A stretch of DNA of 64,000 nucleotides from Paraphysomonas bandaiensis (GCA_965644295.1 CBFFRP010000235.1:62001-126000), one strand, 5' to 3'; shown: positions 1-64,000, counted from the stretch's first letter. Notes: generated by a model from the letters alone, not told the origin. Made by a program: numbers and translations.

Positions 1-260
1 AGTTGCAGGATATACATACATTATCATGATATCGAGTGATGTTACATGAAGGAAATGAGAAGAGTGAGACTCCATACATTAAACACGTGTGTGTGTTAAT
101 TCATTGAATCTAGTTGATATGTTAGAGTTTGAATCTTCATCTCAAGAGAATCTGAACATGGAAGCTTGATGATAATAAGAATTAAATGAATACTCTACTC
201 TGTTGAGATGATTTAGAGATGCGTGGAATCTCATAGTTATGTATGGGACAACAGGAGGAG

Positions 261-406
261 GGGTGGTTGTGCACGTCCATTTTATAGATTTATTTCATTG
301 AAAAGTCATCATTTTTTCATTAAAAAGTCACTTTTTTTCACTTTTCACAGAAAAAACGATGATTTTTCAATGAAATAATTGATAAAATCGATATCCACAA
401 CCACCC
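261..406. repeat. Small foldback / MITE-like element with ~55-bp imperfect inverted arms
   Basis: GGGTGGTTGTG...TTATTTCATTGAAAAGTCATC (from 261) is mirrored by GATGATTTTTCAATGAAATAA...CACAACCACCC (to 406). No clear TSD. Confidence 0.6.
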
Positions 407-897
407 ACAGATACTGACACATGTAAACATCCATTATACAGATATTCCCTATACATATCACAAAATCCTTCATTTTTATATCATCGAAATGGAAAACACA
501 TCTTAAAACTCCCGAGTTTTATATAAACCAATGAATTCCTTGATATCCTTCAGCAAAAATCATGAATTTTAATACATTCCATATTTTTTGAGATGACGAG
601 TGGTCATCGTTCCACTCTGTACGTATGTATGTATGTATGTATGGCTGTATATATACACATATATATATACACACAGGAGTGTATAGTTAGAACACTCTCT
701 CTAGATAACAGCACAGTGATTAGCCATATATACAAGTGTTCATTATTTCATTATTGTTGATCAATATTCACATACTTTCATTACATTAACAGTATCTTAT
801 CATCATAAGAGCTGCTCATATATAACATTCACATACACTCTCATCACATATACATACATACATACACATCATCTTATAAGTATTCATCAGTATATAT

Positions 898-3800
898 ATG
901 TGGACACGTAGAGTTACTATATCCTCCATTAAACCTTATCGTTCATTATCTACATCTTCAATTCCTATAAAGAAAACACTGAAAGATGGATTGACTCTTC
1001 AAGATTTCTTAAATCAAGATCAAAAGAAATATATAAAAACACTCCCCAATAAATCAAAACGGATTCAATTGAATGATTCTTTATCATTCTATATTGAAAC
1101 ATATGGATGTCAAATGAATGTATCTGATAGTGAGATTGTACGAAGTGTTTTATTAGATGCAGGACATTCTATCAGTGATACCATTGAGACAGCAGATATT
1201 ATATTAGCTAATACATGTGCTATACGTGAGAATGCGGAAGCTAAAGTTTGGCATCGTTTAAATTACTTTAAATCAATTAAATCAAAGAATCGTGTACATC
1301 AACAGAAGCCAGGATATCCTATAGTAGGAGTATTGGGATGCATGGCTGAACGCCTGAAGACATCCTTATTGGAAGAAGAGAGTGTAGATTTTGTATGTGG
1401 ACCAGATGCATACAGAGACATTCCTTTACTTGTCAATATTGCAACCTCCACTGGTATGGTTATGAGAGAGTAGTGTGTACATCTGCGGAATGTGTAACGT
1501 TTTATGTATATGCTCTGATGTGTGCCATCTAATACAGTGCTCTTTTTGCAGACCAAAAAGCAGCCAATGTACAGCTTTCATTGGAGGAGACATACGCTGA
1601 TATTACTCCTGTGAGAGAGGTGTCTTCGACTAGTGCTTTTGTGTCAATTATGAGAGGGTGTAATAACATGTGTGCATGTAAGTACACCATCTACCGCTTT
1701 CCTGTACATCTGCCACAATCACATTTCCGCGTATTGTCTTTTAACCCAGACACACAGCTCGTCTGTGTCTGGTGTAGACAGCGCATATAAAAATGTACTC
1801 TTTGGAAAAAGCCGTCTGGTGTGCGTACCACATGCTAGTCGGAAGAGACCTCTGATACATATGTTTTCATAACACAAGTACAACTATTACAAACGATATT
1901 GTATCCATTTCTCTTATAAACTTCTTATATGGTTCTTGATATTTTGCGATTTTGTTTAGACTGCATTGTTCCTTTCACGAGAGGACGAGAGCGTAGTCGT
2001 GCGGTGAGCAGTATAGTAAGTGAAGTTCGGGCCCTATCGGAACAGGGAGTGAAGGAAGTCGTATTGCTGGGGCAGAATGTAAATTCATATCACGATACAT
2101 CGAAGGAGAGCAAGGAAGAATACCCGGAAGGTATGTTGCAAAGTTGATGTGAGAAAACACAGAAACAGTCATTTCTGGGTAATATTTTAGGGCTATTGGC
2201 GTTGTATTAGATCCGTGCTCTATTCTTTTTGTTGATTTGTAACATCTTTTGGCAGGAGAATACAACCCCACTCCTGGATTTAACAATATGTTCAAACTGC
2301 GTAGCGGCGCCGGAGCAAGGTAGGGTTTATTGTAGACGTGTACAGGCATGTAGTCTAATTGCCATGTGTTAGATTTGGTGATCTTCTTGCAGCAGTGGCA
2401 GCAGTGGACCCTGAGATAAGAATTCGGTTTACTTCACCACATCCGAAAGTAAACTGCATGCATCGCATAGTGTTATACTTCATTAGCCTGAGAGCACTAC
2501 ACTGTGCATATCACCCATAGAAAAGCACATTTTCAGCACCTACACCTTTTCTTATTGTATTGAGTAGGATTTCCCAGAAGAAGTTCTCACTCTCATTGCC
2601 AAGACTCCGAATATATGCAATAGTTTGCACCTCCCTGCCCAGGTGTGACTATGTAGTGTATGCAGTGATTATATAACGTGTTGATAGAGCGGAAACTCCA
2701 GGATGTTGGAAGTGATGCGAAGGTGCGCTGCTTGAAGTGATGTACTCGATGCGATATATATATGTTGCCGTGCATGACGATGTTGTCGATATATGAATAT
2801 TAGGTCTGTGGCGTGCACAACTGTTACATAACTGTATGCGCGTAGGGGCTATACAAGGGAAGCCTATTTGGAGCTGGTTCGGAGAGCTCGTGATATCATT
2901 CCAGGTACAACCTCGTGTATGACATGCTACAATTACATTTCCTGCGTGTTGTCTTTTAACCCAGACACACAGCTCGTCTGTGTCTGGTGTAGACAGCGCA
3001 TATAAAAATGTCTCTTTGGAAAAAGCCGTCTGGTGTGCTTACCACATGCCAGTCGGAAGAGACCTCTGATACATATATTTGTATGTCATGAACAGTAGAA
3101 TATATCGATGGTGTCATGGATCTAATGCTAGTACTGCTGTGATTGAGTTCCTACATGAAGGCTCGGTCGTACTAACCTTCTGATGTATGTGTTGATTCTG
3201 TTTACAGGGGTAACGATATCATCTGATTTCATATCTGGGTTTTGCTCGGAAACTCCTGAAGAGCATAGCGATACAATCAGCCTACTTCGAGAGGTTCAGT
3301 ATGAGCAGGCGTTTATGGTGAGTGACACTAATGGCACCCGCAACTGTAGTACTATTGGTAATGCGTATTTTAACTTCACGCAATGTGGTATTCTATATTC
3401 TAGTTCGCATATTCGATGAGGGACCGTACCCACGCGCAGTATAAGCTTGAAGATGATGTGTCAGAAGACGAGAAGCTTCGCAGACTACAGGAGGTATAAA
3501 GTGATAACTATCCTATGGTATTGAGGTCCATATTTACAACAATACATACGCCTTTATAATCTCTTTGTTTTTATGTCACGTATATGTACCCCTTCAGGTG
3601 ATATCAACATTCCGGCAACACATGCTGGAAAAAAACCTTTTAGAAGAGGGCCGCCTGCATTTGGTTCTTGTGGAAGGTCCAAGTAAACGCAGTAAACCTG
3701 GTGCGGAGAGCCTCACAGGTCGCACTGACGGCAACAAAAGATGTGTCTTTCCGGCTACACCTGCCTCTGTGTGTGTTCCCAGAGGCGGTGACGTGACCCT

Positions 3801-4014
3801 CTCAGAACTGCTTGGACCAATGGTTAGCGGCGAGAGGACCGCTGATTTGGAGGAGCGCATTAACTCAACACATGGAGAGAAGAGAGTACCAGTGCCTGGA
3901 GATTATGCAGTTGTTGAGGTAAAGGACGCCAAAGGACAAGTTTTGTACGGAAGGTCGTTAGCCATAACCACTTTAATGGATTTCCATCATCACATGGGAT
4001 CTTCACATGAATAG
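898..4014 (+). CDS. CDK5RAP1: CDK5RAP1/MiaB-type tRNA methylthiotransferase (radical SAM + TRAM), multi-exon, probable mitochondrial presequence
   Basis: Motifs across GT-AG exons: [57 protein letters not shown] (CxxxCxxC spans an intron), [46 protein letters not shown]. Stop at 4012-4014. Confidence 0.93.
1727..1862 (+). ncRNA. Intronic box H/ACA snoRNA candidate, copy 1
   Basis: Hairpin (CCAGACAC/GTGTCTGG upper stem, TGTCT/AGACA lower stem), H box ATATAA at 1785-1790, second hairpin, ACA at 1857-1859. Lies inside intron 1678-1959 and is nearly identical to copy 2. Confidence 0.75.
2943..3076 (+). ncRNA. Intronic box H/ACA snoRNA candidate, copy 2
   Basis: Same architecture, with H box at 3000-3005 and ACA at 3071-3073, in a later CDK5RAP1 intron. 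Differences from copy 1 are few and include a G-U/G-C swap in a stem. Confidence 0.75.
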
Positions 4015-4235
4015 ATATAGATCTATATTAGAATTTTAGGGTAATAATAATTGTCACGTATAACCACTCTGCATTGCCTACAATTTACCCTACATCCAAA
4101 GAAGATGCTAATCATTTTATTAACAGATAGGAATAGATACATTATTTCGATTTCAACACAAAACGTATTTAACTAGTGACACACAAAAATCTAATCACAA
4201 GGTACTAATTGGTTTCAAATCAATGCTACATATAT

Positions 4236-7200
4236 TCAGTCATGCAGTGCAAGACTGTCATCGTCGCATACATCTGGATCCTTTGTAGAATAAATCGGGC
4301 GTGGAGGCGTATGCGTTCCAGCATGACTTAATTCTGCTAATACATCTGAATGTTGCTGTGGCACATCTACATAGAAATATTATAAAATGAAAATAGGCAC
4401 AACAATGAATGAATCACAATTGGAAATAGTATACCTGAAACATTAATAGGTTGCTGGGGAGCACCTACTTCTACAACTCGATGCCATTCTCTCTTTAACT
4501 CATCAAGAGACGCAGAGGCAGACAACGATTCGATTTCTTTTTGTGTTTTCATAAAGTCCCGCCGGCGCTTCTCTTTGCGACTAAGACTAACACTGGGAAT
4601 GCTCGGCAACACTGCAGAGGTTGACTTCGACAAGACTTGAAAGCTGGGACTTGCTACAGGTGCCGTTGTGCGCAGTGCAGCTGAACCAATCTTTCGTCGT
4701 TGCGGCTGTCTACACGAAATAGACATCGTTGGCTTATTCTCTGGTTTCGTTTTCGACACGGTAGGGACTTGTACTTGGATAGCGTTTTTAGCATCAGATC
4801 TAGCTGCAGCCAGAATAGCATTTGCTGAGTGCGTAGCACTCAGAGCTCGCACAATATTAGTTGACTTCGATTTCCGTTTAGATGCTACTGTTGCACTATT
4901 GGCATTGCGAATCAACTCCCGCATTTCTAATTCTACGTCATCATCAACGTAATACCTTGGTATCGGCACTTGCTTCTGTGGAAACGATTCAGCAGAGTGC
5001 TCACTTACATGATCACTCATACAACTTCGATGAGAATCAATGTCATATTCAATGGGCTGGTCGGCGCTTGTGTATGGCGTTATCTGCGGTTTGGGTGCGG
5101 CAATCTCAGGTTCTGGTGGTAACGGTGACTCCAAGGGATGAAGAGGCATGGAAGGAGAAAAAAAATCATCTGATCCTTCTTGTTCAGCTAATCGAGATGA
5201 TATGGCCACCCTTTGCCTCGCGCTGTGTATTGTTGACACTAAATCGCTCAATGGCAAGGCCATATCTCGTGAAGTCTCTTTACGATCGGCAAATATATAA
5301 TTATCAGAATCTTCGTCCCATGAAAGACCTAGAGCAGCTGCGTAAGCCTTGATAACCACATCATCATCCACCCCATCCAGCTGAATACTTGAGCCAAGCG
5401 CATCTTTCATATACGAAGGCAAGAGACCAGTCACATCGCCAGATTTAGGTACAGGCAGTCGTCGTTTTGACTCTTCCGATCGCTCCAACAGTCTTTTGGC
5501 AAGGACTTGGACATGTAGCTCGGGATTAGACTGCGTACTAGAAACAGACGGCAAACTACAGACACTCCTGTCGTCTGCTTCAGAATCCAGTCGATAGTCG
5601 TACATCGGGGGGTGTATTTTAGGAGTATGTTTACGGGGCGGTTGCTTTGGTGGAGGGTTAAGTTTCTGTGCTTGAACTACAACCCCCTTTATTCCGCTGT
5701 CATCCACATAAGGTGGATCAGTACTCATATCTTCGAACACGTGTTTAGATTGCATTTTGTTGAATTTTTCTTTGATATCCATCTGCTTCTCAGATTGGCG
5801 CGTTGAAGGACGTGTGCTACCAACAGGTGAACGCGATCTATCACTATCGTGCTTCGTTGCAAGACTCACACCTGAAATACATCACGTGAAATTCCACTAT
5901 ATATATATACGATACGGCGCAAAAATACCTGAGAGTTCTGCGTCTGGTAGATACCCACTTTGCAAGCCTCTTAGAGACTGACTCTGTGAGACAGATGGAC
6001 GAACAAGACCTTGCTTGCGTTTTTCACGTGTTCGCAGTACACTCCGATTCATCTCAGAACGTTTAAGTGATGTGGCTGTAGACTGACGGCTTCCAAATGC
6101 AGTCCCAGGCTAAATACACCAATATAAATTACATGTACGTACACATGTAAGTGCACGTATGATGGACGCTTGGAGGAAATGATTATGTATAATATCGTTG
6201 CTAATATCATTTTATATCAACTAAGTGTGTACTTACGTAATGATTAGCCAGTGTCGCATCCTGGAGCACTTTTCTCACGTTCTCTACACACAACTCCACT
6301 CTGTCGAAAGGGGATACACCCTCGCTGCCTTCGCCCTCTTTACGCACTATGTGATCCGGACCACTACCGTCACTATGAGGTACGCTATCATCACTTCCCA
6401 AACGAGAGCGGCGCGGAAGTGGGGTAGTCTTATTCAGGTCATAGTCTTCCGTCGCTTGAAGCAAGTTGTCAATTTTCTCGTCAATATTTCGTGCAGAGAT
6501 GCGCGGAGATGAATCGGTCAGCTCAGACCGACCGGAAAGCTTCTCTACGTCCAATTCTTGCTTGTGCTTCTGAAGGGTGCTCTGTAAAATATATAAGTAA
6601 CTATATGAGACCACGTAAATAACAGGTGAGCATGAAATCATACGAAAATGCCTGATGACCGGTATAAAATAGCAAAATACATAACAGTCACGAACACAAT
6701 ACCCTTGCCATACACCTACCTCGATATATTGAAGCAGTGACGACTCATCCGTTGTCTTTCCGGCAGAAGATGACAAATATACACCACGTTTCAAAACAGG
6801 GACTGGACGGGGCTTAGTTTCATTCTCGACAGGCGGTGCAGAATCACGAGCAGAGAGCTGATTCTCATAACTATCCAGAATGGAATACGCATTTGGAGAG
6901 AGCATTCGATTGGCAGTAGCAGAGTTGGAACGACTATAGAGTAATGAAAACATCAAGATATTCATCAAGTGCATTACAGTGCTGCTTTACACAGCCTACG
7001 CTATCGCTTACCTCACAGGCCTACTCTGATGATTACTTTGGATTTGGGGCACTATGATATCACTAATTGAAGCAGCAAAAAATTTCGATAAATCATCATG
7101 CATTGGTCCTGCAAACATTTCATTTTTCCACTGCGTCGGGTCAGTGGGGACAAATGACTCTCGAGGCTTTACATCACTTTTACGCTGATTTGAATCAAAA

Positions 7201-10200
7201 GAACGACCTGTTACTTCAAGAGTGGTCCTCCCACGTTTCACCGGACTTGTAACTTTATTAGGTGACACTGCACAAAGTGCTTGTTTTTGTGCTAATTGCG
7301 CTAGTGTGTTGCACGTGTCCCCGGTACTCGTTCGCGACAATACAGGCTTGGACTGAGCTGCGTCAGTCAATATTGAGAGTCGTAGCGGGGATGTTTCCCT
7401 TGCACCCTTGACGGTACCAGGAACATTATCCTCTACTCTTTCGCCAGCCAATACCTCGGTTTTACCTGGAGATGATCTCGGCGGAGAACTCTTGATGCCC
7501 TTAGATGTTAGAGTACTTTTCTTCGCTGTGGGTGCAATGATCGAACGCCGTGAGGCTCGTACTTTCCATTTTCCATCGAGAAACACAGCTTCACCACCAT
7601 TAGGGCCACATGGTACTTCTTCTTGTGGTATGGTTGGACTACACAATACCTGAGCGTTAGAATAGATATACACCACAAAAAGCAGATAAACATCCTTCCA
7701 TAACAATACTAATTACAACAGAATTTAATACGTACCTATCTGTAGATCCAATATTTACTGATATAGAGAGAATAGGCTGGAATGGATCCCCCTTCTTAGC
7801 GTCAGTACTAACATTCGTGAGTGTAGACCTCCCGGTTCCCAATGATTCAGAACAACGATCACTATTATCGCCAACATTTCCTTCTTGAGAAACTTCTACA
7901 ACAGCAGGTGGAAAATTTTCTACTTTCACATCCTCTTGGCGGTGCTTTGACTTTTCACTGGCTTCGCTATCATCATCGATGTCGTCGGTCATTGTATGCG
8001 TGGGGTTTAAACCGTGGGATACATGGGTGTAATGTTTACGTAAACGGGCAGGAGACTGTCCTGAATTCTTGGATCTACTTGTATCTTTCAGTTGTTCCCT
8101 TCGTTCAGTGGATTCTATATCAGACTTATCCTCTCCTTCAACTAAACTTTTATCTTGGATTACGTTATGGGAAGGCGAACTAATTCCGCTGGGTCGTTTC
8201 CCTCTACGACTAGTAATTGAATCTCTTCCACTGTCTGTGTGGGTAACACTAATATCTCCTGAGCTACAACGTGGTATCGATTCTGATACAGAGCCCGCAG
8301 ATTTCCTGTGAGCAATAACAGGGCTACGTGTAGACCCTCTACTACTTCCACGACTTTCGGATCCATCTCTAGAGAACTTTCTACCATCAATTAAAGGGCT
8401 ACCCACTCGCAGTTTATCATTGTCAAGCTCAATGACATCACCCTGTGACTGCTCCTCAGAATATACATCTCCGCTACAAGAAAACGACACGATTACTAAA
8501 TTTAAATATTCATATACACTGCTAGCACGGCAACGAATTGCTATGTAGAGTCCTACAAGATCAAAAAATACCTGCTGTATATTGAATTGCCCATATTAGA
8601 AATATCATCAGCAAATACAGGCCCTTGCCCCAAAGGGCTTCCATCCGGCCAAAATCCTTTTCCACTATCCTCAGAATGCTCGTCCTTCATATCATCGCCT
8701 GTAAAAATTTAATCGAAAGTTAGATTATAACGGTGGGCGTTTCTTGCTAACACATGAAAATGCACCTCTGTTGTTTGACGCAGGTTCAGATATTTTCGAC
8801 ACCTCTTTACGCCATGCAATCGCACTAAGCTGAGATGACGTTATCGAATTTCCATCTGGATCGTATTGAACTCCTTCGTTCTCTTGACACTTTTCAGCTT
8901 CAGCAGTAGCCTATATTAGCAGAACACCAACTGTCAGTCAATTTCAATTGGTGTAATATACAGTCGGTCAACCACGATAGTTAATATAGTAAACATGAAA
9001 ATTCATGCGTACAACATCCGTTGATGAATTCCACCTTCAATCGTGTAATATGCTTAGACCCATTTGTTGCATACGGGTCCATAACGACTATCTTAGCGAC
9101 CGCCCTTCGGCGTTTGTTACTGATGGGATCATTTACCATCTGCCCACAATCAGTTAAGTTTACAATGCATATTCAATATGTTTACACTATTGCAGATACA
9201 ATAAGACATGTACACAGTGTCATTTACGCTCGCATTAAAAGCTAAATAAAAGACCCACAACACATAAGCATTTACTACGCACCATAGTGCCTCTAGACAG
9301 AGGAGTAGAATCTCCTTGCTTATCAGGGTGCTCGTCGCGAGACATCGATACCGACTGAGTACCTACATATAACCACAATCACATGTACAGAGCATACACT
9401 CAACTATCCCTACAACATCCATCATGGAATGTGAAGCATCATGATAATGTCTTATCAATTCACTATGTGATAAACATACTTAGAGAGTCTCCGACAGGTC
9501 TAAATGTTTGCTCAGTCTCGATATCGGACCCAATGACTGGAGGTTCATCTGAGATGGCAAACCGATTAGTGTTAATACATATAAATATAACAACTGTTGA
9601 CAAGCTTGATGTATACAGAAAAACTATATAATGTCAGATATACACACTGAAGCATACCAAGTAAGAAGTTCTTAATACGTTGCCTCTTCTTATTTTCTTT
9701 CTCTCGCTGGGCTGCAGCAATTTCCTCTTCCGTCTCTTCGTGAATCTCTTCAGGCCAATCCAAATGTGAATGGTCTTCGAGCTGAGTATTTTTCTTTACA
9801 GCTTCATAGAGGCGAGCAGTGCGGTTCATATTGCGCAATATAACTGACTCCTAAGAAAAAAATACGCGCATTACGGAAAGTTACAAACTGTACGTGCGAT
9901 AGAAAAAGAGAAACACTACATCTCTATATTGCCTCCTAAAATAGCAGCAAACTACACTTACATCATCCTCATCTTCAAACGCAACCTTGCTACCTCCATC
10001 ACTGGGGCATAAACTACTCGAATCGTCTTCAGCCACTGAGGGAAGAGTACTTTGCTGGCTAACGTTGTCCTCTAATTTTTTCTTCTTAGGTTCTGTTTGC
10101 TTTTCTATGTATTCCAACATTTGCCAGTATTCATCTTGCAATTCAGTTCTGTGTACCAACAGTCATATAAAATATATTACAGTGTAATGTTTTATTGACA

Positions 10201-13200
10201 AGACTTGAAATACCATGTCATCATATATAATATTATCCAAAATAAAGCCAGTCGTTCATTTATGCATAGATAGCGGCTTACCGCATTGCTTCTATCTGCT
10301 CTTCAGTAAGCTCGACTTCTACCTCTTCAGACTTTTCGCTCCTGAGAACACACATAACTTGCTGTACCGTCCACAAAGGAGCACCAAAATTGTAACATGC
10401 AAACGCATACGTCAAGAAACATACACAAGAAATCACTGTCAAATGTGTTCAACGACGTATCAACTACGAATCTGATTCTAGTAGCTAAAACATGTCATTA
10501 TGCACACCTATCGTCGTCAGAGTCATAATGTTGTGACACTCTTCTATTCAAGGAATATATATCATCAGCGGATGCATTTTTGCTGAAATCGACCAGTGAC
10601 ATCCGTGAAGTGCTGCGGCCGTGAAACCCTATAACCGTTACATGTTAAGTGGCGCAGATACTCACACCGACCACTTAAACTACAGACCTGCAAATTTTCC
10701 TTCCTCCGCACTTTCACTTCGAGGTGAGGCAGCGAATATATCTTCTTCCTGATCAGATATCTCCTCTACAGTCTCCGACACCAAATTAGCCGGAGGAGGT
10801 GGCTCTGGGCCATCGATATCTGTACCTGCGATGCCCACAAAAGAACAAGTTAAATAGACCCAATAGATATATGACAACATAACAACTGAACAACGCATCG
10901 TACAGAAAACATACGTACCCAATGGCAAACTATCAGATCGTGTTTGTCGTTGTTCAACGCCATTTTCCGCATCGGTGGCGTCAGGTTCCACTGGCGTCGC
11001 TTGACCACTATCAAAATCATCATCAAGAAGGTCAATTTCCAGTTTGTTTGGTGATTGAGCTTCCGTAGGAGTTCGAGCTCCTAAAGTAGTACAACACATA
11101 TGAATATACAGATACGTCAAAGCCCTTTACAGTTACCTTCGGCCGAAGAAAGTGTTCGAGATGGCATATTTTTGAGTTCATTAGAGGACCTCTGACTATC
11201 CAATCTACGACGACCTCCACGACTCCGAGGAGTACTGGATGCACGATTAGTGAAGCTCCGGGATTTTTTCAACATCAATGATCGTTTGGATCCAGATCGT
11301 GATAAAGAGCGGTCTGAAAAAGTCCAAATCGCATGTCATCGCGTTATGTATAATCAAAGACAAACTACATAGGTGGGGGTATACAAACGCCCAAGATAAA
11401 CAGCATTGATCATTACACACTTATTGGCAATAAACAAGTTAGCCGCTCGGCAACATGAGATACAAGGACACGACTAAGAACGTCACATACCTACAACAGG
11501 AGATGATTCTTTTGGAGAGTCAACATTGGAACCAGACTTGCCAGATGACTTGCCTTTACCACTGTACACAATAATCATTGCATAACCACATACGCTGTGT
11601 GTATATATGCGACGCACGCATTCACACAACGACACAAGTATATACGTACGTTGTTAAATGGTCCGCATACTCTATCACATCATCACAGTATTTGTTTAGA
11701 GCTTTGATCAGTCTCTTTTCCCGCAGCTCTTGCGACTAGAACAAGATTAGCGGCAAGTAGATTATCAAAGCTTACATAGATATTGAGAAACACTAGCATA
11801 TCCAACTGGACTACTCTGTCGTGCCATACATATACTGGGATTAAAACTCACTTTTAAACTGGATAACTTCTTCATACGGGTTAGCATTAACTCCTGAATA
11901 TCCACTGAAGATGTAAACTTTTCTCCTGCTAGGTGAGTAAATATTTGTTTGACACCGCTGCTCTGTCGTTCATATGTTCTCAAATCTGACTCGTGCTTTT
12001 TCAACTCCTGCTCAAGGGACTACACGCAATCGATCATACACGTGACATGACATTTTAAAAGTATAAGGAATCACACAGAGCTGTATGCGTGATTGCACAA
12101 CACTCTCACAACATTCCAAACGCATGAAGACCCACATTTATATGGTCTTGAAACTTCGGTATCTCGCCTTCTTTCGCCAATAATGCACTTTTTGTAATAT
12201 TATACAACTTCTCTCTGTTCTGGTGGTCATCGCGGGCAAAATGAATCTCTAAATCCGTAAGAGCATCTTCATAATTTCCACTTTCAAATTTTAAGCGAAC
12301 CATTCCCACCAAGTTTTTAAGTTGGGATAAGTTTTCTTTTTGAACAGAAATAATTTTCTCCACACCATGTATCAATCGATTCTATATACACGTACATCGA
12401 TGAGAACACACACATATTGATGTACATCCCATTTTCAGCTACAAAGTACATATAAAAGAAATGATGGCGTGAAAACATATACAACAGCTTCATATATTAC
12501 CATGGCGCTCTTTGTGTGCAATGTCTCATCGAGGTAATGTTTTGTCCTCTGTCCGATCTTCACCATCCTCTTCCGTGACGACGTCAAATACTCTGTGAAT
12601 AATTTAGCTTCTTGATCTAGTTGCTTCAACTCAAGTTGTGTAGATTTCAGATTAGCTTTCGTCTTCCAGCATATATTTTCTATAGCTATAACCTCAGATT
12701 CTAGTGCAGCTGCTAAACGATTCGGTTGCCACCACTTCTTCGGTAGCCATTTAAATGACTTTAAAATCATGAGTCTAGCAGGTTTCTGATGAATAAGTTC
12801 GACTAAATTGGCTCCAACGTGAACTTGCATCTTCGTTGTAGGTGTGAACGAGTACGACCCCGGCTTCAAAGTCATATTCGCCTGAAGCTTACAATAATTT
12901 GAATCGTGAGGCACAGACAGGGGCGGTAAGCCCATCTGCTCCAAAAGCGCTACCAAGCGGGCAACAGATGCATTTGCAAGTTTCACGAATCGAGTAATCA
13001 TATTTTGTCGCGACTTTTGATTCTTTTCTTCAATTTCCTTTTGCTTCTTTGCTGTTGCACCGAATACTAGTGTCATTCCACCAGTCTTATTGGGGAGCTG
13101 TTTCAGAGGCTTTGGCCACCACGTTTCGATTGTGACATCTATCGGTGGCTCATACGCCGACGAGCATCCATCCATACTTAAAATTTCCTCACCACCGTAG

Positions 13201-16200
13201 TCGGACATGAGAGACATGTCACTGGCAGACCTACATCCAAGCATCAGCTATCATCCATCGATACACAATGCACAGCATCACGACGGTACATATCGCGCTA
13301 AGCACTACCCATCAAGGAGAGTACCTCAAAATGGGGGCGGTTCTGCTCGCAGGAGAATCAGGTCCGCTTGGAGTCTGCGCCCTACTTACAGTTGGGCTGT
13401 TATTCTCAGATCCAGCAGTATTCGGAGACCCTACAGCGGTGTTCGTTCCTTCTGTTGGTTGCCCACTGTCCATTGGGGTAGTTCTAGATCCTCCTTCCGG
13501 CTCAGCATCAGTTGGGGCAGCGGGTGCGATATTTACTGGACCCAGTTGACTGGTAGAGGAGATTACTGTGACATTATCTTTTGGTTTCGGTGATGCGTCC
13601 ATATCAGAATAATAGTAGTTATCATCAGGAAGCTCTGGAAGTGTACTGATCGTGTGCTTCTTCAGAGCAAGGTAATCTAGTCTACAGAACAATCCAATGG
13701 TTATTCATGACGAAAAAACACCACAAAATTTATTCAAACGTAATATGTTGAAGTTTACAGCATCCATGACATCGTATTTACTTACCGTGCTTGCCTTTCA
13801 AGCCCTCGTTGTAGCAATCCGTCATCCCGTTGCAGCAGAGGCGCACGGAGTTGTCTTGCACTGTCCGCAAGAGATCCGGTCAGTAGAGCGTACTCCCTAC
13901 ATGTTTTCCATTACGATAGTTCACCGAAAAGGAAAAGAAAAAATTCGATAAAATGATCATATTATTCTGTGAATGTATGAAGTACATAAATTAACTGATC
14001 AATACTTGAATGTGCCAAAATATGCTTCGACGCAAAACATGTAGTATTACCTCAACAGCGACCCTAAATCTAAATTCGTAATCCATGGATCCAATGCTCG
14101 CTTCTTTTCTTTGACTTCAACCACCTCTGCCGCCTTACCAACGTAGAAATCGCCTATATACCGCACCATATCATCGCATGACGTTACCATAGAGTATCCA
14201 CTATATTCGTTCACATCTACTAGAAAATACCACCATACTTACGATAAGATGCCATCATTTGCTCTTGGTTACTGATCTCAATTTCGTCGTCGCCCATATT
14301 TAGCAAGCGGCGTACACTGACCTATTACACCGCAATCAAATAGTATACATAGCTAGAATAATTCCTACAGAACACAGTCTGCACGGTGATTACGAACATC
14401 TTACGACCACTGGAAAAGTGTATGTAACTGTTGCTAATAAGAAATACCTCAACGCGCCACATGCGTGCAACCTTCTGTCGTTTGAGTATCAGCGCTACCT
14501 CCTCGCTTTCACTTTGCTTTCTAGGTATCTCAGAACATTCTTTCTGCAGATCGGATATCCTACGGCACAGACAATGCATTTCAAATACAACAACACAGAT
14601 CGTTGTAAAGCTCCAAATTCAGGTAATTATAAAGTTGATTTATATACAGGTGCCATACCGTTTTCTCATTAACAGCAACACAATGTTCCTCAGCAGTATA
14701 GGGGTCTGGTAGCTACTTCCTACAGTGCGCTCCAGGCCTGTAAAGTAGCAGTACATTAGAATTCACGACAGTAGGAAACAATATACCCACATTTGTCTTT
14801 AGTCAAAGACGTTACTTCTCGCCTTGTAAGCTTAATATCATCCCATCTGTTCGAAATATTGCTCCCATGTTAGAATGTACTACACAAATATATAGAGAGC
14901 TAATACACAAGACATTTTGAAATTAACAACAGAATTGGGGAAATCAATGCAAAAAACTGAAAAATAACTGACATCATCTTACAGACCTTGAAATATGCGA
15001 TCCTATCAATATAGCGGTCAACGGATTGTTGCATTTCAGTACAATCTCCTTAATATCTTTGAGTAATATTCTCTTCGCGATGAACGTCGGACATGCAGTT
15101 AACAAAAGCGCAATCAGAGGAACAAATCTGTCACCCATACATATAGACATGTCTTCTATATGCTTTGGTGTAACTACTTGACCGTCGAGAAGAGGTGGCA
15201 TTGCCTTGTTAACATCCATTGCAATCATGGCCTTGTATATTCCATCATCAGGGTTATCTATGGAGGTCTCCTGTAATAAAAGTCAGATAGTGTCATAATT
15301 ACAAGCTATCTTTGGTATATTCACTGATAACTACACGCGGCACCGTAAACCAACCTCTTCACTGTCTGTATTGTAACCAGAACCACCTGAAGCCGTTGAG
15401 ACCTGTCGACATAAAGCTTTGCTGCGAGTGCCTGGGCGCTGCCAAAGGGATCGGCAGCACAATAAAAACTGTTCCCGATTGGGCAAGTACTATAGAACAC
15501 CCAAGCATTATACAACCAACATAGGACAGAAAACGTTCATAACATGATACAAAATACACTGTCCGTTTCAAAACACGTCGACAAACAGTCACAGACCCCT
15601 AGTACTAATGTCAACACACCTCAAGCTTTCCTAAGCTGCCATTCGACATCACATCGAACAAGGTCTTCATAACGTTACCGCTATACCAACCAGTACTAGG
15701 GAGTGCCATCGAGTCTGTTTTCTTATATTCTTCCTGATCCAAGTGTTACTAGCACAATACATTCTCACGAGTGCACATCAAACATATGTCAATAGGCACA
15801 GAACTACTCTATAAGTAGCATATTTCGCGTTCAAACCTGTACGATATCTCCTCCTTGCAAAGCGTTCCTACGCTGTTTCGTTGCCGGTACCGATCCATCT
15901 GCAAGCACGCCAGAGTGCTTCGCTTCACGCTCTTGCTTCGCACGAATAACTGAATCTTTCCACGCACTGAATAAGACTCGTTGTCGCTCGTGGGCCCACT
16001 ACATGCAAGGGTCAATATGCAAAGAGGCAGTGAGCGACAGCATTTACGAAGCCAATAATTAGACAGTATCCAGTAGCTGAATAATAATAAATCTATCTGG
16101 TTTACAACGTACCGATGCTCTGAACTTCCATTTGGCAGTCTTCCAGTTTCGTCTCATTGACCAGTAGTGCTGTGGATGGAATGCAGTAAAAACCAAGGGT

Positions 16201-18491
16201 ATTAAACTATTTACATATACAATGTAGGCAACTCAAATATTAGCCAATATCACCCCAATACAACACACCGCTACTGGACATGGACACCTACCTTCCACCG
16301 CTGCCAGCAATCAAGCATCATTAAGTGTCCGTCTCTCCCTAACATTGTGTAGCAAAGGTATAGTACCTAAGTAGCATCAATACACCAGTTTTACATCCCC
16401 ATTAGAATATTATATTATCTCTTCTACCTTTGGTTTGAACATGTTTTCACGCAGAGCACGGAGTGAATAGGTTCGACTTGCCACTATTCCCTGCATATGA
16501 AAAGTGTAAGCAAATATATACACCATTCACTCAAATAATGCTATTCGTACATGCATTGCAGATGCCCATTGCCTAAAGTAATCCATTTTCGTCGATTGTT
16601 TTGTCCACGCCATAGTGATGCGTTTAGCCGCCTTCAGCCGGCGATTCCGCGGTGCCCAGTGAGCCCACGCTCTGTAGCATCGTTCTCTGCGACGTAGATT
16701 TCTTCCTCGTTCGCGAGACAAACCCCACCATTTCAACAATACCTACAAATGTTATTACCATTTCGTTAAATACAGCCAATCCTTGCGGTCCACTATATCC
16801 AGTATATGCATAATCATAATGTGAAGTATATACCTTCGAGCTCAGAGTTTCTATATAATGCGCTTCGGCTTTATACTGATTATCAGTATCATCTGGTGTG
16901 TTATCATTTTCGATAGCTTTAATCCATCTGCAAGAATTATGTAACATTCCAAATACGACATACAATGTAATATAAGTACACTTCATACAAAAATGTACAC
17001 ACGCAACTAACCCTTTGAAAGCACGCTTCCTAATCAATAGTTTAGCTCTATCAGCTGCCCTAATTTTACGAATACGCTTCATGGTGATCCCCTGTAATAT
17101 TTTCGGCCACTCAGGAATGTACGGATAAGAAAATACTGGGGTTGGATCGCCTCTTAACTCAGCTTGCTGTACAATGACAAAACACAATCAAATAAAATTC
17201 ACGAACTTGGATGAATGTGGATTGACAAACTATGGGGAGCACACATCACGTCCAGGATAGCACAAAATGCACATCAGAATCTGCGTACGTTAACGGCTGC
17301 AAAGCGGTGCCATATATGTAGAGTTAACATCAGAGTTTCCTTCGAAGAAAGATTGCCAAAAGTTCTCCTCATAGTTCTGAATACACAGAGTCGGTAAAAA
17401 AGTATTGCACAAATCAAACAGGGTATATATACTGTGAACAAAGTAATGCTGTTATATTAACATCAACATTGATTGATTTGATACAAAAAGGGTGACTAAC
17501 CAGACCTGGTAAGAATTTGCCCAGCTTTAAACCTGGATATACGGAGTAACTTGGTCTCAGTCACCCACGCAGCGAACAAGCATTTTAGCATAAGGCGCCT
17601 AATTGAATTCAATTCTTGTTCCGTAATTTTACCGTCATAACTCGCTGGCTGTCACACACCACCACATTACATACATAATTTGATTGTCACACAACAGATG
17701 CATCGTACATACATTGAAGTAAGCCATTACAGCCTGAGGCGTGAGCTTTGAGTTATTGACAGCTCTCTTAAATATCGACAGTGCAAGGTTCGATAGTCTC
17801 TTGGATTCGGATGCCTCATTAGCCCACTCCTTGAATGGCTTTCGATATATTTTTTTCTAAATAGACACACATAATTGATGCACGAATGGCACACAAGTCT
17901 TCTACAAATGCTCATCCACGCATACGATTATCAATATAGTGTATGTGCCGTCACTTGAGTACCCACCCGAAACAACGCATCTGCTCTTGCCGCCGTGTAC
18001 CAACCCCGAAAGTAGCGATAGACAAAGTCCACCTTTTGCATCTTCCACTCTTTGTATGCAAAGTGCTGTTTCAGCATGCGGAACCATGATTGTAGACGCA
18101 CCAACATCGCTGATTGACACAGAAAGAAAAAGATTATACCGAAAAAAGAGGCTTACTGGTCACACATATATCAAATAAATACATCATACAAACAATTACC
18201 ATTAGATATAACTTTGTGTTTCATCTTCTGCAATGCAATTTCTTGTCTAGACTCTTCATTCGCTAGTTGTGAGCGGTATTCATCTGCTGCCCACTGCTGC
18301 AGTGTATACAGATCCACACCATACCGTTGAGCCTATGAAAGTCATCATATGTCATACTAAGTAATAAAAATACAATAACAATATACCTGACGATAACGTG
18401 ATCGATCACGAGATGTTAATCCAGTACGTACAGAGGATGTCTGAGGGGTTAATTGTGGAGTAGCCGCACTAGATGGTGTACGTGATTTCAT
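4236..18491 (-). CDS. Very large multi-exon hypothetical protein (N-terminal Trp-periodic Sfi1-like repeats, coiled coils, long disordered C-terminus); may be more than one gene
   Basis: ATG at 18491 (MKSRTPSSAATPQ...). An uninterrupted chain of minus-strand exons with GT-AG ends covers ORFs 16527-17187, 12435-13692, 9572-11244, 7657-8490, 7008-7706 and 4367-5869. Last exon ends ...DDSLALHD* (TGA 4236-4238). No intergenic-looking gap was seen. Confidence 0.6.
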
Positions 18492-18960
18492 TATAAGAGG
18501 ATCCATATATATATAAGCCTAACAACAGACTGTAGTATCAACTAATAAATTAGTTGATTGTTTCTATACTAAACTAACTCAATTTCTTCTTATAAAACTG
18601 AAGATATTCTCATGAATAGATCTGAAAGTAGATCAAACTAAACATACAAACAAATCATTAAATATAACATAAAATATATATAACACACACCTCTTTACAA
18701 AGAAAATCACTTGATAGATATTCTCTATTAAATGATACCTTAATTCAAGTTCTTTAGACGATGGGGTGGTCTAGTTAATTCTCTATGCTATTATGAATAG
18801 TATTAACGACAATTTCTATATATAACAATCTTGTAATGATCTTTACGTACCTTTTCATATGAAAATATATACGTATTTTTTTATATGGTTTCTTACATAT
18901 GACAATCTTCGGTTTCACTTTTATTTTCATTGGTATACTGCTGTATTTTATACACATATC

Positions 18961-19155
18961 GTATATGCCCTATAAAAATACGCTGTTTTATATGAGGAAA
19001 ATATACTAGAAAACCCCCTTATATTTAGGAAATCAGGGATTTCTATATTCTCACTCGCCGTATATGCCCTATAAAAATACACTGTCTTATATGAGGAAAA
19101 TATACTGGAAAACCCCCTTATATTTGGGAAATCAGGGATTTCTATATTCTCACTC
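18961..19155. repeat. Tandem duplication, 2 x 99 bp
   Basis: GTATATGCCCTATAAAAATAC...TTCTCACTC starts at 18961 and again at 19060, with about 4 mismatches. Confidence 0.9.
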
Positions 19156-20401
19156 CAACCTATTGTGTTACTGTTACTATCATGCTCAATGATCGTCTAC
19201 AAAGAAAGAACTAAATATGCATAAAGAATTAGCAAAGTTAGATATTTAGAGGTGGGATCTAAAGGCTATAGCGACTATCTTTGCAATACTTTCACTTGGA
19301 CAAAGACAGGGTGGTCGAGATGTACGATTTATGCGAAACAGGTGTGAATGAGAATGCAAGAAAGGAAAAGTCATGTGGTGACATGTGGTATTCAGAGTGC
19401 CTGAAATGATGACTGGTGTGCTTTGGTGGGTATACAGGGTGAATAATTATGAATTACGTTTTAAAGGACAACTTGTGCAAGTCAGATAGTCATGCCGTTC
19501 ATAGAGGGTTCGGAGCATTTGTCTCGGTAATTATTACTTCATCCTCACTTTAGTCTTGCTCCAATGTAGATGCTCATATGGTCGGCTTTGACGAATAAAA
19601 TAGAAGTTTGCTCCCCCTTTGAATCTGAGAGTCAGTAACTGGACGACGGGTAAGGAGGTGATTGACAACAGTGAATAGTATGTTAAAAGGCTTGAACTTG
19701 GCATCTATCAAAATTTACATGTAAGTAGGTAACATTGTTGCCACAATTATGCAAACTTTAAAGTGAATGTATTGAATAGAGTAACTGTGATCCCAGGAAC
19801 ATTTTGTTTACTGGTGTCCTCAGTTCATTCCCGCTTATCTTTCCACTTCTTAAAACATTGGAAACTTAGACATGGTTGACTACAACTATCTGACGCTTGT
19901 GAGTCAAGAAAATTTTGCTTTTAATCCGTGAGAAGGCTATTCATATGAAGTTGGTATCACGTATCATACATGGAATGAAATATATTGGAGAGTTTGATTT
20001 CATTGCTTTTAAAAGTTGATAACGTTGATCTTATTTACGATTATTTATCAATTAGTCACGTAGCATTCCTATTATATACATTTCGTATGAATGTGCTTAG
20101 AGGAAAATCTTTCCCACGGTAGATATAAAAATTATTAAGTAAGAAAGAAGCATATAAAGTAGAAAGTTCTAAATATATTGTTAGAAGTATGTTATACAGT
20201 AGATCTAATTCCTGTTTACATGAAGTTCTATGGAGGTACGTGAAGTGCTAAAAGTTTCCATTAGCAGAAAGCAGTGGCCAATAAAATGTATCAAAAATCA
20301 TCAAATACATAGTTGTTCTGCGCAAGTCATTTGTTCGCACAACTACAGCAAAACAATTATTTATTATGTGTACGTTGAACAGCAGACAAGTAAACTAAAG
20401 C

Positions 20402-20936
20402 CTACCGCACATAGATCTTACTACGCCCCTTCTTTGGAAATGTATCAAATGGATTCGACGGAGTGTGGTCATTATCTTCTTCATCTTCCTCAGTCTCCTG
20501 CGTGTCAGCAGTTGTTTCATTGTTGTCCTCAGTTTTTTCAGGCTTCTTATTCAGTTCGGCAATCTTCTTAAAATAATTTGGATCACTTTGTCGTTGTCTG
20601 CTTCGTTCTAACGCTTCTCGTTTCTTTTCTTCTCTTATACGTTTAGATTTTTCCATTTCAGTTTCTCTCTCTTGGGAAATAACTTTAACTTTCTCATTAG
20701 CTTTATCCTCTTCATCTTTCACAAGCTCCACCATCAGTCGTTTAAGCATTGTACGATAGTTAACCGTATCATTCTCACCAAAATCAAAAGCATTTCTACG
20801 ATTTAATTCTTGTCTATAATATAATAATAAGTTGTTTATTATATTTCTATCTATATGTATACCTTAATTCATAGGCTGTACATGCACTGGCATTGTGCAC
20901 TGTAATAACTTTAACTTCAGATGATGATTCACTCAT
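20402..20936 (-). CDS. Small charged coiled-coil hypothetical protein (2 exons)
   Basis: MSESSSEVKVITVHNASACTAYELR|QELNRRNAFDFG...MLKRLMVELVKDEE...GRSKIYVR*, with a short GT-AG intron near 20815-20862. Confidence 0.75.
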
Positions 20937-21539
20937 TTTCAATATACAGTTACAGATTACTTATTACTATAAATGATGAGAATCAATAGATACAAAGTAT
21001 GATATGATTGATTCCTTTAAAATTATAGTGTGTGTGTCTATGTATATATACATCCAACTAACTGCTATCAGTTTCATACATTAACCAGCAGTGTATACAT
21101 ATAGAGTTCCCCATCATCATCAGCAGTCTGTATAATGGAATGTTCTTTATCACTCCTCAGTAGCAGTGCTCTATTTTGCTGGTTTTCTGTATACAGCACT
21201 AAAAATCCCGTTTATTTCACCTCTACCAGTCATGAAAAACTGGAATAATCTCAATTTTTCTAATATTAGGGAATCACATTGCACAGGTAAGGTTTTGGGT
21301 ACAAAAATCCCTTATTTTAATAGTACATGTAGTTTAGTCCTCATCATCAGCAGATGAGAATTCAGATTTTAAACCCACTCCTCTCATATCACTGTCATTT
21401 CAAACTACTCATCCTGTTACACCTCCAATCTCTTCCATTTACCCCCAATCTACCCTCATCTATATTACCAATTCATTCATCAGGTTGTTTTACCTTCATC
21501 AAGTCTTTGTTATCTCTCTTAACCTTCTCATAGACAAGT

Positions 21540-22490
21540 ATGAAAAGATCCACAGAAGATGATGAGGAACAAATTAAACTCACTGAAGACACTGCTCCTG
21601 AAGAGATATTACGTACAGATGATAATAAAAAAAAGAGAAGAAAAATGAAAAAGATTACAGAAGAAGATATAGCAGGTCCAGATGGGATTAGACGTATATA
21701 TGAGGAGTTCCCTTCACTGTGTCGCTTTAGAGGGAGAGGCTATGAGGTAAAAGGAAACAATTAAATGTTTTCTTTTGCATTATAATATACATATATGTTC
21801 TATTTTATTATCTTCTTGTATTTTTGTATATTCGCATCAATATATTTTATTGTCAATTAGCTAATTTGCATGTTGTAGGCTCATGATCTTCGTCGAATGA
21901 TTGCTATGTATAAGGAATGGAGTTTTCAGTTATACCCGACATTTGCGTTTGAAGATGTAATATCCAAAGTTTCAACATTTGGTGGCAAGGGTGTCGTACG
22001 ATCAGAAATTGAGGCCCTTAGGTCACAAGAATGTTCCCGATATATGGTACGCTGTACATACGATGTTTGTGATACTGCATACTTTGAATCGATAATTCGT
22101 TAATGACTTTTTATATAGAGAGATGTGTTGGGCTTTGTACCAAACCAGACATCTCCTGCTTCACCCTTTAATACTACAACGGAAGAGTTTTCCGCCAACG
22201 ATAGCACTCCAGCTTCACACGCAAACACTGCCGCTGCGACAAATGAATCTGAGCCGCGAGCATCAGAGGATAGGGAAGATGTAGCTCAAACATTAGCAGC
22301 TGATCTAGGAGAAAGCTCGCATCGTGCTTCCCCAAGCAGTGAATCCTTGAGGGCGACTACACGCAGTGCAGCAATGGAATTTTCTGAAAACGATCAACAA
22401 CTAGGAGATATACAAAAGTCAAATGAAGATGATGTAGCTAATCAAGATGGGGATTTTGTTGCTCTGTCTGATGGTGAATGGGACGAATAG
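21540..22490 (+). CDS. TIPIN: TIPIN/Csm3/Swi3 replication fork protection complex subunit (3 exons)
   Basis: Swi3 domain pattern GPDGIRRIYEEFPSLCRFRGRGYE|AHDLRRMIAMYKEWSFQLYPTFAFEDVISKV, followed by an acidic tail. Confidence 0.85.
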
Positions 22491-22989
22491 TGTGAGCATA
22501 TGTTTTTTTAAATGATATGGGTAGCGATTTAATTTCCCAGATCTATGTGCTTGTCTGTAGTGTAGTGTAGTGTAGTGTAATAATTTATCTTTATCTAGCA
22601 CAGAGGGCTCTTTTATTGGATATTGCGTTGTATCAATTTTGTATTTTAGCTTATTCCTGTGATGATTACTAATTACGATAGCACGTTATAATGTTCCCTT
22701 CGAACGCACCAGAGCCAGTAGGGTTAAATATTGACTACTTGATTACTACGTTACTTCGAAACTCCATCACGCTACTCGAGTAAACAATTATATCAGTTAG
22801 ATATGACTTATTAGTGCATTATCCTCCTAATACTCAGGGCTTGTCTTTAGTCAATTAAAGATTACACAGATATACTTCATGTACTCTACCCCTATCCAAT
22901 TATGTAGTAACCAGCTATCCGGTTATTTTATACTATATAAGCTCTCTATTGTATATGCTTAAGTTTGTACATACATACATACGTACATA

Positions 22990-23308
22990 CTATATATGCA
23001 ACATAGGTTGATTATTATTATTCCCATATTCCACAATATCGGTAGACAACACCACTTAGATAGTGCAACAGATCGTTGTCAAATTGTCGGGTGAGTTTCC
23101 TGGGACTGGCGTTGCTGTGAGTGTGTCGTGACCGGTGTTGCCGGTGCCGTGTCTGCGTTGTGGTGTCTGAGTCCCCTATTTCGAAGCATGCGGAGCCCTC
23201 CATCATATAGGGCTATATATGCAACATAGGTTGATTATTATTATTCCCATATTCCACAATATCGGTAGACAACACCACTTAGATAGTGCAACAGATCGTT
23301 GTCAAATT
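22990..23308. repeat. 96-bp direct repeat (22990-23085, 23213-23308) flanking a 127-bp GC-rich spacer
   Basis: CTATATATGCAACATAGG...CGTTGTCAAATT is present twice and identical by eye. Confidence 0.9.
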
Positions 23309-24271
23309 TGCAATCGATTAACCGACCCAAAGCGTCTCACCGCAGGGGGAATATGTTATTTTTGCTCAGCCAATCAGTGTATCAATTCGACGGAAATCCA
23401 AGGATGTCTGTGCTATCGTTGCCGAGTCAGAAGAGGGATATTTGGCCCACCAAGACCCACATCAGGCTCTCTAGAGAAATGTATCACACTAGGCCATAGG
23501 AGATTGCGACCGCAAATGACGTAATGCTGTAGGTGCTCAGATATATGTGCGGTGAATCGCTGACTAGGCCACTTGGTAGTGTGAACTCTCCTTCGCTCTG
23601 CATACTGTTGCAAGATATCGATAGAGATTTGCAAGTCCATTGGATCTCTAACCGTAGGAACCTGCTGTTCATAAAAATGATCTTTTAAACGATCGATTAC
23701 TTCATTTGCAGTACACGCCATAGACCTTTTACTCCCAATGCTGTACAATCTATGATTCACTCCTCCTGTAGAGAGTTGTACGAGACAAATGTCTTGTTGG
23801 CTGGTATGCTCTTAGCTATATCCATAAGCATGATATGTCCATTGAACTCACATGTATCTTAAGTCTTTAGGCCATGATGGATTTTTTCAGTTAAGATTCC
23901 ACACCAAATGTACAAAACTGTATATATTTCAACACAAAATCCTAAATATTTACAAAAATCAAATATTTTTAGGTTTTTTGGTTTAGATAATTTCCACTTT
24001 AAATATAAATAGAGGGGAGTAATGTTCATTACGTTCCGTTTATCCCAATAATTCACCCCTATAGAAAACATGTGGTCATAACCAATAATCGTTCCGTTTA
24101 TCCCAACAATATCTCTTTCTATACATACTCTGCACATGTCTGGTACCCACATGCATGTATATATACACATCCATGCATCTATAGCTACACATGCATTCCC
24201 TCCCTATCTATACAAAACATCTGGAAAATATTTTCACTGACGTATTTATTATATCAATATATGAATTCATC

Positions 24272-27251
24272 ATGTCTCATCATCTCATATTACATACTCT
24301 ATTAACAATATTACGTGATTCTTATATATCCATCTCAACGGCATCATCTAGTAAGATATGGGGAAGTTCAAGTATAAGGTACACTACATACATACACACT
24401 CATATACATATATAACCACATACATACATACATATAGATCACTAAACATCATGGATATCATAGTGCTAATCAAGTTTTTATACCTGGAAATTTCGCTATT
24501 GCAATGGTAAGATTCTTCTTATACATACATACATACATACATACATACATACATACATACATCACTAACTTCTCTCTCTATTTAAACTATAGTCATATTT
24601 TTCTGTGGGATTTACAACATCATTTATGTCAACTCCATTAAATATATATCTTGTATCAACTCTCAATGCGGAACCACCAATGCAAACTACTATAGGAATA
24701 CTTCAAACACTTCCCTGGTCATTGAAATTAATATTTGGATTCATTAGTGATGTTTGTCCAATATATGGGATGCATAGAAAACCATACTTATCAATAGGGG
24801 CATTGATGTACTCATTTGCTTTGATGGGATACGCACTTTTGGGTATAAATAATGTTGTCGTATTGGCTCTCACATTGTTCTTGGCGACTATGGGGATGAT
24901 TATGATGGACGTCATGGCTGATACCATGGTATGTTATATATGTCTTTGTGTATTTCATCCTAATTAAAGTGTGTAGTGCGTTGAGAGATCTAGATTTGAA
25001 CCAGAAGACATACAAGGACAGATGCAGTCCAGCTACTACTCTATCAGATTTGCGGGTATTTCCCATGATATTTAGTGACATCAAAGCAGTTAATTTTACA
25101 TGATGTGAATACAGGTGCATTGATTGGCTCTGTTTTGGGAGCACTTGTCAGCAATAAAGATATATGGGGATGGGGACTTACTTTTAACCAGGTGGCACTC
25201 ATAACGGGATGTGTACCATTTGTCCTCGTTTGTCCGTTTCTATTCAGGTGAATATTGCTGCAATGATAGTTGACGTTTAACATTCATGAAATATACGCAC
25301 ACTATTTCTGTCTGGCACATTGAGTGCACAAATATGCGCACTATAATTTACTCTTGTAACCTATTCTTATTTATAGCCTTCGCGAGAAGTACCGCAAAGT
25401 GCCTCTTTCTCTCTCTGAGGGAGCATCTAGTGATATGATTGAGCTACCTCTGGATGAACGAGTACCCGTATATAACAGTACTGCCACAGCCATGTCAGTG
25501 ATGGAGTTAACAAAGATCGCATCTGCCCCGGATTTGGTATATCCGTATTCATATCAACGTGAGATATATATCGTTGGTTGTACTTTATTGATTATTTGAT
25601 TACGTATAGAGATATCTGGTACAGATGATGCTGAGGCTGCCATTCTAGTGCAGAGGTGCAAGAGCGATCTCACTATTCCAGTTTCCAATTTCTTTGAAGA
25701 TATTGATGAAGAAGATACCTCTGAGCTCTCTCCCTTGTCTAAGCAGTGTCAGGAGATATGGCAGACTGTTCAGCTCAAGTCTGTATGGAGACCCATGGTA
25801 TTATAGCACAATATACGTCACCATACCGTCAGATTATATCTGCAGAGTCTACACATGTGTACTATATATTGGCCACTACAATTGTTCCTTTTTTAATTGT
25901 TATATAAAGAATATAGGTGCTTGTGGTTCTAATAGTGTATATCAGTTGATTCTAAAGTTCGTATCAACATCTAACAATGATACACAGGCTTTCGTGTTTT
26001 GCTTTAATATGCTGCAAATCCCAAATGTAGCCTGGCAATCGTACCTCCAATTGACTCTACACTTCGAACCTTGGGTTCTGGTAGGTACTTCAGAAAGATG
26101 TTTTTTATTGTTCTAGTATATACTGTATGGTGTACATATGTGGTATATACAATTTAAAAATCACTGAATTAACACTTTCGTATTGAACATGAGTTGTAGT
26201 GCCACTTTATGTATTTCACATTTAATATTCAGGGAGCAATGGTTGTGGCTGGAAGTTTCATGACTTTTGCTGGAGTAGTGGCATATAAATATTTCTTCTT
26301 CAAGGTAACTTATTATGGAACCTTATGTTTAAACGACTGCATGTATCTTCATGTCCTAACGTGCTATTTTTAGACTTCGTGGAGGAAGATATACCTTTGG
26401 TCTGCTCTTTTGACTACATTTTTCTCGTTGCTACAATTGGTCCTTATTTTTCAGGTAGGAAAACTGGGAGGTGCATCTAGCTTGTATATTTGTATATAAA
26501 TTGTGCCGTACGTTTAGTAATATTCCTAACCAAATTATATAACAGCTGAACACTAAGTATTTCCATATAAGCAACTACTTCTTCTCTCTCGGAGATGATG
26601 TTATTACATCTTATATCAATGGTATACAGTTTTTACCGGTGCGTATGAGTCCGTCTTACAGTACGACTCGTTTCGCTTAACCAGTGCTTATGTTGTTTAG
26701 CTATGCATTATGTACATGAAGTTGTGCCCTGATGGAGCGGAAGGAGCTAGCTATTCCATGCTAACAACCTTCGGTAACATCGCCCTTGTTTGTGCCTCTA
26801 ACTTAGGTAACATCGTTGCGAGTTTTTGGTACGTTATTCACATTTTAAATTCTGATGTTTTCAAAATCATGCTCTATGGTATTTGTTGTTGCATGATTTT
26901 GTATATTTTTGTTTTGACACTGTGTCCTAGGTGCTCTGTTTAGCATACTGCTTCAAAAACCTTTAAATATATCTGATGGTACTATATTACAGGGATGTGT
27001 CCAACGAAGCTATGAGAGAAGGGGATACAGAAGGGTTATGGAGGCTCCATGTTTTCACTTCTGTTATATCCCTTCTTCCTCTTTGCTTATTATTCCTTTT
27101 ACCTCGTAATGAGGAGGAGCAGGAAGAGCTGCGTAAGAATGCCACCCGGTCCCGCAAGGGGGGTGCTGTGTTTTTAGCTGTATTGATTGGAAGTCTTGCT
27201 TGGAGTGTTGGGGCTGCTGGACTCAAACTCTATGAAAACTGGAGCTTTTAA
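24272..27251 (+). CDS. BT1 folate-biopterin transporter (MFS), multi-exon
   Basis: LPWSLKLIFGFISDVCPIYGMHRKPYL, DVMADTM|CVERSR, FLP|LCIMYMKLCPDGAEGASYSMLTTFGN; many hydrophobic helices. Start codon is inferred. Confidence 0.88.
24521..24562. repeat. (ATAC)n microsatellite in a 5' intron of BT1
   Basis: About 10 perfect units. Confidence 0.95.
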
Positions 27252-27484
27252 TACATATTCACTGCAATAACACCTTTGTGCTAGACATTTTTTTAAATGA
27301 CTCGCAAAATATACAGTAAAGTAAAAATTACACTGTAGACTAATGACGATATTGGCGCTCTTCTTAGTTGCGCACTATTATTCGTGTAATTTTTCGTGAT
27401 AGCAAAATTGAGCTAAACTGGTATGCTTGCAATATATTCATGGGCCACGACATTCTGCATCTTCCACCGACACAGTGCTGTGAT

Positions 27485-27580
27485 CAGGGATAGCAAACAA
27501 TGAACAATATATTGCAATACTATTATTCCGTCAATAGTATTGGAATGTTTAAACCGGCTCAACAATAGTATTGCAATATA
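27485..27580. mobile_element. Isolated hAT terminus (same family as 40722-41466)
   Basis: Begins CAGGGATAG, has ATTGCAAT subterminal motifs, and TCAATAGTAT..TTTAAACCGGC matches the reverse complement of 41385-41425. Confidence 0.7.
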
Positions 27581-27969
27581 GCATATAAGATAGTAATCAA
27601 TAAGTAAACCCCTCAGTAGATTCCATTATTAGTACTAGTCATAAGATCACATGATTATCGAACCCACTACTGTATAACTGTTTTCTTCATACTCAGAGTG
27701 ATTATCACCATACTCATTCAAAATTAATAGAAATATGCTTGTATCCGACCACAACTGTCGAATAGCTTTCAGAAGCAACATCATTTTATATGTAGTAGGA
27801 TGCATACGATTATATATTTTCCCTGGCTGCTATCACACTGTCTTACATCTACTTTGGCAATTATATTGAAAAGGTATTTGAACAATCATTATTTAAACGA
27901 AACACATTACAAAAAGAAAATAATGGAATTTACTATAAGTACTCCTATTAAAGTAAAATAGTCAGTCAC

Positions 27970-28929
27970 TTAGAGCTTGCTGGCATTGGCAATTTTAGCA
28001 AGTTCAGCGTCCAATTGTTTCTTTCTCTTATCTAACTTGGCAACAGTCTTAAGACCCATAATACCGCCGCCCCACTTACGAAGAACATTCTGATTGAACT
28101 GAGCACGGAAATTCTGTTGCAAAGTGGTAAGCTTATTGCTATCTTCCGGCTTGACGGATGTGAGGGCAACAACAGCACAATTCTTCTTGTGCACAAGAGT
28201 TCCAAGACGGCTCTTTCCCTTAACAATACAATAAGGAACATTCATCTTGCGACAAAGAGCCGGAAGCCACACAACCAGTTCAATTGGATCTACGTCATGG
28301 GCAATCACAACAAGAGATGCTTTCTTCTGCTCGATGAGAGTAGTAATGTGCTTAAGACCAAACTTAAGCACTGGCGGAGGGGTTCCAGCGGCAACGGCCT
28401 CACCAGCCGCAGCAGACGCGGCCATAGCTTCCAGGCGCTCTTTCTTGGCATCCTTGGTCTCGGGTTGGTATTTCACGAGGAGCTTCATGAGTTCAGCAGC
28501 TTGATTCTTATCCAAAGTATGGGAGAACTGAGCAATAGCTGGGGGCACCTTAAGACGCTGAAGAAGAACCTATGGACAAATGCAACATTAAACAATGCAT
28601 AACCAGAAAGAAAACATAATATATTACCTTCTTTTGACGTTGAATGCGCACATTACGTGGCCAACGAACAAACCTGGATAAATCTTTTCCTTTTCCCTGA
28701 AGAATAGAACGAAAGCCATTAATTTATGTCATTGCGGTAAGGCACCCGCTAATTATACCCGAATATCTCCTCCAATTCTGGAGTTTCTAGGCTTAGCCTG
28801 GAATAATGGGTTGGCAACTTTAGCCTTCTTGATTTCCTGCTTTCCGGCTTTGCTTTTAGGATTCTTTGCTGGCTGTTTATATAACAAATGAGTGAATTGA
28901 TAAGATAGAATATGAATATACTGTACCAT
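27970..28929 (-). CDS. RPL7A: 60S ribosomal protein L7a (eL8), 4 exons
   Basis: ATG|PAKNPK...NPLFQAKPRNSRIGGDIR, RFVRWPRNVRIQRQK, LKVPPAIAQF, VVIAHDVDPIELVVWLPALCRKMNVPYCIVKGKSRLG, WGGGIMG. Confidence 0.97.
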
Positions 28930-29532
28930 GATTAGTTTCTGTGACTTGATTGTTTGAATTCTGTTCAATGGAATTGTGAGAGTTAAAGAGATGCAATTCC
29001 TTGCAATGCAATGCATGCATGCAATCTCTTAACCACATATGATATACGTATCTTCAATAGTCACCTAGTTTTCAGTTCGTAGACCCAAACTACGATATAC
29101 AACACAATACACAAAAACCTACAATATACAGACACCAAATATAGGATTTTCGTATCTGGTTTCACCAAAAACCAGAAACGAAAGATTATGATATAAAATA
29201 TGGGTTTTTAGTTTTTGTAGAAGTTAAACTTATAATCTGGCGAAAGAACAACATGTTGAATTATCTCGATTGTTCTGAATAATATCTTTGATTGAAGGTG
29301 ATATTCCAACAACTGTCTCGATCTAGTATAAAAATATCCAGAATATAGAAAATTTCATATTAAAATCCATGATTTATATCTTTCGAAAGATAAAAACAGA
29401 CCTTTTTCTACAGAGTACAAGCGAGATGGAACAATTCCTTACATAGTTAAGTAAGTGTATGTATGTATGTATATATATATGAAGAGATGATTATATCAAT
29501 ACATTAACGACATATGAAACAATCTTAATAAA

Positions 29533-31489
29533 ATGGGAAATAAAACATCAATTATTCAAATATATTCATTACAACCATTAATAAAAAAATATAAATCATT
29601 ATATGATAAACTTGGATTAACAGAATCTGATATTGCTACACTCTATATCTATTATGAGAAAATAGACTTAGACAACACTGGTGTAGTGGATGTAACATCT
29701 GTGTTAAGTAGTATGGGTATACCGTCTAATATATTTATGACCCGGATATTTGGACTTCTCAATACAGTGTCCGGTAAAGATACAACTTCAGTGTCCGGTA
29801 AAGATACAACTTCAGTGTCTGGTAAAGATACAACTTCAGTGTCTGGTAAAGATACAACTTCAGTGACTGGTAAAGATACAACTTCAGTGACTGGTAAAGA
29901 TACAACTTCAGTGACTGGTAAAGATACAACTTCAGTGTCCTCTAAAGATATTTCAACAATAAGTTTTCATGACTTCGTCTGTTGTTTATGGAATTTTTGT
30001 TCTCTCAATACAATGCTACGTAAGTATCATATATATGATCTTGATGTGTATTGTGTTGATGTGTATTTTCAGTTATTGTTATAGTAATCTACTATATATA
30101 TATATATATCTGATATATGTTATATAGCAATGCTGGTATTTGATATGTATGATACTAATGGAAATGAATCATTGGAATGGTCAGAAGCACAACAGATGAT
30201 TGTAGAGATGTATGGTGATTCAAAAACAACAAACCGACAAGCAAACAGGTCAATACATATGCTAACTATACATTCACATACTATGCATATCCCTCTATAT
30301 ACATACTCATATATATATATCAGATTTAAAGATCAAATTGATCGTCTTGGAAGTCTTGGCATACAAAAACAATTCTTTACAGATTTTGCAAAGAACCATC
30401 CCTCATTTATCAAACCAGCATTAAATTATCAAAATAAAATACAAAAAATTTTTTTTGGTAAAAAATATTGGAAAAAAATTTCACTTATTCGAAATAAATT
30501 ATCCAATGATACTTATGAGAGTATTAATGTCATTATCAAACGATTGGGTCCAAAAAAGAGAAGAAAATCTCTACCCTCGAATGAGGACAGTGATAGTGAA
30601 GATGAAGGAATGTCATTGGATAAGCTGTTGAAGTTGAAGAGAAAAGCAGGACATTCATTTAATTCGAGTAGAACCCGCACTGCACGTCGCGATTCATTCA
30701 GTTCTGATAAAAATTCCGATAAAGGTTCCGAAAAGAATTCTGAGCGACATTCTGAAGAACATTCTATGCGATCTGCTGGCGTAAGCTCTTTGGTTGATTC
30801 AGAACCAGCGAAACCCAAAATTAGCCCGCTAACTGGAAAGTACAGAGGTACCATCAGTCGAGGTTCTTTTTGCAGCGAAAATTCACTATTGGATGATGAT
30901 GAACACGATAAAATGGATAAGGTATCTGCACTGTTGATGTATATAACAACTATCATGTTGAAATTTTTTTCACTTGTGTGGCTTGTGCTTACTAACTGAT
31001 TTACCACTATCGTTTGTACTTTGCCCTGTACAGTATAACTCTGTCCTGAAATATAGATTCTCAATGAAAGTACTGAATATGCCCATATTGTGAAAAGAGA
31101 GATTAAAAGGCGAAAGTCAATGGATCACATGAAGCCGAAGTCATCCAAATCGAAGTTGAAGTCTACAAATGAGGGGTATGATGGGTCTGATGAAAGCTGC
31201 AGCCCTCTGGTTAGAAGATGTAAGTTGGTTTACACCGTAGAGAATTCGATGCATGAGATTTGGTATACACTCTGTACGGTTTCTTTAAGTCAACATGCCG
31301 TATCAGAAACACAACAGCATATCAACAATGCCGTCGAAAGTGCACGTTTAAAATGCCAAAGCACTTTGTACTATATATCATATCCATACATATTACATGC
31401 ATATCTACATATTTTATATCTTTCTAACTGGCACGGTTTTAGCCCGGTCGCACTCACGACGCACCTTTCCTGCACCTGACAAGTACTAG
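29533..31489 (+). CDS. EF-hand (calcineurin-B/recoverin-like) protein with possible N-myristoylation and Ser-rich tail
   Basis: MGNKTS start; EF-hand loops IDLDNTGVVDV, TISFHDFVCCLWNFC, FDMYDTNGNESLEWSE; GT-AG introns; predicted end ...PAPDKY* at 31487-31489. Confidence 0.75.
29767..29958 (+). repeat. Coding 24-bp minisatellite (V-S/T-GKDTTS) x7 plus one degenerate unit
   Basis: GTG(TCC/TCT/ACT)GGTAAAGATACAACTTCA repeated in frame. Confidence 0.95.
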
Positions 31490-32950
31490 TCAATTAATAA
31501 AATTGGCATATTACGATATGAAGAATCAATGAGTCTTTTGTAAAACTGCGAAATATGTATATCTTTGTACACTTCAATGGTCGAAATAATTATTATACCC
31601 CAGAAATTTGTGAATATGATTAATACTGTCCTGTGAAGTGCAATGTTGTTGTATCTGCTGCTATGGATTACGTTTATATGCAATACATGATTGAAAGATT
31701 TGTATGCTTGTTTTGTCGTTTGGCAGGATGAAAGCCATCCAAGAAATGATTTTATTATATGCATAATATTATTTTATAGCTGTGAGATGTGTAATACTTT
31801 AATCAAAAGTGTGTTTATCTAGATATAATATGCTTAGTAATAAATCTCGGATAATCACGCACTGTTCGCATGTGATATATTGTAATGACCGAATACATAA
31901 CATCATACATCGTTCTAGAAACTAACATTCAATAGTTTCTACTACTCTCAGTGTAACCCATTAGCACGAGAAATTGTAAACTATATTTACACGGACGCAA
32001 ACTAGCCCCAAATCAAAAAATAAAGGTAAACTATGTCTTCGTGCGTTGAGTACTATTTTGTTGTAGAGTAGAACATACTTTAGTTGTGAAAGTTGGTGTA
32101 TCTTTAGAGTATTTGTATATTTTATTCTATTGATGTTATATGCTGATGATACCGCACATACATGTATAAGTTCATGTTTCCGAACGAAACGGCAGATGCT
32201 ATTTGTCCAACAAATAAATAAACGAATACTAGACTAAGTTAAGTATAGATGCACTGAGCGATTATAGGGTGTGTAAATACAATTATTCGAACAGTTAACA
32301 CTACTAAATCAGAGAAAGCAGACACAAAACGTACTATGGTTTCGTGTCTTTAATCTATTCGAAATCTGCGGCTTGATTCCTGTATACTACAAATCGTGTA
32401 GAGTGGAAGTAAAACACGAGGAGAAGAAATGCGGGGGACGACAACTTCTAGAAGTTATTCTCTTCAGGAAAGTTATTGATGCTTGGCTTTATTGGTGGAG
32501 TGGACTTTTATTGTAATGGCCTCCCATGATATTGTAGTATTTATTGATTGGAACATTGGAACTACGTCCACAACATACTAATGTTTATTATGTCTGTATA
32601 TGGTTCTATGGATACGAACTAATGACTAATGTAACGTCTATTCGTTTAAGATCTAGAGAATGTACACGGCTTCGTCATATTGTTGGTTTATGTGATGAAT
32701 AAAAAAAACAGCTAACTCATTACAACTGTTAATTATTATCTGTGCCTTTAGCATTTAGCACTAGCCAAAACCTACGTTGACTAAACAATGTCAAATTTGA
32801 TTACTCCGCGAAAAAGCAATATTTTTTGAGTATATGGGACGTCGGAAATTATAGGTGTACCACTAGCACATTAAATGGTACACCCTCATATGCGATATAG
32901 TCAAAAAACATTGTTTCGCTACTGAGTATGGGCTGTGTTTCCGCCTTGAA

Positions 32951-34100
32951 TTAAACGTACAATTCACCAAGCTCTTCCTGACTACAACACTCTTTCGGAT
33001 AATACTGAGGAAGAAGGCGTCCATCAGTTTGGTCGACAATTCGAAGAAATTTTTCAGTTCGTATGCTTTGCTCCAGTGACGCTTGATTGGCAGTTACAAT
33101 CTGTGGCATGTGTTAATCTTAATACCATAGTGTATATTCAATCGCAACATATTTACTTCTATATTGATTCGACCATTACATAGAAATATATAAATAATGC
33201 TCAGCTTTTATCATTCAACAGTTACCAACATATTCCATGTCATCCTTATAAACACACGGGCAATTACCTGAACATAGGCCATCCAAATGAATATTAGACC
33301 TCCGATTATAGTCATCACAATGCAGTCGTCCTCGGAATAGGTCAGCCACATGGGAACAAACAGAGACACAACAAACAAGAGAGCCCCGATAACTGCTGTC
33401 ACCTGGGAAATGTTTTTGTAGGCATACTGCTCGATGATGAGAACGAATTTATCGGCATCGCAGTAAGCTCGACTGAGAGCATTTTCGATGAAGCACACAC
33501 CGCATATAATACTCATCATAAAGAATAGGTCGGCAAAACTTGTGAGATAATAGAACACACGTAGATTGTTACTACTAACTGATACTCCATCCACAATATC
33601 AAGTTGAGGGGGAACAAAATACAGTGCCGCACTGACAGTAATCAAAAGGGCACTAATCAGCATGGAATTATTCATTCGTGTTGTCAAATGATCATCAAAC
33701 CATTCTGGACTTAAAGCCCTATAAACATATATATTAATATAAATATATAATAGAATGAGTATATATACTTTGCAATAGCCCAATCCACTTTCTCTTGTGT
33801 AGACCATTGAGGATAACGACTTGCAAGTAATTCAATTGTATTAGCATATGTAAACATAATCTCATTAATATGTGCATCATCAGTTGAACATGTTACCCAT
33901 CTAAGTACACGTTGTGTTGACCATGTTGATAGATTATTCATATCAATCTCATGACGATCTTTCTTTGATGACATTAAATGAGCTAATGTTAAATATAATG
34001 AATGTTGTTCATTTGATTGACGATTGTTTGACATGATTGGTGTAGTTGAAGATATATTTGAAGTTGTTAATGGTGATGTTGGGACTATTTTACCTTGCAT
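32951..34100 (-). CDS. Hypothetical ~4-TM membrane protein (3 exons)
   Basis: ORFs 33711-34100 and 33211-33807 join through a GT-AG intron. Hydrophobic helices (SMLISALLITVSAALYF etc.). Last exon ends ...EELGELYV*. Confidence 0.7.
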
Positions 34101-34218
34101 ATCCTTCTATATAGAGAGATGTGCAGAGATGGATGCGTGTGTAACAAAACTTGTTGGTAGTATGGCTATGGGGATTACAGTACAGCAGTACATACATACA
34201 TATCATCCCTCTACAACG

Positions 34219-34370
34219 GCATCCTGTATATATTTTTGTTCAAAGATGCCTCTAATATTGAGACAATAATTATGTGTATTACAGACGTACTTGTATGTTA
34301 GTAATATCGAGGATTTTTATATCAATTTATTTACGAAAAATAAGATGCATTTGCATATATAGCGATACTT
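34219..34370. repeat. Dispersed repeat B, related to the tandem pair at 59163-59490
   Basis: GCATCC..TATATTTTTGTTC..ATGCCTCTA..TTGAGACAA..TTAT..GTATT...CGAAAAATAAGATGC is shared. Confidence 0.7.
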
Positions 34371-35318
34371 ACCGTACCACGGTAAAATATCCTTGTTATT
34401 ATATCCACATATTTATTATGATCTGTTTTTTTTGTATATGGATAGTGTACTCTGATGTTATACAGCTGTATATATTGTATACAATGTTGGTGTAGTAATG
34501 AAGTTTCTTGGTTGACAATAAAACTTGAATTCTAATGAGGTAATTGTGAGATATTAACGATGTTGGGTTGAATGTGTACTGTGTCTACATCACTATTGTG
34601 TTAAATAGATGACAATATCTTCTACTTATGGCTCTAAACTTGATTAACTTATATATACATTGGAGCCTCAATACATGCATTCATATACATAACGGTATTC
34701 TAATCCCACAGTATTACACGGTATTCGGTATGTATTCTATCTTCACATGATAGTGTTCTTTTTGGCTATTGATATGAGTATACATATATATACGTAGCTT
34801 TCCTATACTAATAAACTCTACATACAACAACAGTACACGTATCGGTATTTTTCGGAAATAAATTGATATAAAAATCCTCTATAGTACTGCAGTACAACTA
34901 CGGCTATAATACAGATAATTATTGTCTCAATATTTGAGGCATCTTGGAACAAAAATATAAAAAGCATGCCGATTATAGCTACAGTTGAGAGAACATCTCC
35001 AAGTATTCAGTTGTGTGTATATGTACATCTTCCTCACAATTACGTACGCATACATACATACCCAACATATACATACCCTAACATACATATACATACATAT
35101 ACATACATACATACATGTTCACCTCACATCTCCTCCTTATTAATGCATACTCATATAACACACATATACATACATAAGTAACCATCATATAATCAATCAT
35201 ATGAATATACTTATTATTACTATTTAATCACACTAACATACATAGAAATACAATCGTTTAATTTCATTCAATCCTTCATATCAATTCAACTGTTTCATTA
35301 GATCAAACACCATCCACT

Positions 35319-37848
35319 ATGAATGATATACATACAAGATTTCGTTCACCAAGTAATGATGGTAATAATCAAGATTTACATTATAAACGTCATAGAGCTG
35401 GAAGTATCAGTGGAAGACTTAGAGCAGCATCTGATTTGGAAGAAATTGGAATGATTGATAAATATCAGAAAGGATTATTAAAAGTATGTGTATATATGTG
35501 TATAATACATATATATGTATATGTATGTATCTATGTATTGATGTGTTTGTTATATAAGTATATGATAATATTTCATTGTTTATATCTTGTAGGATAAGAT
35601 TATAGCTGGTGATCCCGCACTTCAGGCAGCATTAGACAAATATGACAGAGGCGATATTACCGACTTGGAAGGTATAGTCTTTTGCTAACTTCTTTTTTTG
35701 ACTCTGTGGTACCATGTCGTTGTATTTGACTTTCTTGTAGTATATACATAATTTAATTGCTGTGTCTACTTAGCAATTATAAAATCTGGCGGTCTGACTG
35801 AAGACACCGTTGATCTGCTGGATGGACTGGATTTGGATTTTTTGAATGTTGGCAAAGGAGGTGCGTTCCAAAACTTCGATGATATGGACTTTCCTTTCGA
35901 TTCTATGGACGATATGGGATTCAGAATGCGTGGTATGAGTGAGATGGGCATCCCGGCCGAATCTGCTGGGGGAGTCAAGGAAGAGGGAGTGAAACAGGAG
36001 GGTATGCAGTTTTCTCATGGCAAAGGACCTGCAGTGCCTGACACACAGGTACTATATGGCCCTTCAATCCCCCTTATACATGTCTTACTTGTTCCTAGGC
36101 CATTAATGGGGATATGACTTATAATTATGAAGGCAATGACCCGTATAGACAGCAGGGACCTGGTGCTGATATTTTCTCTTATGAGGCTCTATCTGTGTCC
36201 CCTCCCCAATTGAATGGTTCCGAGTTTATCTTCGGTAGGATGTTATGCATTCACTAATGTCATACTTGCGTAGTGTGAATACAACGCTATATGTTATTGT
36301 GGCACTTGCGCCTTCTTTGCCTTTGGCAGTTGTATTTGGGCATGATATGTCCCTTGTACTTTAACTCTATATAACATTGCATGTTACATTGTTTCATGAA
36401 TCGGATATGTCTGTCATGTCTATATTTCATTCACGATGGTGTACTTATCTAATTTCGTTATACAGGAGGGACGAATCGACAACGAGGAATGTCAGGCTTG
36501 AGCGACCTTGAGGCTTCTCTGTACAGGACGAGAGGGCTGTCGAACCTTTCTGACTTTGACCCTTTTCCAAGTGGAAGTGGTAAACAGGTACTAGTATGCA
36601 ACTGTGTATATTATGATATATCGGATAACGTTACGGCTCTGTTGTATTGTGTATGTTTTGTTTGGTCTTTTTTCTAATATAGATTTAGCCCCCCGCTTCG
36701 AATAACACCACAGCCCCACCACCCCATCCACAGCGACCACAAGGGTCTCACCAAATCGCCCAGCAGCGTCCCACTGCTCCTCCTGTATCGAATCACAATT
36801 TCACCGGTGGAAGCAGTAATAATGGACCTTACATGTCCAACTTTCTCACACCCAGCAATCTGATTCCGGGATATGCTATGCCAATGGGTAAGTTGATACA
36901 AAGCTCATCTGTGTTTTTCAGTGTGGCATGTGCAGTATACGAGAGAGTACTGATTTTATTCATGTTTTTATGTAGGCATGGCGCAAGGTGACAAAAGGCT
37001 GCAATCGTCTCTTCAGCCCACAACGATATATTCAGCTCAGAAACCACGACCCGAGTCAGGTGATCTTGACTGTCATACTGTGCTAGTTGTAACTGCGTTT
37101 ATTATTATTATTTCGTCCTTGTAAAGACATTGTGTGCGAGTAGGTTGACAAACAGTTCATATATAAGATATCTATTGATATTTGCTGATTGATGTGTCCT
37201 AACTTCGTATTACATACAGAAAAAGGATATATTGGGGCATATTCTCCTGAGAGCAGAAAGGAGAGATTGGAGAAATTCTTTGAAAAGAGAAAGAAACGGG
37301 TTTGGACCAAAAAAGTAAGTTTCAATATAATTGCAGAGATTGCAACAAAACTGAACATAGAGCAGCATGCAGCATATGTATTCTGCATTTTAATGATGTT
37401 TACGTATACTTTGGTATATCTGGTTAGCTTTCTATAATCAGAGAAACGACGTTTTGTTCTACTCAGTGTTCATTACTTCTATTTAGTGTGTATTAAGTAA
37501 TACTCAGTAGAATGTACGTTAACTCGTATACAGGTCAAATACGATGTGCGGAAAAACTTTGCTGACAGTAGACTGCGTGTAAAGGTGAGAAGGAATATAG
37601 TTATGCGGAAGTGTGTGGATATTGTCTTGTGCATGATCATATGTATTCAATCAATTACTCCATAAACTCCCGGTATATATGTGGGTATGCAGTATAGTGC
37701 GGGAATAAGCATCGTGCGACTTGCGACTTGTATATAGTCATCTAATTGTTGAGGTTTCTCTACGAATGTATTTAAATCAAACATACAGGGGAGATTTGTC
37801 AAGAAGGAAGATGAGGAACTTCTTCGTGATTTGCAAAATTTGGAATAG
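35319..37848 (+). CDS. CCT-domain (CONSTANS/CO-like/TOC1) protein, multi-exon
   Basis: C-terminal GAYSPESRKERLEKFFEKRKKRVWTKK|VKYDVRKNFADSRLRVK|GRFVKKEDEELLRDLQNLE*; N-terminal RAGSISGRLRAASDLEE. Confidence 0.9.
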
Positions 37849-38529
37849 TTTGTGTCAATCCCGGACAGCTTTTGACAGGTATATAAAAGATGAATGCTCC
37901 AAAATGTGTTGTATTTATTGCGGTATTGTAGCAATACAAAAAAGAGTCGTCAAGATACGTAAAGAAGCTGTGATTCATATATTAAGTTCTTGATGGCATG
38001 ATTCAGTGATGCATAAGCGCGTGATGTCTGCTATGTAGGAATCGAAGTCGTGAATGTTGTAGTAGTATGGTTGCTGATTGAAATAATTTAAGGCATCATT
38101 AAAGCAATATGCTTCAAGAAGTGCAGTTTGCTGCCATTTGTTTATTTCATAGTATAGCTACAAATTCACAAACTATTGCCGACAAAATCTATCTACTTTT
38201 TGATTAAGGTCTGGTTCTCCACTATAAATTCAAAGGGTTAGTATGCAACATGTTTAGCTCTTGTTGTGAAACTGTCTTCTTTACTTTTCTTGTTGAGAAT
38301 TATTATGAATTGTAAATACAACAACGTCAAACATCTTACTGATCTTAAAGAGCAGGATTTCAATTGATACTGAAATATAGACAATAGACTGTAGAAGAGA
38401 GAATCTTCAACTATGTATTATTCATTCGACGGTATATTATGATTCGAACCTTAAAGGCAGCTTTAAATTGCTAACTAATATGGAGCAGTACAAGATACAA
38501 ATGTACGTAGTTTCTAAATTAGTTCTAAC

Positions 38530-38885
38530 TCTTACAGGCCTATTGCTAATAATAAGACTTTCACTTCTAGTACTACGTAGTAGAATAGTGTGTATAGTAC
38601 ACTTGTGTAGACGTATTTGGGCCTTGTCGAATAAACAAGCATCTGGGAATGGGCCCACCTCAACAAGGACATCCGGGGTATTGGGCTGTCTGCTGAAGTC
38701 AAGCATCCGGGAATTGTTTCACCGAAAGTGGCTGCACCTTGATGCTTGCCGTGACGCACAAGCATCTTTCGTAGCACCAAATAGTAGGATATCGGAGTTG
38801 TTAAGCACTAGTTAGTTATATTGTTTTTTTGCTACATTAGTTCTGGCTCTTACATGCCTATTGCTAATAATCAGACATTTACTAC
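38530..38885. repeat. Dispersed repeat A (probable TE end), copy 1
   Basis: TTTGGGCCTTG.CGAATAAACA...GGGAATGGGCC.ACCTC...GTGG.TGCACCTTG...AATAGTAGGATATC.GAG is shared with 60030-60345. Part of it occurs inverted at 41535-41722. Confidence 0.8.
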
Positions 38886-39316
38886 ATTGTTAGGATTCAT
38901 TTTATATAAGGTAGTATATGCGGAAAGTAACGTTCAATGAAATATATCATGAGCTAAATTAATGGACGTATCTGTTGCAGATACTTGATCGTCTTTATAA
39001 TGATCGTCATTTTCAATTATACTTCTATAACTATTCCATATTGTGTGTTCTATATTATTATTCACTTTCTTACAAGTCGAGGTAATACCAAAACCTGGGT
39101 TTTGATGTAAAACCTGGTGAAATTTTTGGTGATGGTCGGAAAAGGGTATAACTATGCACAATAAGTAACTATGAAGTTAATAACAGTGTGAAAAGTATTA
39201 TTTATAATATTTTTTACTAATTTCTTCCATATTACTTCAGTTTTACAGCAATAAAAGTCACCGACTACACACATATATTATACAGTTCAAGCTATTCCGT
39301 CAAGCATAATATAAAG

Positions 39317-39620
39317 CTATTCTTTGTACGATACCCCACTACTACGTCGACGTTTTCCGGTCACAACATTCTCAGATGAGAGAGCGCCTTGATCCACCCA
39401 TTCGGTTGTAGGCTCTGTCACTATTTCCCATTGCTGTTTTTTAGTCCTTTTCTTTGACGAAGTTACTGTATAATATATAATATATTATAACGTTTACATA
39501 ATAATCATATTATTATATATACTAACCTTTTATGTGCCTCAAGTAACTTGCAGCTAGGTTGTTGTCATACTGTCCATCATTATATTTGATATCGTAAGTA
39601 TTGTCGCTATGTACCTGAGT
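39317..39620 (-). pseudogene. 3' gene remnant with Tudor/Agenet-like segment inside the TIR element
   Basis: VHSDNTYDIKYNDGQYDNNLAASYLRHIK|VTSSKKRTKK...GKRRRSGVSYKE*, with GT-AG intron 39466-39526. Confidence 0.55.
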
Positions 39621-39783
39621 ATATATATCTCTTACATTTATTGATTAAATATATGTGTTACTGTAGTACTGTTCATGAAGATGGTGACGGGGTCGTCGTA
39701 CGTATATATGCGGTATTGTTCTGATTATTGTTGTGCGTTGTTACTATAATACACTGTACTAACTGTGTAGTATAATGGTGTAG

Positions 39784-40275
39784 GAGAAGTACAAAGGGAA
39801 GAAGAATGTCGTCGAAATTCGTGGCGACATATCCAACGACGACTCGGAGGAAGAGGTACCACGAAAGCTCACGAGCAGGGACAGTAGTACTGTTCATGAA
39901 GATGGTGACGGGGTCGTCGAATCTCAGCAGAAAGCGGATCTGATACCTCCCGCTGTTGCTGAACTTCGTCAGGAAATGATGTCCGGACTAGCAGAACTTC
40001 GTGATCTTCTAATGAGAAAAAATGATGATCCTCCACCTGCTTATGATCCTCCACCTACTAGTACTGCGCCCCCAACGGCTGTAGCCGCGTCGTCTCAGAG
40101 CATAGGTACTAATACTACTAGTGTAAGTAGTAGTGGTGAAGATAGCTTTATGCGTATGCATTGTATCCAAAACCAGGCTATTCGGTTGGAGCGTTTGCAA
40201 TCTCAAGAGAGGCAAATGCAGCTATATGAGAATATGATATTACAAAACACAAGTCGTGGCAGGGCCAACTTGTAA
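39784..40275 (+). pseudogene. 3' exon remnant of a second, outward-facing gene inside the TIR element
   Basis: AG acceptor, then open frame EKYKGKKNVVEIRGD...LRQEMMSGLAELRDLL...GRANL*. Confidence 0.5.
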
Positions 40276-40721
40276 CGCAATAAATATTGCTAATAACAAC
40301 TATAATTGCAACTTTTTCTTTATCTTTAACCTCTTAGATACAAATTACAGTAAAATAATAACTCAATACTTAGATATGAAACCTGGTGAAATCGCTTTAC
40401 CAGGTTTTGGTATTACCTCGACTTTACATCTCTTTGTTCGTCACTTTACATCCTAATAAAAGCACAATATTTTTCTTGCTTAAATCTTCATTAGGAAGCG
40501 AATGTCAATTAAAGGTACAAGTTACGGCTAATATACCAGCTCGGATTCAACAACCGACAAACAAAAAGACTCAATGCCGAAAATCGATGCGAAGAACTTC
40601 TCTAGGTGGCAGAAGTGCTGCACGTGGTTCTACCACAAACCAAAAATCGTTTAGACTCTACAATCTAAAAAATCTCAATGACCCTGAAGAAGAAATCTCA
40701 GATGACGAAGATGATCAATAT

Positions 40722-41466
40722 CAGGGATAGAGAACAATATATTATTGTATTGCAATATATTGTAAAATATATTGAATGAACTGGTCTAATATTCCATCAA
40801 AATTGTTTCTGTTAAAGTAGCTCAAAATATATTGCAATAAAGATTCTTAACTGTAGGGTAAAAAATATATGTCCATGTATATAAATCTCCGTTTAGACAG
40901 TCATTATTGCAACACTACAGAGGATAATGAAGCTGAAGTTGGATATGCGGAGAAAATTCTTCTATCAGCTCAAACATTTAAGAAACGAATAGTTGAAAAA
41001 TCTATGTACAGGTGCACGAGTCATGTGTAGTAAGTACTTTTCAAATACATGTGAACGCCTTTTCAGCGCAGCAAAACTGATTATATCAATGTTGCGCAAA
41101 CATATGCATCCTACAACTTTTAATATGCTGTTGTTTCTGAAAGCTAACCGACAGTTGTGGCCGGATGTAAGCATATTTCAATTAATATTGGATGAATATG
41201 GGGATGATGATGTCATCGATGATGGCTCAGAGGATGAGTATGAGGAAACTTTTAAAAGCAGTTAAGAGAGTGTAGTGGGTCTGATTATCAAGTGACCTTA
41301 GACCTCTTATAATGACAAGTACTAAAAACTACGGATGTGTTTACGTGTTTACTTACTGATTAGTCATACTAATATTGTATTGTAGGGCCGGTTTAAAATC
41401 TCCCTCCATACTATTGATGGAAAATTATCCAACAATAGAATTGCAATATATTTTTCCTTATCCCTG
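40722..41466 (+). mobile_element. Internally deleted hAT transposon with 8-bp TSD
   Basis: Termini CAGGGATAG.../...CTTATCCCTG; ATCAATAT at both flanks (40714-40721, 41467-41474); hAT C-terminal dimerisation remnant SNTCERLFSAAKLII...MLLFLKANRQLW at ~41040-41160. Confidence 0.92.
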
Positions 41467-41534
41467 ATCAATATCAACTCGAACAGTTTTACGATACACA
41501 ACGATATTATTACGATGAATGATAAGAAACTATT

Positions 41535-41722
41535 ATATTGAAAGTCTTTTTATTTAGCAATAGGCGTTAAAAACTCGTTCCGATATAGTGGCTAGTGGTA
41601 TGCTAGATCTACTAGTTAGACCTCTACCCATAACTAATCAGCACAAATTCTATTATCCTACTATTTAGCGCTACAGAAGCTGCTTGTGCGTCGCCGCAAG
41701 CACCAAGGTGCAACCACTTCCG
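41535..41722. repeat. Dispersed repeat A, inverted partial copy
   Basis: Reverse complement CGGAAGTGGTTGCACCTTGGTGCTTGC..GACGCACAAGCA..AATAGTAGGAT...GCCTATTGCTAA matches 38722-38880. Confidence 0.75.
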
Positions 41723-41901
41723 TTCTTAATGTTGTTTGTAAGTTTTGCCCTGCTTGTGTGTCTTAGGACTCACTGGCGCGTGTTGTCCGGGGGTCTCCCC
41801 TTGGGATAAGGTTCCGCCAGGCTCTGAGGTACAGGGTTCTGTATTAACGTCCTGAGTGTACCGAGCACTAGAAACTAGCTATTAACCTTGTTGGTACAAT
41901 G

Positions 41902-42227
41902 TGTTCTGCAATATGATGTGATATATATTGTGCAATTGAAGTGAGTTAACAGTGTGCAATAGGTGAAGTCAACCCATAGGTGTAACGGGTGATTATAGGT
42001 ACAAAGGAATTAAATTCAGTTACTGAAGTGTGACTATACAAGATATAGATAAACAGATGTTCAATCGCTAAGAACAGATGTTTCAACATATGTTACACGA
42101 ATATGTAGTGAAGTGTTCAGAATAATAATCATAATTTCTTACTTGAAAGTGCATTGTGTTCAACATAGCAAGGTTAAGGTTTACGTGTAGAGCAAAGTTA
42201 ACTTCAGTGAAATGTCCAATTCGAACA
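41902..42227. mobile_element. Solo LTR (326 bp) with 5-bp TSD
   Basis: TGTTC...GAACA termini; CAATG at 41897-41901 and 42228-42232; inverted homologue at 60630-60982. Confidence 0.85.
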
Positions 42228-42616
42228 CAATGTACACTACGATCTTTAGCGTTTAACGAATTCTAGGCTACTATCAATTCTTTATTATGTAATATAGATA
42301 TTTCATACCGTGAATTGTGAACAGAAAACGTCGTTGTGTGTGTTAACTTGCAAGGATGTTTCACTATTCAATGAAAGTATTAGCAGCAATCGAAATAAAA
42401 ATGTTACTTAATAGGAAATGGATCGAAACCATACTCAAAAATTTTTATTATGCAATAGAATGTAAGGAGTTATCACTTTCACTGTTGACCCACCCACGCA
42501 GATCAAAATGATTTCGTGTGAAACAGCCTAGAATACATATCAGTTGGTTCTGTATCGCCGTCCCTGCAAAAGTTGTAAGACCACTGACACGCACAAAAGA
42601 CACAGCACAAAAGACA

Positions 42617-44354
42617 TTAATACCATGCCACGTACATGACAGTTGCGGGTGAAGATTCATAAGAAGGCCGAGGTTTCTTCTTTACACTGGACATTAGCAT
42701 TTGATCCAAACAAGGTGTACAAGCTTGGTCACGGTCGATGTTGAATGCCCAGTCCATGTTGTGCCTCGCTGTAGATTGATACCACATTGGGGATGTAGAA
42801 AGAGGGTCAATGTTACCACATAGCTGAGATAAAGGAGTGCGTACACGACTAGAAGTCATCGTAATTGGAGTACTAGGCGTCTTTCCAGCCGAATAAACAC
42901 CAGGACTGGAACACATAGAGTGGAATTTATCTGTACACGAGAACTAATTACTTTCGTGTATAAAAGTTTAACAGATAAGACACATGCATAAAAATACTAC
43001 AACTGATGGCGCACTACTCAGTGCACTTCAAGTAAATCGTACCCATTGGTGTATTTTCTTGACCGCCTATACCACCAGCGTAGTCAGGGTACACAATATC
43101 TTCATGAAGCAAAGTTATGTCAGAAAAAGAGGAAAATAGCCGCCCAAATGCTGTTGGAGATAATACGAAACTGTCTAAATCGCTACTTGAATTCGCGTCT
43201 GGAAGTGCGCTTAGATGATGAGGTATATGACTTTCAACGGGTTGCTTCCGCTTCGTCGCAGTGTTAGGATGCAGTGGCACTCGACAATCCCGACTAGCTC
43301 TTTTAGGTTGAGATGCTTCTGTATCCCCACCTTCGGTGGAGTTTGTTCTGACAGAAAAGATTTCCTTGCTGACATTAGTGGAAAGACTTCCAGGATTCTC
43401 GCTGAGAGATTTTATACGCTTCGTTTGGCGTCGTCGCCGCTTGTTAAAATGAACCTCTTCAAGCATTTTTGGGATGTGCTCTCGCCCTGTAATTACCAAA
43501 CCATGCACTTATCAATTCCGTAATCCTCTGATATATATGTACACCTACCGTAAGTGAATTCAGAGGATTCAGAGTCAGCGTTGAGGCCCCTGATGTATGG
43601 CGCGTATGTCAAATTCCACCTGTTCTTTACGTCGTTATCAGTCCTTCCTGGAAGCTGCTTTGAAATTTCAGCCCATTTGTTTCCCATCTGAACGTGTGCC
43701 TGACAGGAAAAGATTAGAGTACATACTAATCACTTCAATTAAAAAATACTCATCTCACCTCAAGTAATTTTTGATCCTCCTCCATAGTAAACTTGCTGGT
43801 TTTGAGGTGTGGCTTCAAATGATTAACCCAGCGCTCTCGGCACTGCTTTGTAGTTCTATTCGGTATTTTTACTTTCCTCCATTGAACTTTATTAGGGTTT
43901 GCTGTAGATTGAACAGCATTGCGCAATAACTCATCTTCCTATCGTAAAGAAACATTGTACTAAACATCACTACGTATATAGTCCGCATATATCATAATCC
44001 ACCTGTTGAGTCCAGGGGCCTTTAGTGATATTCGGATCTAATACTTTACTCCATCGGTGAGAACATTGAATGGCAGTCTTCGATCCTCCAAATTCACGGT
44101 TGACATCCTCCGCCACCTCCTTCCAGTGTTTGTATCTGTAGTGAGCAGCAGATCTCTTTAGCACTTCATCCTACATATAAACGATTATATCTGTTATACA
44201 TGCATCCAGCAGTACATACACATGGACAGACAAGTAAATCTATCATCCTAAGAAGTTATCTTACCTCTTCTTTTGTCCAACGGGTACGTACAGTCGATCC
44301 TGGAGTCATACCAGTCGATTGTGTGGATTGAGAGCTATCTTCAAAGTGATCCAT
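42617..44354 (-). CDS. Three-repeat (R1R2R3) MYB transcription factor
   Basis: RWTKEE|DEVLK..HWKEVA..QCSHRW; KGPWTQQ|[21 protein letters not shown]; [12 protein letters not shown]|[29 protein letters not shown]. Confidence 0.92.
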
Positions 44355-44567
44355 TGCACAGAAATGCTCCGGAGGGACTTCTTTAGTAGGGAAAGTTATT
44401 ACATCACAAAATAGTGCAATCAACACGATATTATAATAATGATGCTTGATTGCTTCCTATATACATATATATACACTCCAACTCCAACAAGAAATATCCA
44501 CAAAGAAACACCACACCATTTTAGCCGTTGACTTGATACCTCACGAGCAGCAGATACAAGTAGGTAG

Positions 44568-44658
44568 ATGTGTGTATGTATGTGTATGTATGTATGTATG
44601 TATGTATGTATGTATGTATGTATGTATGTATGTATGTATGTATGTATGTATGTATGTA

Positions 44659-44689
<31 letters not shown>

Positions 44690-44863
44690 ATGTATGTATG
44701 TATGTATGTATGTATGTATGTATGTATGTATGTATGTATGTATGTATGTATGTATGTATGTATGTATGTATGTATGTATGTATGTATGTATGTATGTATG
44801 TATGTATGTATGTATGTATGTATGTATGTATGTATGTATGTATGTATGTATGTATGTATGTAT
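44568..44863. repeat. (TATG)n microsatellite, left flank of the retrotransposon (~295 bp, short TG interruption)
   Basis: Read directly from the sequence. Confidence 0.98.
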
Positions 44864-45055
44864 TGTGGCATGAAACTCCTAGTTTTAGGGCTGGGAGTTT
44901 CTTTCCTTCGGGAAACGTGGGGTTTCCCTTCAGGATACGGTAGTCTAGTGGCTGTAGTTTCATGCCAGACTAGTCATACATGATTCTTATATGCATAATA
45001 ATCATTATATTCCTAGTCAAGGCCTTTTCTTGTTGTCTCGCGTAGTTCCATCACA
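44864..45055 (+). repeat. 5' LTR (192 bp)
   Basis: TGTGGCATG...CCATCACA; identical by eye to 50971-51162. Confidence 0.97.
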
Positions 45056-45076
45056 ATATCGATATTTGAACGAATT

Positions 45077-48000
45077 ATGACTAGACGCACGAGAAGTGCT
45101 AAGAGAAGTGAGGAAGAGAAGATAGAGGAACGGGATCAAGAGGAACCCATGGCTTCCACCTCGAGGGAGGAGGAGGAAGAGGCAGTAGTCTCTAGTTCGG
45201 AGCTTCCAACGCAGAGGGTTGCGGAGGAAGAGTCATTAACTACTCCGAATGTGGAGGTAGTGAATGAAGGAAATCAAGGAAATCCAGAGGGGGAGTCTGG
45301 ATGGGAAGTGGAGACTTGGGCTGCGCTGGGAGAAGCGACAGTCGATGAAGAGGGTTTGTCACTTCCTCCAAACTCTAGTTCTGAGCGGGAAAGGGTTGAC
45401 CCGCAGAGTGAGGAGAGAAGGATAAAGATCGCCCGAAAGAGGGAGATTAGGGAGAAGATTAGGGAGAATAAGGAATGGGAGGCCTCTAGAAGGAGCAGAG
45501 AGTCTCCCAAAGGGGGGGAGGAGAGGAGTTCCTCCGAGGAATCTGATAGGTCAGAGAGATCGAGGGAGAGATCTCGCAGTTATTCCGACTCCGGGGGGGA
45601 GGAATATGAAGAGCGGGGAAGGTCCCGCAGGCGCTCTTCCTCAAGGAGAGAGGAGTATTATGAGCGGAGTGGGAGATCGAGAAAGGGACGATCGAGGGAT
45701 CGAAGTAGTAGATCCTCGGGTAGAAGATCGAAAAGATCTCGTCGCGAAGAGAGCTCCAGAAGGTTGAGAGCCTCTGAGCTAGAATTGGAAAGTCTGCGGC
45801 AAGAGGTGCAGCAGTTAAGGTCGTCGTTGGAGGGACAGCGTTCGACGGGAGGGGACAGGTCCGGAGGAGCACCTGCCATACCGCAACAAAGCAGTATAGG
45901 GAGGGCAGAGGAAGCTAGCTCGTCCAGTAGTACCCTCCTGGTTACGTCTAATGACGTTCCTCCATTAGTCGCGCTGACTTATGACGCGGTGGAGGATTAT
46001 ATTGAGAAGTGTCGCCTTTACTTTCACAAGAGTGGTGGGAGAGAGGTAGACCGATCGCTAATCTCGGCCAAAATGGCGGCGAAGATAGACTTTATGAGGG
46101 GAGACGTTAACGGGAAAGTTGACGACTGGAAGGATCCGAAGGTGTTACCGTCGGAGGATTTCTATGCGTTCCTTCGTAAGATGGTGAAGGATCAGGGGCA
46201 TGTGGAGGTAGTGGAACCTTTTCAACATATTCGCGAGTGGGCTCGCGAGGTTCGCACCTTCCGGAATGTCAAGGATGTTATGGACTGGGGTGCGGACCTC
46301 AAGTTAAAATTGGAAAAGGAGGAAGGATCCGGCACATGGGAGGAGAATAAGGTTTGGATCGAAGATTTCAAACGTTCCCTCCGGATTGATCTTCCGTTCC
46401 ATGATCAGGCTCGAAGGAACAGATTTCTGACTGAGAAGGTTCAGCCCATTTTTGAGAGTTTGTCAGAGGACAAGCGAAATTTGTTGGGTTATTTGACGGC
46501 CTTGCACAAAGCCGTTACAGCTATTAGGGATGGCTGGGAGGCTGTGGGGCCTTTTGACTTATTTGTGGCAAGGCAGTGGCCCCGAGGATCGATGGGGGGA
46601 CGATCCGAGGCTGACCAACGGGATCGGAAGGGGGCCGATCAACGGGAGAGAAAGCGCACGCATTCACCTGCGAGGAGTTCGCAAGGGGGTTCGACTAGTG
46701 CTGGAAAAGCGCCAAAGAGAGCAAAGAGTAGCTCTCAAACGGATGTGTCAAAAGTGCCAGATTCAGATCGATGCAATGTGTGTGGTCGCCCAAGGGAGTG
46801 GCACAAGAGTGCGGAGTGTCCACTTAAGCAAGCTGCGGGGGCGAACTTGGATCCAAACGTAAAGTGGAGAGAGTGTGCAGTGGCTAAGGATATTTTGGCC
46901 AAGAGGGGTCAACATACTTTGCCTAGAGAGGGATGGGTCTTAAGGCAAAGCGGTTCATATGGAAAGGGCTCCAAGGGTGAGTCCCATGATGTGTATTCTG
47001 ATGTTATGGCTATTATGGCCCTTAAGTCTTTTTCTTCATTGCCATTCATAACGGTTGTTGTATGCAATGAACAGGGAAGGAAAAGGACATGTAAAGCTCT
47101 ACTGGATACGGGTGCGTCGGCTAACTTTATTAGTAAGGATGTAGCTGAATGGTTAGTAGATAGTGGTTCTATTCCTATTCCCGTAAGTAAGAATATTGCT
47201 GGGGGTTTTAAATCAGCAAGTGCTTTGTGTGAGAGGGGTGTGTCCCTCAATGTAGAGATCTTTACGGAGGTAAAGGAACCTCCAGTGTTGCAAGCTCGCA
47301 TAGATGCATGGGAGTTAGATCTAAATTTTGAATTGATTTTAGGGGTACATACTGTACGTAATTTAGATTTAGTAGTGCAGTGCCCTAGTGCTTTCATGAG
47401 CTCAGATAAGGCTCGAAGGGTAGCCGACGTAGTGGGAGACAGTGCATTCCCTCTTGCGAGAGAGAGAGATGATCAGTCCGGGGGAGCAGTGTCTCCGAGC
47501 CTTGGCGTGCACGCGTCTTACCCTTGTGGGGGGGAACGAGCCAGCGTTCGTCTTCCATTGCGTAAAAATTATAATCTTGAGGTTCGAGGGAAGTTGGCCC
47601 CTCTGGAAGTAGGAATCAGTGACAAAGGGGAGGATTGGTCGTACCCAGCGGAGGAACAGCTGCTTTCGCTGGGAGAAGATCTTTCAAATTTCTCAAAAAG
47701 GTCGGCATGGGACCGAGAGGATATGAAAGAAATTCGCAACGATCAGTTGGAATCCATTGACTCTGATTATCTGGACTCGGAGGGTGAGTCTCCTACGATT
47801 CCGGAAAAGGTTTATGGGTCACCGGACTTACAAGAAAAGATTCGTGGGGTCCTGGTGAAGTATAAGGACATCTTTCGATTAGAAATTCGGAAGGGAAAAC
47901 CCGCGAAGTTAGAACCGTTTGAGCTCGAGGTCCGGAACCCGGAGGAAACGTGGTTTATACCGGCAAATAAATTGCCTCCTAGGAGGTTGGATAGGAGTCG

Positions 48001-50755
48001 ACAGAGGGAACTCCAGCGTTTAGTGGAAAAGTTAGAGCGGTTGGGAGCGATACAACCTAGCTCGGCCACACATTATAGTCATCCTTTTGTAGTACCTAAG
48101 CCGAATAATAAGTGGCGATTGGTGTTGGATTATAAGAATCTCAACAAGGTTACTACCTCTGAAAGCTGGCCAATTCCGAACATTAGGGATATGATTTATC
48201 GGATTGGTGAGAAACGTCCTAAGTTCTTTGTAGTGATGGATCTCACGTCTGGGTATCATCAGGCGCCAGTGGGCGAGAAGTCCCGTGCCTGGGTCGCCTT
48301 TATTACTCAAAACGGGGTGTACGAGTGGCTCCGGCTCCCCATGGGTTTGAAAGGTGCCCCATCCTACTTCCAGCGGCAAATGCAAAGTGTTGTACTAGCG
48401 GGTTTAGTATATAAGATTTGTGAGATATACCTCGATGATTGTATTATATTTGCTAGCTCGGAAGAGGAGCTGATTGAGAATTTATCAGCAGTTTTAGAGA
48501 GATTTAAGAGGTTTGGCCTTACAGTTAACCCTAAGAAGTGTGTCTTTGGGGTCTCGGAGGTAGAGGCTGTGGGTCATAAGATCAATGAGTTTGGTCATAC
48601 CTTTACTAGAGAGCGGATTGATAGTATATTGGCTATCCCGCGTCCTAATACCCAGAAACAGTTGAAACAGTTCATGGGGGTAGCAAATTTTGTAAGAGAT
48701 TGCGTACGCGAATATGCACTGATTGCAAAACCATTGCATGCAATGTTGGGGAATTATACTAAGTCGCAGGCTCGACGTAAGGTGTTGCACTGGACAGAGG
48801 AGTCCAGTGTTGCCTTTGATGTGCTAAGGGAGCGCATTCATGAGTGTCCCTTGTTATTTTTTATGGATGATGTTTCCCCCATCTTCCTATATACTGACGC
48901 GTCAATAATTGGTATAGGGGCACACTTGGTGCAAGTCGTGGAGGGTCACGAGCGCACAATTGGGATGATTAGTAAGGCGTTCGACTCAACGTTAGCTAAG
49001 TGGCACACCTGCGAGCAGGAAGGTTTTGCCATCTTTTATGCTTTAAATAAGTGGGAATACTTGTTGAGGGATCGACGTTTTACAGTTCGAACCGATCACG
49101 ATAATTTACGTCAACTCAAGCAGGAGTATGGCCACATAAAACGAGTGCAGCGCTGGTTTATGTGTTTTCAGTCGTTTGATATCGTGTTCGAACACCTTCC
49201 AGGGGAGATGAATGTGGTGGCTGATGCTCTTAGTCGAGTTTGTGGGGTGGACGCATCCGACGAGGTCGATGACAATCTGTGTTCTTCTCTCGAGCGGTGC
49301 CTGGAGGAAGAATCGCATACTGAGGATCAGCGCATCCCTAATCACTTCTGGAAGGCAATTAAGGCTTGTCATAATAGTGTAGTAGGCCACCATGGGGTGG
49401 AACGTACAATGGGAAAGTTGCGAAGGAGCAACAATAATTGGAAGAACATGCGTCAGCATGTTATACGTTTTATTAAGTGTTGTGTGTGTTGTCAAAAGAT
49501 GTCAACTATTAAGCCGGCAGTGTGGGTTCGGCCTTTTACTCTATCTAAGTATTCCATGGGTGAGTGTATCTATATGGATTATATCGAGGGTTTGATTCCC
49601 GATGAGTATGGGTATACTAGCATTCTGGTGATGATTGATGCCTTTTCACGGTGGGCTGAGTTATTTCCTACCAAGGGTATCTCAGCAAAGGACACGGCAC
49701 GAGCGTTGTTGCATTATTTTGGCCGATTTTCGATGTGTTCGATTTGTAAGCTCACTTCAGATAAAGGGAGGGCCTTTATGTCCGATATTGTTCGGGAGGT
49801 GAGATCTTTGTTAGGGGTGGAGCACTCCTTTACAGTAGAGTATTCAAAGGAGGAGAATGGTATGGTTGAGAGGGAGAATAAGGAAATTCTCCGTCATCTG
49901 AGGAATATTATTTTCGAGAAAGTGGTCTTGAAAAATTGGTCTGATGTGCTGCCAATGGTGCAGCGGATTTTGAATGCGGCAATCCATGGGTCGACAGGAG
50001 TGGCCCCAGCACAATTAGTATATGGAGATGCCATAAACCTAGATGCAGGCTTTATTTTAGATAGGAAGAATTTGTCTCCAAGGGAGGAGAAGGATCTGTC
50101 CGAGTGGGTGGCAGATAGACTCGCAGCTCAGGAGAGGGTGCGAGTGTATGCTCGTCAGAATCTGGAGATTCGGGATCAACACCATATCGAGTCCAATATG
50201 CCCGAGGGTGTTTCGTCGTACCCGGTGGGGGCATTTGTGCTAGTGGAACACAGGCATAACTCGTTACGGACAGGTCCAACGAGCAAGTTGTTGCCCTATT
50301 TGAAAGGGCCTATGGAGGTGGTTGGTGTGGAAGGACCAATTTACACCTTGAAAAATTTAGTGTCGAGAGGACAGGCACGGTATCATATATCTAAGCTGCG
50401 GCCTTTTTGTTTTGATCCGAGGGTGGATGATCCCGTACAAGTGGCGTTACGGGATGACGTTGAGGGTACCAAGTTTGTGATGGAGAAGATTACAAACATG
50501 AGGGGCGACCCTAAGGGTTCGCGGTGGGATTTGTTCTTTGAAGTATACTGGTCAAATTACGATGTTCCGACGTGGGAGTCGTGGAAGACAGTACGAGGAA
50601 CAGATGCGTTATTGAAGTACTTGAAGACGCACTCTAGTTATACAGTACGAGCCCTATTACCCAGGAGAGGGAAGAAGCGCTCCAGGTCTCCAGACACGGC
50701 GGCAGAGGAAGTCATTTCAAGTGAGGATGAGTCGTCGCAACAGTCAGGAGTTTGA
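45077..50755 (+). CDS. Gag-Pol polyprotein (Gag-PR-RT-RH-IN-chromodomain), 1892 aa
   Basis: Zn knuckle CNVCGRPREWHKSAEC; protease LLDTGAS; RT WRLVLDY, DLTSGYHQ, PMGLKGAP, YLDD; RNase H YTDAS; integrase H..GHHG..CCVCC, MDYI, TSDKG, ENGMVER; GPM motif; chromodomain MEKI...FEVYWSNYDVPTWES. Confidence 0.97.
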   Translation: MTRRTRSAKRSEEEKIEERDQEEPMASTSREEEEEAVVSSSELPTQRVAEEESLTTPNVEVVNEGNQGNPEGESGWEVETWAALGEATVDEEGLSLPPNSSSERERVDPQSEERRIKIARKREIREKIRENKEWEASRRSRESPKGGEERSSSEESDRSERSRERSRSYSDSGGEEYEERGRSRRRSSSRREEYYERSGRSRKGRSRDRSSRSSGRRSKRSRREESSRRLRASELELESLRQEVQQLRSSLEGQRSTGGDRSGGAPAIPQQSSIGRAEEASSSSSTLLVTSNDVPPLVALTYDAVEDYIEKCRLYFHKSGGREVDRSLISAKMAAKIDFMRGDVNGKVDDWKDPKVLPSEDFYAFLRKMVKDQGHVEVVEPFQHIREWAREVRTFRNVKDVMDWGADLKLKLEKEEGSGTWEENKVWIEDFKRSLRIDLPFHDQARRNRFLTEKVQPIFESLSEDKRNLLGYLTALHKAVTAIRDGWEAVGPFDLFVARQWPRGSMGGRSEADQRDRKGADQRERKRTHSPARSSQGGSTSAGKAPKRAKSSSQTDVSKVPDSDRCNVCGRPREWHKSAECPLKQAAGANLDPNVKWRECAVAKDILAKRGQHTLPREGWVLRQSGSYGKGSKGESHDVYSDVMAIMALKSFSSLPFITVVVCNEQGRKRTCKALLDTGASANFISKDVAEWLVDSGSIPIPVSKNIAGGFKSASALCERGVSLNVEIFTEVKEPPVLQARIDAWELDLNFELILGVHTVRNLDLVVQCPSAFMSSDKARRVADVVGDSAFPLARERDDQSGGAVSPSLGVHASYPCGGERASVRLPLRKNYNLEVRGKLAPLEVGISDKGEDWSYPAEEQLLSLGEDLSNFSKRSAWDREDMKEIRNDQLESIDSDYLDSEGESPTIPEKVYGSPDLQEKIRGVLVKYKDIFRLEIRKGKPAKLEPFELEVRNPEETWFIPANKLPPRRLDRSRQRELQRLVEKLERLGAIQPSSATHYSHPFVVPKPNNKWRLVLDYKNLNKVTTSESWPIPNIRDMIYRIGEKRPKFFVVMDLTSGYHQAPVGEKSRAWVAFITQNGVYEWLRLPMGLKGAPSYFQRQMQSVVLAGLVYKICEIYLDDCIIFASSEEELIENLSAVLERFKRFGLTVNPKKCVFGVSEVEAVGHKINEFGHTFTRERIDSILAIPRPNTQKQLKQFMGVANFVRDCVREYALIAKPLHAMLGNYTKSQARRKVLHWTEESSVAFDVLRERIHECPLLFFMDDVSPIFLYTDASIIGIGAHLVQVVEGHERTIGMISKAFDSTLAKWHTCEQEGFAIFYALNKWEYLLRDRRFTVRTDHDNLRQLKQEYGHIKRVQRWFMCFQSFDIVFEHLPGEMNVVADALSRVCGVDASDEVDDNLCSSLERCLEEESHTEDQRIPNHFWKAIKACHNSVVGHHGVERTMGKLRRSNNNWKNMRQHVIRFIKCCVCCQKMSTIKPAVWVRPFTLSKYSMGECIYMDYIEGLIPDEYGYTSILVMIDAFSRWAELFPTKGISAKDTARALLHYFGRFSMCSICKLTSDKGRAFMSDIVREVRSLLGVEHSFTVEYSKEENGMVERENKEILRHLRNIIFEKVVLKNWSDVLPMVQRILNAAIHGSTGVAPAQLVYGDAINLDAGFILDRKNLSPREEKDLSEWVADRLAAQERVRVYARQNLEIRDQHHIESNMPEGVSSYPVGAFVLVEHRHNSLRTGPTSKLLPYLKGPMEVVGVEGPIYTLKNLVSRGQARYHISKLRPFCFDPRVDDPVQVALRDDVEGTKFVMEKITNMRGDPKGSRWDLFFEVYWSNYDVPTWESWKTVRGTDALLKYLKTHSSYTVRALLPRRGKKRSRSPDTAAEEVISSEDESSQQSGV

Positions 50756-50934
50756 TCTATGAGTTTTGACGGTTAGAATCCGCTCTGTCCAGGTGATGGA
50801 CACCTATGAGAAGGTTCTCATACATCACAGTTTAGTTGGAGTGATCAGTAGGATAGTAGGGGTGATTTTTGTGGGTGTTGTTTTTTTGTTGCTAGAATGT
50901 GTCGTTTTTTAGTTCATGTGCCACATTTTTTTCC

Positions 50935-50970
50935 AAAAAAAAAAAAAAAAGAAAAAAGGGGAAGGGGTAG
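50935..50970 (+). promoter_or_regulatory. Polypurine tract
   Basis: A-run then GAAAAAAGGGGAAGGGGTAG immediately before the 3' LTR. Confidence 0.9.
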
Positions 50971-51162
50971 TGTGGCATGAAACTCCTAGTTTTAGGGCTG
51001 GGAGTTTCTTTCCTTCGGGAAACGTGGGGTTTCCCTTCAGGATACGGTAGTCTAGTGGCTGTAGTTTCATGCCAGACTAGTCATACATGATTCTTATATG
51101 CATAATAATCATTATATTCCTAGTCAAGGCCTTTTCTTGTTGTCTCGCGTAGTTCCATCACA
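50971..51162 (+). repeat. 3' LTR (192 bp)
   Basis: Identical to the 5' LTR. Confidence 0.97.
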
Positions 51163-51397
51163 GTATGTATGTATGTATGTATGTATGTATGTATGTATGT
51201 ATGTATGTATGTATGTATGTATGTATGTATGTATGTATGTATGTATGTATGTATGTATGTATGTATGTATGTATGTATGTATGTATGTATGTATGTATGT
51301 ATGTATGTATGTATGTATGTATGTATGTATGTATGTATGTATGTATGTATGTATGTATGTATGTATGTATGTATGTATGTATGTATGTGTGTGTGTA
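51163..51397. repeat. (TATG)n microsatellite, right flank (~225 bp, then TG units)
   Basis: Read directly from the sequence. Confidence 0.98.
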
Positions 51398-51507
51398 GGT
51401 AGGTATGTGGGCTGTCATCCGTTATTGTTGTTATTGTTGTTATAGTGTGTATATGTAGCAGTGTCTCAGTGGATAGTGTGGCACATGTACTCACCCTCAA
51501 TCTCAAT

Positions 51508-52603
51508 ATGATAACACACCTCTCCATATTCATCCCTCTATCCCTTGCAGTAGTAATTACCATATATGCAGGTATCTATTACCTCTCTAAGCGCACTCTA
51601 TTGGCACTCTATACAGAGAAGTATACCTCACTATCAGCCTCTGATAAACACGCTACACTGCATGAAATTGCCTCTACTTTTGCTGTCATTGCAATATTCA
51701 GTGCATGTACAATAGGTGTATTTTCCTTATACAATGGAGTTGAAACGTATGCTCTCATTAGCTCTTAAACGTCCCACTAATTGCGGTATATGCATGACAG
51801 GAGGTGGACTGCACAGAATATGGCATCTTATTGGGGGATTATACTAACATTAGGTAATAGAATCATTATTATGGTATACTTCCTTATTTTTTTTGTGTGG
51901 AGGTTATACATCTTATGAGGAAATTTTATATCTTATAAATGGCAAAGAGAAAATATATCATTTTCATCATGCTCTTGCAGCGTTGATATCAATATACGCA
52001 CTGGTATATCCACGATTACACTTTTTCATATGTTGGGGTGGTACAGTGGAGATTACAGGAATATTTGTTAATGCGTTCTTTCTTTCTCGGCGCTTCAAGC
52101 TTTCGTCATTCTGGACTAATATTTTTGGTTTCTTGATGTGGCTCTCATTTCTCACCATTCGTTTCATTTCAATGTCGCTGCTAGTCGTTGTTGTAGTAGA
52201 CGATGCTCTCTCTACCTCTATTCTTAGTAGAATATCTCTTCCGTATATAGTTCTCGTCGTGGTGTCATTTTTATGTCTGTTTGCCCTGTCGGTATTTTGG
52301 CTGTACAAAATGACTCTGGGCCTACTCAAATTATTATCGTCGAAAGTGGTCCCTGTAGTACATGATGGAGCGAGCCGTAATGATAATGGACAGCAAGCTG
52401 TTGAGCACGTAGAGGTCAAGAAACCTACAGATATAGAAAATGGGGAACAGAAAACTGTGCTGAGTGACCCTGAGCCACGGAGGCCCAGCGAGGGGATGTT
52501 ATATGAAGAAATTCCTGAGATTGTATCTGTTGATTCTGGGTGTGGTTTGGATATGCCAACTGTTATAAGTTTCTATGCCCATCTCTTTCGACGCAAAAAG
52601 TAG
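51508..52603 (+). CDS. TLC (TRAM/LAG1/CLN8) domain membrane protein (3 exons)
   Basis: Hydrophobic helices; GYTSYE, YHFHHALA, VEITGIFVN, WLSFLTIRF, LSVFWLYKMTLGL fit the TLC pattern. Confidence 0.8.
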
Positions 52604-53116
52604 TGTATATGACATATGACTGCATAGTATACAGTCAGAGTAATGTATTGTGTATTGTAGTGTATTATAGTATTATAGACATAGACGTGATAGTGTAATT
52701 CTTCTTGTAGTATGTATTATACTATTTTATTCTTTACAATAGCTGACGATAACCTTCATAATTAGAATGTGTAATAAAGATGTTATTTGCATTCCCTTAT
52801 TAATCTAGTGAAGACATAAACTTATACACTACGACCACCAACGAAGAGATATCCAGCAGTAATTATTAACCTAGCATGCAATTGTTGGTATCGCCTCACT
52901 TAACTACATTCTCATTCCTAAGAAGCCGAGTTCTTAACGAAACGTCAGCGGTAACATGTTTATATACTCTTATCAAGTCAAAGTTAATATGGCTTAAAAT
53001 TTGTCTACCAAAATTTTAAAGGCGAGTCGCTACTAAAATGGGTCATTAATATTGTCATTATTATAACATAACACTAGTGTTGCCGAAATATTAACACACT
53101 ACAAGGAATAAGCTGA

Positions 53117-53801
53117 TTAACCAAGAATAGTCTGGTATTCACATCTGGTGCCATAGTATCCGTGGAAGCAAGTGCAGGTACCATCAGTGTAATCGCAGAG
53201 ACCACGGCCAGAGCAGTCGCGACCAGCCTCGTTTCCATATCCCTTGAGTACATCAGCACCTGATGGGCATTCCACTGCACACAACAATATTAGATCATTC
53301 ATCCACATAACACTACGACGAATACTACTCACCAAGTGAACAGTCAGGACCACGACGACCAAGATCGCATATGCATCCAACATGCTTCTCCGCATCCCAA
53401 GGAGTGGTGTAAAGTCTCCCAGCCTCAGCAGCTAGCTGAAGTTGAGTAAAGCAAACACCAGCATCACTGCATGAGTTGGGGCAGACAGTTCTCTCACAGG
53501 CAATGCCCTCATAGTTCTCGAAACAAGCACACTCACCAGTGGAGCGATCGCAAATACCCTTATTAGAGCACTCAACAACAGGGTGGGCATCATTAGCTCC
53601 CTCAACAGTGCCAATCCAAGCAGTAGACTTGGGGCATGTACGGCCGGAACAATCGGCAAAGGTCCATGCAGGTTCACCATCTATTCTGGCGTAACACGTG
53701 CATTTATCATTAGTTCCACAAGAACCATGTCCACTGCACCCATTGGGGCAGTACGCTACAACAGCAGTTGCAATAGCAGCAAAAAGAAGCTGACGGATCA
53801 T
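53117..53801 (-). CDS. Secreted EGF/tenascin-repeat protein, Sig3/mastigoneme-like, copy 1 (2 exons)
   Basis: Signal peptide, then [55 protein letters not shown]|[22 protein letters not shown]. Confidence 0.85.
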
Positions 53802-54284
53802 TTTAAATGATTGTTATATAGCTGTGTGTGGATATATAATGGTCTTGAGGGCAGTTATTTGTATGTTGGCAACTTATTGCAAGACAGACAGTTACATAAA
53901 ACGTAATTGTGGATGCGTATCCTGAATGGGTTTCAGTTTATTGTTTTATGATAAGTACGACTTTTTTAGCTTCCTTTCGTTTTTTATATTTCCATATCCA
54001 AAAGTTCGATGTTTTATACTCATGGGTATAATTTTATAATAAAAATATCGAAATATATATAAATTTCCTGATATTTTCATAAAATTGTAATTTTTATTCC
54101 ATAGTTTTCACAACGTATATCCGTATCTTCAGGAGTCAAAATGCCGTTTCATATGAAAGTTACGGCAATCAGCAGCAGTATACATACATATATATATATA
54201 TGCACTGCATTAGCATCAGTTTAATACCTCCAAACTGCAAACATATTACTAAAACACATAATATTAATCGATTAAACTTTAACA

Positions 54285-54972
54285 ATGCAGCTTAAAGTGA
54301 TCGCTATTCTTTCCATTGCAACGGCTATTACTGCCTATTGCCCCAATGGGTGCAGTGGACATGGTTCATGTGGAACTAATGATAAATGCACGTGTTACGC
54401 CAGAATAGATGGTGAACCTGCATGGACTTTTGCCGATTGTTCCGGCCGTACATGCCCCAAGTCTACTGCTTGGATTGGCACTGTTGAGGGAGCTAATGAT
54501 GCCCACCCTGTTGTTGAGTGCTCTAATAAGGGTATTTGCGATCGCTCCACTGGTGAGTGTGCTTGTTTTGAGAACTATGAGGGCATTGCCTGTGAGAGAA
54601 CTGTCTGCCCCAACTCATGCAGTGATGCTGGTGTTTGCTTTACTCAACTTCAGCTAGCTGCTGAGGCTGGGAGACTTTACACCACTCCTTGGGATGCGGA
54701 GAAGCATGTTGGATGCATATGCGATCTTGGTCGTCGTGGTCCTGATTGTTCACTTGGTGAGTAGTATTCGTCGTAGTGTTATGTGGATGAATGATCTAAT
54801 ATTGTTGTGTGCAGTGGAATGCCCATCAGGTGCTGATGTACTCAAGGGATATGGAAACGAGGCTGGTCGCGACTGCTCTGGCCGTGGTCTCTGCGATTAC
54901 ACTGATGGTACCTGCACTTGCTTCCACGGATACTATGGCACCAGATGTGAATACCAGACTATTCTTGGTTAA
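54285..54972 (+). CDS. Secreted EGF/tenascin-repeat protein, Sig3/mastigoneme-like, copy 2 (2 exons)
   Basis: Same mature protein as copy 1 with a different signal peptide; intron 54757-54814. Confidence 0.85.
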
Positions 54973-55271
54973 TCTCTTACATCTTCTATCTCTACCTCCT
55001 TCTTTCCGTGTGAGACATATGTTGGTGTTCCCGATTGTCCTGTTTCTAATTTTATTGTTAGCGATGATAACACTATGACAACCACTAATATAAAAAGTCA
55101 TACTCATTTACAACATTTCATTTGGATATTTATATGGATGCGCTTATTGATGTTCCTGTATTTTACTTTTCGCTTCTAACGCAATTTGATCACATCGTAC
55201 TCAATTGTAGTCAAGGAATCTTTCTAAAAAATTATTCTTCAATCGCTCTAGGTGTTTAGATTTTAGATTAA

Positions 55272-55349
55272 TGCATTTTGTTCAACAAAGCAAAGCTAAC
55301 GCTTAAGTGTAGGGCAAAGTAAACTTCAGTGAATTGTCCGATTCTAACA
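55272..55349. mobile_element. Diverged fragment of the solo-LTR family
   Basis: GCAAAGT.AACTTCAGTGAA.TGTCC.ATTCTAACA matches 42150-42227. Confidence 0.65.
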
Positions 55350-55994
55350 CTCTCTGTCATCTTCCATTCCTCTATCGTTCCATAAAACGCCCTCTGGGCT
55401 TAAAGGTATATTAAATATAAATTAATAAAACACGTTTAGAGAAATAGCGGAATAGAACGTAACATAACTTATAAGCTCTGTTAACCACGGGCGTTATTAT
55501 GAAGCGATGACGGCATCGAAGATTAAAGAACAAGAAAAATGTAAATATAGTTTTTCATCATTATTGTGTGTGTCATCTACCTATCGCACATAGAACACTA
55601 AAGCAACCGAGAAAAATACTACCGGAGATATAAGATATAGTATTGAACCTAGCTACAAACTACAATGGTTGAAATAGCCTGTCACTATAATTTATGCAAC
55701 GCACATTGTAAAAATAAAAAACTACTTCGCGCTAGTCAACCTTTAGATATAGTCATATTCAAAATTTTCTACGCTTTAAACTACCATGAGATGATGAATT
55801 TCATCAAACTTGTTTGCAAGAAGCTCCTAAAATATCACCTACTTGCAAAGTTGAGGATATGTGATGAAGTGAAGTTACCCTGTTTGGGTGCATTTTGTTT
55901 TTGGCGAGTTGAATACAAGTAGCGGTTAGTTAACTTTGTGGTTTTTAATACGTCAGTCATTGATTTTTACTTGATAAAGTATATACACACAGAA

Positions 55995-56419
55995 AGAGAG
56001 CGGGGGGGGCGAGGTTATAATGCCATTCTGTATATCGGATATATCAGTTTGTACGGTTGCGATATCATCAGTATTAATCAATATATCAGCCGTGTTGTTA
56101 CTTACGTCAGTATATAGAACTGTTATATCGCTCTCTATGTCTGGAATATCGTTATCGTTATTCGTTATCTGTGTCTGAATATTGCCACTTACATTATTCA
56201 GATAACTTAATTCTATGTCTGTTATCTGCACGCCGTCAGTGTGCAGATATGCTCCTGTGTTCACAATAATATCTGTATCTACGGTTATGTTGTTGGCCTC
56301 TATGTTCTGTCAGTATATGTTGTTGGCGTTCAGGTTGTCTGCTGAGAGCTCGCCTGTATACAGCTCATCTAAATCAAGGCTCTTCAATTCGTTTATAGTG
56401 TGGTATTTATTTGGTTCAT
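55995..56419 (-). pseudogene. Decayed virus-like fibre/structural gene fragment
   Basis: Intronless. INELKSLDLDEL..NANNIY*QNIEANNI...ITDIELSYLNNVSGNIQTQI then N/D/I heptads; frameshift near the ATG, in-frame TGA, truncated end. Confidence 0.55.
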
Positions 56420-56511
56420 TTTATATTATTATGGTACATATTTTTTTACATGTGAAGTGTGTTATACTGTGTATTATAATAAACACTTTTATATTGCTGT
56501 TGCCTTAAAAT

Positions 56512-56778
56512 ATGTCTGCACGTAAAATGATAACCTCCAAGCATACCAAGCCTGCCTCGCCTGATCCTGATGAATCGGATACTGTCATGTCTGATGACAG
56601 CAAAGATTCCGACTACAAAAACTCTGATGACTCACTTCTTCGTGATGTGCTGCTTGAAGTGCAGCAATTGCGTATACAGGTAAGCGGGGTACAAAACGAA
56701 GTGTCGTATTGGAGGGATGCGTATGATGTGGTCGGTGGGGATGAGAAGAAAGAGGACGTCAACGTCTCGTCTATATAG
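56512..56778 (+). CDS. Small intronless acidic/coiled-coil ORF, possibly from the same foreign segment
   Basis: 88-aa ORF diverging from the fibre-like remnant across a ~90-bp AT-rich spacer. Confidence 0.35.
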   Translation: MSARKMITSKHTKPASPDPDESDTVMSDDSKDSDYKNSDDSLLRDVLLEVQQLRIQVSGVQNEVSYWRDAYDVVGGDEKKEDVNVSSI

Positions 56779-57072
56779 TGCTCTAAAGTGGCTTCACTCT
56801 AGTAAAATACATAATGAACAAAGCTTATCCGGATGAAAACAATATGTTGAACTGTAATATATATCTTAATGTATTACTAGAGGTACGTAAACGCATGATC
56901 TATACTTCAAATTATAGTAATCCAGCACTACGTTACATATCAAAAATGAATTGCCATATGCGCACAACATGGATGATGAGTGGAATATGACTATAATCTC
57001 TACTATAATAATCGTATCATAATAATACAATCAATACATGGGACATTTGTTTAAACACTCTAACGGGCTACA

Positions 57073-58511
57073 TTATAAAAGCCCATATAGATTCCATAGT
57101 GATAATCGTCCCGTTACTGCAGTGTCGTTAGGCATCTTTCTAGGCAGATGACGTGATCCCCGCATGTGATATCGGGGTGAGTTGGATGTTATCGAATATT
57201 CTAACAGCTCTAAAACATCGGTGTTGTCCCATTTTTCAGCTAGCGACACGGCCGACGTACCACCATTGTTGGTTAATAAGGGGTCTGCTTTCGCATCTAG
57301 AAGTAAGGACACTACAGCAATATTACGTCTTATTGAAGCAAACATCAGTGGGGTCCACCCATCCAAGTCACTCAAATTAGAATCGGCACCATGGTTGAGT
57401 AGATATGACACCACTGTGTCATCAGATTGCTTACATGCCACAATTAACGGGGTATAATTGGATCGGTGTTTACATGACATATTAGGGTCGGCGCCGATTT
57501 CAATCAGAGCGACTATGTCGTCAAGATTTTGATCGGCAACTGCATTACAGACGGCAGCATTCAGCAGTCCTTGTGCCATACCAGGTTGATCGTGAGAAAT
57601 AGCGATATCACTCGCCGTATGACCTTCTTGATTACGGACATGAACTGAAGCACCGTAATCTAACAATTTCTGCACGCACTGAATACACTCCTGCGTAGTA
57701 GAAAACGTAAGAACTATCCTAATGGCACATTCAATAACAAAATACGTAAGCTACACACATTGCCATACTACGAAAGAGATATACAATTCCATCGAGAACT
57801 TACCGAATCGACAGCAAACATAAGGGGAGTCCAACCATTCTCATCACACTCATCCACGTTCGCACCATGTTCGAGAAACAATTCTACAGACTCAGGGCTA
57901 CCTATTGACGCCGCTAGCATTAGTGGAGAAATGTGACCCTTTAAACTGAGGTCATTCGCATCGTGACCAGCGGACAACACAGACTGCACGGCAATATAGT
58001 CCCCCGTATGAGCTGCTTGAAGTGAGAGTGATATAACTCCATGTTTGTTAATATGAAATTGTCCTTGTTCAGATGATCGAATCACAGATGAAATAAGATG
58101 ATATATATCAATATTTCCAGATTGTTCAGCTGCAAGTACAGCATTCATTGCATTACGTGTTACTACATGAGGATTGGCACTATGTTTTAATAATAATTGT
58201 ACCATATCCAAATGTCCTTCACGACATGCTATAATTAATGGTGTCCATCCATCATTACATGGTAAATTAATATCCGCCCCATATTGTATTAATTCATTTG
58301 CAAGATGTACATCGCCTGTATGTGCAACAAACTGTAATGGTGTCCATCCATATTGTGTTTCCACATCATTTGGATTATATCCAGTATGTAATAAATGATA
58401 TGCACGATGTTTATCACCTTCAAATAATGCGGATAAGATTTGATTACCAGATACATGTGTATATGTTAATATATGTATGTATAGGATGATATGTATGTAT
58501 ATATGATACAT
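57073..58511 (-). CDS. Ankyrin-repeat protein (2 exons), possibly secreted
   Basis: Repeated GWTPL..A...G....V..LL..GA motifs; intron 57691-57803. Confidence 0.9.
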
Positions 58512-59162
58512 ATCCCTATCTAAGTAAAGGAGGGATGATGGATGGATGGATGGATGTGTGTGTGTGTGTGATTAGATTGATATGATATGATGAAGTAGGA
58601 GATTCATTGATAGACTTATCTGTGTATGTTTCATATGATGTGATCTATGTATATATATATATGTATGTATGAATTGTAATGTATAGAAATTCACGTTAAA
58701 ATGCTCTTTTTACTAGAGTTTGAAGTCATATCAATGGTGCGTATGGATGTGTATGTATATGTATGTGTATGTATGTAGTGTAGAGTAGATGTGATCCGGG
58801 AAATAATGGGGTCGAAATTTTCAGTAGACGGTATCTATATATACGGATTACAATCCGTAGACGGATAGAAGATGTGCTCTGCTGTACTGTTTACGGATCT
58901 CTGTATACGGTAGTTCAGATACGGATAGTTCCCCGATTTACCTTCGGTATACGGATATCTAGATATTGCCACACGTAATTACGGATCTTACCGAGCTGCT
59001 ATGTGGAATGAAACTATCGTCTATCTTAAGAACAAGATTGACAATAATGTCAATAGAATTCATCAATGTGATATAAAGAAATAGCATGTAGTTATGAAAG
59101 ACTTGAGTCACATTGTCCACATACCATTCAAATCACTTAAACCATCAGAAATATAAAGTATG

Positions 59163-59490
59163 CGTATTGGCATCCTTTGTATATTTTTGTTCCAAAATGC
59201 CTCTATTATTGAGACAACAATTATCTGTATTCCACCCGTAGTTATACTACAGTAATATAAAGAATATTTGCTTCAATATATTACCGAAAAAATAAGATGC
59301 TGACTGCCGATACGTGAGTATACTGAAACATAACAATCGTATTGGCATGCTTTGTATATTTTTGTTCAGATATGCCTCTAATTTTGAGGCAACAATTATC
59401 TGTATTATAGCCGTATTTGTACTGCAGTAATATAGAATATATTTGCTTCAATTTATTTCCGAAAACTATAATGCTGACTGCCGATACGAT
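59163..59490. repeat. Tandem pair (~174-bp period) of dispersed repeat B
   Basis: CGTATTGGCAT.CTTTGTATATTTTTGTTC...ATGCTGACTGCCGATACG occurs twice. Confidence 0.85.
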
Positions 59491-60029
59491 GACAACAACC
59501 AGCATTGTAACACTACAACCATCATATTCATCATCACATCTTATAGTTGCTATTCCTTTAACATCAATTCTAGTCATCTCATTCTATTATAGATGCCATT
59601 GATTTCAAACTACACTGTAAAGTTTCAATCTTGAAATCTTTTCTTTCTATCAGCAAGCAAGATTTCTATTCTATGTATGTGTTTACTCTCATGAGAGTAC
59701 TCTACAATATAAACTAGTAGGTTTATAAGGAGTGTTCGTCCTTGTCAAATTTTAAAACTCGGGCTTTTTATCCTCGTTACAAAATTTTGAGCGGGACGAG
59801 GTAGCCTCCTTATTACACGTGGTTGAATATAGCGATATCCTTTCAGTTCTCATCATAATATCATACAGAAACCCTCAACAAAGCCGGACTTTCAACTTTT
59901 TTCTGGTGTTCTCAGGAATAAGCTCCGAATATATTACTCCGGGAAGCTAACGTGAGCTGCATATATAGTCAGAAGCTAACTTTCTGCCCTCTCATAGCCA
60001 AATGCTTGTGTGGTACAAGGGACACTAAT

Positions 60030-60345
60030 TTGTGTAACTTGTGCAGACATCTTTGGGCCTTGACGAATAAACAGGTATCCGGGAATGGGCCAACCTCAAG
60101 GGCATCCGGGATATTGGGCTGCCTTCTGAAGTTAAGCATCGGGAAATGGGCCCACCTTAAGGACTTAATATCAGAAAATGTCAGGTGTATCAACATTCTG
60201 CTTGCTCGCTGCATTTGATTTGAGAGATAGAGCGAGAGTGGTTGCACCTTGGCTTGGTGCTTCAATAGTAGCGTTCAATAGTAGGATATCAGAGTTAATC
60301 ACTGCCTCTTCAGAGCCATTGCTTATAATAAGACATTCACTACTC
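60030..60345. repeat. Dispersed repeat A, further copy
   Basis: Homologous to 38590-38885 in the same orientation. Confidence 0.8.
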
Positions 60346-60489
60346 ACACATAAAACAAACTGGTAAGCTATTCTGGATAAATAATTATTCTGGTTTGGTT
60401 ATCATTTATCATGTGATCTTAATGACTAGTACTAAATATGGTATTTACGCTAGTGTTTAATTGCTGAATAAAGAAAATACTCGGTTTCA

Positions 60490-60550
60490 ATAGCATTGTT
60501 GGACGCTATCTAGCAATAATATTGCAATATATCATTGTTTCCTATCCCTG
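60490..60550. mobile_element. Isolated hAT terminus
   Basis: ATTGCAATATA...TTTCCTATCCCTG matches the right end of 40722-41466. Confidence 0.7.
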
Positions 60551-60629
60551 GTATTAATTATGATTTGAAATACAGCGAAATCTTGCGAGAGTTTAGGACA
60601 TATATTACTATTGACTATTGATTATGGAT

Positions 60630-60982
60630 TGTTAGAATTGGACATTTCACTTAAGTTAACTTTGCTCTACACGTAAACCTTAACCTTGCTATGTTAAACA
60701 CAATGCACTTTCAAGTAAGAAATTATAATTATTATTCTGAACACTTCACTACATATTCGTGTAATATATGTTGAAACATCTGCTCTCAGCAACATCTGTT
60801 TATCATATGTTCATCAGTCAGTTCTATATCTTATATAGTCACACATCAGTAACTGAATTTGACTCCTTTGTACCTATAATCACCCGTTACACCTTTGAAT
60901 TGGCTTCACCTTTTGCACATTGCACACTATTAACTCACTTCAATTGCACAATATATATCACATCATATTGCAGAACTCAACA
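60630..60982. mobile_element. Solo LTR (353 bp), same family as 41902-42227
   Basis: TGTTAGAA...CTCAACA termini; flanks TGGAT/TTGAT (TSD with one mismatch). Confidence 0.8.
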
Positions 60983-61429
60983 TTGATCATGATATTGCTA
61001 AATTCTCGATAAGTTATTTAGAAACCGGCCATACATTCTACAATTTCAAACTGTACCATAGACCTGGCACTGACGCATTGTAAGCATGATTATTATATAT
61101 TATAACAACATAAAACATGTGTTACTTCTTACCTACAATTCTACCATCACTATAAAAGTTCTAGCTACTTAGTACAATAATCTTTCATATAAAATATTAT
61201 GGAAATGTGACTACACGCGGCTGCACCTTCACAGCACAGAACATTCTCTATTATATACTAGACATATTCTTCAGTGGAAGCATGCAACAAGTTGTGCAGC
61301 ATTTAGTGGTAGCATTTCAAACCACGTTGAAAGTACAGACTGGGTCCACCAAAGACTGCAACTTGAGGTATATATGCACACATTGACCGACCATTATAAT
61401 ATAGTGATTCGTTTTGCTTCCAACATGAG

Positions 61430-63488
61430 CTATGTTTTATTAGGTGTGGTTGGGGTTGGGGGTTTCTTCAGGGCATTGGTGAATGGCCACTTCCGCCGTC
61501 CACTGGATTTATTTTCTCCGGGCGGAGTTGACGCAAATAAACCTCCTGTCGGGGAGGCCGTTAAAGTATCGACAGGTCGGCGGACGTCGTCGTCTTTCGA
61601 TGCGATACCGCCTGCAGATGGACTTGTCGTGTCAGACAGTGCGGCATCCGTATTTGCATTGTTTTCAGGAGTAGTTGGAGTTGAAGGGATCGACAACTTA
61701 CCGCTACTCCATTTGCGAAGTCCTTTTAAACTCCCTTTCAGAGAAATTCCACTTCCTGTCTTCTCTTTCGGGGGTTTCGGAGCCGTTGTGGCGTCCTTAT
61801 CTCTACTTCCCCAGAACCAGGAAGAGGAAGACGGACTGGGTGTTGGAGTGGTAGTAGGAGTCCCAGCAGGGCTCGTATTGGTTATAACAGATATGTCCTT
61901 TTTATTGCGACCTTTTCTATCATTTTTCTTACTTCCTGTAGGGGTGGATACGGCAGCAGGACTGGGCTTTTGCGCACTCTTGGTGGCAGGCTCAAGAGAT
62001 GGGTTGCAAGTAGCGTCGGTCAATAGCGGTGGCGTGACCCGGCCCTCCTTATCACTACCATTCTTTTCAGATGGTGGTAGCATTCCCACTAACGTGCCCC
62101 GCGTGGGTTCGCTAACAGAAGTAGGAGTACTACTTTTTGATTTGTTTTCACTAGTTGTGTTGGCACCATTAGTAGGAGTGCCATTAGCTGATCTCTCCAC
62201 GAGTCTGTATTTTTGTGGCTGTTCATCAACTGCAGCAGAAGTTTTTTTGGATGCTTCTTCAGCACCTCCTTCTTCCTCCAAAACCCCAGCAAAAGTGAAT
62301 TTTGATTTGCTGCTTTCTTTGCCTGCTTGTTGCTTTCTGAATCGACTCTCCTGGTTTTCTGCGATGCGGATAATGCGAATAACTTGATCGCGTTGACTTT
62401 GTGTCTGGGGTGACCCGACAGCGACTGGGCATTGCCGCAAGTCATGAACTTTTTGACAATAGGCCATAGCTGCATGGGCGTCCATCTGTATGCAATAACA
62501 ATAGTGTTAGGTATCTACATAGAGATGTCGCGGTTGACAAGAAAATGGTAAAATACATGTCACTAGATACAACTATCGATAAGCAAATATATGCATCATT
62601 ATGTCCCCAAATATGGTGTACGCGTAATACTTACCCCATACATAAGATGAAGCATAATACATACAAGTGTCCCGGTACGCCCATGCCCGCCCCAGCAGTG
62701 CAAATACTGAACGTTACCCTTATTTATATCTTCCACTAACTTCAATGCAAGGTCGAAAACACCATTATCGTCAGTCACACTACAGTCCTTGATAGGAAAA
62801 TGCACAAAATCTAAATCGTTGGCATCGCAGACGTTGCTATCTTGAGATAATATTTTAAACATGTGCTTGTTTTTTACGAGCAGTTTCACATCTTCAAAGT
62901 ACGGTCTTAGGGCTTGTCCACGTCTCCACATGGCTTCTGTCACACCTTCTGTTTTGTACTAAAATAAATATATTAGTTTAACTAATTGTAGTAAACTGAA
63001 GTGATTTACCTCTAACTGTAGGCATATAAACTGGTTGACTCCTAGACGAAGAATGGATGTGAGTAACTCAAAGGTCTCCGCATCATCCTGAGAGGCAGGA
63101 TATGCACCAACTAGAAGCTTCCCAGGAATAACCCAATTGGATTCTGGAGTAGGACCACAATACTATATACATATATATTATATTCCTTATCTTATATACA
63201 TGTCTATGTATGTATATATGTATATATATAGAGAGAGTGGTATGTACGTACCTTTTCATATGTTATGCCTGTGCCTGTATCTAACTCTTGAAAATTACAA
63301 CTGATATAATCAATACGTTCAACAGGTCGATCAATATCAGCAAGTGGACTTGGACGTGGGGTAGGAATACCACGTGGTGTTGGTTGAAATGGTGCTGCAA
63401 TATCACGTTTAGGTGGTCCTTTTTTTATAGGTATATTACGACTAATTGAGTCATCATTCTCAGTGTTTTCTTTACCATTTGAATGCAT
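61430..63488 (-). CDS. Cys-based (CX5R) protein tyrosine/dual-specificity phosphatase with long S/T/P-rich tail (4 exons)
   Basis: GPTPESNWVIPGKLLVGAYP, HFPIKDC, YLHCWGGHGRTG, SPQTQSQRDQV. Confidence 0.9.
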
Positions 63489-64000
63489 ATGTAATGGATT
63501 CTATTCCCTACTTGCCAAATGGCTTGTGGGTTATGATTATTATATATATATATATGGTTATATTTTCTATGGGATGATAATGAATGTATGTGTATATGTA
63601 TGTGATATGTGTGTGTATGTACTGCGTGTGTGTATGTATGTATATGGAGGTGTGTGTAACATATAACGATATTGAGAATACTTCAAATATAAAGTGAGTT
63701 GATATGATTGGTTTAGCAGTAAGATCTATATACAGAGTACGGGTATACTGGGATAGGTACAATAATACGGTGTGATAGTAGGAATTCTATAGGATAGATA
63801 TGAGTGAGATGGGACCGTATGTGGAGAACTTCCAACCCACACCACTCAACGTGATGTACTGGAAAGTCATAGAGAGAGAGGTACACACACATATAGAGAG
63901 GTACGCAAATAGATAGGTACACACATATATGAATAGGTACTTACATAGTCACTACATAAAAGTACATATCATCCATCCATAAGTACATATTATCTTCAGT

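Follow-up and report, generated by a model that had tools for sequence, protein, structure and literature searches.

A recently inserted Ty3/gypsy retrotransposon within a long (GTAT)n tract between divergent MYB and TLC-domain genes

The stretch of DNA analysed here (64 kb; hereafter the window) contains two divergent genes separated by an intergenic space that holds a retrotransposon flanked on both sides by a long simple repeat. Upstream, on the minus strand, lie the 5' exons of a 3-repeat MYB gene (43493-44354, ATG at 44354), and downstream, on the plus strand, a TLC-domain gene (51508-52603). Searched one by one and unjoined, the exons gave matches in keeping with the earlier note, which had placed the site between divergent 3R-MYB and TLC genes: each of three MYB exon open reading frames (ORFs; 43493-44164) matches Myb_DNA-binding / Myb_DNA-bind_6, the TLC ORF (51893-52603) matches TRAM_LAG1_CLN8 (5.9e-08 on 51893-52600), and a possible first TLC exon from the ATG at 51508 has no Pfam match of its own. 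The element spans 6,299 bp on the plus strand (44864-51162), 510 bp from the MYB ATG and 346 bp from the TLC ATG. It is bordered on the left by 296 bp of (GTAT)n (44568-44863; 74.5 copies according to TRF) and on the right by a further 246 bp (51163-51408; 61.5 copies), and this repeat makes up about 60% of the target available within the MYB-TLC intergenic space.

The element is a complete, unbroken and recently inserted Ty3/gypsy retrotransposon. Its plus-strand long terminal repeats (LTRs; 5' LTR, 44864-45055; 3' LTR, 50971-51162), delimited by alignment to each other, are both 192 bp long, carry TGT...ACA ends and are identical at 192 of 192 positions; the 5' LTR contains an internal 12-nt inverted repeat (LTR nucleotides 3-14 versus 93-104). 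Related elements back these bounds at either end, sharing both a purine tract that stops before TGT and an ACA terminus with an identical 13-nt motif behind it. Specifically, the end of the plus-strand polypurine tract ahead of the 3' LTR (50935-50970) and the start of the LTR are common to the relatives L001, L005, L007 and L012, and the 13-nt motif directly 3' of the 5' LTR (45056-45068, plus strand) recurs just past the end of the LTR in both L006 and L009. The first 10 nt of this motif form a perfect palindrome. No TGG of the kind expected of a tRNA-type primer-binding site occurs 3' of the 5' LTR, no tRNA gene was found in the 64-kb window and no complement of the motif was found within the LTR. 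The palindromic motif is likely to represent an unconventional primer-binding site.

A single plus-strand gag-pol ORF (45077-50755) encodes 1,892 amino acids, with 0 stops and 0 frameshifts. Both the identity of the LTRs and the uninterrupted ORF had been noticed in the earlier note, and both hold over their full lengths of 192 bp and 1,892 codons. The N-terminal ~670 residues (45077-47083), rich in R, S and E and presumed to be Gag, form a region that is open in the element and present but poorly conserved in relatives; it has no Pfam match at E<=10 and no CCHC knuckle in a motif scan, and a profile of five relatives found no PDB match. The remainder follows the order protease, reverse transcriptase, RNase H, integrase and divergent C-terminal chromodomain, with catalytic motifs present: an aspartic protease region with a weak Asp_protease_2 match (47084-47248, residues 670-724; D-T/S-G motifs at residues 675 and 693), a reverse transcriptase (48092-48583; RVT_1 4.6e-28, residues 1006-1169; YLDD present), an RNase H (48791-49177; RT_RNaseH and RT_RNaseH_2, residues 1239-1367) and an integrase (49352-49846) with an HHCC zinc domain (Integrase_H2C2, 1426-1475) and a catalytic core (rve, 1495-1590), all on the plus strand. 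The best solved relative of gag-pol is the Ty3 Gag-Pol polyprotein of S. cerevisiae (Metaviridae; 7q5b, E 1.7e-86), which with a second structure (4ol8, 4.9e-70) makes Ty3 the best match over reverse transcriptase, RNase H and integrase, and the two elements share domain order and overall LTR element plan. Ty3 makes a 5-bp duplication, has a tRNA primer site, lacks a chromodomain and is tethered to Pol III start sites, whereas the element has a duplication of 4n bp, the unconventional post-LTR motif and a chromodomain tail.

The C-terminal tail of the integrase (50465-50662, plus strand) does not match Pfam Chromo on the element's own sequence (at E<=10 or E<=1), but the same model matches four of the six aligned relatives (best 2.4e-09). 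Profiles built from relatives (A2 and A5) retrieved only chromodomain chains from the PDB, including MPP8 (4.5e-06), CDY/CDYL, Clr4, CMT and HP1. The predicted model, three strands plus a helix, has a pLDDT of 92.4, and among the 49 Foldseek matches listed nearly every one is a chromo or chromoshadow domain, the remainder being proteins that include such a domain, with TM scores of at most 0.65 and E-values (0.04 and up) that are weak for so small a domain. Together, the relatives' profiles and the predicted fold identify the tail as a divergent chromodomain. The label 'chromovirus' used in the earlier note stands as far as a complete, recent Ty3/gypsy element with a chromodomain-type tail is meant, a tail recognized by profile and fold, Pfam Chromo being silent on the protein itself. 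The element thereby resembles MAGGY-type chromoviruses with a group I chromodomain (PMC3350952) in its integrase C-terminal chromodomain, the fold of which matches HP1, MPP8 and Swi6, and in three cage positions, with F, W and Y occupying the columns aligned to the aromatic cage of MPP8 (group I type). It differs from them in a chromodomain too divergent for Pfam Chromo, the likeness being one of profile and fold, in its chrysophyte host and in a presumed Gag with no recognizable capsid or zinc knuckle.

This tail raises the prospect of chromatin tethering, in which the chromodomain would bind methylated histone H3 on the repeat and bring the integrase to it, in the manner suggested for MAGGY of the fungus Magnaporthe, whose chromodomain binds H3K9me2/3 and has been proposed to steer integration (PMC3350952). 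The predicted fold with all three aromatic-cage positions is consistent with such a role, as are the nearest solved matches, which are H3K9me readers (MPP8, CDY, Clr4, Swi6 and HP1), and in the relative L007 a 4.7-kb satellite array is found ~1.5 kb away from the element. However, the insertion site is the shared promoter of two genes rather than obvious heterochromatin, and the chromodomain of Tf1 plays a different role (PMC3350952). We regard tethering through the chromodomain as improbable.

At the junctions, the 5' flank ends with GTAT (44860-44863) and the 3' flank starts with GTAT (51163-51166), putative copies of a target-site duplication on the plus strand. The last 5 nt of the 5' flank differ from the first 5 nt of the 3' flank, so that a duplication of 4 bp (or 8, 12...) fits and one of 5 bp is excluded; inside a period-4 repeat, these multiples of 4 bp are indistinguishable from one another, and an in-phase match is expected in 1 of 4 cases by chance alone. 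Ty3/gypsy target-site duplications are short, at 4-6 bp. Next to the element the repeat is pure, with a perfect (GTAT)48 abutting the 5' LTR (44672-44863) and a perfect (GTAT)56 abutting the 3' LTR (51163-51386), and both tracts are degenerate at their outer edges, the left one with a single GT-run interruption. The two halves share strand and phase, and both are an unbroken alternation of purines and pyrimidines. Short reads cope poorly with perfect runs as long as 192 and 224 bp, and the relatives' contigs from metagenomes often have a permuted or tandem layout, which might suggest that the assembler misplaced the element or inflated the tract lengths. Such an artefact is very improbable given the clean junctions with canonical LTR ends, the distinct degenerate edges by which the two tracts run into unique sequence, and the interruption peculiar to the left tract.

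The longest other GTAT-class run in the 64-kb window measures 40 bp (24521-24560). The 12 other runs (8 clusters) are all on the upstream side of an ORF start and no more than 400 bp from it, compared with a background of 0.44, in a comparison that used mechanically called ORFs rather than gene models. The junction bases, the run lengths and these ORF starts thus agree with the earlier note, which had described a phase-keeping duplication of 4 rather than 5 bp, flanking tracts far longer than any other run, and repeat runs at the 5' ends of genes, the last within this window. Its further suggestion that repeated insertion had expanded the tract fares badly. Growth driven by the element, whether the element repeatedly came and went or its ends seeded the expansion, would add one GTAT unit (4 bp) per insertion and might account for tracts that far exceed others nearby. 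Yet no LTR fragment or solo LTR was found in or beside the (GTAT)n tracts, ~130 units could not be built by repeated insertion at a gain of one unit per event, and a pure centre with degenerate edges is what an old, single microsatellite usually looks like (PMC3547029). This is the least probable of the explanations considered.

This copy is the only one of its family within reach. The window contains no second copy or solo LTR of the element, and no copies of the same family were found in the public protein collection or in the metagenome, genome and viral contigs searched. Relatives comprise a sister family with ~77% DNA identity and others with 40-58% protein identity, and nearly all of their contigs end inside an LTR or are permuted or rearranged. 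Only L007 and L009 retain any flank, and neither lies in a GTAT tract: the 3' flank of L007 is non-repetitive, and L009, a rearranged fragment of the sister family, is 0.55 kb from an (ATAC)n run, across a gene and not inside the run. Being distant or rearranged relatives, they have little bearing on the element's own family.

Against this background, strict targeting can be envisioned, with the integrase, alone or with a host factor, recognizing (GTAT)n and inserting at a fixed phase. The in-phase insertion, the duplication matching one repeat unit and the position in the pure core of a tract far exceeding all others in the window count in its favour, as do the microsatellite-specific elements known from other classes (PMC3706591, PMC5907723, PMC4486113). 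These include R1-clade and other non-LTR retrotransposons (Kojima and Fujiwara 2003/2004, cited in PMC3706591) and the MULE DNA transposons SaTar (PMC5907723) and MuTAnT (PMC4486113). Like these fixed-phase inserters, the element sits in phase inside a simple repeat; unlike them, it uses an integrase rather than an endonuclease or transposase and is represented by one copy rather than many. With one copy within reach, there is no sign yet that the family seeks out such repeats. Also weighing against strict targeting are the sample of a single insertion (N = 1), the lack of an extra DNA-binding domain in a Pfam search of the polyprotein, the position of L009 near but outside (ATAC)n and the non-repetitive 3' flank of L007. 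Moreover, the literature searches yielded no microsatellite-specific LTR element, and PMC3706591 presents the targeting of specific sequences as nearly confined to non-LTR elements. Strict recognition of the repeat is unlikely.

Somewhat less unlikely, in our estimate, is chance: a near-random insertion would have landed in the largest simple repeat of the region and been noticed because it is striking. Once the element is left out, GTAT-class runs occupy 746 of the remaining ~57,700 bp of the window (~1.3%), the insertion tract alone accounting for 0.9% of the window, a share that is small but not negligible across many windows. That no second copy or solo LTR lends a pattern within the window, and that the relatives with a flank lie outside such tracts, is in line with this explanation. 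Conversely, it calls for a ~1% event; the position deep in the pure core and a duplication equal in length to the repeat period also speak against it, and neither adds much beyond that 1%.

We tentatively favour, at a little short of even confidence, a recent insertion into a long pre-existing tract whose choice as a site reflected a loose bias towards gene 5' regions and/or bendable DNA. The sequence shows that a single (GTAT)n tract of ~538 bp, with a perfect core of ~103 units, already filled most of the ~850-bp promoter shared by the MYB and TLC genes in a Paraphysomonas-like chrysophyte. It further shows that an autonomous Ty3/gypsy element with a chromodomain-type integrase tail recently inserted in mid-tract, its integrase attaching the TGT...ACA termini with a 4-bp stagger at T|G steps, so that one GTAT unit was duplicated and the phase of the repeat was kept. 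The site would have been selected by a loose preference, rather than a strict sequence specificity of the whole family. Favoured sites would be the 5' regions of genes and/or bendable stretches of alternating purines and pyrimidines, which is where the GTAT runs of this genome are located, and this preference would have acted on an unusually large target. Since every GTAT run of the window is found immediately 5' of an ORF start, one insertion is accounted for equally well by true specificity, by a bias towards promoters or DNA shape, or by chance (~1% of the window), and a single event cannot demonstrate a bias of any kind.

Two known systems invite comparison. Drosophila gypsy, an insect errantivirus with env, belongs to a distant lineage, and its likeness to the element is one of working principle only, on a single insertion. 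It makes a short duplication in alternating purine-pyrimidine DNA and, according to PMC9427105, citing Dej 1998, prefers YRYRYR sites, interpreted as bent DNA; a (GTAT)n tract offers such sites without a break. More generally, it has been proposed that transposable elements, those with LTRs among them, land in microsatellites whose DNA conformation is unusual (PMC3547029, PMC12477314). Tf1 of S. pombe, which targets Pol II promoters (PMC3706591), is likewise a gypsy-type element with a chromodomain-bearing integrase, and the element described here sits in a promoter, 346-510 bp from two start codons. By contrast, Tf1 targeting operates via a host DNA-binding protein, independently of any repeat, and Tf1 is self-primed, whereas no such complement was found in the LTR of the present element.

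It is unlikely, on present evidence, that the family is a truly microsatellite-specific LTR retrotransposon, combining a 4-bp stagger with a single (GTAT)n phase and using promoter repeats as landing pads. If it were, no integrase-bearing retroelement with sequence-specific targeting of repeats would have been reported before it. A preference of the family for (GTAT)n would carry repeat-specific targeting over to an integrase-based element from DNA transposons and from non-LTR elements, to which nearly all descriptions of such targeting have so far referred (PMC3706591). It would also provide a natural example of how DNA shape or chromatin is read by integrases. Regardless of targeting, the element belongs to a chromodomain-bearing gypsy lineage that had not been described before, occurs in chrysophytes and marine metagenomes and has an unusual, conserved motif after the LTR. 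Its fresh insertion divides the shared promoter and may alter how both genes are expressed; in particular, the TLC gene may be affected by the 3' LTR, which points towards it at a distance of 346 bp from the ATG.

The DNA that splits the (GTAT)n tract is a Ty3/gypsy-type LTR retrotransposon of 6,299 bp (44864-51162, plus strand) with no gene broken, an assignment that follows from its domain order, its catalytic motifs and Ty3 as its best solved relative. Specifically, two plus-strand LTRs of 192 bp (5' LTR, 44864-45055; 3' LTR, 50971-51162), each starting with TGT and ending with ACA, enclose a single plus-strand ORF (45077-50755) encoding 1,892 amino acids, and a purine run is present in the sequence directly ahead of the 3' LTR (50935-50970, plus strand). 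Pfam matches along the ORF comprise, in order, an aspartic protease (residues 670-724, a weak match), RVT_1 (1006-1169), RNase H (1239-1367), an integrase zinc domain (1426-1475) and the integrase core (1495-1590), and a motif scan recovered the D-T/S-G, YLDD and HHCC motifs. Among solved structures, Ty3 Gag-Pol (7q5b, E 1.7e-86) comes closest to the polyprotein, and the Ty3 reverse transcriptase (RT) also matches (4ol8, E 4.9e-70). The N-terminal 670 amino acids, rich in R, S and E, are presumably Gag; the motif scan detected no CCHC knuckle in this part of the ORF, and searches of Pfam and the PDB returned zero matches for it, including those with a profile of five relatives. Each LTR carries a 12-nt inverted repeat located 2 nt from its 5' end (44866-44877 versus 44956-44967, and likewise in the 3' LTR), which recurs with a single mismatch in the LTR of L012, a metagenome contig of a sister family. 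The coding strand of the element shows a strong GC skew of +0.23 to +0.27 (window 44001-52000), from which the flanking host DNA differs.

The earlier note had called the element a chromovirus. Pfam Chromo matched neither the polyprotein nor, at E<=10, its C-terminal 303 amino acids, but the C-terminal region aligns well with those of relatives, four of which match Pfam Chromo by themselves. Profiles built from this alignment retrieved only chromodomain chains from the PDB, namely MPP8 (4.5e-06 to 9.7e-06), CDY/CDYL, Clr4, CDYL2, plant CMT, cpSRP43, Swi6 and HP1. An initial, two-domain structure model gave weak fold matches only, whereas the model of the trimmed domain (50465-50662; pLDDT 92.4, three strands and a helix) gave a clear result: nearly all listed Foldseek matches are chromo or chromoshadow domains, and the remaining ones (ZMET2, Chd1 and EMSY-HP1) are proteins or complexes containing such a domain. 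TMq ranged from 0.41 to 0.65 among the 49 matches listed and from 0.47 to 0.61 in the top ten, with weak E-values for what is a small domain. In the alignment, F, W and Y occupy all three aromatic-cage columns, the group I pattern; the group I chromodomain of MAGGY binds H3K9me2/3 (PMC3350952). The chromovirus label thus holds in a structural sense, through profile, predicted fold and cage residues.

A 13-nt motif directly follows the 5' LTR (45056-45068), its first 10 nt forming a perfect palindrome. The same motif recurs in a 46%-identical relative (L006, 2501-2513) and in a copy from the sister family (L009, 2619-2631), so that the position of a tRNA-type primer site is occupied by a sequence kept across relatives down to 46% identity. 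The motif itself is no primer site of the tRNA type, nor does the LTR contain a complement to it; a tRNA scan of the window and an Rfam scan both yielded zero matches. Self-priming was considered and rejected, as the 9-nt complement found is 20 nt off the LTR and hence in the wrong place.

The element lies between two stretches of (GTAT)n, a left tract of 74.5 copies (44568-44863) and a right tract of 61.5 copies (51163-51408; both delineated by TRF), which are equal in strand and phase. A perfect (GTAT)48 adjoins the 5' LTR and a perfect (GTAT)56 adjoins the 3' LTR, whereas the outer edges are degenerate on both sides and a GT run interrupts the left tract once. With the element removed, the two halves would join into a tract of about 538 bp whose perfect core counts about 103 units. 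Since single old microsatellites typically have a pure centre and degenerate edges, the long tract is most likely older than the insertion. Elsewhere in the window the longest GTAT-class run is 40 bp and all runs outside the locus sum to 208 bp, bearing out the remark that the flanking tracts far exceed any other. The opposite scenario, in which repeated insertion by the element expanded the tract, had also been proposed; it finds no support, as no LTR remnant is present inside the tract or beside it and each event would add a single unit, and we regard it as the least probable explanation of all. That the arrangement is an assembly artefact is scarcely more credible.

Both ends of the element are backed by relatives: the end of the purine tract is followed by TGT in L001, L005, L007 and L012, and ACA is followed by the same 13-nt motif in L006 and L009. 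The 5' flank ends in GTAT, the 3' flank starts with GTAT and the five-base ends are unequal, so a target-site duplication of 4 bp fits, as had been proposed, and one of 5 bp does not, with 8, 12 and further multiples fitting equally. The two LTRs proved identical at 192/192 aligned positions and the ORF contains zero stops, both as the earlier note had stated. Its description of the insertion as very young is likely correct given these observations, and a recent insertion fits the unbroken reading frame, yet the age is loosely bounded: zero differences in 192 positions limit LTR divergence to about 1.6% (95%, rule of three), a value of low resolution in such short LTRs and, lacking a host rate, not convertible to years.

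The site was said to separate divergent MYB and TLC genes, and domain searches agree. On the minus strand, three exon ORFs, searched singly, each match Myb DNA-binding models, and on the plus strand the ORF at 51893-52603 matches the TLC domain. Without the element, the space between the two start codons (ATG 44354, minus; ATG 51508, plus) would be about 850 bp, of which the tract makes up about 60%. Farther away, an exon for ribosomal protein eL8 (27970-28545, minus) shares 96% identity with a Paraphysomonas-labelled transcript (MMETSP1103, taxid 36769), which puts the host among the chrysophytes, close to Paraphysomonas, and rules out animal, crop or human DNA. The block at 2001-18000 has raised GC (0.41-0.44), negative GC skew and long minus-strand ORFs that are rich in S, R and E and unmatched in Pfam; the stretch could represent either one large gene specific to the lineage or old mobile sequence. 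Other tandem repeats comprise 99-bp units (two copies, 18960-19155), 24-bp units (7.8 copies, 29765-29950, inside the ORF at 29533-30084) and 175-bp units (1.9 copies, 59163-59488).

GTAT-class runs amount to about 1.3% of the window minus the element, the split tract alone to about 0.9%. Under even insertion, landing on the tract by chance would be an event of about 1 in 100, which is notable, but the locus was chosen for its odd look, and pure chance is a possibility to be taken seriously even if we consider it unlikely. GTAT/ATAC-class runs outside the locus (623-642, 850-865, 22968-22979, 24385-24560, 29456-29471, 34189-34200, 35049-35114, 58660-58777 and 63631-63642) are not fixed in strand. 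By a crude test using mechanical ATG-ORFs of 80 amino acids or more, for 12/12 other GTAT-class runs in the window (8 clusters), an ATG-ORF that reads away from the run starts no farther than 400 bp from it, against a background of 0.44, in line with the assertion that such tracts mark gene 5' ends. Because the runs lie upstream of ORF starts, a preference for gene 5' regions would often meet GTAT repeats. Furthermore, both tract halves are an unbroken purine-pyrimidine alternation. As reported in PMC9427105 (citing Dej 1998), Drosophila gypsy prefers YRYRYR sites, interpreted there as bent DNA, and it has been suggested that transposable elements use microsatellites of unusual conformation as landing sites (PMC3547029, PMC12477314). 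The positions of the runs and this alternation lead us to favour a loose promoter or DNA-shape bias, which would have acted on a large pre-existing tract, over strict specificity; we hold this as the leading explanation, tentatively and at somewhat below an even chance. Tethering of the element to methylated histones by its putative chromodomain is very improbable, a shared promoter not being obvious heterochromatin.

Strict targeting of (GTAT)n by the whole family is a family-level claim drawn from one insertion, and further copies bear on it directly. The 64-kb window contains no second copy, solo LTR or LTR remnant, and an exact look-up of the polyprotein in protein records found it absent. 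A word search from the RT to the C-terminus gave a best match of 58%, and the nearest full-length relatives (40-58% identical) all derive from marine and other metagenomes. Searching with the C-terminal 303 amino acids, so as to catch fragments, uncovered the sister family (L009-L021) in marine metagenomes, those of Tara Oceans among them, with 79-85% protein and about 77% DNA identity. One member, L012, aligns with the 3' untranslated region, the purine tract and the first 100 or so nucleotides of the LTR, and stops inside the LTR. In the parts available, pol is broken in every sister-family copy, each contig showing 1-4 changes of frame and 0-7 in-frame stops, unlike that of the window copy, which has neither. 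Three other scans added no copies: scanning metagenome contigs for a 21-nt LTR end gave one match, on a bacterial-type contig and attributed to chance; a 16-nt LTR-start pattern run on genome and viral contigs was too short (127/127 loci were chance matches); and a protein scan of bacterial and archaeal genome contigs gave zero matches.

None of the relatives' contigs examined contains a clean LTR/host junction. Contigs of the distant relatives L001, L002, L004-L006 and L008 either stop within the LTR or have a permuted or tandem arrangement. L005, L006 and L008 are circularly permuted or hold two tandem elements with a common LTR, which the assembly probably produced because the LTRs are identical, the alternative being true tandem arrays. 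Only two relatives retain flank of any kind. In L007, an 18-kb contig with a relative of 40% identity, the 3' flank is non-repetitive, and a 52-bp satellite in a 4.7-kb array (11795-16469) begins about 1.5 kb past the 3' LTR start; RT pieces also occur there in a tandem duplication of about 1.2 kb (1-8133). L009 is rearranged (1903-3224): past the end of pol it enters other repeated sequence common to the sister-family contigs L020 (3380-3770) and L021 (2660-3050), where sister-family similarity is lost near the pol C-terminus. A junction of LTR end and motif identical to window 45053-45068 then leads into AT-rich DNA, a host-like copper-chaperone-type gene and, at the contig end, (ATAC)13, which lies about 0.55 kb from the junction, near the element and not around it. 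Coming from a distant and a rearranged relative, the two flanks weigh little on whether this family targets strictly. Literature searches found no microsatellite-specific LTR element; accounts of sequence-specific repeat targeting are nearly confined to non-LTR elements (PMC3706591), along with some MULE DNA transposons (PMC5907723, PMC4486113). We consider strict targeting improbable, less likely than chance though ahead of tethering.

In L009, the terminal (ATAC)13 is likewise close to a gene start, at about 80 bp, and repeats of the GTAT/ATAC class appear to be markers of gene 5' regions in the host genome. Our searches found no literature on Paraphysomonas transposable elements. The element is a previously unrecorded one of the gypsy/chromodomain kind, distinguished by a duplication of 4n bp, a conserved post-LTR motif and an unrecognizable Gag.
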